Shown in pieces: positions 1-48,316 of a stretch of DNA of 48,316 nucleotides (the stretch's first letter is position 1; each line of letters starts with the position of its first letter). Under the pieces are notes generated by a model. It was not told where the DNA came from, searched no databases, and saw only the letters and a program-made list of their open reading frames with translations. The stretch comes from Dehalococcoidia bacterium (GTDB lineage: Bacteria; Chloroflexota; Dehalococcoidia; Lucifugimonadales; UBA2985), in assembly GCA_015661155.1 (NCBI GenBank), contig JACVQK010000020.1:1-48316 (forward strand). The letters run 5' to 3'. Made by a program: the position numbers and the translations under genes.

Positions 1-75
1 CCAGATGCGCGTGTCTCGGGAGGCCAGTATTTCATCTCTGACGCGCTCGATTGTCTTCCTACACTCCGGTACCAT
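1..75 (-). CDS. 5' end of hypothetical protein (runs off window)
   Basis: ATG at 75 preceded by GAAAGGGA; reads MVPECRKTIERVRDEILASRDTRIW, which is not LeuD-like. Confidence 0.45.
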   Translation of the reverse strand, partial: MVPECRKTIERVRDEILASRDTRIW

Positions 76-99
76 GGCGTAATCCCTTTCTGCCCCCAA

Positions 100-1500
100 C
101 TACTCCCACTCCCGTATATCCACAAAATGGCCGGCGATGGCGGCGGCCGCGGCCATGGGGGGGCTGACCAGGTGCGTCCGGCCCCCGGGGCCCTGGCGGC
201 CCTCGAAGTTGCGGTTGGAGGTGGAGGCGCACCGCGCACCCGGCTTCAGGATGTCGGGGTTCATGCCCAGGCACATGGAGCAGCCCGCCTCCCGCCAGTC
301 CAGGCCCGCGTCCTTGAAGATTCGGTCCAGGCCCTCCGCCTCCGCCTGCCTCTTCACCGCGAAGGAACCCGGCACCACCATGGCGTAGACCCCGTCGCGC
401 ACCCTGCGACCCTTGACCACGGCCGCGGCGGCCCGCAGGTCCTCGATGCGGGAGTTGGTGCAGGAGCCGATGAACACGTTATCTATCCGAATCTCCTGCA
501 CGGGCGTGCCGGGCTCCAGGCCCATGTACTCCAGGGCACGCTGGGCGGCGGAGCGCTGGGTGGGGGAGGCAAAGGAGGCGGGGTCGGGAACGCGGCCTGT
601 AACGGGCACCACCATGCCGGGGTTGGTGCCCCAGGTTACAAAGGGCGAAAGGGCGGTGGCATCGACCTCCACCACGCGGTCGAAGGTGGCGTCGGGGTCG
701 GTGGCCAGGGCTTTCCAGAAGCCCACCGCGGCCTCGAAGGCGTCGCCCCGGGGCCCATGAGAGCGGCCTCGCATGTACTGGAAGGTGGTCTCGTCCGGGG
801 AGATCATGCCGGCCCGCCCGCCGGCCTCGATGGACATGTTGCACACCGTCATGCGGCCCTCCATGGAGAGGGAGCGTATGGCCTGGCCGGTGTACTCGAT
901 GACGTGGCCGTTGGCGCCGTCAACCCCTATCTGCCCTATGATGCCCAGGATCAGGTCTTTGGCGGTGACTCCCGCGGGCAACGCTCCGTTCACCCGAATC
1001 TCCAGGGTCTTGGGCCTGGACTGGAGCAGACACTGGGTGGCCAGCACGTGCTCCACCTCTGAGGTGCCGATGGGCAGGGCCAATGCCCCGAAAGCGCCGT
1101 GGGTGGCGGTGTGGCTATCGCCGCAGACGATGGTCTTGCCCGGCTGGGTGTACCCCTGCTCCGGGCCGATGACGTGGACGATGCCCTGGCCGGGGCTGCG
1201 GATGTCGTGCAAATCGATGCCGAACTCCTGGCAGTTACGGGCAAGAGCCTGCATCTGGATCAGGGATATCTCATCGGTGATGGGCAGGGCGCGGCTCCAG
1301 GTGGGGACGTTATGGTCCATGGTGGCCACGGTCAGGTCGGGGCGGCGCACGCGGCGGCCCGCCATGCGGAGGCCGTCGAAGGCCTGGGGAGAGGTGACCT
1401 CGTGCACCAGATGCAGGTCAACGTAGAGGATGGCGGGCTTTCCCGGCTCTTCCTGGACGACGTGGGCGTCCCATATCTTCTCGAACATGGTCCTGGGCAT
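100..1500 (-). CDS. leuC: 3-isopropylmalate dehydratase large subunit
   Basis: [39 protein letters not shown] and [12 protein letters not shown] motifs; AAGGAG RBS before ATG 1500. Confidence 0.97.
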
Positions 1501-1527
1501 GGTGTTGCTCCTTTCCACTGCACCCCG

Positions 1528-1674
1528 CTAGAAGCTGTTCGGAAAACCCTCACCCCCTGTGTCCCCCTCTCCCTTGCCAAGGGAGAGGGGGAGGAAAAGG
1601 AATCTGGGGGACACCCCCAGACCCCCGCCAAAGGGGATCCGCCCCTCTGGACTCCCCTTTTCAGCACCCTGCTA
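1528..1674. mobile_element. MITE/REP-like element, family A
   Basis: Ends CTAG-AAGCTGTTCGGAAAA and TTTTCAGCACCCTG-CTA; internal hairpins CTGGGGGACACCCCCAG and AGGGGATCCGCCCCT; right end abuts leuA stop. Confidence 0.75.
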
Positions 1675-3222
1675 CGTCGCGGAGCCGGCTGCTTTGGACT
1701 CGGGCACTCCCTCAATGGCCATCAGCTTGTTCAGGGCGTTGATGTAAGCCTTGGCGCTGGCGACGAGGATGTCGGTGGAGGAGCCACGGCCGGTGTACAC
1801 CCTGCCCCCCTTCTGGATTCGGATGGTGACATCGCCTATGGCATCGGTGCCCTCGGTGATGGAGCCTATGGTGAACTCCTTGAGGGTGTTGGGCACCTGG
1901 ATGATGCGGTTGATGGCCACATACACGGCGTCCACGGGGCCGGTGCCGGTGGCAGCGTCGGTCAGGACGCGGCCCTGGGGATCGATGAGACGCACCGTGG
2001 CCGTGGGAATCTCGTGGTCGCCGCAGGAGACCTGGACATGCTCCAGGCGGTACATCTCCACCTGGGTCCGGCGACGGTCGCTCATGAGGGCCTCCAGGTC
2101 GCGATCGGTGACCTCCCGCTTCTTGTCCGCCAGCGCCTTGAAAGCCTCGAAGGCCTGGCTCATCTCCTCCGGCGTGAGCCGGTATCCCAGCTCCTCCAGC
2201 CTGGAACCGAGGCCGGCCCGTCCGCTCAGCTTGCCCAGCACCAGGGCGCTCGAGGGAATCCCTATGGAGTGGGGGTCCATGATCTCGAAGGTGGTGCGCT
2301 CCTTGAGGACGCCGTCCTGGTGAATGCCCGAGGCGTGGCGGAAGGCGTTCTGGCCCACAATGGCCTTGTTGGGCTGCACCGGAAAGCCGGTGATGTCGCT
2401 CACCAGGCGGCTGGTGCGGTAGAGCTGGGTGGTATCCACGCCCACGGCAACCCCGAAGAAGTCCCTCCGGGTAATTAGCCCCATGACCACCTCCTCCAGG
2501 GAGGCGTTTCCGGCCCTCTCGCCTATGCCGTTGATGCATCCCTCCACCTGCCTGGCTCCCACCCTGACGGCGGCGAGGCTGTTGGACACCGCGAGGCCCA
2601 GGTCGTTGTGGCAATGAACCGAGAGGACGGCACGGTCAATGTTGGGGACGTTCTCCTTGATGCCGACCAGCAGCCTGGCGAACTCCTCGGGGATGGCGTA
2701 GCCGACGGTGTCGGGGATGTTCACCGTGGTGGCCCCGGCTTTGATGGTGGCCTCCAGGAGGGCGTAAAGGTACTCGGGCTCAGTGCGAGTGGCGTCCATG
2801 GGGGAGAACTCCACGTCCTGGCAGTGCTTCTTGGCCCGCTCCACGGCGGCCACGGCCATGGCCATTATCTCCTCCCGGTTCTTGCGCAGCTGGTGCATGA
2901 TGTGGATGTCGGAGCTGGAGAGGAAGACGTGGATGCGGGGATGCCTCGCCTCTTTGAGCGCCTCGGCGGCGCGATCCACGGCATCGAGGGTAGCATGGGA
3001 CAGGGCGGCGATGATGGGGGCCCTCACCTCCCGAGCGATGGTCTGCACCGCCTGGAAGTCGCCCGGCGAGCTGGCGGGGAACCCCGCCTCGATGACGTCA
3101 ACCCGCAGGCGCTCCAGCTGGCGGGCGATCTCCAGTTTCTCCTCCAGGGCCATGGTGGCCCCGGCGGCCTGCTCGCCGTCCCGCAGCGTGGTGTCGAATA
3201 TGATGACCTTGTCTTCAGGCAT
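1672..3222 (-). CDS. leuA: 2-isopropylmalate synthase
   Basis: DTTLRDGEQ, HCHNDLG, GERAGNA, HQDG motifs plus C-terminal regulatory domain; AAGGAG RBS before ATG 3222. Confidence 0.97.
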   Translation of the reverse strand: MPEDKVIIFDTTLRDGEQAAGATMALEEKLEIARQLERLRVDVIEAGFPASSPGDFQAVQTIAREVRAPIIAALSHATLDAVDRAAEALKEARHPRIHVFLSSSDIHIMHQLRKNREEIMAMAVAAVERAKKHCQDVEFSPMDATRTEPEYLYALLEATIKAGATTVNIPDTVGYAIPEEFARLLVGIKENVPNIDRAVLSVHCHNDLGLAVSNSLAAVRVGARQVEGCINGIGERAGNASLEEVVMGLITRRDFFGVAVGVDTTQLYRTSRLVSDITGFPVQPNKAIVGQNAFRHASGIHQDGVLKERTTFEIMDPHSIGIPSSALVLGKLSGRAGLGSRLEELGYRLTPEEMSQAFEAFKALADKKREVTDRDLEALMSDRRRTQVEMYRLEHVQVSCGDHEIPTATVRLIDPQGRVLTDAATGTGPVDAVYVAINRIIQVPNTLKEFTIGSITEGTDAIGDVTIRIQKGGRVYTGRGSSTDILVASAKAYINALNKLMAIEGVPESKAAGSAT

Positions 3223-3234
3223 CTTGAAATCTCC

Positions 3235-3470
3235 TTTTGTCTCTTCCCAGAACGGCCAGGTCTTGGCTGCCGGCTCTGGGTAACCCTTGCACATTCAGCC
3301 CTATGATCGGCCACCGTTGGCTTTCATAGGGAAACGATGGAGGGGATATCTGGGAGAGACTAAAGGGCAACGCAGTCCGCCGGAACGACCCTTGCCAAGA
3401 GCCGTCCCTGATGGCGGACTACGTCTGTTACCTCTGGGGAGACCGTCTTGTTATCCATGAATGGAGCCAT
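3235..3470 (-). promoter_or_regulatory. Structured 5' leader of leuA, downstream of an extended -10 (TGATACAAT)
   Basis: Three stem-loops whose mismatches are G-U pairs on the minus (mRNA) strand. Confidence 0.5.
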
Positions 3471-3480
3471 TGTATCAAAC

Positions 3481-3506
3481 TACGCCTGTTTCAGGAAGCC
3501 CATCAT
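3481..3506. repeat. 26-bp direct repeat of the ilvC 3' end (second copy)
   Basis: TACGCCTGTTTCAGGAAGCCCATCAT identical to 4169-4194. Confidence 0.95.
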
Positions 3507-3512
3507 TGGTTT

Positions 3513-3591
3513 CACCCCCTCTCCAACTCTCCCCCTCGAGGGGGAGAGGGCTATCCCTTCCCCCTGCAAGGGGGAAGGGCAGGATGGGGGT
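3513..3591. repeat. REP-like double hairpin
   Basis: CTCTCCCCCTCGAGGGGGAGAG and CCCTTCCCCCTGCAAGGGGGAAGGG palindromes. Confidence 0.7.
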
Positions 3592-3643
3592 ACAAGCGCA
3601 TGAGGCCGCCTCCGATGGATAATTGAAAGACCCTGATGAGGAC

Positions 3644-4147
3644 TACAGAGACCCAAAGAAGCCTTCATCCACTTGGCCTGAAAAGCCACTCTCCTGCCCT
3701 CCCTGTAGCGCGTACTTCTGAGAAGCCCTTGGCCTTCAAGAATTCGCCGAGCAGCTTGTCGAATTGTGAAGGATTTAGAGCTAGTATACGCGTGAGTAAC
3801 TGCTGAGTTATATCCGGCTCGCCTATCTCTTTTGAAGGCTGGTAGGAGTCGTGCTTCGTGACATCCTTTGGGTTTGGCACGACGATCGGTGGTTCTCCTC
3901 GCGATTCTCGAAACTCATTTGCCTTTCGTACGTAACGTCTAATACTAGTCTGGCCACTTCTTGTGGCACCGTCAGGCCAACTTACTTCTATGAACTTCTT
4001 GAGAATGCCGGCTCCTGCGAAAAGTCCTACTGTTTCGCCTCTTCTGGCCACAGGTGTTATTGGTAAGTTCTGTATGGTATTAATCTCCTTCCGGAGGTCG
4101 TGGTTGTTTCCGAACTCGTAGGCCAATTTTAGGGGAAGTACTTTCAT
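3644..4147 (-). pseudogene. Mrr-like restriction endonuclease, internally deleted
   Basis: AT-richer than flanks; LNPSQFDKLLGEFLKAKGFSEVRATGRAG breaks where DGGID is expected; VAFQAK and DEGFFGSL* remnants in other frames. Confidence 0.65.
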
Positions 4148-4167
4148 TTAAGCCACCCTCGTCTTTC

Positions 4168-5163
4168 TTACGCCTGTTTCAGGAAGCCCATCATGCCCCG
4201 GAGGGTCTTGCCCACCTCCTCGATGGGATGCTCCGCCTCCTGCTGGCGGAGGGCGTTGAAGCGGGGTCTGCCAGCCTTGTTCTCGGCGATCCACTCCCGG
4301 GCAAAGGAGCCGTTCTGTATCTCCTCCAGGATGCGCTTCATGTTCTGCCTCACGTGGTCGTCGATGACCCGGGGGCCGCGGCTGTAGTCGCCGTACTCGG
4401 CGGTGTCGCTTATTGAGTAGCGCATGTAGCCCAGGCCGCCCTGATAGATGAGGTCCACGATGAGCTTGAGCTCATGGCAGCATTCGAAGTAGGCCGATTC
4501 CGGCTGATAGCCCGCCTCCACCAGGGTCTCGAAACCCGCCTTTATGAGGGCCGTGACCCCTCCGCACAGCACGGTCTGCTCCCCGAAGAGGTCGGTCTCC
4601 GTCTCCTCCTTGAAGGTGGTATCCAGCACCCCGGCACGGGTGCAGCCGACGCCCCTGGCGTAGGCCAGGGCGTTCTCCCTGGCCTTGCCTGATGAGTCTT
4701 GGTGTATCGCCAGGAGGCCGGGAACCCCTGATCCCTGGACGAAAATCTCCCGCATCCGGTGTCCCGGGGCCTTGGGGGCCACCATGGACACGTCCACATC
4801 AGGCGGTGGCACGATCTGCTGGTAGTGGATGTTGAAGCCGTGGGCGAACATGAGGGTCTTGCCCCTCTTCATATACGGCTGGATGGAGTCGCGGTAGACC
4901 TGGGACTGGATGTGGTCCGGCACCAGCATCATGATGACGTCCGCCTGCTGGGCCACCTCCGCCACCGTAGCCACCCTCAGACCTGCCACCTCCGCCTTCG
5001 GCCAGCTTGCGCTGCCCTGGTACAGCCCCACCACTACGTTGACCCCGTTGTCCTTGAGGTTGAGGGCGTGGGCATGGCCCTGGCTGCCGTACCCGATGAT
5101 CCCGATGGTCTTACCCTTCAGCAGGGAGAGGTTTGCGTCCTTTTCGTAGTAGACATTGGCCAT
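4168..5163 (-). CDS. ilvC: Ketol-acid reductoisomerase
   Basis: [42 protein letters not shown]; AAGGAGG RBS before ATG 5163. Confidence 0.97.
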
Positions 5164-5254
5164 GGCCAGTCGCCTCCTTTGTAGTGTTGCTAACAGGGGT
5201 ACAGTGTACACCGCCCATGGTGGGCCTGTCGAACCTCTCGTCGCAGCTTCCTCA

Positions 5255-5599
5255 TCAGTCCGCAGGGACAATCCCAAGGCCAATGGCGATGACAATCATG
5301 ACCAGCAGCAGCACAAGCCATGCAACGGTAGACGCCACCAATAGTGAAGCCTCGCGTATACGCTGCCTCAGGGCGAGTATGGCCGGGTAGCCGAGAACCA
5401 GGGCTCCACTGACGCACGCCGAGATGATGAAGAGCAGCAGAATGCCCACCGCCTGCATGGATGAATTCGTTTGCTCGTTCTCAGGGGGCAACCCAGCAAT
5501 ACGGTCGAGATTGTTTATGAAGAGCACGACCAGGATGACATAGAGAAAGACCCCCATGGCCTGGGCCAACCCCAGTAGAACGATCCTTTTTCTGCTCAT
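5255..5599 (-). CDS. Small membrane protein (about 3 TM)
   Basis: Hydrophobic segments; AAGGAGAG RBS. Confidence 0.75.
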
Positions 5600-5840
5600 G
5601 TCTCTCCTTGATCACCCTCTGAGGTGTTGTCTATGCCAGGCAGGGCGATGAGACGACGGTGTTCCTTGGCTGAGATTGCCCACAGTCTACTCCCCATCGG
5701 TCTGGTCGTGCAACCAAAGCACATCAAAGGCCGAAGGACCAGGACTGTAGCAACCATCTTCTTGGAGACCACCTCATCTTGCGTCGGGAAGGCGTGCGAC
5801 GTATACTAGCGGCGCAACGGTGAACAGAAGGAGGAGCGCT

Positions 5841-8228
5841 ATGACCACGAATCCCCCCCTCGCCCTGAGTCAGTTCCGAGTCCTCGACCTTACCCAATCC
5901 CACGGCCAATACGCCTCCCGCCTGCTGGCTGACCTCGGGGCCGACGTCATCAAGGTGGAGCCGCCGGAGGGTGGCCCAGATCGCTGGGCGTGGCCTTTTG
6001 CAGGTGACGTCCCTGACAGGGAGCGCAGCCTCTCCTTCCTGCACTTCAACACCAACAAGCGCAGCGTCGTCCTGGACCTGACGACGGCCAATGGACGGAA
6101 AGCCTTCCTCAAGCTGGCCGCCGCCGCCGATGCCGTCGTGGAAGACCTTCCGCCTGGGTACCTGGCGAAGCTGCGGCTCGGCTACCACGACCTGCGAAAG
6201 GTCAACCCGGGTATCGTCATGACGTCTATCACACCCTTTGGGCAGAGCGGGCCTCGCTCCTACTATGAGGGAACCGACCTGGTGATCCAGGCCATGTCGG
6301 GCTGGATGACCACCGACGGTGATAATGAGTTCCCGCCGTGCGCCGCTCCCGGAGACCCGACGGTTCACCTTGCGGGAATGCACGGCGCCATGGGCACGCT
6401 CCTCGCGCTTTGGGCCCGTGGGGAGCACGGGCGTGGACAACACGTAGACACCTCGCTCTACGAGGTCATGGTGACGTCCCTCTCCTCCATGCCCATCTCT
6501 CGCTACTCGCTTTCCGGGGAGATCGTACGGCGGCCTGGGCGGCGGGTGAACACCGCAGCCGTCAACTACTATCCGTGTAAAGACGGCTATGTCGCCATGA
6601 ACATCCACTTCGACCACCTGTGGGAACGCCTCGTCAAGTGGGTCAATCACCCCGTCCTCAACGAGCCCTACTGGCTGGCACGGGGAGCCCGGCAGCAGAA
6701 TGCGGACCTCGTTGAGGAGATCCTCCAGGAGTTCAGCTCAAACATGACAGCGGAGGAGTTCTTGAAAGGTGCCCTGGCCCTGGGCCTCCCCGTTGCCAGG
6801 GTGAACACCTTCTCGGAGGCATTGGAGGTGCCCCAGCTCAAGGCCCGCCATTGGCTCCAGGAGGTCCACCACCCGGTCCTGGGGCGGATTTCCGTCCCAG
6901 GCCTCCCCTGGCTTCTGCGAGGAACCCCCCCTCGGGTGCGACGATCTGCCCCACTCCTTGGAGAGCATACCGAGGAGATCCTCCGCGAGGCAGCCGCCAC
7001 GGCGGTGCAGCGAGGAGCTTCGACGAACAGACCAAAGCAGGTTCCACCTCGGACGCCCCTGGAAGGCATCCGGGTGGTCGATCTCACGCGGGCTTTCGCC
7101 GGCCCCTTCGCCTCGCGGCTCCTGGCCGACTACGGGGCTGAGGTCATCAAGGTGGAGTCCGACCTCTTCGACACCCAACGAGAGGGCCGCGCCGGGACCT
7201 TCACGGAGCTGAATCGGAACAAGCTGAGCATTACCCTGGACCTCCACCATCCCGATGGGCAGGCCTTGCTCAAGAAGTTGGTGGCCGTCAGCGACGTGCT
7301 GATAGACAACTACAGGCCAGGCACGCTGGAGCGCTTCGGCCTGGCGTACGACGACCTGAAGGAGATCAACCCGCGGATCATCGTCGTGAGCATGCCAGCC
7401 TATGGGAGCACGGGGCCCGCCGCAGGGCACGCCGCCCATGGGACCCAGCTCATCGCCAACGCTGGGATTACCCATCTTTGGGGCCACCCCGAGTCGCCCA
7501 TGCAGGCACGATCGAAGTCAACGTACCCAGACCTCGTCGCTGGTGCCCAAGCAGCCCTGGCAACCCTGGCAGGGCTCCATGGGCGTAAGGGCACGGGAGC
7601 CGGGCAGTCCATTGAAGTGGCCCAGTCCGAGGTCCTCCTCAGCACCCTGGGCGTCGGACTCCTGGATTACCTGGTGAACGGGCGGGTATGGCAACCCACG
7701 GGTAACAGGCGCGCCTTCGCGGCCCCCCACGACCTCTACCCATGTCGCGGTCTCGACGCCCACTGTGCCATCGCCTGCGTGACGGAGGAGCAGTGGCGCT
7801 CCCTCTGCCAAGTCATGGCGCGCCCTGATCTCGCGGAGGACGCTCGTTTCGCCACCCTCCAGGATCGGGTGACAAACGTCGAGGAGCTGGACCAGATCAT
7901 CGCCACCTGGACGCGAGACCTCACCCCCTCCCAGGTTGCGTATCTGCTGCAAAGGGCGCGGGTCCCCGCCGGCGCCGTGCAGACAGGAGAGGATATCTAC
8001 TACGATTGGCATCTCAGAGAGCGCGGCTATGTGGCTCGCGTGGACGACCCTGAAACAGGGGACACGGAGATATCAGGGCTAACCGCTCACCTCTCCGAAA
8101 CGCCAGGGCGGCAGCAGATGCAAGGGCGACCGACCCTGGGTGGCGCCAATGACTACGTCTTCCACCAGATCCTCGGGCTGTCCCAGGAGGAGCGCCAGCG
8201 CCTGGAAGCCGAGAAGGCCATCGCCTGA
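5841..8228 (+). CDS. Class III CoA-transferase (CaiB/BaiF), tandem two-domain fusion
   Basis: Two copies of RVLDL...LLADxGAxVIKVE...N(T/R)NK; AGGAGGAG RBS before ATG 5841. Confidence 0.9.
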   Translation: MTTNPPLALSQFRVLDLTQSHGQYASRLLADLGADVIKVEPPEGGPDRWAWPFAGDVPDRERSLSFLHFNTNKRSVVLDLTTANGRKAFLKLAAAADAVVEDLPPGYLAKLRLGYHDLRKVNPGIVMTSITPFGQSGPRSYYEGTDLVIQAMSGWMTTDGDNEFPPCAAPGDPTVHLAGMHGAMGTLLALWARGEHGRGQHVDTSLYEVMVTSLSSMPISRYSLSGEIVRRPGRRVNTAAVNYYPCKDGYVAMNIHFDHLWERLVKWVNHPVLNEPYWLARGARQQNADLVEEILQEFSSNMTAEEFLKGALALGLPVARVNTFSEALEVPQLKARHWLQEVHHPVLGRISVPGLPWLLRGTPPRVRRSAPLLGEHTEEILREAAATAVQRGASTNRPKQVPPRTPLEGIRVVDLTRAFAGPFASRLLADYGAEVIKVESDLFDTQREGRAGTFTELNRNKLSITLDLHHPDGQALLKKLVAVSDVLIDNYRPGTLERFGLAYDDLKEINPRIIVVSMPAYGSTGPAAGHAAHGTQLIANAGITHLWGHPESPMQARSKSTYPDLVAGAQAALATLAGLHGRKGTGAGQSIEVAQSEVLLSTLGVGLLDYLVNGRVWQPTGNRRAFAAPHDLYPCRGLDAHCAIACVTEEQWRSLCQVMARPDLAEDARFATLQDRVTNVEELDQIIATWTRDLTPSQVAYLLQRARVPAGAVQTGEDIYYDWHLRERGYVARVDDPETGDTEISGLTAHLSETPGRQQMQGRPTLGGANDYVFHQILGLSQEERQRLEAEKAIA

Positions 8229-8515
8229 GTTTCACCCCGTCAATGGCTATCCCGTGAGCGCGCAGAGAGGGCCTTCCCGCAACAGAGGACCCAACGGCTT
8301 GCTGGGTGGCCCTTTGGATAGCTGAGGAGGAGAACCAGGCCGACCCGAACGCCGTGGGCAGAGCGATGCTCATCAAGGTGTACGGGAGGACGGTGAGCGG
8401 GTGGTGTTGAACCGCTCTCCCTTCCCAAACACCTCGTCTTACATCTCGCGGCCCATTCCTCAGAGGCGTGCCCTCTTGCCAGCGACCCATCCTCCCACTG
8501 ACAAGCCGGCAGCAA

Positions 8516-8557
8516 AAGGCCCCTCCCCGGCGGACGAACCGCAGAGCGAGGGGCCTT
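8516..8557. terminator. Probable intrinsic terminator between convergent genes
   Basis: AAGGCCCCTC...GAGGGGCCTT inverted repeat with A/T flanks. Confidence 0.5.
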
Positions 8558-8577
8558 CTTCTATCGCTGATGCCGGG

Positions 8578-10266
8578 CTATTTGGCCAGCCACGTCCTCT
8601 CGAAGACGGAGAGGGTCATCATCGCAGGGGTCGCTTTCAAGACGTATCCCTTCAGATTCGGTGTGGTGCCATTGAAGATCAGTATCCACCCCAGGGAGAG
8701 CTCGTTCAGCATCTCCTGGGTCAGCTTCTTGTCTATGGCCCGGACCATCTCTGCACGCTTCACCTGGTTCATCTCGCCGATCTCCCCCTCCATCATCGCC
8801 TGTATCTCCGTCTGCAAGGCGGGCTCGGCCGCCGTCATTCCCTCCAACATGCATTTGTTGCTGGAGCTCAGTGGATAGAGCCAGCTGTATCTGACGAGCC
8901 GGTCATCCGGGTCCCCGTCCGAGGCTTGCAGATTGACCCCCTGTACATTGAAGTTGCACGCATCTATGTAGGTCGTTTGCACCGGAATCTCAAGGGGCTG
9001 CATGGTTATCTCGATGCCCAGCTTCTTCTTCACCTGGTCCTTGAAGAAGAGACAGTAGTTCATGAAGTTCTGGGTATTCCTCGATATGCAGGTGGTGTCG
9101 AACCGCTTCCCCTTCCCGAACACCTCGTCCAGCAGCCGGTTCGCCTCCACGACGTCCTGGTCCTTGGGCTGCCGGTAGCCAGGCCACGTCTTCAACTCCT
9201 CCTCCGGAGTGCCCCACCAGAAGGAAGGATAAGGCCCGTTGTAGCCCGTCAGCAACGCCCCAGAGCGACTCCCGTACATCTGGAACAGCTGCCAGTCGTT
9301 CCGGTCCAGGGCCAGGTGAAAAGCCTGCCTCACCCGACGGTCATTGAAGGGGGCCCGGTTCAAGTTGAACCTTATTCCCGAGCCCCAGTTGTGCAAGCCC
9401 ATGTGGACCACTATCCGGTCAGGGAAGTCCCGCTCCGCTTGCGCCACCTGCCCGGGCAGCAGAGCGGAGCTGGCACCGCCCAGCCAGTGGATCTGTCCTG
9501 TGGCCAGGGCCGTGAACCGGGTTGTGAAATCCTTGAGGATGTACGACTCGATGCCGTCCAGCAGGGGCAGTCCCTCCCGGAAGTAGGTGGGGTTCCGCCG
9601 GCTCTTTGTTACGATGTCTGTCTGGAACTCCTCGGGCACAAATGCCCCCGTGCCTGCATGAAACTTGAAGCTCGCGGGTGTTGCCAACCCCATCTCATCG
9701 AAGTGGTTGGCAACGTACCAGTCTATCCACCCCTTGTCCAGCATGGGCATAAGGAAGAATACCCCCAGGGTCCTGGCCAGCACCTGGTTCAGGTTTATCA
9801 CCGCGGTATACCCCTTGGCTCCATCGGGGCAGGAGACGCCGGTGACGTGCTGCAGAGTGGCTCTCGGGACGCGCTTCGGCTCCGGCGGGCGCACATCGTA
9901 CTCAACGTCCTCCAGCTTGAAGGTCAGGCTCAGGCCGTCGCTGGAGAACTCCCAGCTCTTGGCCAGGTCACCGATTAGTGAGTTCGTCGCTGCCCACGGG
10001 TCATACCGTACCAGGGCGTTGTAGAGAGGGGGAACCATGGTTTCGTTTCCGGAGCTAGTAGTAATCGGCCGATGGGCGGTTAGGGGGTTCGGAATCCCCG
10101 TCTTCATTGTCCCGCCCCGCTTGGGCTCTCCCCACGCCGGATCGTACCCCGGGAGCTGGGTGAGGGTGGCGGCAGACTGCCTGGGCGTGGCCGTGGGCGC
10201 TGCCGTGGCCGTGACGGTGGGCACCGTGATCGCGAGTATCGGCCTCACCTTCAGCAGATAGCCCAC
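8578..10266 (-). CDS. ABC transporter substrate-binding protein, family 5 (possibly degenerate)
   Basis: GEPKRGGT, GDLAKSWEFSSDG, RNPTYF..GLPLLD, PFNDRRVRQA; no clear signal peptide; VKFHDG segment missing. Confidence 0.75.
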   Translation of the reverse strand: MGYLLKVRPILAITVPTVTATAAPTATPRQSAATLTQLPGYDPAWGEPKRGGTMKTGIPNPLTAHRPITTSSGNETMVPPLYNALVRYDPWAATNSLIGDLAKSWEFSSDGLSLTFKLEDVEYDVRPPEPKRVPRATLQHVTGVSCPDGAKGYTAVINLNQVLARTLGVFFLMPMLDKGWIDWYVANHFDEMGLATPASFKFHAGTGAFVPEEFQTDIVTKSRRNPTYFREGLPLLDGIESYILKDFTTRFTALATGQIHWLGGASSALLPGQVAQAERDFPDRIVVHMGLHNWGSGIRFNLNRAPFNDRRVRQAFHLALDRNDWQLFQMYGSRSGALLTGYNGPYPSFWWGTPEEELKTWPGYRQPKDQDVVEANRLLDEVFGKGKRFDTTCISRNTQNFMNYCLFFKDQVKKKLGIEITMQPLEIPVQTTYIDACNFNVQGVNLQASDGDPDDRLVRYSWLYPLSSSNKCMLEGMTAAEPALQTEIQAMMEGEIGEMNQVKRAEMVRAIDKKLTQEMLNELSLGWILIFNGTTPNLKGYVLKATPAMMTLSVFERTWLAK

Positions 10267-10824
10267 GTTCTCACCTCCCTGATGGATTTACGGAAAGGGT
10301 AGCATGGCACCTGGCGACTGTCAATGCATCCGATGGCATAGAGTAGGTGTCACCGAGGGGGGTGTCGTTGCCTCAGAACCCATGCTACCGGGACGTGACA
10401 TAACACAAGGCAGCGTGGAGGAGCAGGCAGTATGACCACATCCCACCCCGCTGCCCGACTTCTTCAGGCCCTTCCGACGAGGCTCCTCATCACCCGTACC
10501 TGGAGATACGGCCTTGACCAGGCAAGCTCAACCCAGAATCCCCACTCCGGTCAGTCCAGTCAGGCATGGTCCGACCGGGTGAGAAGAGCATACCCTCGCC
10601 TCAGAAGGCTGGTCAACCAACGTTTCCATGGCCCGTACCGCTATTGACTGTGCTAGAATCCAGAGACCACCCGTAGGTATGAGGCGAGGCCACCCAGTGA
10701 GTTCGAGAGGCGTTTTCCTGCGTTCCCTCCCCTGTTTCGCAGGGCTGAGGGATGAAGAGACCCAGCGACGGGAGAGGGAGTCGCTGGAGCGCTCTTTCGA
10801 CAAGGGCGGGACCCTTTTCCTGCC

Positions 10825-11550
10825 ATGAGCAAGGTCTGGGTGCTGCAACACGCACAATGCGAGACCGCCGGGACCATTGAGCAGGTCCTCCAGGCTGAGG
10901 GTGTTCGGGTCGAGTACGTCAGTGGCTTTCAGGGGCAGCCGGTGCCCAGGACCATGGAGGATGCCCTGGGACTGGTGGTTATGGGCGGTCCCATGGGGGT
11001 CTACGAAGAGGCACGCTACCCGTTCCTGAAGGATGAGAAGCGTCTGATAGAGCGGGCACTTCGGGAGGGAAAGCCGGTCCTGGGGGTCTGTCTGGGAAGC
11101 CAGCTTCTGGCCGCTGCTCTGGGCTCTCGAGTAGCCAGGGGCGACCGTAAGGAGATCGGGTGGCACCCCGTCGACCTGACCAGGGAAGCAGGAAACGATC
11201 CCCTGTGGCAGGGCGTTGCCTCGCCGATGGTGGCGTACCACTGGCACGGGGACGTGTTCGACCTGCCCAGTGGAGCGGTGTCCCTGGCCTCGACTCAGCT
11301 CACGGAGTGCCAGGCCTTTCGCTACGGCGGCAGCGCCTACGGTTTCCTGTTCCACATGGAGGTTACCCAGGAGATTATCCGGGACATGGTGGAGACCTTC
11401 TCCGATGAGCTGCGAGACGAGGGTCTGGACGGGAGGGGCATCCTGGCCGAGGCCCCCACGCACCTGCCTACCCTCCATCGGGTGGGGACAGGGGTCTTCC
11501 ATCGGTGGGTAAGTCTTCTGGACGGCGGCGACAGAGGGGTGGGCCGTTGA
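10825..11550 (+). CDS. Type 1 glutamine amidotransferase (GMP synthase GATase-like)
   Basis: VMGGPMGV, GVCLGSQLLA (Cys nucleophile), WHGD, FHME (His-x-Glu). Confidence 0.9.
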   Translation: MSKVWVLQHAQCETAGTIEQVLQAEGVRVEYVSGFQGQPVPRTMEDALGLVVMGGPMGVYEEARYPFLKDEKRLIERALREGKPVLGVCLGSQLLAAALGSRVARGDRKEIGWHPVDLTREAGNDPLWQGVASPMVAYHWHGDVFDLPSGAVSLASTQLTECQAFRYGGSAYGFLFHMEVTQEIIRDMVETFSDELRDEGLDGRGILAEAPTHLPTLHRVGTGVFHRWVSLLDGGDRGVGR

Positions 11551-12032
11551 AAGGAAGCTACGTGCTCAGGCTGTGGCTGCCTGAAAGGAGGCAGCTCACG
11601 GTGGGAAAGCTCGGGACCTTCGAGTTCCCTCCAGGAGAGTACCTCTACTTTGGAAGCGCCCTAAATGGGCTGGAGGGCCGCATCCGCAGGCACCTCCGTC
11701 GGGATAAGCGGCGGCACTGGCATATCGATTTCCTCACAGCGGTGTCCTCCGTGGTGGGAGTGTGGTGGACAACGGGGACGGAGCGCAGGGAGTGCTCCCT
11801 GGCCAAGGCGGCCCTGGACATGGAGGGCGCACAGATGCCCGCCCGGGGCTTTGGCGCTTCGGACTGTCGTTGTCAGTCCCACCTGGTGTGTCTGGCTGGT
11901 GGCCCTGCCACGGGAGAGGAGGCAACGAAACAACCAGCTCCCGCACCCTCGACCTTGAGCATCGGGAAAGACCTCCTTGAATGGAGGAGGCCTCCCGCGG
12001 ACTTAGAAATAGCCCTATCGCTTTGGAGGTAG
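11547..12032 (+). CDS. DUF123 / GIY-YIG (Uri)-like protein
   Basis: KGSYVL, GEYLYFGSA, HWHIDFL, GFGASDCRCQSHL; TTG start overlaps upstream TGA. Confidence 0.8.
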   Translation: MKGSYVLRLWLPERRQLTVGKLGTFEFPPGEYLYFGSALNGLEGRIRRHLRRDKRRHWHIDFLTAVSSVVGVWWTTGTERRECSLAKAALDMEGAQMPARGFGASDCRCQSHLVCLAGGPATGEEATKQPAPAPSTLSIGKDLLEWRRPPADLEIALSLWR

Positions 12033-12035
12033 CCA

Positions 12036-12278
12036 ATGCCATCCCTTGAAGAGTTGGATGTCCGTGAGGTGCCTCCCGCCAGGAGGCATTTGCTCATCTT
12101 CAGCGCCTTTGAGGCCCTGGAGCCGGGGCAGACCTTTGTCCTGGTGAACGACCACGACCCCAAACCCCTCTACTACCAGTTCCAGGCTGAGCGCACCGGC
12201 ACCTTCACCTGGGAGTACCTGAAGCAGGGGCCTGAGATGTGGCGCGTCAGGATCGGTAAGACTGTTCCAGGAGGCTAG
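12036..12278 (+). CDS. DUF2249 domain protein
   Basis: LDVR..PP..RH..IF..F..L..G..F.LVNDHDPKPLYYQF...W.YL..GP..WRV pattern; GGAGG RBS. Confidence 0.85.
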   Translation: MPSLEELDVREVPPARRHLLIFSAFEALEPGQTFVLVNDHDPKPLYYQFQAERTGTFTWEYLKQGPEMWRVRIGKTVPGG

Positions 12279-12281
12279 AGC

Positions 12282-13358
12282 ATGGCAGCAGTGGGTATAC
12301 CACGTCGGGCGCTCCTTCTGGCAGTGCTGCTCGTGCTGGTTGTGGGGGTGCTGGCCGGCCTGGGTCGGGTTGGATGGGACATCCCCATCAGCTGGCAGGT
12401 CGTAGGGAACCACGGCCCGCTCATGGTGTCCGGCTTCCTGGGAACCCTCATCGGCCTGGAGAGGGCCGTGGGAATCAGGAGGCGTCCCGCCTATGCGGTG
12501 CCTGGGCTGTCCCTGGCGGGGACCCTGCTCCTCCTGGCCGGGGCGACTGCCGAGGTGGCCAGCGTGCTCACGTCCCTGAGCGCTTTAGGGTTGGCTGCTA
12601 TCTACTTCTTCCTGGCGCGGCCCTCCACCGCGTACTTCCTGGGAGTCATGGCCCTGGGCGCTTTCATGTGGCTTGGGGGCAACGTGCTCTGGGGTATGGG
12701 GCGTCCCTTTGCCGAGGTGGCCCCCTGGTGGAGCGCATTCCTCGTGCTCACCATAGCAGGAGAGCGACTGGAGCTGGGAAGGGTGCGCCGTCTCTCCGCT
12801 GCGGTGCTGGCCGCCTTCTTCGCCGCGGTGTCCATCCTGGTGGTTGGCGTGGCGACCACGGCGCTGGCATTCGACCCGGGGGTACGGGTGTTCGGAGCGG
12901 GGCTTCTCGCGCTCGCCCTCTGGCTCTTGCGGCACGACCTCGCCTGGAGGACAGCCAGGATTCCGGGGCTGCCCCGGTACATGGGGGTGGCGCTGCTCCT
13001 GGGGTATGCCTGGCTGGCCGTAGGCGGCGTGGTGGCCCTCGGCTCCGGAGGCGTCTACGGTGGACCCGAATACGACGTCCTCCTCCATGCTGTTTTCCTT
13101 GGATTTGTCATGTCCATGGTCTTCGCCCACGCCCCAGTGATGCTCCCGGCCGTGGCCGGAGTGACCATCTCCTTCACCCGGGCCTTCTATGTCCCCCTTG
13201 TGCTCTTGCACGGCTCCCTGGCACTGAGGGTCGTCGGCGACCTCGTAGGCTCCTTTCCCAGCGCCAGGTGGGGCAGCCTTTTCAACGGAGCCGCCCTGGC
13301 TCTCTTTTTCCTGGTGGTCGCGGGGTCGGCATTGATACGCAGACGTTCCAGGAGGTAG
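12282..13358 (+). CDS. Polytopic membrane protein (NnrS-like, about 12 TM)
   Basis: HGPLMVSGFLGTLIGLERA, LTIAGERLEL, HAVFLGFVMSMVFAH; His residues within membrane segments. Confidence 0.7.
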   Translation: MAAVGIPRRALLLAVLLVLVVGVLAGLGRVGWDIPISWQVVGNHGPLMVSGFLGTLIGLERAVGIRRRPAYAVPGLSLAGTLLLLAGATAEVASVLTSLSALGLAAIYFFLARPSTAYFLGVMALGAFMWLGGNVLWGMGRPFAEVAPWWSAFLVLTIAGERLELGRVRRLSAAVLAAFFAAVSILVVGVATTALAFDPGVRVFGAGLLALALWLLRHDLAWRTARIPGLPRYMGVALLLGYAWLAVGGVVALGSGGVYGGPEYDVLLHAVFLGFVMSMVFAHAPVMLPAVAGVTISFTRAFYVPLVLLHGSLALRVVGDLVGSFPSARWGSLFNGAALALFFLVVAGSALIRRRSRR

Positions 13359-13389
13359 GGAAGCGCCCAGATGTATCGGGATTGCCTGG

Positions 13390-13504
13390 AGTCTGAGGGA
13401 CACCCTCAGACTGGGCTAAGCCCAGGCCCACACCGGGCGAACTGTAGAATATGGTCAGACCCAATGCAACACCCTCCAAATCTGGGTGCAGGGCACGCCA
13501 TGCA
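13390..13504 (+). repeat. REP-like module B, core type 1
   Basis: CTGGGCTAAGCCCAG hairpin, core GAACTGTAGAATATGGTCAGAC, TGGGTGCAGGGCACGCC end. Confidence 0.75.
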
Positions 13505-13600
13505 TGCTTTATATCTCTGGGATTATTCTTGTGGTAAACTTGAAACATCTGGTAAGACGTGTGAACCTGAGCAACAGGTCGCAGCCAGGGGGCTAGAGCC

Positions 13601-15883
13601 GTGGTAGCCAGTCACCACTTAGAAGCGTACTTCGTGATTGACGACCGGCAGCGGATCCTCCGGTGGAGCAGTGCCGCCGCACTCGTGTTGGGCGTTCCAG
13701 AAGACATGGCCGTGGGACGATCCTGTTACGAGGTAGTACGGGGCCACGACTCCTTCGGCAAGGATGTCTGTCGTCCCCACTGTCCTGCGTTCGAGGCTTT
13801 GCAAAGGGGCAGCCTGACGAGTAGCTGTTCGCTCCTTGTGGACGGGCCGGGAGGCAGGGACCGCTTCTGGGCCAAGCTGGTCGCTCTGCCTGACGTAACC
13901 GGGGGTGCTCTCGCCACCCTGGTTGAGCGCCCGCCTGAGCTGTCAACCCCGGCGGGCGATTCCCAGCTTGCTGCGTCCCTTCGGCCTACGCTGGCCTCTG
14001 CCGTGGACATCGTGTGGGACCTGGCTGCCCTGGGAGCCCTGGTCACCAACCTGTCCTACGACGCTCCTGACCGTAGCATCGAGAGAGTGCTGGATGGACT
14101 CCGTCAGGTGACGGAGGCGGAAATCGCTGAACTGTTCTTGGTGGAGCCTCGTGGCAGAGACATGCTCCTTACCACCTTCCGTGGCCCCTTTCCATCGGCT
14201 TTCATGGAGATGACTCGCTTCCCTATCGGCGAGGGCTTTCCTGGGCTGGTGCTGAGCCAGGGAGAGCCGATATCGACCTCGGACCTCCTCCAAGATGCCA
14301 GGTACTTGCGAACGCGTGTGAAGGAGAAGGGGTTTCACTCCTACGTGTGCCAGCCCCTTCGTGGGCCCAAGGGCATTATCGGCGTCCTCAACGTGGCTAC
14401 CCGGCGGCCAGACATGGACATGGAGAGAGCACGGCGATTTCTCAGCTGGGTCAGCGTTCCATTGAGCACCATGCTGGACGCCGCTTCGCTCAAGGCCCGG
14501 CTGAACGCCGTGACCACGCCGCCCGGAGCTTTGGTAGACACCACAAGGAGCCATTCGGAGCTGTTGCGGGGCGTGTTGCGTCGGATGATGGCCATTGGTG
14601 ACGCCGGTGCAGGGGCGCTCTTTCTTTTGGACAGGGAGCTTGAGGGTCTGGCACAGCAGGTGACAGAGGGTGCCTTTGATGAAGCCATATGCCCTCATAT
14701 CCAACATGGAGAGTCCGGGAGATGTCCAGCCCTGTTAGAGGGCCACGGGATGGCCCTGTACGGGCCTCGCTACCGATGGTCCCCTGCTTGTCAACACGTG
14801 TCTGCCAGGGGCCAGGTGGTCCATTGCCTGCCCCTGATATCCGGGGAAGAACGGATTGGGATCATCCAACTGAGGTATGCTGCTGGTGGCCCATCACCTC
14901 CTACCAGATACCTGGCTACTCTCCTGGACATAGCTGAAGAGGCAGCCCTGGCTATCAAAAAGGCACGGGATGCTCTCCAGGAGCAGGCGAGGGCGGTGGC
15001 CCTTGAGAGCCAACTGCAAAGGGAGAGTGGCCGGAGAACAGCGCACGCGAAAGGGTCGACTGACCTTTCCGGCCCTGAGTCTCCCCGGTCTGGGGCCGAG
15101 CCTTTGCAACCCCTCCTGGATATCCGATGCTTTGGCTCCTTTGAGCTTCAACGCCGGGGAAAGCTGGTCACGCCTGACATGGTTCAACGACGTGGGGCGC
15201 TCACGCTACTGAAGATACTCCTCGTCCATGCTGGGCGGCCGGTGTCCCGGGACGTGCTGGTGGAGCTTCTGTGGCCTGAGGCAGAGCCGCGCCTCGCCGC
15301 GAATCGCTTGCATGTCCTGATGCATGCCCTGAGGCAAGTGGTTGAGCCTTCGCCGCGGGAACGGCAGTGGGCCTTCATCTGCAGGGAAGGCGACCGCTAC
15401 TACCTCGATACCAATGCCCCATACCGCCTCGACGTCCAGGAGTTCCGTAGATATGTCGACCTCGGCGAGCGGCTGGAGCGGGATGGAGACGTTGCAGGTG
15501 TCACCGTCGCCTATGAAGCAGCCGCAAACCTGTATAGAGGCGATTTCCTTGAGGACGAGATCTATGCCGAGTGGTGTTGGGAGGCCAGGGAATCTCTTCG
15601 GGAGCGATACCTGGACGTGGTGGGAAGGCTTGCGGGCCTCTACCTTGAGCAGGGCCATACCCAGAAGAGCCTGGACCTCTACCGTAGAGGCTTGAGGGCG
15701 GATCCCCTTCGAGAAGAGACCCAGTACGGCCTGATACGGGCTCTCTGGCTGGCTGGATGGCCTGCCGAGGCGCTGCGCCAGTATGAGGCGTGTCGGGCGC
15801 TGCTGGAACGTGAGCTGAGTGTCGCCCCCAGCGCTGAAATCGAGCTGCTGGTCCATCAGATTCGCGACGGTCACAAAGCGTAG
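13601..15883 (+). CDS. PAS-GAF-GAF-wHTH-BTAD (SARP-type) transcriptional activator, DnrS-like
   Basis: Cys-rich PAS-like N-terminus, GAF (GEGFPGLV), IRCFGSFEL...LLKILL...LLWPE, LYRGDFL, DPLREE. Confidence 0.85.
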   Translation: MVASHHLEAYFVIDDRQRILRWSSAAALVLGVPEDMAVGRSCYEVVRGHDSFGKDVCRPHCPAFEALQRGSLTSSCSLLVDGPGGRDRFWAKLVALPDVTGGALATLVERPPELSTPAGDSQLAASLRPTLASAVDIVWDLAALGALVTNLSYDAPDRSIERVLDGLRQVTEAEIAELFLVEPRGRDMLLTTFRGPFPSAFMEMTRFPIGEGFPGLVLSQGEPISTSDLLQDARYLRTRVKEKGFHSYVCQPLRGPKGIIGVLNVATRRPDMDMERARRFLSWVSVPLSTMLDAASLKARLNAVTTPPGALVDTTRSHSELLRGVLRRMMAIGDAGAGALFLLDRELEGLAQQVTEGAFDEAICPHIQHGESGRCPALLEGHGMALYGPRYRWSPACQHVSARGQVVHCLPLISGEERIGIIQLRYAAGGPSPPTRYLATLLDIAEEAALAIKKARDALQEQARAVALESQLQRESGRRTAHAKGSTDLSGPESPRSGAEPLQPLLDIRCFGSFELQRRGKLVTPDMVQRRGALTLLKILLVHAGRPVSRDVLVELLWPEAEPRLAANRLHVLMHALRQVVEPSPRERQWAFICREGDRYYLDTNAPYRLDVQEFRRYVDLGERLERDGDVAGVTVAYEAAANLYRGDFLEDEIYAEWCWEARESLRERYLDVVGRLAGLYLEQGHTQKSLDLYRRGLRADPLREETQYGLIRALWLAGWPAEALRQYEACRALLERELSVAPSAEIELLVHQIRDGHKA

Positions 15884-15918
15884 AGCAGACATAAGGCAGA
15901 GAAGGTTACTTGAGTTCC

Positions 15919-15986
15919 TGTAAGTCCGGGGTGAGACCGCCGCTGGAAGAAGAAACCGTGTGGGTTCATGTAAGTCTGCTGTAAGT
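15919..15986 (+). promoter_or_regulatory. Candidate SARP operator heptamers TGTAAGT
   Basis: TGTAAGT at 15919, 15969 and 15980; the last two are 11 bp apart. Confidence 0.5.
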
Positions 15987-15999
15987 GAGGGAGTTCAAT

Positions 16000-16242
16000 A
16001 TGGCTCCAGAAAGAGGATGGAGCATGGTGGACATCTCTCCTGAAGAAACGGGGACAACACCAAGGGGTAGGGTCCCATCCTTTGTGATGACGCTGTGGCT
16101 GGAGCCATTGAGTTCCCCGGACGAACCGGAGTGGAGATGGCGGGTGACGCGAGTGGACACCGGCAAGCAGTGTTACTTCCGCCGCCTGGGTGACCTGCTG
16201 TCGTATGTGAGCGCTGAGTCGGGAGTAGCAGCCCCGCGCTGA
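16000..16242 (+). CDS. Small hypothetical protein (SFVxxLW...WR.RV...TG...F..L..L type)
   Basis: ORF between regulator and cytochrome; GAGGGAG upstream of ATG 16000. Confidence 0.7.
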   Translation: MAPERGWSMVDISPEETGTTPRGRVPSFVMTLWLEPLSSPDEPEWRWRVTRVDTGKQCYFRRLGDLLSYVSAESGVAAPR

Positions 16243-16249
16243 GTAGCGT

Positions 16250-17179
16250 ATGCACCTCATCTATGGAGTAGAGCGAGGCGAAATGATAGCTTGGAGAACC
16301 GGTGCAGACACGGGGAGAAACGGTCTTCAGGTGGTTCTTGTCCTGCTCCTCCTGCTGGCTCTTGGGCTGGGTACAGGAGTGAGCCAGGCGCTGGCAGATC
16401 CACCAGGCGGGTCGGCTGAGGATGGGCAGGCACTGTTCCAAAGGAAGTGCGCTGCCTGCCATAGCATAGGCCAGGGAGACATGCTGGGTCCAGACCTGAA
16501 GGGTGTGACCACGCGTCGCGACTCCGACTGGGTGGCCCGCTTCCTGGCTGCTCCAGACCAGGTGCTGGCGAGCGGAGACCCCATTGCCACTGAGCTGCTC
16601 AGCAAGTACAACATAAAGATGCCCAACCTGGGGCTGACGGAAACGGAGGTGACCGCCCTTATTGCCTACCTGGGGACGCAGGCTGGAAGCGCACCTGAGC
16701 CGCAACCCACACTGGCTCCAATGGCGATCTTGTCAGAGGGCGATAAGACAGCGGGCAATGACCTGTTCACCGGCACTGCTCGTTTCCAAAACGGTGGCCC
16801 GCCCTGTGTGGCCTGCCACACCACCGCCGATATCGGCTTTCTGGGAGGTGGGGCGTTGGGGCCAGACCTTACCGGTGCCCACGCCAAGCTGGGAGACGCA
16901 ATGGCGGTCTGGCCCGAGACGGTGCCGCCCATGAAAGCAATCTACCAGGACAAGCCCCTGACCCAAAAAGAGAAGGACGATCTGTTGGCCCTCTTCCAAT
17001 CGGCCTCAACGGCCCAGGGCCAGCCTTGGGTCGTGGGCCAACTGGCCCTGCTGGCAGTGGCGGGATCGGCTTTACTGATGGGCCTTGCCCACCTGGTCTG
17101 GTGGCGTCGGCTGCGGGGGGTTCGCAGGGCCATGGTCGCACGTCGGACATCCCCATTCCGTGACATTTTAGGAGGGTAG
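16250..17179 (+). CDS. Membrane-anchored diheme c-type cytochrome (NarC-like)
   Basis: Signal-like hydrophobic N-terminus, CAACH and CVACH each followed by GPDL, distal Met candidates, C-terminal TM; start may be 16283. Confidence 0.88.
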
Positions 17180-17184
17180 TTAAG

Positions 17185-20100
17185 ATGGGCTGGATTCAAG
17201 ACCTGGTTGACCCCAAAGCACGCAACTGGGAGGAGTTCTACCGCAACCGCTACCAGTACGATAACGTCGTTCGCAGCACCCATGGGGTCAACTGCACGGG
17301 TGGCTGTTCATGGGCAATCCACGTCAAAGATGGAATCATCACCTGGGAGATGCAGCAGACCGACTACCCGCTACTGGAGTGCAACCTCCCGCCCTACGAG
17401 CCCCGGGGATGCCAGCGCGGTATCTCTGCCTCGTGGTACGTCTACAGCCCCATTCGGGTAAAGTACCCCTACGTCCGGGGCAGCCTGTTGGAGCTGTGGC
17501 GCAGCGCGAGGGTCCAGCACCCCAACCCGGTGGATGCATGGGCCTCTATCGTCCAGGATGAGGACAAACGCTCCCGGTACCAGGGATCTCGGGGCAAGGG
17601 GGGCTTTCGCCGCTCCACCTGGGACGAGGTGCAGGAGATCATCGCCGCCTCCTGTCTTTACACGGCCAAGAAGTGGGGCCCTGACCGGGTCTTCGGCTTC
17701 TCCCCCATCCCCGCCATGTCCTACCTGTCCTACGCGGGAGGCTCCCGGTTCCTCCAACTCTTCGGCGGCGTGAACATGAGCTTCTACGACTGGTACGCTG
17801 ACCTGCCCAACGCCTTCCCGGAGGTATGGGGCGACCAGACGGACGTGGCCGAGAGCGCCGACTGGTACAACTCCAAGTACATTGTCTCCATGGGATCCAA
17901 CCTCAACATGACCCGCACCCCCGACGTCCACTTCATCGCTGAGGCGCGGCATGAAGGGGCCAAGTTCGTCGTAATCTCACCCGACTTCAGCCAGGTGGCC
18001 AAGTACTCAGACTGGTGGATACCTGTCACCTCGGGCCAGGACACCGCCCTGTGGATGGCGGTGAACCACGTCATTCTGAAGGAGTATCACGCCGACCGAC
18101 AGGTGCCGTACTTCGTGGATTACATGAAACGCTACACCGACGGCCCTTTCCTGGTGCAGCTCACGCCCACCGAGGAGGGCTACCAGCCGGGACGTCTGCT
18201 TCAAGCCGGCCACCTGGAGCGCTACCAGGGCATCGAGAACGGGGACTGGAAGATGCTGGTGCTCGACCAGGGGTCCGACGAGCCCCGTATGCCCAAGGGC
18301 CAGGTGGGGTTCCGCTGGGGCGAGGAGAAGGGAAAGTGGAACCTGAAAATGGAAGACGGCCTGGACAACTCGCCCATCGACCCCGTCCTCACCTTCCTCG
18401 GCCAGCAAGAGCAGGTGGCTCAGGTGAGCTTCCATGACTTCGCTGGCGGGCAGACACTGCTGCGGGGCGTTCCTGCCAGACAGGTCCAGACCGCCGATGG
18501 CCCGGTGCTGGTGACCACGGCCTTTGACCTGCTCATGGCCCAGTTCGGGGTTGGGCGGGGCCTGGAGGGTGATTACCCCACCAGCTATGACGACAACATG
18601 GTGTATACGCCCGCATGGCAGGAGCAGTTCACGGGCATAGGGCGAGACACGGTCACCCGGTTGGCCCGGGAGTTCGCCAGCAACGCGGAAGCCACCCAGG
18701 GCCGCTCAATGATCATAATCGGCGCCAGCATCAACCACTGGTACAACAACAACCTCTCTTACCGTGCCCCCATCACAGCCCTTCTTCTGTGCGGCTGCTG
18801 TGGGGTCAACGGTGGTGGCATGAACCACTACGTGGGCCAGGAGAAGCTAACCCTTGTAGCTCCTTGGACCAGCCTCGCCTTCGCCCAGGACTGGGGTGTG
18901 ACCCCCCGCCGTCAGCAGTCCCCCACGTGGCACTACGTGAATAGCGACCAGTGGCGCTACGAGGGCGATTTCACCGAGTACGCCTCGGTGCCCCCCAACG
19001 CCCGTTGGGCCAAGGGGCATGCCATGGACCTGGAGGCCAAGGCCGTGCGGATGGGGTGGATGCCCTACTACCCCCAGTTCAACGAGAACCCCCTGGGTCT
19101 GGTACAGGAGGCTCAACGCGCGGGTGCCAGCTCCGATGGTCAGGTTGCCCAGCGTGTTGTCGAACGGCTCAAGAGCAAACAGCTCAGCTTTGCCGTGGAC
19201 GACCCCGACGCGCAGGAGAACTGGCCCCGGGTCTGGTTCATATGGCGGGGCAACGCCATGGCTTCCAGCGCCAAAGGGGCCGAGTTTTTCCAGCGCCACT
19301 ACCTGGGCACCCACGACAATATCGTGGCCCAAGAGCACGCCAAGGGGACGGTGAAGACGGTGCAGTTCAGAGAGCCAGCGCCGCGAGGCAAGATGGACCT
19401 GGTGGTGGACATCAACTTCCGCATGGACTCCTCGGCTCTCTACTCCGACATCGTCCTGCCCACGGCCTTCTGGTATGAGAAGAACGACCTCAATACCACC
19501 GACCTCCACTCCTTTGTGCACCCCCTGGGGGCCGCGATTCCACCTGTCTGGGAGTCCAAAACGGACTGGGAGATCTTCAAGGGCCTCGCCAAGAAGGTTA
19601 GCGAGATGGCCCCCTCAGCCTTTCCGGCCCCCCTCAAGGACCTGGTTGCCTTTCCTTTGATGCACGACACCCCGGATGAGCTGGCCCAGCGGGATGTTCT
19701 CGACTGGGGCGAGGGCGAATGCGATCCTGTGCCAGGCAAGACCATGCCCCATCTCAGGGTTGTGGAGCGGGACTACGTCAACCTGTACAACCGTTTCATC
19801 TCCCTGGGGCCACGGATACGGGACAACGGAGTCACCGGCAACGGTGTTAACGTCCCTGTCCAGCAGTTCTACGACGAGTTGCTGAAGAGCCCGGTGGGAG
19901 GCACCCCTGACCCACGACATACACGCAGCGTAGAGTGGGGTGGCAAGAGATATCCCAGTCTGGAGGATGCCCTGGATGCGTCCAACGTGCTGCTGGCCCT
20001 GGCTCCCGAGACCAACGGCGAGATTGCCTATGAGGGCTTCAAGCACGAGGAGGAGCGTGTGGGGCTGCCCCTGGCCGACCTGGCGGAGAAGGTCAGGGGC

Positions 20101-20829
20101 GTCCGCATGAACTTCCATGACCTCACCCGGCAGGTGCGCCGTACCCTCATCAGCCCCTGCTGGACAGGCATGGTCAACGACGGGCGGGCCTATGCCGCCT
20201 GGTGCATCAACGTGGAGCGCCTGGTCCCCTGGCGCACCTTGACCGGCCGCCAGCATATGTACATAGACCATCCCTACTACATGGACTTCGGCGAGCACCT
20301 CCCCACCTACAAGCCGAAGCTGGACCCCTACAAGACCGGGGACATCGTTACCAGTGAGGTGGACAGCCAGAGCCTGGTGCTCAACTACATAACCCCGCAC
20401 GGCAAGTGGAACATCCACTCCACCTACAAGGATAACCACCGCATGCTCACCCTATCTCGGGGAATGGACCCCGTATGGATCAATGACAAGGACGCCGATA
20501 GGATTGGCCTCAAGGACAACGACTGGGTGGAGATGTATAACGACAACGGAGTGGTGGTCACTCGCGCCAATGTCAGCCGAAGGGTCCAGGCAGGCACATG
20601 CCTGTACTACCACGCGGTGGAGCGCACCGTGTACATGCCCAAGTCCCAGGTCAGGGGTGGGCGGCGAGCCGGAGGCCACAACAGCCTCACCCGCACGCGC
20701 ATCAACCCTGTCTTGCTGGCCGGCGGCTATGCCCAGTTCACTTACGGCTTCAACTACTGGGGCCCTACCGGCATATTCACCCGGGACACGTACTGCGTGG
20801 TGCGGAAGCTAGAAAAGCTGGAGTGGTAG
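17185..20829 (+). CDS. narG: Nitrate reductase / nitrite oxidoreductase alpha subunit (NarG/NxrA), cytoplasmic, 1214 aa
   Basis: [11 protein letters not shown]...PRGC FS0 motif, YDWYADLP Mo-ligand Asp, [12 protein letters not shown]; no Tat signal. Confidence 0.95.
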
Positions 20830-20904
20830 CCGGCGATACCAGGGAAATCCATACATAGAAGAGCGCCGGGGCGGGGTCAGCCTTCCGGCGAGAAGGAGGG
20901 GCAG

Positions 20905-22422
20905 ATGAATGTCAGAGCACAGGTCTCCATGGTCTTCCACTTGGACAAGTGCATTGGCTGTCACACGTGCAGTATCGCCTGCAAGAACATCTGGACGGAC
21001 CGCAAGGGCACCGAATACATGTGGTGGAACAACGTGGAGACCAAGCCCGGTACGGGATACCCCACCCGGTGGGAGGACCAGGAAAAGTACAGGGGCGGCT
21101 GGGAAATGGACCCAAAGAAGCAGGGGCTGAAGCTGAAGCTCCAGGGCAGATTGGGCGCTCTGGGGAACATATTCCACAACCCCTACCTTCCCAGCATGGA
21201 CGACTACTACGAGCCCTGGACCTATGACTACGAGCACCTCTTCAATGCTCCCGAGGGCGATGACCAGCCTACTGCCCGGGCTATTTCCATGATCACAGGA
21301 AGGCACATGGACAACATTGAGGCAGGCCCCAACTGGGACGACGACCTGGGCGGCTCTCCGGTGTATGCCGACAGCGACCCCAACCTCGCCGCTCTCACCC
21401 CCGACGAACGGAGCCAGCTCAACGAAATCGAGCGGGTGGTGTTCTTCTACCTGCCCCGTATCTGCAACCACTGTCTGAATCCAGGCTGCGTGGCAGCCTG
21501 CCCCGCAGGAGCACCTTACAAGCGAGGCGAGGACGGTCTGGTGCTCCTGAACCAGGAGAAGTGCCGGGGCTGGAGGATGTGTATCTCCGGGTGCCCCTAC
21601 AAGAAGACCTATTTCAACTGGACCACGGGCAAATCTGAGAAGTGCATCCTGTGCTACCCACGCCTGGAGAGTGGCCAGCCGCCGGCCTGTTTCCACGCCT
21701 GCGTCGGACGCATCCGCTACCTGGGAGTCCTGCTCTACGACGCTGACCGTATTGAAGAAGTTGCCAGGGCTGCCGACAGAGACCTGGTGGATGCCCAGCG
21801 GGGGATCATCCTTGACCCCTTTGACCCGAAGGTCATTGCCGCAGCCAGGGCAGGCGGCATCTCCGACGACATGGTCGTGTCTGCCCAGAGGTCCCCAGTC
21901 TACAAGTTCGTGAAACTGTGGAAACTGGCCCTGCCGCTTCATCCTGAGTTCCGCACCCTTCCCATGTTGTTCTACGTGCCGCCCATGCTGCCGGTGCTGG
22001 CCAAGCTCAAGGACGGCCTCTACGAAGTTGACGGAGCAGATAGCGAAGGGCTTACACCCCTGCTCACCTCCCTGAAGCAGGCCCGGTTGCCCCTGCGGTA
22101 CATGGCCAGCCTGTTTTCGGCGGGTAATGAGGAGGTTGTTGAGGCCGTCTACCGGAAGCTCATTGCCGTGCGTCTGCACATGCGCTCCCAGCGGGTGAAG
22201 GATGTGCCTGAGGTGGAAGCTCATCGGGCCTTGGCCCAGGGTGGGATAACCCCGGAGGAGGCGGAAGCGGTCTTTCGGCTGACGTCGCTCCCGACCTTTG
22301 ATGAGCGCTTCGTCGTGCCGCCGATGGCGCGTGAGATGGCCATAGAGCCGACGGAGAATCCCCTTGCGCGCAAACAGGCGGCTGGTTTCGGCTTCCGCCG
22401 GGCAGCCAAGCGGAGGTGGTAG
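20905..22422 (+). CDS. narH: Nitrate reductase / nitrite oxidoreductase beta subunit (NarH/NxrB)
   Basis: CIGCHTCSIAC, CNHCLNPGCVAAC, CRGWRMCISGC, CILCYP...CFHAC Fe-S motifs. Confidence 0.96.
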   Translation: MNVRAQVSMVFHLDKCIGCHTCSIACKNIWTDRKGTEYMWWNNVETKPGTGYPTRWEDQEKYRGGWEMDPKKQGLKLKLQGRLGALGNIFHNPYLPSMDDYYEPWTYDYEHLFNAPEGDDQPTARAISMITGRHMDNIEAGPNWDDDLGGSPVYADSDPNLAALTPDERSQLNEIERVVFFYLPRICNHCLNPGCVAACPAGAPYKRGEDGLVLLNQEKCRGWRMCISGCPYKKTYFNWTTGKSEKCILCYPRLESGQPPACFHACVGRIRYLGVLLYDADRIEEVARAADRDLVDAQRGIILDPFDPKVIAAARAGGISDDMVVSAQRSPVYKFVKLWKLALPLHPEFRTLPMLFYVPPMLPVLAKLKDGLYEVDGADSEGLTPLLTSLKQARLPLRYMASLFSAGNEEVVEAVYRKLIAVRLHMRSQRVKDVPEVEAHRALAQGGITPEEAEAVFRLTSLPTFDERFVVPPMAREMAIEPTENPLARKQAAGFGFRRAAKRRW

Positions 22423-22424
22423 AG

Positions 22425-23039
22425 ATGGGTGAGCAAACCGTTGAACGGCGTATGTTTCGCCTGTTCGCAGACATTCTAAGCTATCCCTCCGTAGACCTGT
22501 TGGAGAGGGCAGGGGAATGCGAGGCCCTGGTTTCCACAATAAACCCCAGCGTAGCCTCCCTGGTGGGCAACTTCCGGGCCTTTGTGGAAGTGGCGTCCCA
22601 GGGGCACCTCGAGGAGCTTTATACCGCCACCTTCGACCTGGACGCGGCATATCACCCCTACCTGGGATACCACCTGTTCGGCGAGAGCTATGAGCGAAGC
22701 GCCTTTCTTCTGGAGCTCAAAGAGCGGTATCGAGCCCAGGGGTACATTGCTGATGAAAAAGAGCTGCCGGACCGCCTGTCCGTCGTCCTGGCCTTTCTCT
22801 CGGTGAGTGCCGATGCGGGCTTGAATCAAGAAATTGTCCAAGAGGGATTGTTGCCCGCGCTGGAGAAAATGATGAAACGGTCACAGGAGGCCGGCGACGA
22901 ACCCGCGGACGAACCCCCGGATGATATCCATCTCTACCAGAGCCTGCTCCTGGCGCTACAGATGCTTTTGCCTGAGTTTCAGCCGGCCTCTGTTCCAGAG
23001 GAAGAGGCCCTTTCCACAGGAGGTAGAGCCGATGATTGA
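22425..23039 (+). CDS. narJ: Molybdoenzyme chaperone NarJ
   Basis: LSYP, LEELYTATFD, PYLGYHLFGE, ELPD; position in operon. Confidence 0.9.
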   Translation: MGEQTVERRMFRLFADILSYPSVDLLERAGECEALVSTINPSVASLVGNFRAFVEVASQGHLEELYTATFDLDAAYHPYLGYHLFGESYERSAFLLELKERYRAQGYIADEKELPDRLSVVLAFLSVSADAGLNQEIVQEGLLPALEKMMKRSQEAGDEPADEPPDDIHLYQSLLLALQMLLPEFQPASVPEEEALSTGGRADD

Positions 23040-23709
23040 CATCGTCCTTTTCGCGGCCTTTCCCTACATGGCGGTGCTTGTGGCTGTCCTGGTCGGAGTA
23101 TACCGCTACTTCAACGATCGGTTCTCCTACTCCAGCTTTTCGTCCCAGTTCCTGGAGAACCGTGCCCTGTTCTGGGGCTCAGTGTCCTGGCACTATGCAG
23201 TCATCGTCATTCTGCTGGCCCATGTGCTGGCGCTGGTGTTTTCCGGCGGCTGGGCTACTCTCATCGCTGCGCCGGTGCGCCTGTATACCCTGGAGGTCAT
23301 CGGGCTAGCCTTGAGTGCGTCGGCTCTGCTGGGGCTAGTGCTACTCATCTTGAGGCGTCTCCTCAACGCACGTATCTTCACCGTCACCTCTACCATGGAC
23401 TGGGTGTTGCTGGCAGCCCTGCTGGCTCAGGTGGTCCTTGGCCTCTGGACGGCTCTTTTCTATCGGTGGGGATCAGACTGGTCTTTGGCCACGGTCGCGC
23501 CCTGGCTGGTATCCTTGGCCAAGCTCAGCCCTCAGACAGAGCTCGTCGCCTCCCTTCCTTGGGTGGTCAAGCTGCACATGCTGGGAGGGTTCGCCATCAT
23601 CGCCCTTTTCCCCTTCACTCGTCTGGTACACCTGGTTACCTTCCCGATCACCTACCTGTGGCGACCCTACCAGGTAGTGGTCTGGAACTGGCGCAAGAAA
23701 CAGACCTGA
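23032..23709 (+). CDS. narI: Gamma subunit, cytochrome b membrane anchor (NarI)
   Basis: SSFSSQFLE, WH...H and LH...PFTRLVH heme-b His pairs; GGAGG RBS before ATG 23032. Confidence 0.93.
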   Translation: MIDIVLFAAFPYMAVLVAVLVGVYRYFNDRFSYSSFSSQFLENRALFWGSVSWHYAVIVILLAHVLALVFSGGWATLIAAPVRLYTLEVIGLALSASALLGLVLLILRRLLNARIFTVTSTMDWVLLAALLAQVVLGLWTALFYRWGSDWSLATVAPWLVSLAKLSPQTELVASLPWVVKLHMLGGFAIIALFPFTRLVHLVTFPITYLWRPYQVVVWNWRKKQT

Positions 23710-23798
23710 TCGCAAGAACCACCTGGGGTTATATCACGCATTAAGGAGTAGAACCCCACCCGGGAGCTGCATGTCTGGACACGAAAAGATCAAGGTGA

Positions 23799-25136
23799 AT
23801 GAGTATGCGGGTGAGCACGCGAGCCAGTAGGACAAACAAAACAGAGCAGTTTATCCTGGCCAGCATGGGATTCTTCTGGTGTTTCCTCATGTGGTTCGCC
23901 TCGGCGGCCTTCAGCCCGAGCATCGCGGAGGACTACGGCCTTTCCATAGCGCAGCTAGGCATCCTGGCGAGCTCCGCGATATGGCTGGCACCTGTGGGAC
24001 GAATTGTGGCAGGGTGGGCGGCGGACAGGATTGGAGCGCCGAACACCTTTGCGATAATCCTGGTTTTCACGGGGCTGTTCAGCATAGGGTCGGCATTTGC
24101 AAGCAGCTACAACGTTCTCTTCATCATGCGCGTGGTCGTGGCCATGGCGGGCGTCTCCTTCGTGGTCGGAATCCAGCACGTCGCCCAGTGGTTCGAGGAC
24201 AAGGAGATTGGGCTAGCCGAGGGGCTCTTCGCGGGAACTGGAAACGTGGGAGCAGGTATGGGAGCGCTCCTGCTTCCCAGGATATACGGCACCAACTACT
24301 CCGACGCCTTTCTTCACCTGGGATTGGTGGCGCTGCTGATTGGGGCAGTGTACTACTGGCGTGGTGTGGCGGCCAAGACCGAGCAGATAGCCCGGAGAGC
24401 AGCTGCGGTTGCCACCCCTCGAGACAGCCTCTTTGTGTGGACCCGGTACTGCGCCATAGCGTTGATGTTGGCCTACGCCATGGCCTTCGGCCTGGAGATA
24501 GGCATGAACGCCTGGCTGCCAGGCTACTATGCCAAGGGGTTCTCAGAGGAGATCAAGCGCCTCGGATTCACGGGTGCCGTATCTGTCCAGGTGGCAGCCG
24601 GGACCTTCGCCGCCGTGGAATCATTCAACGCCTCTCTCTGGAGGCCCTTCTCAGGCTACATGTCGGACATATGGCAGAGGAAGGGGTGGATGCCGTTCCC
24701 GATAATCAGCAAGCACCTGCCGTATTCGCCTCGGATTCACTGGCTGGCCATGGCCCTGGTGCTGATCACCATAATGATGGTGTTGCTAACGGTGGCAGGT
24801 CTCCTGGGCTATCTGCACATGTCGGTGCTTGTACTGGCCTTCTTCGGTATCGCCATCGCCTTCGGAACAGGGGGCACCTTTGCCATCGTTCCCCTGATGT
24901 TCAGGGATCGACCGGGGGCTGCGGCAGGCTTTATCGGCGGTTTCTCCACAGGTGGAGGAATCATCTACCCACTGGTATACGGATTCTTGCCGAACATCCA
25001 CATGGGGTATGCCTTCGTCGCCCTGAGCATGTTCATACCGATCATCCTCTTCTACTTCTGGACGATGCGGTACGAGAGACATCCTGAGGAACACGGGATG
25101 GGCAGCAAGGAACACTGGCTTGGTACCGCTGCTTGA
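23799..25136 (+). CDS. narK: MFS nitrate/nitrite transporter (NarK/NNP family)
   Basis: About 12 TM; GRIVAGWAADRIG, GLFAGTGNVG and GTGGTFAIVP nitrate-signature-like motifs. Confidence 0.8.
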   Translation: MSMRVSTRASRTNKTEQFILASMGFFWCFLMWFASAAFSPSIAEDYGLSIAQLGILASSAIWLAPVGRIVAGWAADRIGAPNTFAIILVFTGLFSIGSAFASSYNVLFIMRVVVAMAGVSFVVGIQHVAQWFEDKEIGLAEGLFAGTGNVGAGMGALLLPRIYGTNYSDAFLHLGLVALLIGAVYYWRGVAAKTEQIARRAAAVATPRDSLFVWTRYCAIALMLAYAMAFGLEIGMNAWLPGYYAKGFSEEIKRLGFTGAVSVQVAAGTFAAVESFNASLWRPFSGYMSDIWQRKGWMPFPIISKHLPYSPRIHWLAMALVLITIMMVLLTVAGLLGYLHMSVLVLAFFGIAIAFGTGGTFAIVPLMFRDRPGAAAGFIGGFSTGGGIIYPLVYGFLPNIHMGYAFVALSMFIPIILFYFWTMRYERHPEEHGMGSKEHWLGTAA

Positions 25137-25151
25137 TATTCGACAAAGGAG

Positions 25152-25367
25152 ATGCATCGCATGAATAGAGCGGATGTCACGCCCGGGAGCAAGGATAGGG
25201 CTGAAGAGCACGCCCTGGAGAACGAGTTCGGAAGCGACCCGACGAAAGAGTTCGGGTACAAACGGGCTGTAGCGGCCGTGTATCTGGAGATAGTGATAGC
25301 AGTGGCCGTGACCATCTTCTCGCTCTACATGGCCCTGACAGGAACCGGGGGGTTCCCGGGCAAGTAG
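25152..25367 (+). CDS. Small single-TM protein
   Basis: AAGGAG RBS; hydrophobic C-terminal helix. Confidence 0.6.
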   Translation: MHRMNRADVTPGSKDRAEEHALENEFGSDPTKEFGYKRAVAAVYLEIVIAVAVTIFSLYMALTGTGGFPGK

Positions 25368-25423
25368 GCGCCCAACGCCACGGAGGTCGGCGGAGACGGT
25401 GATTGTAGAAGTGTAGAGACCCG

Positions 25424-25459
25424 ATCGGAGACTGGTCTACTATCGGAGACTGGTCTACT
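25424..25459 (+). repeat. 18-bp perfect tandem duplication
   Basis: ATCGGAGACTGGTCTACT twice, immediately before the RBS of the second transporter. Confidence 0.9.
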
Positions 25460-25470
25460 AAGGAGAAGGA

Positions 25471-26868
25471 ATGAAGATGGCGTCGACATGGATGAAGGCC
25501 TGGACCCCCGAGGCCCCCCAGTTCTGGGAGGAAACCGGGCGACGGATCGCCTGGCAGACGCTGATAATCACGACCCTGAGTCTCGTCTTCTCCTTTGCCA
25601 CCTGGTTCGTGATGAGCGCAGTGGTGGTCCGTCTCCCCAATGTAGGCTTCCAGTTCAGCACCTTGCAGCTCTTCTGGCTGGGGGCCATGCCCGGCCTGGC
25701 AGGAGGAACGTTACGGATACTTCACACCTTTTTGATTCCCATGTTCGGCACCCGGCACGTCATCACCGTAGCGACGCTGCTGAAGGTTCTGCCGTGCGTG
25801 GGACTGGGCCTGGCCGTCACGAACCCCGGGACGCCGTTCTGGGTCTTCGTCGCGCTGGCGCTCGCCCTCGGCCTCGGGGGCGGAGACTTCTCCTCCCATA
25901 TGCCCAGCACCAGCCTCTTCTTCCCGCGCCGGCTCCAGGGGACGGCGCTGGGCATCCAGGCCGGGATCGGCAACTTCGGCGTCAGCCTGACCCAGTTCGT
26001 CGCTCCCTGGATCATGGGCTTCGCCATCTTCGGCACCCTTCTCGGCGGCTCTCAGACATTTGTCAAGGGTGACGTCACCCGCTCCATCTGGGTTCAGAAT
26101 GCCCTCCTCTGGTTCGTGCCCTTTCTGGTTGTGATGGGCATTGCCGCATGGCTGCTACTGAGGAGCGTACCGGTGCGGGCCACCTTCCGGCAACAACTGG
26201 ATATCTTCAAAGACAAGCACACATGGTTCTGCACCATCACCTATGTCATGACCTTCGGTTCCTTTTCCGGGCTGGCGGCGGCGTTCCCGATGATGATACG
26301 AGCGCTCTATGGCGACTTTCCCGGCGGGCCTGACCCTCTCCGCTACGCATTCTTGGGACCGCTGGTGGGGTCTCTTATGCGGGTCGTCATGGGATGGCCC
26401 TCCGACCGTTGGGGCGGAAGCATCTTCACGCAGCTCGCCGGTGCAGGGCTCATCGTCTGCAGCTTGCTGCTCATTCTGGGCGGGTATCTCGCGCCGACCT
26501 CCCTTGACCAGTTCCCGATGTTTGTCATATTGATGATGCTGCTCTTCTTTTTCGCCGGAACGGGCAACGCCTCTACCTTCAGGCAGTATCCCATCATCTT
26601 TTCTCATTCGCCGCGGCAGGGTGCGGGCGTTCTCGGGTTTTCGGCGGCCATTGCCGCCTACGGTCCCTTCATCTTCTCCGGGGTGATCGGTACATCCATC
26701 GCGGCAACAGGCTCCGCGGTGCCCTTTTTCTGGGGCGCCATCGCCTTCTGGGCGCTCGCCTCTGGCATCAACTGGTGGTTTTACACCCGCCCGGGCAAGG
26801 AACGCTGGGACTTCGGTAGCAAGGGGGGAACATGGTGGGATACAAGAGCGGGAAAGGAGAACCCGTAA
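25471..26868 (+). CDS. narK: NarK2/NarT-type nitrate/nitrite antiporter
   Basis: W.PE...FW, GGGDFSS.M...S.FFP, GIQAGIGNFGVS, TFGSFSG, GTGNASTFR. Confidence 0.9.
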   Translation: MKMASTWMKAWTPEAPQFWEETGRRIAWQTLIITTLSLVFSFATWFVMSAVVVRLPNVGFQFSTLQLFWLGAMPGLAGGTLRILHTFLIPMFGTRHVITVATLLKVLPCVGLGLAVTNPGTPFWVFVALALALGLGGGDFSSHMPSTSLFFPRRLQGTALGIQAGIGNFGVSLTQFVAPWIMGFAIFGTLLGGSQTFVKGDVTRSIWVQNALLWFVPFLVVMGIAAWLLLRSVPVRATFRQQLDIFKDKHTWFCTITYVMTFGSFSGLAAAFPMMIRALYGDFPGGPDPLRYAFLGPLVGSLMRVVMGWPSDRWGGSIFTQLAGAGLIVCSLLLILGGYLAPTSLDQFPMFVILMMLLFFFAGTGNASTFRQYPIIFSHSPRQGAGVLGFSAAIAAYGPFIFSGVIGTSIAATGSAVPFFWGAIAFWALASGINWWFYTRPGKERWDFGSKGGTWWDTRAGKENP

Positions 26869-26912
26869 GGGAGTACAATGGGTCCAGAATCTCAGTTGCA
26901 GGAGAAGTGCAG

Positions 26913-27395
26913 ATGGGAATGAGGGAGCAGAACACTATCACTGAGCTACTTCAGTCGGAACACCGGTGGGTAGACGAGCGTTTCCAGGGGTTCCGGCAGC
27001 ATCTGGCCGAGGGGCGGGTCGACGCAGAGCCTTTCCAGGAAGCTGCCAAAGTTCTCTACCGGCATATCTACCTGGAAGAGGTGATACTCTTCCCGGAGGT
27101 AGAGGCACGAGGCGTGGTAGGCCCAACCGCGGTGATGGCCCAGGAACACGGCGAGATATGGCGACTCTTAGAAGGCATTCAGGACCGTATCCGGCAAAAC
27201 GCCGGGGCTGGCCGTATTCAGGACGCCTTTGATGCCCTCCACAGCCTGCTGGAGGAGCACAACTTCAAGGAGGAAAAGATACTGTATCCCTCCGCGGACA
27301 GGCTCCTGGACAGCGCTCGAGTTGTAGCACAGCTGAAGCAGGCCACCCTACCTGACGGCTGGGTGTGTCTAGCCCTCCAGTCCGGCAGAAGCTGA
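26913..27395 (+). CDS. Hemerythrin/HHE domain protein
   Basis: EH, HIYLEE.ILFP, EHGEI, HNFKEE.ILYP; AGGAG RBS. Confidence 0.88.
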   Translation: MGMREQNTITELLQSEHRWVDERFQGFRQHLAEGRVDAEPFQEAAKVLYRHIYLEEVILFPEVEARGVVGPTAVMAQEHGEIWRLLEGIQDRIRQNAGAGRIQDAFDALHSLLEEHNFKEEKILYPSADRLLDSARVVAQLKQATLPDGWVCLALQSGRS

Positions 27396-27543
27396 AATCG
27401 CTCCCTGCCAGTGCTCGCGACGCTCAGATGATGCCACGTGTATGCTGTGTTCGTATACTGACTTCGCCAGGGCCCAGGTCGCCGATGTCCATACCAAGTC
27501 CGGGCGCACCGGCCAATGGGGGATGGCGTGATTGGTCTTACCG

Positions 27544-28452
27544 ATGAGATTTCATGAGCTGTACACGACTGGACACCCAGCCATCTCCTTCGAGATAGTT
27601 CCCCCCAGAACGGCAACGACTCTAGCAGGGATGGAAGAGCGATTGCCGCAGCTCATCGCCCTGTGCCCATCCTTGATAACGGTGACTTACGGAGCGATGG
27701 GCGGCACGCGGGAGCATACTCTGGAGACCGCTTCCAGGATACAGAACGAGTACGGGATGGAGACTGCCCACCACCTGACCTGTGTAGGATTCAGCCGCGA
27801 TGAAATCAATCTCGTACTGGAGGATATCCGAAACCACAACATCTCGAACATCGTGGCCCTTCGAGGAGACCCTCCACAAGGGGAGACGGGGTTTACGTGG
27901 CCCAGGGATGGTTACAGCCACGGCAATCAGCTGGTAGAGCATATCAGCCGCTTTGGCGGATTCGGCATCGCCGTGGCGGGCCACCCGGAAAAGCACCTCG
28001 AAGCCCCCGATTCCAAGACGGACCTGCAAAACCTGAAACGCAAGGTGGATAGTGGTGCTGACGCGGTCATTACCCAGCTATTCTTCGACAACCGCATCTT
28101 CTATGACTTCGTAGAGCGGTGCCGTGCCATAGGCATCCATCAGCCCATCATCCCCGGACTTCTGCCAATCCTGGGCATGGAGCAGATCAAGCGCATCACC
28201 GGCATGTGCGGTGCGACCATTCCTGATGAGCTCTTTCGTCAGCTACAGAAGGCAGGGGACGACGAGGAACGGGTACATGAAATCGGCATAACGCACACAG
28301 CAAACCAGGCCCTGGACTTGTTGCGCCAGGGGGTCAAGGGCATTCACTTCTACGTGCCGAACCCACACTTCCCCATGGGCGAAATCATGGAGCGCATAAA
28401 GCCAGCACTATCCGGGAGCGAAGGGGTGGTGGTGGCAGAGGGGTTGGGGTAG
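27544..28452 (+). CDS. metF: 5,10-methylenetetrahydrofolate reductase
   Basis: SFEIVPP, VTYGAMG, HLTCVG, ALRGDPP, ITQLFFD, GIHFY. Confidence 0.9.
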   Translation: MRFHELYTTGHPAISFEIVPPRTATTLAGMEERLPQLIALCPSLITVTYGAMGGTREHTLETASRIQNEYGMETAHHLTCVGFSRDEINLVLEDIRNHNISNIVALRGDPPQGETGFTWPRDGYSHGNQLVEHISRFGGFGIAVAGHPEKHLEAPDSKTDLQNLKRKVDSGADAVITQLFFDNRIFYDFVERCRAIGIHQPIIPGLLPILGMEQIKRITGMCGATIPDELFRQLQKAGDDEERVHEIGITHTANQALDLLRQGVKGIHFYVPNPHFPMGEIMERIKPALSGSEGVVVAEGLG

Positions 28453-28479
28453 AGCGCGAGCTGAGGTGAGCGGTAAGGA

Positions 28480-28649
28480 GGAGTCCAGAGGGGCTACGCC
28501 CCTTTGCTGGGGGTCTGGGGGTGTCCCCCCAGACTGGGCTGAGCCCAGACCCACACCTCACGAACCGTAGAACATGGTCAGACCAGGGCAGCGACAGTTG
28601 ATTGCGGGTGCAGGGGGATGGTCGAAAGGGTTTTTCAGCACCCTGCTAA
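28480..28649. mobile_element. Composite family A + module B (core type 1) element
   Basis: AGGGGCTACGCCCCT, CTGGGGGTGTCCCCCCAG, CTGGGCTGAGCCCAG, core GAACCGTAGAACATGGTCAGAC; right end TTTTTCAGCACCCTG-CTAA abuts TSUP stop. Confidence 0.78.
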
Positions 28650-29414
28650 ACCATCCCTGACACGATCTGGCGTACTCCCCCGGCCACCAGCGCCAGGGAT
28701 AGACCCCACATCACGAACCTGTGGTTGACCCTACCGGACAGGTAAACGCCTAGCTGGGCCCCCAGAATGGCTCCAATGCCCACCAGGCCCGTCCTTCTCC
28801 ACCCCTGGCGGAACTGGCCGGTGAAGACGTGCACCAGAACGCCGGCCAGGGCGGTGAAGATCACCGTGAATTGGGAGGTGGCCGTGGCTATGGCCGTAGG
28901 GACTTTTAGCAACCCTATCAACAGGGGCAGCTCCACAATACCCCCACCTATGCCAAAGAAGCCGGAGACAAAGCCAGCTAGAGGACTCAGAAGGACCAGT
29001 GCGGGCTCGTTTACGCGGAAAAGGTACGAGCTTCGTGCCCCGCCAGAACATGTACAACGCGCCAAGGAGCATGACGAAGCCAAATATCAGCTCGAACTGG
29101 CTTCTGCTGACAAATCGGGTTAGCAGAGCGCCCGCGACTCCCGCTGGAACTGCGCCGATGGCTAACAGAGTGCCCGTCCGAATATCGATGCGACCCTGGC
29201 GGTGGTAGCCCCATGTGCCGGATGTAGCGTTAAGGAAGACGACAGCCAGAGAGATGCCGGTGACGGTGGTAGGAGAGGATGCGGGGAAAAGGAGAAGGAG
29301 CACCGGCACCAGGATGAATCCCCCGCCAACTCCCAGGAGCGTCCCGAAGGCTCCTGCGGCAACACCCAGCAGAGGTAGCCCGACCAGGTGATACGCCGTC
29401 AGGTCAGCGGGCAT
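28646..29414 (-). pseudogene. TSUP (TauE/SafE) sulfite exporter-family protein, frameshifted near 29010-29040
   Basis: GVGGGFILVP half in ORF 28731-29414 and GIGGGIVELP half in ORF 28646-29083. Confidence 0.75.
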
Positions 29415-29503
29415 ACCCGCATTCTAGGGTATTCGACTCTCGTGGTCAAGCTCACCATGAGCGGGTCGGGAGGCAGGCGCTGTTTACCACGGGTGAGAGA
29501 AAG

Positions 29504-29600
29504 CCCTGTCATTCTGAAGGAGCGTAGCGAGTGAAGAATGACAGGGAAGGACTCAGCATGACATTCCTCTCTCTTCGCTCATCATGAGCTTGTCGAAGGG
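29504..29600. repeat. REP-like hairpins of a second family
   Basis: 12-bp IR CCCTGTCATTCT/AGAATGACAGGG, followed by CTCAGCATGAC and GAGCTTGTCGAAGG motifs. Confidence 0.6.
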
Positions 29601-29615
29601 CATGGGCGGGCGAGC

Positions 29616-30780
29616 CTACCCCCCAAAGAACCGCAGAAACACCTCATTCCCCAGCAGTCGCCCTCGCGGGGTGAGGCGCAGCGCCCCCTCCGCCTGCTCC
29701 ACCAGGCCCAGGGAGGTCACATCCTGCACCTGCTCCCCATACACCGAGGAGAGGCTTCTCCCAAAGCGGCGGGCAAACCCCTCCGGGTCTATCCCCTCCT
29801 CCAGGCGCAGCCCCAGCATCATGGTCTCCGCCATCTCCAGCCTCTCGTCGATGGTCTCGATTCCCTCCACCGTGGGCACCTGGGACAGGGCCTCTGGGGA
29901 GATGCCGTTGGCGACGGAAGGTGGTGAAGGGGTGTCACCGAGACGGCGCACGTACTCCTGGGGCGAAAGGGTGTTGTGGAAACGCCATTTGCCCAAATAT
30001 GAGTGCGCTCCCGGCCCCACTCCCAGATATGGCTGGTTGCGCCAGTAGGTCAGGTTGTGGCGGCTCTCTTTGCCGGGTCTGGCCCAGTTGGATATCTCGT
30101 AGTGGCGGTATCCGGCCTGCTCCAGCAGCTCCTCAGCCATCTGGTACATATCCGCCGCCAGGTCGGGGTCGGGCTGGGGCACTTGCCCCAGCCCGACCTG
30201 CCGCTCCAGGGGTGTGCCATCTTCCAGGGTCAGGCAGTAGATGGAGAGGTGCTCCGGCGACAGGGACAGCACCCTCTCCAGGGTATCCCGCCAGCCTTCC
30301 AGGGTCTGATAGGGGATGCCGTACATCAGGTCCATGCTGATGTTGGCGAATCCCGCTCCTCTTGCCGCTCTGTATGCCTCCACCGCCTCCTGAGCCGAGT
30401 GCCTTCTGCCCAGGACCTTCAGCAGGGGGTCTTCCAGGCTCTGCACCCCTATGCTCAGACGGTTGACGCCCAGGGCCAGGAGAGAGCGCCCGTGCCAGGG
30501 TAATCTCTGCGCCAGGTGCAACCTGGAAGGCGCAAAGCGCCGCCTCCAGGATTGAGGCGATATTCTGCGGTGATATGTAGGAGGGCGTGCCACCGCCGAA
30601 GAAGAGGGTGGTCACCCCGGGTTTGCCCAGGGCTGCTCCCCAGAGGCCCATCTCACCGGCCAGTGACCTGACATAACTTGGCACCAGGGCTTCCATGCCG
30701 GAGTAGGTGTTGAAGTCGCAGTAGGGACACCTGCTCTTGCAGAAGGGTATGTGAATGTAGAGGGCTATCGCCCCTGGCAA
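29616..30780 (-). pseudogene. hemW: Radical SAM heme chaperone HemW, frameshifted near 30490
   Basis: LYIHIPFCKSRCPYCDF and GGGTPS in one frame; NRLSIGVQS, YEISN, HNLTYW in another; expected EANP segment missing. Confidence 0.85.
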
Positions 30781-30801
30781 GGGCAGGGCGTGCCCTGCAT
30801 G

Positions 30802-30949
30802 TATAGGCTGATGAAAAGGGAGATGTGCAGAGGGGCGTAGCCCCTTTGCCGGGGGTTTGGGGGTGTCCCCCAGATTCAAATTCCTCCCCCTTCCTGGCCA
30901 GGAAGGGGGACAGGGGGATGGTCGAAAGGGTTCTTCATCAGCCTGCTAG
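30802..30949. mobile_element. MITE/REP-like element, family A
   Basis: 11-bp IR AGGCTGATGAA/TTCATCAGCCT; hairpin CCCCCTTCCTGGCCAGGAAGGGGG; right end abuts ychF stop. Confidence 0.8.
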
Positions 30950-32046
30950 ACGTTGAAGAGGAAGGTGATGACATCGCCGTCCTGGACCTGGTAGGTCTTG
31001 CCCTCCAGGCGAAGCAGACCCTTCTTCCTCGCCTCGGCCAGGCTGCCGCACCGGGCCATGTCGTCAAAGGAGATCACCTCGGCGCGAATGAATCCCCGCT
31101 CTATATCGGAGTGAATCTTCCCCGCGGCCCGCACTGCCGGTGTGTTGCAGGGTATGGTCCACGCCTTCACCTCGTCTGGGCCGACGGTAAAGAAGGATAT
31201 GAGGCCCAGCAAGGCGTAAGAGAGGCGGATGCCCCGGCTGAGTCCCGACTCGCCCGGCCCCATGGCTTTGCGAAACTCCGCTTCCTCTCCCTCCTCCATC
31301 TCGGCCAGCTCCATCTCCAGCTTGCCGCAAAGGGCGGCCACCTCCACTCCCGGCCTGGCGTACTGTCCCCTCAGCTTCTCCTCCAGCTCCGCTGCCTGGG
31401 GCACGTCCTCCTCTCCGATGTTCCAAACGATAAGCATCGGCTTTGCCGTAAGGAACTGAAAGTTCTCCAGGAGCTTGGCTCCCTCGGCAGATAGCTGCTG
31501 TTCACGTATGGGCATCTCTCTCCCCAGCTCACCCTTGATCCTGTCCAGGATCGCGTGCTCCCGTTGCTTGGCCTCCCTTTCGCTGGCCTTGGCACTCTTT
31601 AGCTCACTCCCAAGGCGCTCCACCCTGCGCTCCAGGATAGCCAGGTCGGCGAAGGCCAGCTCCATGTCCATGGAGACCAGGTCCCGGTGGGGATCGACGT
31701 TCCCCTCTACGTGGGGCACCGAGGGGTTGGGGAAGGCCCTGACCACGTGAAGGAGGGCGTCTGTCCTTTGCAGCAGATTGAGGAACTCTCCTGTGATGCC
31801 CTGGGAGCGCGTTAGCCCCTCGGGAGTTCCCGGGAAGTCTATGTACCTGACCTCCGCCGGCACCGTCCTGCGGGGGTTAAATATATCCACCAGGATTTTC
31901 AACCTGGGGTCAGGGACCTTGGCTACTCCCAGATTTGGCTTGGCGGTCGAAGCAGAAAAGGGGGAAATATCCGCACTGCCCCTGCTCAGGGCGTTGAAGA
32001 CGGTGGTCTTGCCGCTCTTGGGTAGCCCGACAATCCCTATCTCCAC
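30946..32046 (-). CDS. ychF: Redox-regulated ATPase YchF
   Basis: GIVGLPKSGKTT, VPDPRL, AAGKIHSDIERGFIRAE, LEGKTYQVQDGD, FLFNV. Confidence 0.96.
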   Translation of the reverse strand: MEIGIVGLPKSGKTTVFNALSRGSADISPFSASTAKPNLGVAKVPDPRLKILVDIFNPRRTVPAEVRYIDFPGTPEGLTRSQGITGEFLNLLQRTDALLHVVRAFPNPSVPHVEGNVDPHRDLVSMDMELAFADLAILERRVERLGSELKSAKASEREAKQREHAILDRIKGELGREMPIREQQLSAEGAKLLENFQFLTAKPMLIVWNIGEEDVPQAAELEEKLRGQYARPGVEVAALCGKLEMELAEMEEGEEAEFRKAMGPGESGLSRGIRLSYALLGLISFFTVGPDEVKAWTIPCNTPAVRAAGKIHSDIERGFIRAEVISFDDMARCGSLAEARKKGLLRLEGKTYQVQDGDVITFLFNV

Positions 32047-32055
32047 TTCATGGTC

Positions 32056-34512
32056 TCACTCAATGGCGTAGAGGGTGCCGTCTCTGGAAGCCAGGTAGAG
32101 GGTGCCTCCGGCCACCACGGGGGTGGAGGTCTGGCCTCTGGCGATTTGCATCACCCACTGCTCTTCGCCACTACCCGTGTCTATGGCGTGGAGCCGTCCA
32201 TCTCCGTCGCCCACCAGAAGGACGTCACCCACAAGGGTAGGAGCGGAGAGGTAGACGCTCCCCGATTTGGAGGTCAAGCGCCCCTCTTCCCCCGTCATCG
32301 CGGGCACTGCCTGCTCGTCGACTTCTTCCTGTCCCTCGACTCTAATCGTAATGCTAGGAACCGTAATGGTAGGAACGGTGGGAGCAGAGGGGTAGTCGCC
32401 CCCCAATTTGAAGGTCCAGCGCACCTTTCCCGTCGTCCTGTCGAGGGCGTGGAGCCTGCCCTCGTTGCTGGAGATGTAGAGGGTGTCTTCATCGGCCGTG
32501 GGGGTGGTCACGAGAGTGCCGCCCAGGGGGGTGATCCATTTCAACCCCTTGGGCGCTCCGGGGTAGCCCATCATGCCCCAGAGATACAGCTGTATCCTTG
32601 TGTTATACCAGCCCTTGGCCAAAGGCACCTCCTTTTCCCTCAGGTCCAGGGAGTACGCCCTTCCGTTACTGGCCACGCCATAGACGGAGTCACCGACAAC
32701 CAGGGGAGAGCCCTCGATTCTCCCTCCAATATCCCCGAAGACGAAGCGCCTCTTGCCCGTACCGATGTCATACAAATGCACCGCTCCATCCACGGAGCTC
32801 ACCACCAGGATGTCACCTGCCAGGGCGGGGGTATTGACGATTCCACCCGTGGCAGTGTGACTCCATCGCCTCTCTCCCGTCATGGCGTCCAGGGCGTAGA
32901 CATGGCCGCCTCCGGAGCCGATGTACACTACACCGTCATGCACTATGGGGGAGCCCATTATCATGGTTTGGGCTTCAAACTGCCACCGCTTTTCACCGGT
33001 ATCGGCGTCCAGGGCAGTGACCGTGCTGTCCAGACCCCCGTAGAACAGCAGGTCCCCCGCGACCGCAGGAGAGGAGTATATGACCCCTGAGCCCCTGTAC
33101 TCCCATAGCTGGCTTCCTGTGGCCTCGTCCAGGGCCACCACTCGTCCGTCGTAGGTGGTGAAATAGACTCTGCCCCCCTGTATCGCGGGAGTGGACACCA
33201 TGGAGCCGGAGGTTTTGACGGCCCACCTTACCCGGCCGACAAAGGCTCCACCCTCTCCTGGCACGGGGCCAGGACCGCTCAAGTTCCGAGTGGACATGGC
33301 CCACTCCCCGATGCCGGACGCGGAGTTGATGGTGGAAGAGGGAGTTGGCAGGGGAGGAACGGTAAGCTCTAAGGAGTAGATTGCAAGGAAGACGACCACG
33401 GCCACCGAGACGGTGGCCAGAAGGGCACGCCGTATTATCGTGGTCCTTCTCCACCTTCGGAGACGTTCCTCTGTCGTGAGTGCCTTGTCCCCTGGTGCCG
33501 CTGCCACCCGCCTCCAGACGCCCCGGCAGTTGGAGCACCACACTGCACCCGCAGGGTTGCTCTGGCCGCAGAGCATGCAGAGGACCATGGGGCCCTCCTC
33601 TGGCGAGGGCATTGCCTTTTCCTGCTCTGTGCCAGGAAGTCTCCCCCGCATATCTGTCCCTCCGGTGGCGGCAAAAAGCGCAGATATGGGCTCGAGGGCG
33701 GGCGCTTCCGCCTCTAAGGCTCTGACAAACTCCCCTGGAGTCTCGTAGCGTCTCTCCGGGTGGAGGGCCAGCGCCTTGAGGATGATGGAGTCCAGCTTCG
33801 GCGAGATGTCGGGGTTTACCCGGCTGGGCAGAGGGGGTGAGGAGGTAAGCTGCCGGGTCAGCACCGTGGCCGCCTCCAGGGCGTTGAAGGGCACCGTGCC
33901 CGCCAGCATATCGTATAGAAGCACTCCCAGCGAGTAGATGTCGGAGCGAAGGTTGGGAGGAGAGCCCTGGGACCGCTCGGGGGCCGTGTACATGGGCAGG
34001 GGAGTCCCAAGAGAGTACCTCATTCCCCGGGGCACACCATCTCCCAGAAGGGCCATGCCGAAATCGCTCAACATGACCCGCCCCGTCTCGGGGTCCAGGA
34101 AGATGTTGCCGGGCTTGATGTCCCCGTGACTTACCCCTTCGCGATGTGCCGCCTCTACGGCCCCGGCCACCTGTCTCAGGATGACCATGGCCCAGGCCAG
34201 GGGAATGGGCTGTTGAAGCCACTGCCTCAGGGTAGGCCAGGACACGTATTGCATCGCCACCCAGTGCAGCGGCCCCTCTGATCCCGCGGCGTACACGGGT
34301 AGAATATTGGGGTGCCTTAGCCTGGACACCCGCTCCATCTCCCGGGAGAAACTCTCCATAAGGGCTTCATCGGTGGATATGTAGGGGCGGATGACCTTCA
34401 AAACCACCTCCCGCCGCGGGAGTGGCTCCTCAGCCCGATACACTGTCCCCAGCCCGGAGCTGCCCAACTGCTCCAGGAGCACGTAATCTTTTATGGTCCT
34501 TTGCATTTGCAT
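32056..34512 (-). CDS. Hanks-type Ser/Thr kinase with Zn ribbon, TM and PQQ-like beta-propeller
   Basis: HPNI, HGDIKPGN, DFG, YTAPE, SDIYSLG; CMLC/CSNC; repeated ALDxxTG..W blades. Confidence 0.9.
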   Translation of the reverse strand: MQMQRTIKDYVLLEQLGSSGLGTVYRAEEPLPRREVVLKVIRPYISTDEALMESFSREMERVSRLRHPNILPVYAAGSEGPLHWVAMQYVSWPTLRQWLQQPIPLAWAMVILRQVAGAVEAAHREGVSHGDIKPGNIFLDPETGRVMLSDFGMALLGDGVPRGMRYSLGTPLPMYTAPERSQGSPPNLRSDIYSLGVLLYDMLAGTVPFNALEAATVLTRQLTSSPPLPSRVNPDISPKLDSIILKALALHPERRYETPGEFVRALEAEAPALEPISALFAATGGTDMRGRLPGTEQEKAMPSPEEGPMVLCMLCGQSNPAGAVWCSNCRGVWRRVAAAPGDKALTTEERLRRWRRTTIIRRALLATVSVAVVVFLAIYSLELTVPPLPTPSSTINSASGIGEWAMSTRNLSGPGPVPGEGGAFVGRVRWAVKTSGSMVSTPAIQGGRVYFTTYDGRVVALDEATGSQLWEYRGSGVIYSSPAVAGDLLFYGGLDSTVTALDADTGEKRWQFEAQTMIMGSPIVHDGVVYIGSGGGHVYALDAMTGERRWSHTATGGIVNTPALAGDILVVSSVDGAVHLYDIGTGKRRFVFGDIGGRIEGSPLVVGDSVYGVASNGRAYSLDLREKEVPLAKGWYNTRIQLYLWGMMGYPGAPKGLKWITPLGGTLVTTPTADEDTLYISSNEGRLHALDRTTGKVRWTFKLGGDYPSAPTVPTITVPSITIRVEGQEEVDEQAVPAMTGEEGRLTSKSGSVYLSAPTLVGDVLLVGDGDGRLHAIDTGSGEEQWVMQIARGQTSTPVVAGGTLYLASRDGTLYAIE

Positions 34513-34584
34513 TGCGGCTCCTCTCGAACTTCAGCGGATTCCTCTCGAGGAGGAAGAGGAAGGGCCGGCGATGGGGACGGCATC

Positions 34585-34809
34585 CTACTTGGGAGACCCG
34601 TCGTCATCCACTATCCTGTAGCTCCCATCGATGATCTTCTTGCCTTTCGTGCTCGACGGACGCGCCTTCCCACGGCCCTTTCCGGTAACCCGAGAGGACA
34701 GAAAGAGAAATCTGGCGGCGACCAGGGCCAGCAGAAGCAGGGGCAGAACTCGAAAGAGGATACTTGCCCTACTTAGAGCCAGCAAAAACGGGGCCACCAG
34801 ACGCAGCAT
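34585..34809 (-). CDS. Small membrane protein
   Basis: Hydrophobic N-half; C-terminal IIDGSYRIVDD. Confidence 0.55.
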   Translation of the reverse strand: MLRLVAPFLLALSRASILFRVLPLLLLALVAARFLFLSSRVTGKGRGKARPSSTKGKKIIDGSYRIVDDDGSPK

Positions 34810-34936
34810 GAAAAGCCCACCCTACCCTTTGGAGTCCTCGCGGGACGCCAAAAGACCTTTCGCCCGTACATCCTTAGTGGTACATTATACCCTGGGGAAG
34901 GGCAATTGAAAACGCATTTCCACCCCAGGAAAATCC

Positions 34937-35977
34937 ATGCTTCACATTTTCTATGGCGATGACGACTTCTCCATCCACGAGGCCCTGGAGCACCTGAAGG
35001 CAATGGTGCAGCCCCCGGACCTCCTGGATGCCAATGTAAGTCGGGCCCAGGTTTCATCCCTATCGCTACAGCAGCTCGTTGCCCTGTGCCATGCCGTGCC
35101 CTTTCTGGCGTCCCGCCGAATGGTCATCGTGGATGGCCTCCTGGCCCTGTTCGAGGATCGGAGGGCCCCCAGGGGAGGACGAGGTAGTCGAGGTAGTCAA
35201 GGAGAGGCGGCCAATACACCCTCTCCCTGGCTATCCCTCGACAAGCACATTCCCACCATGCCCCCTTCCACGGACCTGGTGCTGGTGGAGAGGGTCAGGA
35301 CCTTGAGAAAAGACAACGTCCTGCTGAAGCGACTATCTCCTCTTGGGCAGGTCACGGGCTTTCCCTCCTTGAGGGGCCAGGAGCTGGGCCGGTGGGTCGA
35401 GGAGAGGGCTGCCGAAAGGGGATGCTCCATCTCCAGAGGAGGGGTAAGGCTGCTGGCGGAGCTGGTGGGGGGAAACCTCTGGGCCATGAGCAGCGAGATA
35501 GAGAAGCTGTCCCTATACTGCCAGGGCCGCACCGTAGAGGCGGAGGATGTCTCGCTCCTGGTGAGTACTGCCATGGAGAAGACCATCTTCAACGCCGTGG
35601 ACGCCATCATGGAGGGACGGCACTCGGAGGCCCTCCGCGTCATAAGACGCCTTATGGAGGGAGGGGCCAGCGGCCCCTACATCGTGACCATGATAGCAAG
35701 GCAGGGGAGGCTTGTGCTGCTGTTCAAGGACATGGAGAGGAGGGGAGTCCCCCCGGGGCAGATGGGAACACGCCTGGGGCTATCCGCCGACTGGATGCTG
35801 AGGAGGGTGATGGGGCAGGGGAGACGCTACTCCCAGGCAGCCCTGGAGTCCCTGCACCGGGGGCTTCTGGAGACGGACCGGGCCATCAAGTCGGGCCAGA
35901 TTTCCGAGGAGTCGGTAGGAGAATTCTTGATAGAGGTGTTCACCCGCGTCTCCTTGGCCCAGAAAGCAGCCAGATAG
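34937..35977 (+). CDS. holA: DNA polymerase III delta subunit
   Basis: FYGDDDF, PFLASRRMVIV, EIEKLSLY, IFNAVDA, DRAIKSG. Confidence 0.92.
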   Translation: MLHIFYGDDDFSIHEALEHLKAMVQPPDLLDANVSRAQVSSLSLQQLVALCHAVPFLASRRMVIVDGLLALFEDRRAPRGGRGSRGSQGEAANTPSPWLSLDKHIPTMPPSTDLVLVERVRTLRKDNVLLKRLSPLGQVTGFPSLRGQELGRWVEERAAERGCSISRGGVRLLAELVGGNLWAMSSEIEKLSLYCQGRTVEAEDVSLLVSTAMEKTIFNAVDAIMEGRHSEALRVIRRLMEGGASGPYIVTMIARQGRLVLLFKDMERRGVPPGQMGTRLGLSADWMLRRVMGQGRRYSQAALESLHRGLLETDRAIKSGQISEESVGEFLIEVFTRVSLAQKAAR

Positions 35978-35985
35978 CAGAAGGT

Positions 35986-37242
35986 ATGTTCTGGAAAGCC
36001 GCTGCCATCCTGGGTGTCACCTATCTGGGCATTGCCGTCACCCGCTTGCCCCGTGTCAACATCGACCGCCCCTCGGCCGCCTTCACCGGCGCTGTTCTCA
36101 TGGTGCTTCTCGGTGTCCTCTCCTTCGACGCAGCAGTGCGAGCCATCGACTTCAACACCATCGCCCTGCTCCTGGGCATGATGCTGCTGGTGGTGGTGCT
36201 GGAGAAGGAGGGGTTCTTCACCTATCTGGCAGCCTGCCTCATGGCCGTGGGCACTACGCCTCTCCGGCTGCTGACCGTCGTGATAGTGGCGACCGGCGTT
36301 CTCAGCGCCTTCCTGGTCAACGACGCGGTGGTTCTCCTGCTCACCCCGGTGATAGTGCGCGCGTGCCGCCTGCTGCGCACCAACCCGGTGCCTTACCTCA
36401 TCGCCGAGGCCATGGCCTCCAACATAGGCTCCGCCGCTACCATAGTGGGCAACCCTCAGAATATGCTCATTGGCATAAGCTCGGGCATCTCTTTTCCTCG
36501 CTTCTTCCTCCTGCTGGCCCCTGTGGCGGTAGCGGGATGCGTAGCCCTGGCCCTGGTGGTGTGGTGGTCATATCGGCACGAGTTCCGCAGTGGCCCCTTC
36601 GTCCCAGAGACGTCTCCGCTCAGGGAGTATGGGGAGAGACAGACCGGGGTGCCGCGTCGAGCGTTTCTCCTTCTCGTCCCAACCGTTATTGCCTTCTTCC
36701 TCTCCTCGGTCCTGGGCCTCAGTCTGCCCCTTATCGCCCTCACCGCCGGGGCGGCGGTGCTCCTGGTCAGCAGGGTGCGTCCGTCAGAGGTCCTTCGAGG
36801 TGTGGACTGGGTGCTGCTGCTGTTCTTCGCGGGTCTCTTCGTCGTTATCGGCGGCGCCCGCCATGCCGGGGTGCTGGATGCCCTTCTGGAGCCGATAAGC
36901 GTGACGCCGGGCCTGGGGGGTATCGTCTCCCTGCACCTGGTGAGCGCCGCCGTTAGCCAGGTGGTGAGCAACGTGCCTCTGACCATGCTGGTGATCCCGT
37001 TGATCGAGAGGGTTCAGGGAGAGGTGCTGTGGATCAGCCTGGCGGCGGGGGCCACCCTGGGGGGCAACGCGACCATCATCGGGGCTGTGGCCAACATCAT
37101 CGTGGTCGAGACGGCGGCCCGCGAGGGTGTGGCGGTGTCTTTCCGGGAGTTCTTGAGGGTGGGAATGGTGGTAACGCCTCTCACCCTGGTCATCTCCATG
37201 GGCATCCTGGCGCTGGAGTGGGCGCTTGGCGTGTTGTCCTAG
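35986..37242 (+). CDS. SLC13/ArsB/CitMHS-type anion transporter
   Basis: SAFLVND, ASNIGSAATIVGNPQN, SNVP, GNATIIGAVAN. Confidence 0.88.
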   Translation: MFWKAAAILGVTYLGIAVTRLPRVNIDRPSAAFTGAVLMVLLGVLSFDAAVRAIDFNTIALLLGMMLLVVVLEKEGFFTYLAACLMAVGTTPLRLLTVVIVATGVLSAFLVNDAVVLLLTPVIVRACRLLRTNPVPYLIAEAMASNIGSAATIVGNPQNMLIGISSGISFPRFFLLLAPVAVAGCVALALVVWWSYRHEFRSGPFVPETSPLREYGERQTGVPRRAFLLLVPTVIAFFLSSVLGLSLPLIALTAGAAVLLVSRVRPSEVLRGVDWVLLLFFAGLFVVIGGARHAGVLDALLEPISVTPGLGGIVSLHLVSAAVSQVVSNVPLTMLVIPLIERVQGEVLWISLAAGATLGGNATIIGAVANIIVVETAAREGVAVSFREFLRVGMVVTPLTLVISMGILALEWALGVLS

Positions 37243-37314
37243 CCCGCCGCAATCTTGAAGAGGCGTTGCTAAACGAGCCGCCACGCGGGGGGCTATAGCG
37301 GATTCGAGCCTGGC

Positions 37315-37342
37315 ATTTGACATAATGTAGCATAGAATAAAT
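37315..37342 (-). other. Candidate dif (Xer recombination) site
   Basis: Minus strand ATTTATTCTAT-GCTACA-TTATGTCAAAT, 11-6-11 layout; right arm is one mismatch from the E. coli XerD arm TTATGTTAAAT; lies between convergent genes. Confidence 0.5.
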
Positions 37343-37391
37343 GCTGAAAGCCGCACGGCGGGATATTCTCCCCCTGACCTTCAGCTTTCCC

Positions 37392-37612
37392 CTAGGAGGG
37401 TGTTGAAGAACCCTCTTCGACCATCCCCCTGCCCCCTTCCTGTCCAGGCAGGGCACGCCCTGCACCCACACTCTTCAGAGGTATTTATGGGCAGGTTGAA
37501 GACAGGGTCCGTGAGATGTGGGTCTGGGCTAAGCCCAGTCTGGGGGACACCCCCAGACCCCCGTCAAAGGGGCTTCGCCCCTCTGCACTCCCCTTTTTCA
37601 CCAGCCTGCTAG
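37392..37612. mobile_element. Family A element carrying inverted module B (core type 2)
   Basis: CTAG at both ends; GAGGGTGTTGAAGAA ... TTTTTCACCAGCCTG; abuts ABC ATPase stop. Confidence 0.82.
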
Positions 37613-38718
37613 CCGTAGGTGATCTCGTTGTAGCAGGCCACGCTGTGGCCGGGCTCTATCTCCCGCAGAGGGGGCTGGGGGCTGAGTCGGCAGACGTTGG
37701 TGGCTTTGGGGCACCGGGGCAGAAAGGGGCATAGGTCGGGGAGATCGATGGGGTCCGGGGTTGTGCCGCGTATGGAGCGGAGGGAGCGCTTCGGCTCGTC
37801 CAGCCGGGGGATGGTCTGCAACAGGGCCCAGGTGTAGGGATGATAGGGGCGCTGGAACAGGCTTGGCGTATCGGCATACTCTACCACCATGCCGGCGTAC
37901 ATGACGGCCACCTCCTTCGCCACCTGAGCGATGACCCCCATGTTATGGGTAATGATGATCATGGTGGAGTGCTTTTCGGCCCGTATCCGCTTGAGCCTGG
38001 CCAGTACGTCCGCCTGAATGGTCATGTCCAGGTTAGAGGTGGGCTCATCGGCGATGAGGACTTTTGGCTGCCAGGCCGTGGCCATGGCTATCATGGCCCG
38101 CTGGGCCATGCCGCCGCTAAGCTGGTGAGGGTATTGCTTGAAGATCGGCTCAGGCAGCTCCAACTCCCTCAGCAGGTCCATCGTCCGTGCCCTGGCTTCC
38201 ACATGGGACATGGTGCCAGAGGCTAAGCGGGGAGAGGAGAGAATCCCCTCTGTCTCTGCCAGTTCCCTGGCATCCCTGATGGACATGAGGCTGTGGGCCA
38301 AGAGGATCTCCATAATCTGGTCGCCGATGGTTTCGATAGGGTTGAGGGAGCCTCTGGCATCCTGGAATATCATGGCTATGTCCTTGCCCCGTACCCTCAG
38401 CAGCTCCTCATCGCCTATCTTCAGGAGGTCCCTGCCCTGGAAGTACACCCCACCCTCGACAGTCCTCCCTGGATGGGGAACCAAACGCAGCAGGGAGAGG
38501 GCCATCACCGACTTTCCCGCGCCGCTCTCGCCCACAACCCCCAGAACGCTATCCTCTTTCACAGAGAGACTCACCCCGTTGACCGCCTTCACCACACCCT
38601 CTCGGGTGTAGAAGTAGGTGTGAAGGTTCTCTATCCGGAGGACATCCGGCTTTTCCTCAGTCTTCACAGTGTTGTACTCATCTCTTTTTATCTTCACATC
38701 CTGCCACCGCGAAGTCAA
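37609..38718 (-). CDS. Oligopeptide/dipeptide ABC ATP-binding protein (OppD/DppD-like), orphan
   Basis: GESGAGKS, LSGGMAQR, IADEPT, HPYT, CPFLPRC...C...C; start uncertain. Confidence 0.9.
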   Translation of the reverse strand: MTSRWQDVKIKRDEYNTVKTEEKPDVLRIENLHTYFYTREGVVKAVNGVSLSVKEDSVLGVVGESGAGKSVMALSLLRLVPHPGRTVEGGVYFQGRDLLKIGDEELLRVRGKDIAMIFQDARGSLNPIETIGDQIMEILLAHSLMSIRDARELAETEGILSSPRLASGTMSHVEARARTMDLLRELELPEPIFKQYPHQLSGGMAQRAMIAMATAWQPKVLIADEPTSNLDMTIQADVLARLKRIRAEKHSTMIIITHNMGVIAQVAKEVAVMYAGMVVEYADTPSLFQRPYHPYTWALLQTIPRLDEPKRSLRSIRGTTPDPIDLPDLCPFLPRCPKATNVCRLSPQPPLREIEPGHSVACYNEITYG

Positions 38719-38772
38719 GGCGTGGGGTGGAATATCCCCACCATGCGGCTTTCAGGATAGATTCTGGCCTAT

Positions 38773-38856
38773 AGTTATGTCAAATATGTGGAGGGTTATG
38801 TAAACTACCGATGTGGGGCTTTTTCGTAATATTACATAACATGTATAGGGCGAATA
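38773..38856. promoter_or_regulatory. Cluster of three XerD-arm-like half-sites in an AT-rich spacer
   Basis: TTATGTCAAAT (38775), TTATGTAAACT (38796), inverted TTATGTAATAT (38829-38839). Confidence 0.5.
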
Positions 38857-38875
38857 TACTAGCCGCTTTTCCACC

Positions 38876-39217
38876 TCACGACAGGGGCATGTAGCCCATT
38901 CCCTCGTTCCGCTCCTCTATGCCTCCCCTGTACACAAACTGTCCATGGGGTGTGGTCTTCCTGGCGCTTCCCTCGGAGAAGTCGAGGCGCACCGTTCCGC
39001 CATCGCACTCCACCGTCACCTCGTTGCCATGCCAGCTCAACACCCGCCGGGGACGGGTGTCTATGATATTGGCCTGCCCTACCTTGAAGCTCATCCACGG
39101 CTTGATGGAGCCCCCGCGCAGGGCGTCCTTTGCCTCCTGTGAATCCACGATGGTAAACTCCTGGGGAGTGCAACTGAAAAAAGGCCGGTGGGGCAGGTCC
39201 TGGTTCTCCAGGGTCAT
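38876..39217 (-). CDS. Hypothetical protein
   Basis: ATGA overlap with hflX stop; AAGGAG RBS. Confidence 0.7.
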
Positions 39218-40407
39218 GGGCGCTCCTTTCTCGGGTCTTGGGGGTTTATCCAGAATCCCAGATCACGCTGGGGTTCCCTCAGATGCTCCAGCATCTCTCC
39301 GATGGCCGTGAGCAGGTGGTCCAGGCCCCATCCCTTGGCCGCGGATATGAGGACAGGGTATCCCTCTCCCCATCCTGATTTCAGCTCCTCGCCGTACCCC
39401 TCTTCCTGGTGGTCACCCGGCAGGAGGTCTATCTTGTTCAGGGCTAGAACACGGGGCTTGTCCTCCAGGTGGAGCTCGGCCAGCAACCTGTTCACGACCT
39501 GGACCTGCCCCTCAGCGTTTTGATGAGTTATGTCAATTACATGAAGGATTCCGTCGGCCTCCGCCAGCTCCTCCAGGGTCGCCCTGAAGGCGGCCACCAC
39601 GGTTGGGGGCAGCTTCTGGATGAATCCCACGGTATCGGTGAGAAGAAAGGAGCCCTTCTCTGGAAGTTCCACCTTCCTGGTGACGGGGTCCAGGGTGGAG
39701 AACAGCTTGTCCTCTGCCACCACATCCGCATCGCTGAGGGCGTTGAGAAGGGTGCTCTTTCCGGCGTTGGTGTATCCCACCAGGGCCACGATGGGTGTCC
39801 CCAGGCGCTTGCGGCGTTCACGGTAGAGGGCGCGATGCTGGCGCACCTCCTCTAGCTCTCGCTTGAGCCTCTGAATCTTGTTTCGGATGATGCGGCGGTC
39901 CGTTTCAAGCTGGGTCTCGCCAGGGCCCCGGGTGCCTATACCACCTCCCAGGCGCTCCAGATGGGCCCACTGGCCCACCAGCCGGGGCAGAAGGTACTCG
40001 TGCTGGGCCAGCTCCACCTGCAACCGCCCTTCGTGGGTCTGGGCTCGCCGGGCGAAGACGTCCAGGATGAGGGCGGTGCGGTCAATGACCTTTACCTTCA
40101 GGGTCTCCTCCAGGTTTCGCTGCTGCTTGGGGCTCAGCTCGTCATCGAATATGACCACATCAGCTTGCAGGTCGTCCCGCATGACCAGGACCTCTTCCAG
40201 CTTTCCCTTTCCCATGTAGGAGTTGGTGGGCCTCTCCAGTCGCTGGGTGAGGGTGCCAACCACCTGGGCACCTGCCGTGCGGGCCAGTTGCCCCAGCTCC
40301 TCCAGGGAGTCCTCCAGGGACCACAGACGGGGCTTGCCCCTGGTCTCCACTCCCACCAGGATAGCCCTTTCAGGGCGGGCTTTCGTGGATGCTGTGGTCT
40401 TGGGCGT
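39214..40407 (-). CDS. hflX: GTPase HflX (probable start ACG at 40407)
   Basis: [43 protein letters not shown]. Confidence 0.95.
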
Positions 40408-40435
40408 AGCGGGGTACCTCCTTGGACTACCAGTC

Positions 40436-40585
40436 TTAGCAGGGTGCTGAAAAATCCTGTCGACCATCCCCCTAGCCCCCTTCCTGGCCAGGAAGGGGGC
40501 TGAAATTATATCTGGGGGCCACCCCCAGACCCCCGTCAAAGGGGCTTCGCCCCTCTGCACTCCCCATTTTCCAGCAGCCTGTTAG
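40436..40585. mobile_element. MITE/REP-like element, family A
   Basis: TTAG-CAGGGTGCTGAAAAA ... TTTTCCAGCAGCCTG-TTAG (4-bp direct repeat); abuts dapL stop. Confidence 0.85.
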
Positions 40586-41754
40586 GTTGGATCGGGGATG
40601 TGCCAGGATGCCAGGCGTGCCAGTCCCCTCTCCATCTGGTCGTCGGCGATGGTGAGGGACAGGCGGATGTACCCCTCGCCGTGCCTGCCGTAGCCGGCTC
40701 CGGGAGTGACCACGATACTCTTCTCCTCCAGCAGCAGCGTGGCGAACTCTCCCGACTTCCACCCCTGGGGCAGCTTGGCCCAGACATAGAGGCTGGCCCT
40801 GGGAACAGCCACCTCCAGCCCTATCCCTCGCAGGGTCGCCACCACCCTGTCCCTGCGCCGCTGGTAGATTCGGTTGTGCTCCTCAATGCACTCCTGGGGG
40901 CCTCGAAGGGCCTCTATGGCGGCGTACTGGATGGCCTGGGGTATGCCAGAGTCCAGGTTGGACTTGACCCTCATGAGGGCGTTGACCATCTGGGCGTTGC
41001 CTACCGCCATGCCGATGCGCCATCCCGTCATGTTGTAGCTCTTGGAGAGGGAGTGGAACTCCATTCCCACCTCTTTGGCCCCGGGCGTCTGGAGGAAGCT
41101 CCCTGGCCTGTATCCGTCGTAGGCCACCTCGGTGTACGGGGCATCGTGGAGCACTGGGACGCCGTACCGCCGGGCGAACTCCACCACCTTCTGGAAGAAT
41201 CCCTCGTCGGCCACTGCCCCTGTGGGGTTGTTGGGGTAGTTGAGCCACAGGGCCCTGGCCCTTCGCGCCACCTCCGGTGGGATGGCATCCAGGTCCGGGA
41301 GCCATCCGTTCTCCTCCAGGAGGGGCATCCAGTGGCACTGGCCCCCGGCGAAGAGGGTTCCTACGGAGTAGACGGGATAGCCGGGGTCTGGGACCAGGGC
41401 AATATCCCCGGGGTCGATGAAGCAGAGGGCGGCGTGGCCGATGCCCTCCTTGGCCCCTATGAGGGGCAGCACCTCCCTGTCCGGGTCCAGGGTCACCCCA
41501 AAGCGGCCCTCATACCAGTCGGCGATAGCCCGTCGCAGCTCCGGGAGGCCCTCGGTCTCCGGGTAGCGGTGATTAGGAGGGTCATTGCTTGCCTGGTGCA
41601 GGCGCTCCAGGATGTGGGAGGGGGTGGGGATGTCGGGGTCGCCGATGGCGAAGGTGACCACATCGGCACCCTCGGCCCGTTTACGGGCTATCTTGCGGCT
41701 GATCTCCACGAACAGGTAAGGCGGGAGCTGCTCTATGCGATTAGCGAATTTCAT
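40582..41754 (-). CDS. dapL: LL-diaminopimelate aminotransferase
   Basis: LPPYLF, IGDPD, NYPNNPTG, SLSKSYNMTGWRIG, KSNLDSG; adjacent to dapF. Confidence 0.9.
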   Translation of the reverse strand: MKFANRIEQLPPYLFVEISRKIARKRAEGADVVTFAIGDPDIPTPSHILERLHQASNDPPNHRYPETEGLPELRRAIADWYEGRFGVTLDPDREVLPLIGAKEGIGHAALCFIDPGDIALVPDPGYPVYSVGTLFAGGQCHWMPLLEENGWLPDLDAIPPEVARRARALWLNYPNNPTGAVADEGFFQKVVEFARRYGVPVLHDAPYTEVAYDGYRPGSFLQTPGAKEVGMEFHSLSKSYNMTGWRIGMAVGNAQMVNALMRVKSNLDSGIPQAIQYAAIEALRGPQECIEEHNRIYQRRRDRVVATLRGIGLEVAVPRASLYVWAKLPQGWKSGEFATLLLEEKSIVVTPGAGYGRHGEGYIRLSLTIADDQMERGLARLASWHIPDPT

Positions 41755-42080
41755 CGTCTGTGCTGCTCCTTACCGTGAATCTTCGGTGTCATGAAAATCT
41801 CCCGCATGACCTCCACCACCCTCTCCCGGATCTGCCCTTCCCAGAACATCGCCATCAACGGTAAGTTCGCCTCCAACTTCACGTCCTTTTCCCCCACGAC
41901 CAGCCAGCCTGAAACGACAGCTCCCCTTGCCCTGAAGGAGAAGGTCAACCGGTTCTCCTTCCACTCCTGCCGGACATCAGTTACCTCCGAACCAAAGCGG
42001 GCTATCAGCGTGGAGCTGTGGGTCTTCAACTCCTCCTGGGCTAGGGCACTGGTGGTCCCGTGGGGAAAGACAACCTTCAT
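41751..42080 (-). CDS. Polyhydroxyalkanoic acid system family-like small protein
   Basis: VVFPH...W.ENRLTFSF.ARG..VSG.L.V...V.L...LP pattern; ATGA-coupled to dapL. Confidence 0.65.
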   Translation of the reverse strand: MKVVFPHGTTSALAQEELKTHSSTLIARFGSEVTDVRQEWKENRLTFSFRARGAVVSGWLVVGEKDVKLEANLPLMAMFWEGQIRERVVEVMREIFMTPKIHGKEQHRR

Positions 42081-42104
42081 GAACTCCTCACCGTCATATC
42101 CCTT

Positions 42105-42953
42105 TCACCCATTCCACTCGCCCTCGAAGACCTCCTCCGCGGGGCCTTCCAGGTACACCTGCCCCCGGCCGTCCCAGGCGACGGTGAGGACGCCCCCAGG
42201 CAGAGTTATGTCAACTTCGTCGTCGGTGTAGTCGTGCAGCCGGGAGGCCACGGCGATGGCGCAAGACCCCGTGCCGCAGGCCAACGTCTCCCCCACCCCC
42301 CGCTCCCATACCCGCGCCGAGAGATGGCCCGGGTCTCCCACATTGACGATGGAGAAATTGACCTGATTGGGAAACAGAAGGTGGTGCTCCACCAGAGGCC
42401 CGATCAAGGGCAGGGGGAACTCCCCCACCGGCGCGTCCAGGAAGGCCACGGCATGGGGGTTGCCCATCCCAACGAAGGTCAGCCTCAGCTCCACGCCCTC
42501 GACCGTCAGGGGGTAGTCCAGCGCCGGCTCGTCGGAAGCGCCCCCTGGAAGGGCCACGGGAACCCTGTCAGGACGCAGCTCCGGCTTACCCATAGCCACC
42601 CGGGCCCGGATGACCCTGCCGTCGTGCCAAATGGGAACCAGGGCACGCACTCCCGCCAGGGTCTCCACCTCAAGGGGGCTCTCGCCGCGTCTTACGATTC
42701 CCCGCTCCAGGACGTACTTGGCCAGGCAGCGAATGCCGTTGCCGCACATCTCCGCCTCGGAGCCGTCGGGGTTGAACATGCGCATTCGCGTATGGGCCGA
42801 GCTGGAGGGTAGCACCAGGAGGATGCCGTCGGCTCCCACTCCCAGGCGGCGGTGGCACATGGCCCTGGCCAGGGAAGGCCAGTCGGCGTCGAGGTCCCGA
42901 GCGTCTATGAGGGCGTAATCGTTGCCCGCACCGTGCATCTTGGTGAACTTCAC
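42105..42953 (-). CDS. dapF: Diaminopimelate epimerase
   Basis: KFTKMHGAGND, EMCGNGIRC, MGNPH, ERGVGETLACGTG; GTG 42953 after AGGAGG. Confidence 0.96.
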   Translation of the reverse strand: MKFTKMHGAGNDYALIDARDLDADWPSLARAMCHRRLGVGADGILLVLPSSSAHTRMRMFNPDGSEAEMCGNGIRCLAKYVLERGIVRRGESPLEVETLAGVRALVPIWHDGRVIRARVAMGKPELRPDRVPVALPGGASDEPALDYPLTVEGVELRLTFVGMGNPHAVAFLDAPVGEFPLPLIGPLVEHHLLFPNQVNFSIVNVGDPGHLSARVWERGVGETLACGTGSCAIAVASRLHDYTDDEVDITLPGGVLTVAWDGRGQVYLEGPAEEVFEGEWNG

Positions 42954-42964
42954 CGAGTCTCCTC

Positions 42965-43114
42965 CTAACAGGGTGTTAAAAACTCCTTCGACCATCCCCC
43001 TGGCCCCCTTCCTGGCCAGGAAGGGGGGAGAATTTGAATCTGGGGGACACCCCCAGACCCCCGCCAGAAGGGGCTTTGCCCCCTCTGGACTCCCCTTTTC
43101 CCGCATCCAGCTAG
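42965..43114. mobile_element. MITE/REP-like element, family A
   Basis: CTAA-CAGGGTGTTAAAAA ... TTTTCCCGCATCCAG-CTAG with the standard hairpins. Confidence 0.8.
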
Positions 43115-43143
43115 ATTTTACCATAGTCCGCTCTGGCCCGCTC

Positions 43144-43246
43144 ACTGGGCTTAGCCCAGACCCACACCTCACTAACCGTAAAACATGGTCAGACTAAGGC
43201 AGTCCCGACGTGTCGGGATTGAGTGTGGGTGCAGAGCTCTCCCTGC
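43144..43246 (+). repeat. REP-like module B, core type 1
   Basis: CTGGGCTTAGCCCAGACCCACAC, AACCGTAAAACATGGTCAGAC, GTGTGGGTGCAG. Confidence 0.78.
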
Positions 43247-43333
43247 CTAGAGGTGTTCCATCTCCCTGGGCGGTGTGCTAGGATGTTCTCTGGAGGGCCG
43301 AAGGCAAAGAAGGAGCACCCGCAGGAGAAATCA

Positions 43334-44599
43334 TTGAAGGTCATGGTGGTAGGCAACGGAGCCCGGGAGCACGCCCTCGCCTGGAAGATAAGGCAGAGCC
43401 GCGATGTGAGCGATCTGTACGTGGCCCCTGGGAACGCCGGAACCTCGGCCATGGCCACCAACCTCCCTGTATCCGCCACGGACCTGGAGGGCTTGGCCCA
43501 GGCAGCTCTCCATCATGGGGTAGACTTCACCGTTGTGGGGCCTGAGACGCCCCTGGCCGCGGGCATCGTGGACTGCTTTCAGGAGAGAGGGCTGGCCATC
43601 TTTGGCCCCACCAGGAAGGCAGCCCGCATCGAGGGCAGCAAGGTCTTTGCCAAGGAGCTGATGGTGCGGCACGGCATCCCCACAGGACGTGCCGAGGTGT
43701 TCGACTCCTATGACAAGGCTTGTAGTTATGTCAAGGCGCAACCCCTTCCCATAGTGGTGAAGGCGGACGGTCTGGCCGCGGGGAAAGGGGTGACGGTAGC
43801 GAAGAGCGTGGAGCAGGCTGTGAGGGCGCTAAAGGAGTGCATGGTGGAGCGGGTGTTTGGCCCCGCGGGAGATCGGGTGCTGGTGGAGGAGTGCCTCGTC
43901 GGGAGAGAGGTGAGCGTGTTCGTCTTCACCGACGGGGAGAGCATGTCGCCCATGGTAGCGGCCTGCGACTACAAGCGTGCCCATGACGGCGATGAGGGGC
44001 CAAACACGGGAGGCATGGGCAGCTACAGCCCGCCGGAGTTCTGGAGCGCAGCTCTGGAACGGGAGATTCAGGAGAGGATCATGAGGCCAACGGTGCGCGC
44101 CCTCGCCCAGCAGGGATGCCCTTTCAAGGGCATCCTCTACGGCGGCATCATGTTGACGGAGAATGGCCCCCAGGTGGTGGAGTTCAACTGCCGTCTGGGA
44201 GACCCGGAGACCCAGGTCATCCTGCCGCGCCTCTCCTCGGACCTGGTGGAGATACTCCTGGCCGTGACTGAGGGCAGGCTTAACAAAACGCCAATAGAGT
44301 GGAGCGCAGAGGCCTGCGTGGGCGTTGTGATGGCCTCTGGGGGCTATCCCGGCAGCTATGAGACCGGTTTCCCGATAGCTGGACTCCCACAGGCAGAGAG
44401 GCGCGGGCTTGTGTTTCACGGCGGCACAAGGGTCGCGAGGGAAGGAGCGCCTGGGGTGCTATCCGATGGTGGCCGGGTGCTGACGGTGGTGGGAAAGGGG
44501 CAAAGTCTGCGGCAAGCCAGGGCCCAGGCGTACGAAGGGGTTGCTCAAGTCCACTTTGAGGGCGGCTTCTACCGCAAGGACATCGCCGCCGGTATCTAA
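43334..44599 (+). CDS. purD: Phosphoribosylamine-glycine ligase
   Basis: GNGAREHA, VVGPE, KADGLAAGKGV, GPNTGGMG, EFNCRLGDPE; TTG start after AGGAG. Confidence 0.97.
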   Translation: MKVMVVGNGAREHALAWKIRQSRDVSDLYVAPGNAGTSAMATNLPVSATDLEGLAQAALHHGVDFTVVGPETPLAAGIVDCFQERGLAIFGPTRKAARIEGSKVFAKELMVRHGIPTGRAEVFDSYDKACSYVKAQPLPIVVKADGLAAGKGVTVAKSVEQAVRALKECMVERVFGPAGDRVLVEECLVGREVSVFVFTDGESMSPMVAACDYKRAHDGDEGPNTGGMGSYSPPEFWSAALEREIQERIMRPTVRALAQQGCPFKGILYGGIMLTENGPQVVEFNCRLGDPETQVILPRLSSDLVEILLAVTEGRLNKTPIEWSAEACVGVVMASGGYPGSYETGFPIAGLPQAERRGLVFHGGTRVAREGAPGVLSDGGRVLTVVGKGQSLRQARAQAYEGVAQVHFEGGFYRKDIAAGI

Positions 44600-44639
44600 A
44601 CCCGCTAATGTCTCGTCATGCAAAGAGAACAACACATGA

Positions 44640-44785
44640 GGGTGCAGGGGGCGAAGCCCCCGCCGGGGGTCTGGGGGTGTCCCCCACTGGGCCATGGCCC
44701 AGACCCACACCTTACGAACCGTAGAATATGGTCAGACCAGGGCAGCGACAGTTAAGTGTGGGTGCAGGGCGTGCCCTGCACCCAC
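44640..44785 (+). repeat. Partial family A hairpins + module B, core type 1
   Basis: GGGGGCGAAGCCCCC, CTGGGGGTGTCCCCCA, CTGGGCCATGGCCCAG, GAACCGTAGAATATGGTCAGAC, GGGTGCAGGGCGTGCCCTGCACCC. Confidence 0.8.
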
Positions 44786-44801
44786 TCCTGCAGGAGGCAC
44801 C

Positions 44802-45659
44802 ATGAGGCTGGGAGCCCACGTTTCCACCGCCGGGGGCCTGGATAAAGCCATCGACAGAGCTCAAGGGATAGGCGCTGAGACCATCCAGGTCTTCGTATCC
44901 TCTCCCCAGGGATGGGCCTTCAAACCCATACCGTCAGGAGTAGCAGCGGCCTTTCGAGAGAAGGCCGCTGCCGCGGACATAGGCCTCACCTTCCTTCACG
45001 GCATATACCTGATTAACCTGGGCAGCCCCAACCAGGAGGGCCTGGACAAGTCCGTTCAGGCCCTCATCAGTTCCATGCAGGCGGCGGGGGAGATCGGGGC
45101 TGCCGGAGTCATCTTCCACGCCGGTAGCCACCGGGGAGCCGGTTTCCAGGGCGTCTTCGACCAGGTGGTGAGGGCCATGGAGCAGGTGCTAGAGACATCT
45201 CCGGAGGGCGTCTGGCTCATCATCGAGAACAGCGCCGGCATGGGGCAGCACATCGGCTCCAGCTTCCAGGAGATAGGCCAGATGACCAAGGCCCTGGCCT
45301 CTCCCCGGGTGAAGGTGTGCCTGGACACCCAGCACTCTTTCGCCGCGGGGTATAACGTGGTCGAGGAGGATGGCTTAAATCGGGCCCTGGAGGAGTTTGA
45401 TAGGGAGATAGGGCTACTCAACCTGGTGGCCGTCCACGCCAACGACAGCAAGGTGCCCTTCGCCTCCGGGGTGGACCGCCACGAGAATATCGGCCAGGGC
45501 CACATGGGCCTAGAGGGATTTCGCTGTATCATGAGGCATTCCGCCTTCAGGGATGTCCCCTTCCTGCTGGAGGTGCCGGGGGTCGAGGGCAAAGGGCCGG
45601 ATAAGGCCAACCTGGACATCCTCAAGGGACTGCGTGAAGAGGTGGGTGCAGAGAGCTAG
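44802..45659 (+). CDS. nfo: Endonuclease IV
   Basis: GAHVSTAGG, HGIYLINL, ENSAG, CLDTQH, HANDSK...DRHENIG. Confidence 0.95.
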   Translation: MRLGAHVSTAGGLDKAIDRAQGIGAETIQVFVSSPQGWAFKPIPSGVAAAFREKAAAADIGLTFLHGIYLINLGSPNQEGLDKSVQALISSMQAAGEIGAAGVIFHAGSHRGAGFQGVFDQVVRAMEQVLETSPEGVWLIIENSAGMGQHIGSSFQEIGQMTKALASPRVKVCLDTQHSFAAGYNVVEEDGLNRALEEFDREIGLLNLVAVHANDSKVPFASGVDRHENIGQGHMGLEGFRCIMRHSAFRDVPFLLEVPGVEGKGPDKANLDILKGLREEVGAES

Positions 45660-45819
45660 CAGTCTGTTGGAAAAGGGGAGTGCAGAGGGGCGCAGCCCTT
45701 TGACGGGGGTCTGGGGGTGTCCCCCAGACTGGGCTTAGCCCAGACCCACATCCCACAGACCCTGAGTTCGGCTTGCCTATGAATGCCTCTGAGGAGTGTG
45801 GGTGCAGGGCTCGCCCTGC
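45656..45819 (+). mobile_element. Family A left end + module B (core type 2)
   Basis: CTAG-CAGTCTGTTGGAAAA starts at nfo TAG stop; CTGGGCTTAGCCCAG; core GACCCTG...ATGAATGCCTCTGA. Confidence 0.8.
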
Positions 45820-45832
45820 TGGAGGAAAAGCC

Positions 45833-46198
45833 TTGAGGCGCGAGGAGTTCGAGGAGCTGGTGTTGGACGCCATCCAGGAGCTACCCCAGGAGATACTGGC
45901 GCGTCTGGACAACGTGGCCGTGGTGGTCCAGCGATGGCCCAGCCGGGACCAGATGATGGAGGCAGGGATCGAGCACGAAGACGAGCTCTTCGGGCTGTAC
46001 GAGGGCATCCCCCTGACCGAGAGGGAGAGCTACAACCTGGTCCTGCCGGACAAGATCACCGTCTTCCAGGGGCCCGTGGAGGCGGCATGCCGCTCCCGGG
46101 AGGCGATGGCCCTGGAGGTCAAGGTCACTGTGGCCCACGAGATAGCCCACCACTTCGGCATCGACGACCGGCGACTGGAGGAGCTGGGACTGGGGTAG
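45833..46198 (+). CDS. Zincin-like metallopeptidase family protein
   Basis: LFGLYEGIPL, PDKITVF, HEIAHHFG; TTG after GGAGG. Confidence 0.9.
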   Translation: MRREEFEELVLDAIQELPQEILARLDNVAVVVQRWPSRDQMMEAGIEHEDELFGLYEGIPLTERESYNLVLPDKITVFQGPVEAACRSREAMALEVKVTVAHEIAHHFGIDDRRLEELGLG

Positions 46199-46212
46199 GG
46201 GGCGAGATGGCG

Positions 46213-46479
46213 CTAGCTCCGGGGAATCACCTCTTCAACCTCGTACCGGTAGCTCTCTATCACCGGGTTGGCCAGCAGCTTGCGGCACATCTCCTCCACC
46301 GCCGCCTCAGCCAGGGTACGCTCCGGGCTGCTCAGCTTTATCTCCAGGTACTTGCCCGCCCTCACCTCGGTGGCCAGGTCAAAGCCCAGGGTCTTCAACC
46401 CCCCCAGGATGGTCTTGCCCTGGGGATCGTTGACCGTGGGCTTGAGAGTGACGTAGACCCTGGCGAGAAACACGGCCAT
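46213..46479 (-). CDS. purS: FGAM synthase subunit PurS
   Basis: VTLKPTVNDPQG, VRAGK, MCRKLLANPVIE. Confidence 0.95.
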   Translation of the reverse strand: MAVFLARVYVTLKPTVNDPQGKTILGGLKTLGFDLATEVRAGKYLEIKLSSPERTLAEAAVEEMCRKLLANPVIESYRYEVEEVIPRS

Positions 46480-46484
46480 CTCCC

Positions 46485-47034
46485 TTACTTGAAGCTCTCC
46501 GGCCCCCGGCCGATGTGCTCCTGGATGAACTTCTCGACCCTCACCTTGTCGAACTCTTCAAAGGTGTCTATCCAGCCCCAGGCGGTCAGGGCGATGGTGG
46601 AGTCCATGTTGGGGTATGGGGCCAGAGCCACTCCCTCCGGATAGGAGATCACCACCTGCTCCAACTGCTGCACCAGATCAGGGCAGACCTCGGGGCAGCT
46701 GTACTGCACCATGATACCGCCACGCTCCAGATAGGAGACCTGCACCTCGTCCTCCAAAGGCTCCTCCTGGACTCCCCAGGAGATGTCCTCAAGAGGGATG
46801 TCGTAGCGCCAACCGGAGGTGGGGGGGGTAGTGTTATAGAGCAGGTGGTCCTGGCCCACCTCGATTTGCTCGTTCCCCTGGACAAGTACCTGGAGCCCGG
46901 CCCCCGAAGAGGAGGGCGTGGTTCAGGGCGTACCTGACGATTCGGCGGCGAATTTGCTTCTTGCCACGCCGCGCCTCACGGGCCTGGGCCCGCAGATGAG
47001 CCTTCTGCCTGCGCTCTCGCTCCCTGGCTGCCAT
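46485..47034 (-). pseudogene. DUF3105-like membrane-anchored protein, frameshifted near 46920
   Basis: Basic N-terminus (ATG 47034, TAATG-coupled to purC) then frame change to YNTTPPTSG...IALTAWG...GRGPE; TM segment missing. Confidence 0.7.
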
Positions 47035-47957
47035 TAGCCTCCTGCCTTTCCGAGGACAACCCATCTCTTGCCGGTAATGCGCTCATAAGCCTCTATATAC
47101 CTGGTACGGGTCTTGTCCACCACCTCTGACGGCAGCTCCGGCGCGGGAGGCTCCCTGTCCCATCCGCTGGCGATGAGCCAGTCCCGCACGTACTGCTTGT
47201 CGAAGTTGGGTTGAGACCTGCCCGGCTCATAGAGCGACGCATCCCAGAAGCGGCTGGAGTCCGGTGTGAGAAGCTCGTCAATAAGGATCAGCTCTGTTCC
47301 CATAAGTCCAAACTCCACCTTGGTGTCGGCGATGATTATGCCCCTGGACAGGGCATGGTCGCGGGCGTACTGATACACTCGGATGCTTACGTCTTCAAGC
47401 CTCTGCGCCATCTCTTCGCCCACCATGTCCCTCACGTCACGGGGGCTCATGGGCAGGTCGTGGCCGGTCTCCGCTTTGGTGGTTGGGGTGAAGATAGGCT
47501 GAGGGAAGGGGTCGCCCTCCCTCAGACGCGCGGGCATAGCCCTGTCTCCCACCGTGCCGCTGGCCTGATACTCCGCCCATGCAGAGCCTGCCATGTACCC
47601 CCGAACCACGCACTCCATGTCGATGCGCTCCGCTTTCTTCACCACCATGGCCCTGGCGGCGATGTCCGGGGAGAGGGATGCCGGCAGCAGCTCTCGTAGC
47701 TTCCCCAGACCCTTCGCATCGTCTCCCAGGGCCACCAGGTGATTGGGGACAATATGCCTCGTCTTATTAAACCAGTAGGCCGAGAGGCGGGAGAGCACCA
47801 GCCCTTTCTGGGGGATGGCCGTGGGCAGCACCACGTCGAAGGCGGAGATGCGATCCGTGGCAATCATGAGCAGGAGGCCCTGGCCCAGGTCGTAGGTGTC
47901 CCGCACCTTGCCCCGGTGGAGGAGGTTGGGGAGATGGGTTTCAGCAACAATTGTCAT
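47034..47957 (-). CDS. purC: SAICAR synthetase
   Basis: GKVRDTY, TDRISAFD, ECVVRGY, ADTKVEFG, DELLTPDSSRFW, FDKQYVRDWL. Confidence 0.97.
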   Translation of the reverse strand: MTIVAETHLPNLLHRGKVRDTYDLGQGLLLMIATDRISAFDVVLPTAIPQKGLVLSRLSAYWFNKTRHIVPNHLVALGDDAKGLGKLRELLPASLSPDIAARAMVVKKAERIDMECVVRGYMAGSAWAEYQASGTVGDRAMPARLREGDPFPQPIFTPTTKAETGHDLPMSPRDVRDMVGEEMAQRLEDVSIRVYQYARDHALSRGIIIADTKVEFGLMGTELILIDELLTPDSSRFWDASLYEPGRSQPNFDKQYVRDWLIASGWDREPPAPELPSEVVDKTRTRYIEAYERITGKRWVVLGKAGG

Positions 47958-48157
47958 GACAACATCTCAGATGAATCTTGCTTAATGAGACTGACTTTCT
48001 GCATTACGACAATCCTCTCATGTTTCGTTGTCTTTGTTCTACGTCTCGACCTGCGTATGTCTGGGATTTCATCGGAGTATATAGACTTCGTTATGAATTG
48101 GCCATCACTTACCTCGCGGGCCAGTTCGGAGATGATGCTGGCTGTATTCCTTTTAAC
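47954..48157 (-). CDS. 3' fragment of an AT-rich gene, possibly a DNA methyltransferase C-terminus
   Basis: Lower GC; ATGA overlap with purC start; ...NTASIISELA...HERIVVMQK; weak resemblance only. Confidence 0.3.
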   Translation of the reverse strand, partial: VKRNTASIISELAREVSDGQFITKSIYSDEIPDIRRSRRRTKTTKHERIVVMQKVSLIKQDSSEMLS

Positions 48158-48316
48158 ACCGTTGCGCTCGACATCACCCCTCACATGGAATTCATGGCTA
48201 CGTTCCGCATTCTGATGTGGGGGGCCATGGCGGTTGCGGTGGGTGTAATGGCCCTCCTCGGCTGGCTCGTGGCGCGGAGCGGTCTGCGCCCGCTGCGCGA
48301 GGTGGTCTCCACCATA
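48158..48316 (+). pseudogene. Internal fragment of a sensor histidine kinase (TM2-HAMP, CusS-like)
   Basis: TVALDITPHMEFMATFRILMWGAMAVAVGVMALLGWLVARSGLRPLREVVSTI; its N-terminal sensor region is absent. Confidence 0.55.

Follow-up and report, generated by a model that had tools for sequence, protein, structure and literature searches.

A probable respiratory nitrate reductase operon of Thermus type in a Dehalococcoidia-like genome

In Thermus, the narCGHJIKT operon enables anaerobic growth with nitrate; the dihaem cytochrome NarC, bound to the membrane, is needed for NarG maturation, and DnrS acts as an oxygen-sensitive activator (PMC7694296). This nar element is horizontally mobile as the nitrate respiration conjugative element (PMC7694296). 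In the Acidimicrobiia, the heterotroph Candidatus Microthrix is reported to convert nitrate to nitrite in situ, and its nar annotation has been termed ‘ambiguous’ (PMC8267870). The window analysed here, 48,316 nucleotides of contig JACVQK010000020.1 from a Dehalococcoidia-like genome, carries a related set of genes, which the original prediction had read as an operon of the nitrite oxidoreductase (NXR) type and as the mark of a candidate nitrite oxidiser, or reversible user of NXR/Nar, in a lineage not known for it. We conclude that the locus probably encodes a cytoplasm-facing respiratory nitrate reductase of Thermus type, placed under a DnrS-like oxygen-responsive regulator and acquired horizontally by an ancestor of this genome.

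All genes of the locus lie on the forward strand. A DnrS-like sensor-regulator (13601–15883, 760 aa; PAS, GAF, winged-helix and BTAD domains) is followed by a NarC-like membrane-anchored dihaem cytochrome c (16250–17179, 309 aa; Pfam Cytochrom_C, 1e-15), a cytoplasmic alpha subunit of NarG/NxrA type (17185–20829, 1214 aa), an Fe-S beta subunit of NarH/NxrB type (20905–22422, 505 aa; Pfam Fer4_11 and Nitr_red_bet_C; N-terminus MNVRAQVSMVFHLDKCIGCHTCSIACKNIWTDRKG), a NarJ-type assembly chaperone (22416–23039, 207 aa; Pfam Nitrate_red_del) and the gamma subunit NarI, a dihaem b membrane anchor (23029–23709; Pfam Nitrate_red_gam, 2.3e-63). The last four score 1500, 646, 67.4 and 114.3 bits against the NCBIfam narG, narH, narJ and narI models, whose equivalog cut-offs are 1084, 524, 59.35 and 105.55; matches above cut-off for all four subunits are far beyond chance. 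The narI reading frame opens at 22921, but the Nitrate_red_gam match spans residues 41–255 of this long frame, so that the start is likely at 23029.

The unit had been drawn as 16250–23709, which holds the core genes but ends too early. Besides the regulator upstream, two transporter genes and a hemerythrin gene continue on the same strand to 27395. A NarK-family MFS transporter (23799–25136, 445 aa; Pfam MFS_1) matches the NarK family model TIGR00886 at 2e-44 and 152 bits, under the subfamily cut-off, and a NarK/NarU-type nitrate/nitrite transporter (25471–26868, 465 aa) matches it at 1.1e-80 and 271 bits, against a cut-off of 311.7, and the NarU model at 5.3e-78. The gene for a hemerythrin-domain protein (26832–27395, 187 aa; Pfam Hemerythrin, 5e-18), which may serve in oxygen or NO sensing or in repair, overlaps the 3' end of the second transporter gene. 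A methylenetetrahydrofolate reductase (MTHFR) gene (27532–28452; Pfam MTHFR, 1.3e-78) lies within the same repeat-bracketed segment and is not a nar gene. The sequence details of the original prediction are all present in the window: the upstream cytochrome c has two CxxCH motifs, and the alpha subunit carries NCTGGCSW and WYADLP, ends in RKLEKLEW and has an N-terminus without a twin-arginine motif. The 75-nt gap between the alpha and beta genes leaves no room for an nxrX-like gene, whose absence had been correctly noted.

The arrangement of cytochrome c, GHJI and transporter genes together with a GAF/BTAD regulator is the narCGHJIKT/dnrS layout of nitrate respiration in Thermus (PMC7694296). 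There too the cytochrome c, alpha, beta, chaperone, gamma and MFS transporter genes stand in this order with a GAF/BTAD regulator adjoining; a plasmid operon of Thermus thermophilus JL-18, for example, comprises a GAF regulator, a c-type cytochrome, narG, narH, a chaperone, narI and an MFS gene. Cytochrome and regulator are homologous in the two systems. The window's cytochrome, with a hydrophobic stretch at its N-terminus and a hydrophobic helix at its C-terminus, is 34% identical (E 6e-18) to the c-type cytochrome 5' of Thermus narG. The regulator (Pfam BTAD, 5.6e-27; GAF_2, 2.9e-19; Trans_reg_C; PAS) gives two collinear matches, at 35% (9e-36) and 30% (3e-17) identity, to the GAF-domain regulator adjoining the Thermus nar operon, and homologues of it occur at 21 of 80 clade loci. 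By analogy with DnrS, for which a function has been established in Thermus alone, the regulator would respond to oxygen. The systems also differ: the alpha subunits are no more than 61% identical, the Thermus motifs are NCTGSCSW and WYCDLP in place of NCTGGCSW and WYADLP, and the Thermus regulator is divergent and paired with the Crp-family DnrT, whereas the window regulator shares the strand of the operon and no DnrT-like Crp gene adjoins the nar genes.

The alpha subunit shares 83% identity with that of locus L024, 77.2% with that of Ca. Microthrix, 73.4% with Nitrococcus mobilis NxrA, 61% with Thermus NarG and 48% with E. coli NarG. It belongs to a well-supported clade, sister to Thermus, in which one validated nitrite oxidiser stands among many heterotroph MAGs. 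As predicted, the enzyme falls in the cytoplasm-facing Nar/Nxr branch, and the window alpha shares one set of 30 rows in the alpha tree with the validated Nitrococcus NxrA (support 97, falling to 91 under a mixture model; internal branches are short). A RuBisCO-bearing Thermomicrobiaceae MAG lies in this sub-clade as well, and Microthrix in its sister set. The expected placement with nitrite oxidisers did not extend to the beta subunit, which showed no grouping with the Nitrococcus set. Nor are the NXR-like features specific to nitrite oxidisers, since they occur across the clade: NCTGGCSW and WYADLP are found also in the Ca. Microthrix alpha, and in 70 of 71 loci of the clade a cytochrome c homologue stands immediately 5' of alpha, as one does in Thermus. 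NXR and nitrate reductase of this branch are described as reversible (PMC3504966), and the caution that sequence does not reveal the direction of catalysis was right.

The Nitrococcus cluster, compared here for the cytoplasmic NXRs, which the literature describes also from Nitrobacter and Nitrolancea, has, like the window, a 5' cytochrome c, chaperone and gamma genes, an alpha without signal peptide and an alpha–beta gap (80 nt) without an intervening gene, but no DnrS-like regulator within 8 kb, and Nitrococcus possesses RuBisCO, an A-type oxidase and NirC, none of which was found in the host genome. Ca. Microthrix shares the cytochrome c-GHJI-transporter layout and, in the genome searched, the absence of RuBisCO; unlike the host, its MAG has an A-type oxidase. 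E. coli NarGHJI (structure 1Q16) shares the four core genes, and the alignment to the PDB chains is full-length (E = 0), with the H-x3-C-x3-C motif and fourth Cys in register with the FS0 ligands and the WYADLP Asp with the Mo ligand; it differs in having no cytochrome c subunit, an upstream narK and a different regulation.

An orthologue of the operon was found in none of 23 family members and in 5 of 400 order members, which indicates horizontal acquisition. The same absence from the family could mean that the operon is foreign to the genome, the contig being mis-binned or a chimera that joins a nar island to Dehalococcoidia DNA; the MAG is in 101 contigs (92.9% complete, 3.65% estimated contamination), and no contig built from the two runs bridges the island edges. 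We regard this as highly improbable. The flanking IlvC and YchF are 74–84% and 61–75% identical within the family and less so in other families, and nine genes (29616–43172) match the YchF loci of five relatives, all nine in two of them, this family synteny starting at 29616. The contig's tetranucleotide profile ranks fifth closest of 59, and the island is no outlier, 9 of 84 windows being farther from the genome mean. Word depth of the flanks is close to that of the operon in two runs. Copies of a ~140-nt interspersed repeat (13340–13620 and 28440–28700, neither assigned a strand) mark the left and right edges of the 15-kb nar segment, 59 nt (13403–13461) matching 28526–28584 at 86% identity; the family comprises 392 merged loci, spread over 80 contigs of the host genome, and occurs elsewhere on the contig too. 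The housekeeping genes on the flanks and these genome-wide repeats link the contig to its genome.

The host is, as expected, Dehalococcoidia-like: a small Chloroflexi genome whose nearest MAGs carry the Dehalococcoidia label, from freshwater or subsurface samples (the share of the window represented was 0.91 in a freshwater run, possibly of the source sample, and 0.69 in a subsurface run of another study, and exactly matching pieces were assembled from each). It has three NuoD loci, MoaA and two NIR_SIR-family genes. Carbon fixation and a terminal oxidase are present, as a CODH/ACS and FTHFS (Wood–Ljungdahl) cluster on another contig, found in 1 of 30 relatives and fitting the MTHFR gene of the window, and as a cbb3-like oxidase, the only one found. 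RuBisCO was not found in the host. HMM and tblastn searches also gave no A-type (aa3) oxidase, even though this enzyme is present in 25 of 30 relatives; cytochrome bd, NirK, NirS, NrfA and NirC were likewise not found in the genome. With 7% of the genome missing, absence of RuBisCO, aa3 oxidase and NirC is not proven.

Among the points that count against nitrate respiration are the Wood–Ljungdahl genes and the position of the alpha subunit in the Nitrococcus NxrA sub-clade, outside the Microthrix set. Both enter into the proposal of an organism devoted to chemolithoautotrophic nitrite oxidation, which would be the first of its kind in Dehalococcoidia and would use the enzyme as NXR and fix CO2 with CODH/ACS, FTHFS and MTHFR; the presence of a terminal oxidase also fits. 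The CODH/ACS pathway is, however, oxygen-sensitive chemistry, and we know of no aerobic nitrite oxidiser that uses it. RuBisCO was absent from all seven sub-clade hosts searched (five titled Dehalococcoidia), against 16 strong matches in 49 clade genomes, Nitrococcus included; 19 CoA-transferase III matches in the host, ABC transport genes of peptide type within the window, which suggest organotrophy, and a beta subunit ungrouped with that of Nitrococcus further tell against such a lifestyle, which we consider very unlikely. The original nitrite-oxidiser candidacy is not supported by the host inventory: of the companions of known nitrite oxidisers with cytoplasmic NXR, RuBisCO, aa3 oxidase and NirC were looked for and not found, and CODH/ACS is present.

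Less improbable, but still doubtful, is a mixotroph, as opposed to an obligate nitrifier, whose enzyme works both ways, respiring nitrate under anoxia and, at micro-oxic interfaces, drawing on nitrite as a supplementary donor whose electrons would reach the cbb3-like oxidase by way of NarI and NarC. The shared sub-clade with Nitrococcus NxrA fits, as does the behaviour of Nitrobacter, whose NXR runs in reverse (PMC3504966) and whose gene cluster is similar to that of Thermus, its NarI and NarC homologues conducting electrons to the oxidase (PMC7694296). The host gene for a C-family, cytochrome-c-type oxidase is followed by a dihaem subunit, and with the cytochrome c subunit an electron route from nitrite to oxygen could in principle exist. 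Yet nothing found is specific to nitrite oxidisers: aa3 oxidase was not found, nor was NirC, which is called universal among nitrite oxidisers with cytoplasmic NXR, and nitrite oxidation by a cytoplasmic enzyme yields little energy (PMC12998223). The regulator, moreover, resembles one activated by anoxia. Overall, we judge nitrite oxidation by this host to be improbable.

How the operon is laid out, together with what else the genome encodes, favours ordinary low-oxygen nitrate respiration over nitrite oxidation. For nitrate reduction, the view of the lineage as not known for it fails, as narGHI has already been reported in Dehalococcoidia MAGs (PMC11291871, PMC10982107). The regulator would turn the operon on at low oxygen. 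NADH dehydrogenases would make quinol, to be oxidised by NarI, and the Fe-S clusters of NarH would relay the electrons to the Mo-bisMGD site of NarG, loaded with cofactor by NarJ, where nitrate would be reduced to nitrite in the cytoplasm; the two MFS transporters would import nitrate and export nitrite. NarC, periplasmic and membrane-anchored, would be a fourth subunit, serving as in Thermus in maturation and membrane attachment, and may divert electrons to periplasmic carriers. Since NirK, NirS and NrfA were not found in the genome, nitrite would be the respiratory end product of this organism, to be exported or assimilated.

The nar operon of the window is a run of genes all on the forward strand. 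It opens with a DnrS-like regulator of 760 aa with PAS, GAF, winged-helix and BTAD domains (13601–15883), followed by a cytochrome c of 309 aa that has two CxxCH motifs and a hydrophobic helix near its C-terminus (16250–17179), a 1214-aa molybdopterin alpha subunit (17185–20829), a 505-aa Fe-S beta subunit (20905–22422), a NarJ chaperone (22416–23039), NarI (likely 23029–23709), two NarK-family MFS transporters in tandem (23799–25136 and 25471–26868) and a hemerythrin-domain protein (26832–27395), whose gene overlaps that of the second transporter. The four core products score above their NCBIfam equivalog cut-offs (narG, 1500.1 against 1084.15; narH, 646 against 524.05; narJ, 67.4 against 59.35; narI, 114.3 against 105.55), and every motif quoted in the original prediction is present. 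The unit had there been delimited to 16250–23709; the observation stands, but the extent does not, as the unit spans ∼13.6 to 27.4 kb. Neither promoter-like sites (5, against 4.6 in shuffled sequence) nor terminator-like sites (9, against 10.2) are in excess in the window, in which no Rfam family or tRNA was found.

When aligned with the matching segments of E. coli NarG, an 18-residue segment of the window alpha subunit and its YDWYADLP stretch conserve the ligands of FS0 and the Mo-ligating Asp; we take the H-x3-C-x3-C motif with a fourth Cys to be the former and the Asp the latter, following the structural work on the E. coli enzyme. The N-termini of alpha and beta, read directly, carry neither a twin-arginine motif nor a hydrophobic leader, consistent with a cytoplasmic active site.

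Database relatives of the alpha subunit at 76–84% identity number more than 120, all of 1208–1224 aa, and come from MAGs labelled Dehalococcoidia, SAR202, Anaerolineae, Caldilineaceae, Gemmatimonadetes, Acidobacteriota, Burkholderiales and Acidimicrobiales; the representative listed for the alpha protein cluster is only 41 aa long and bears the name glycine reductase. A scan with one genome per species returned 396 relatives; among the best 80 of these (72–83% identity) are Nitrococcus mobilis Nb-231, two Ca. Microthrix MAGs and one Thermomicrobiaceae MAG. Aligned identity to the window alpha is 83.4% for a Dehalococcoidia MAG (locus L024), 77.2% for Microthrix, 76.9% for the Thermomicrobiaceae MAG, 73.4% for Nitrococcus NxrA, 72.3% for a Bradyrhizobium-labelled MAG, 61.4% for Thermus and 47.8% for E. 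coli. The nearest plasmid relative is Thermus NarG (59–61%), no plasmid record exceeding 61%, and plasmid-borne NarG of proteobacteria and actinobacteria reaches at most 48.7%. A 1175-aa frame from another genome of the same order (G020:C24:20846–22966) is just 27–35% identical to the window alpha and is a different enzyme of the type II DMSO-reductase family.

In a tree of 93 alpha sequences (LG+G4, quick search), 89 form one clade with support of 100; its sister is Thermus, and E. coli, Paracoccus and Streptomyces are distant. The window alpha falls in a set of 30 sequences (support 97) together with Dehalococcoidia MAGs, a Nitrococcus/Thermomicrobiaceae/HR28 group and a group of Burkholderiales, Gemmatimonadaceae and Alphaproteobacteria, and Microthrix forms the sister set. 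A quick LG+C20 tree of 41 of the 93 sequences gave the same picture, with support of 91 for the window's set and internal branches of just 0.01–0.03. In the beta tree (55 sequences), the window lies within the clade (support 98), is partnered by a Chloroflexota MAG and stands outside a 15-sequence set that contains Nitrococcus. A locus titled ‘uncultured archaeon’ (L101) has alpha and beta subunits nested among alphaproteobacterial sequences, beside the Bradyrhizobium-labelled MAG, and its label or binning is doubtful. The window alpha shares its clade with the NxrA of Nitrococcus, the sole validated nitrite oxidoreductase (NXR) in the alpha tree; no named Nitrobacter or Nitrolancea occurs among the matches listed for the window alpha, for Nitrococcus NxrA and for the alpha of a Bradyrhizobium-labelled MAG, three lists that largely repeat one set of unnamed or MAG proteins, or among the best 80 of the 396. 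The alpha tree and the identities bear out the earlier suspicion that this is an enzyme of the branch containing cytoplasmic NXR; because of where alpha and beta are placed, we judge that the predicted enzyme is not specifically allied with a nitrite oxidizer.

Calls of NXR often rely on motifs resembling those of Nitrobacter, on a cytochrome c gene upstream of alpha and on linkage to narK; the original prediction had appealed to the first two for the window. The motifs NCTGGCSW and WYADLP are common to the window, Microthrix, Nitrococcus and every other aligned clade member; their counterparts in E. coli and Thermus are NCTGSCSW and WYCDLP. Where at least 900 nt of sequence precede alpha (71 loci), a cytochrome c homologue lies directly upstream in 70, the exception being L103; a narK-like gene is linked in just 14 of the 53 loci that extend 7 kb downstream. 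Motifs and cytochrome c are properties of the whole branch, including its nitrate reducers, and are not specific to nitrite oxidizers; genome context must decide the call. The absence of a gene between alpha and beta was correctly noted, the gap being 75 nt in the window and likewise small in Nitrococcus (80 nt). Gaps of at least 426 nt (426–1082 nt), with room for an nxrX-like gene, occur in 18 of 52 loci, mainly proteobacterial and also from Gemmatimonadaceae and Thermomicrobiaceae (e.g. L064, L040, L053 and L076–L102). That exception is an orphan alpha copy in an alphaproteobacterial MAG (L103:8001–11645), which lacks neighbouring genes for cytochrome c and for the beta, delta and gamma subunits and is reminiscent of the additional nxrA copies described in Nitrolancea. 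Genes of the branch are routinely annotated as ‘nitrate reductase / nitrite oxidoreductase’, which can inflate counts of putative nitrite oxidizers in metagenomes.

Judged by predicted gene architecture, the closest characterized system is that of Thermus. On a plasmid of T. thermophilus JL-18, the order is GAF-domain regulator, c-type cytochrome, narG, narH, chaperone, narI and MFS transporter. As in Thermus, a membrane-bound dihaem cytochrome c comes first in the operon (34% identity, E 6e-18), two MFS nitrate/nitrite transporters lie in tandem downstream of narI, and the regulator matches its counterpart in collinear blocks, over the Cys-rich N-terminus and GAF domain (35%, E 9e-36) and over the winged helix and BTAD domain (30%, E 3e-17). 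In contrast to Thermus, the DnrS-like gene is on the same strand as the operon rather than divergent, no DnrT is adjacent (no Crp/Fnr domain was found in the neighbouring window ORFs scanned), and the alpha subunit lies outside the Thermus group, which is the sister branch, at 61% identity, of the 89-sequence clade. DnrS-like genes occur at 21 of the best 80 of the 396 loci, including L024, L027, L050 and L066 of the Dehalococcoidia group; the Nitrococcus locus has none. One account of the Thermus narCGHJIKT cluster describes it as horizontally transferable and as conferring anaerobic growth on nitrate, NarC as a membrane-bound periplasmic dihaem cytochrome needed for maturation and attachment of NarG, and DnrS as an oxygen-sensitive activator, and mentions a very similar cluster in Nitrobacter (PMC7694296).

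The window is the entire contig C62 of a 1.81-Mb genome (G000; 101 contigs, 92.9% complete, 3.65% contamination). By composition, flanking genes and distribution, the contig is judged to belong to this genome and the operon to have been acquired. C62 is the fifth closest of 59 contigs by tetranucleotide profile. Its left-flank IlvC is 74–84% identical to those of family members, as against 67–74% for the order's other families, and its right-flank YchF 61–75% within the family, as against 48–58% outside. The YchF loci of five relatives match nine genes at 29616–43172, with all nine present in two of them. Assignment of the operon to the wrong genome, through a mis-binned contig or a chimeric assembly, is on these grounds extremely unlikely. 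No alpha orthologue was found in 30 relatives, where the best match is a fragment with 35% identity. Of 400 genomes sampled evenly across the order, five have an orthologue (79–83% identity), in four other families, and none of the 23 from the window's own family does. Among the genomes of 49 of the 80 alpha loci, those closest to the host by YchF were reached through loci titled Dehalococcoidia (61%, 55% and 51%) and a Thermomicrobiaceae MAG (56%), with at most 50% elsewhere. As a weak pointer to host taxonomy, the nearest structural neighbours in the Atlas belong to clusters of mostly Chloroflexota members. The composition of the ∼15-kb island that holds the operon is not outlying, 9 of 84 same-size windows being farther from the genome mean, and therefore gives neither donor nor age.

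The island is bracketed by copies of an interspersed, GC-rich repeat of ∼140 nt that consists of short hairpins and has no Rfam match. The 392 merged loci of this family are spread over 80 of the 101 contigs, about one per 4.6 kb and mostly intergenic; word depth at the repeat is 150–720 in two metagenome runs, as against ∼5 for the flanks. C62 has nine such loci: the bracketing pair (13340–13620 and 28440–28700) and those at 1553–1670, 30790–30960, 37392–37607, 40436–40580, 42965–43202, 44638–44780 and 45670–45756. The island interior has no copy; since another C62 stretch, of 11.7 kb, also lacks one, nothing is drawn from this. A joint of 13503 to 28534, present in both runs (side of 21 letters), was considered as an island-free variant and rejected, because the two repeat copies explain it. 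Contigs derived from the runs are at most 1.7 kb, and none spans the island edges. Within window 43223–47957, PurD and the gene at 47034–47957 lie beyond DapF in G000, and in relatives (loci L017, L021 and L022) beyond a HemN-like gene next to YchF; a rearrangement therefore accompanies the site of the nar segment.

The sole haem-copper oxidase of G000 is a distant cbb3-like subunit I (C58:4382–6786; 224 bits to ccoN, below the cut-off) with a following or fused dihaem subunit. An A-type subunit I is present in 25 of 30 relatives, including all 18 that are at least 90% complete with at most 5% contamination. No aa3-type oxidase was found in G000, either by HMM or by tblastn queries taken from two relatives' cox operons; the orthologue of a cox-flanking gene, on contig C54, lies 981 nt from a contig end with no COX2 similarity after it. 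The genome also yielded no cytochrome bd, NirK, NirS or NrfA, and no NiFe hydrogenase above the cut-off. It has three NuoD loci, two NIR_SIR-family genes and MoaA. An 802-aa double CoA-transferase family III protein (window 5820–8228) is matched 19 times in G000, and relatives have as many as 43 matches per genome, this family being strongly expanded in the order.

An argument from lack of carbon fixation was dropped, because CODH/ACS and FTHFS were found in G000. A Wood–Ljungdahl cluster at C91:2109–22017 (partly covered by locus L111, 9000–28999) encodes FTHFS, CODH, ACS alpha/beta (956 bits, cut-off 800), AcsC, AcsD, AcsV and a CooC-like ATPase; MTHFR lies apart from it, in the window beside the nar genes (27532–28452). 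Only one of 30 relatives has CODH/ACS, a 55%-complete family member (G007). At C48:19114–19599, a molybdopterin-oxidoreductase-like 939-aa frame with one in-frame TGA may encode a formate dehydrogenase that contains selenocysteine, a reading in keeping with the Wood–Ljungdahl genes. Set against the gene inventories of its relatives, that of G000 suggests a low-oxygen or anaerobic organism, an outlier in a family that is mostly aerobic. The stretch occurs in a freshwater run that may be its source (share 0.91) and in a subsurface run of another study (0.69), with exact short contigs from both; ten groundwater runs with shares of 0.06–0.12 were left out of the habitat reading, and no RNA run is listed among the runs with the stretch.

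We conclude that the operon probably encodes a respiratory nitrate reductase acting from nitrate to nitrite, which is the most economical explanation. A four-subunit NarCGHI enzyme would be served by its chaperone, by the transporters and by an oxygen-responsive regulator, and would support nitrate respiration with nitrite as product. A dedicated nitrite oxidizer is highly improbable, as G000 differs from nitrite oxidizers with cytoplasmic NXR in several respects. RuBisCO (PF00016), the marker of the Calvin cycle by which these nitrite oxidizers fix CO2, and NirC (PF01226) were not found in G000, whereas Nitrococcus is positive for both, and the carbon-fixation route that G000 does have, CODH/ACS, is a different one; a channel of the NirC type, together with NarK, is stated in one source to be universal in these nitrite oxidizers (PMC12998223), and G000 has the NarK-type genes. 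Their terminal oxidase is given as an aa3-type cytochrome c oxidase (PMC3504966), in contrast to the cbb3-like enzyme that alone was found here. Strong RuBisCO matches occur in 16 of 49 clade genomes searched (Nitrococcus, the Thermomicrobiaceae MAG, one Burkholderiales MAG, Eremiobacterota/Limnocylindria and Alphaproteobacteria), and in none of the seven sub-clade hosts searched, five of them titled Dehalococcoidia.

Readings that include nitrite oxidation nevertheless retain some weight, because the enzyme branch is described as reversible (PMC3504966), G000 has a cytochrome-c-dependent oxidase and the genome is incomplete. These points apply to a dedicated oxidizer and to a reversible enzyme that oxidizes nitrite opportunistically; the latter we regard as unlikely. 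A further reading, to which we give little credence, is an enzyme that works at least part-time as a nitrite oxidoreductase, with micro-oxic interfaces as the setting, in which electrons from nitrite would pass through NarI and NarC to the cbb3-like oxidase, with the Wood–Ljungdahl pathway as the host's sole route of carbon fixation. If true, this would be the first nitrite oxidizer of the class and the first cytoplasmic NXR paired with CODH/ACS.

Nar-type genes have already been reported in Dehalococcoidia MAGs: one paper on hadal sediment places Dehalococcoidia narGHI and napAB among the most abundant (PMC11291871), and another paper describes one Dehalococcoidia MAG with nar, nir and nosZ (PMC10982107). 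NXR-like enzymes in non-nitrifiers of the branch have been noted since 2012 (PMC3504966). What is mildly notable here is the rarity of the operon in the order and its co-occurrence with CODH/ACS and an apparent loss of the aa3 oxidase. Read as a nitrate reductase, the operon would mark a horizontal gain of nitrate respiration that is rare in this group (5 of 400 members of the order, none of 23 of the family). The recipient comes from a lineage in which most members have an aa3 oxidase and has itself moved to a low-oxygen gene set; this would be a modest, if concrete, case of niche shift in subsurface Chloroflexota.
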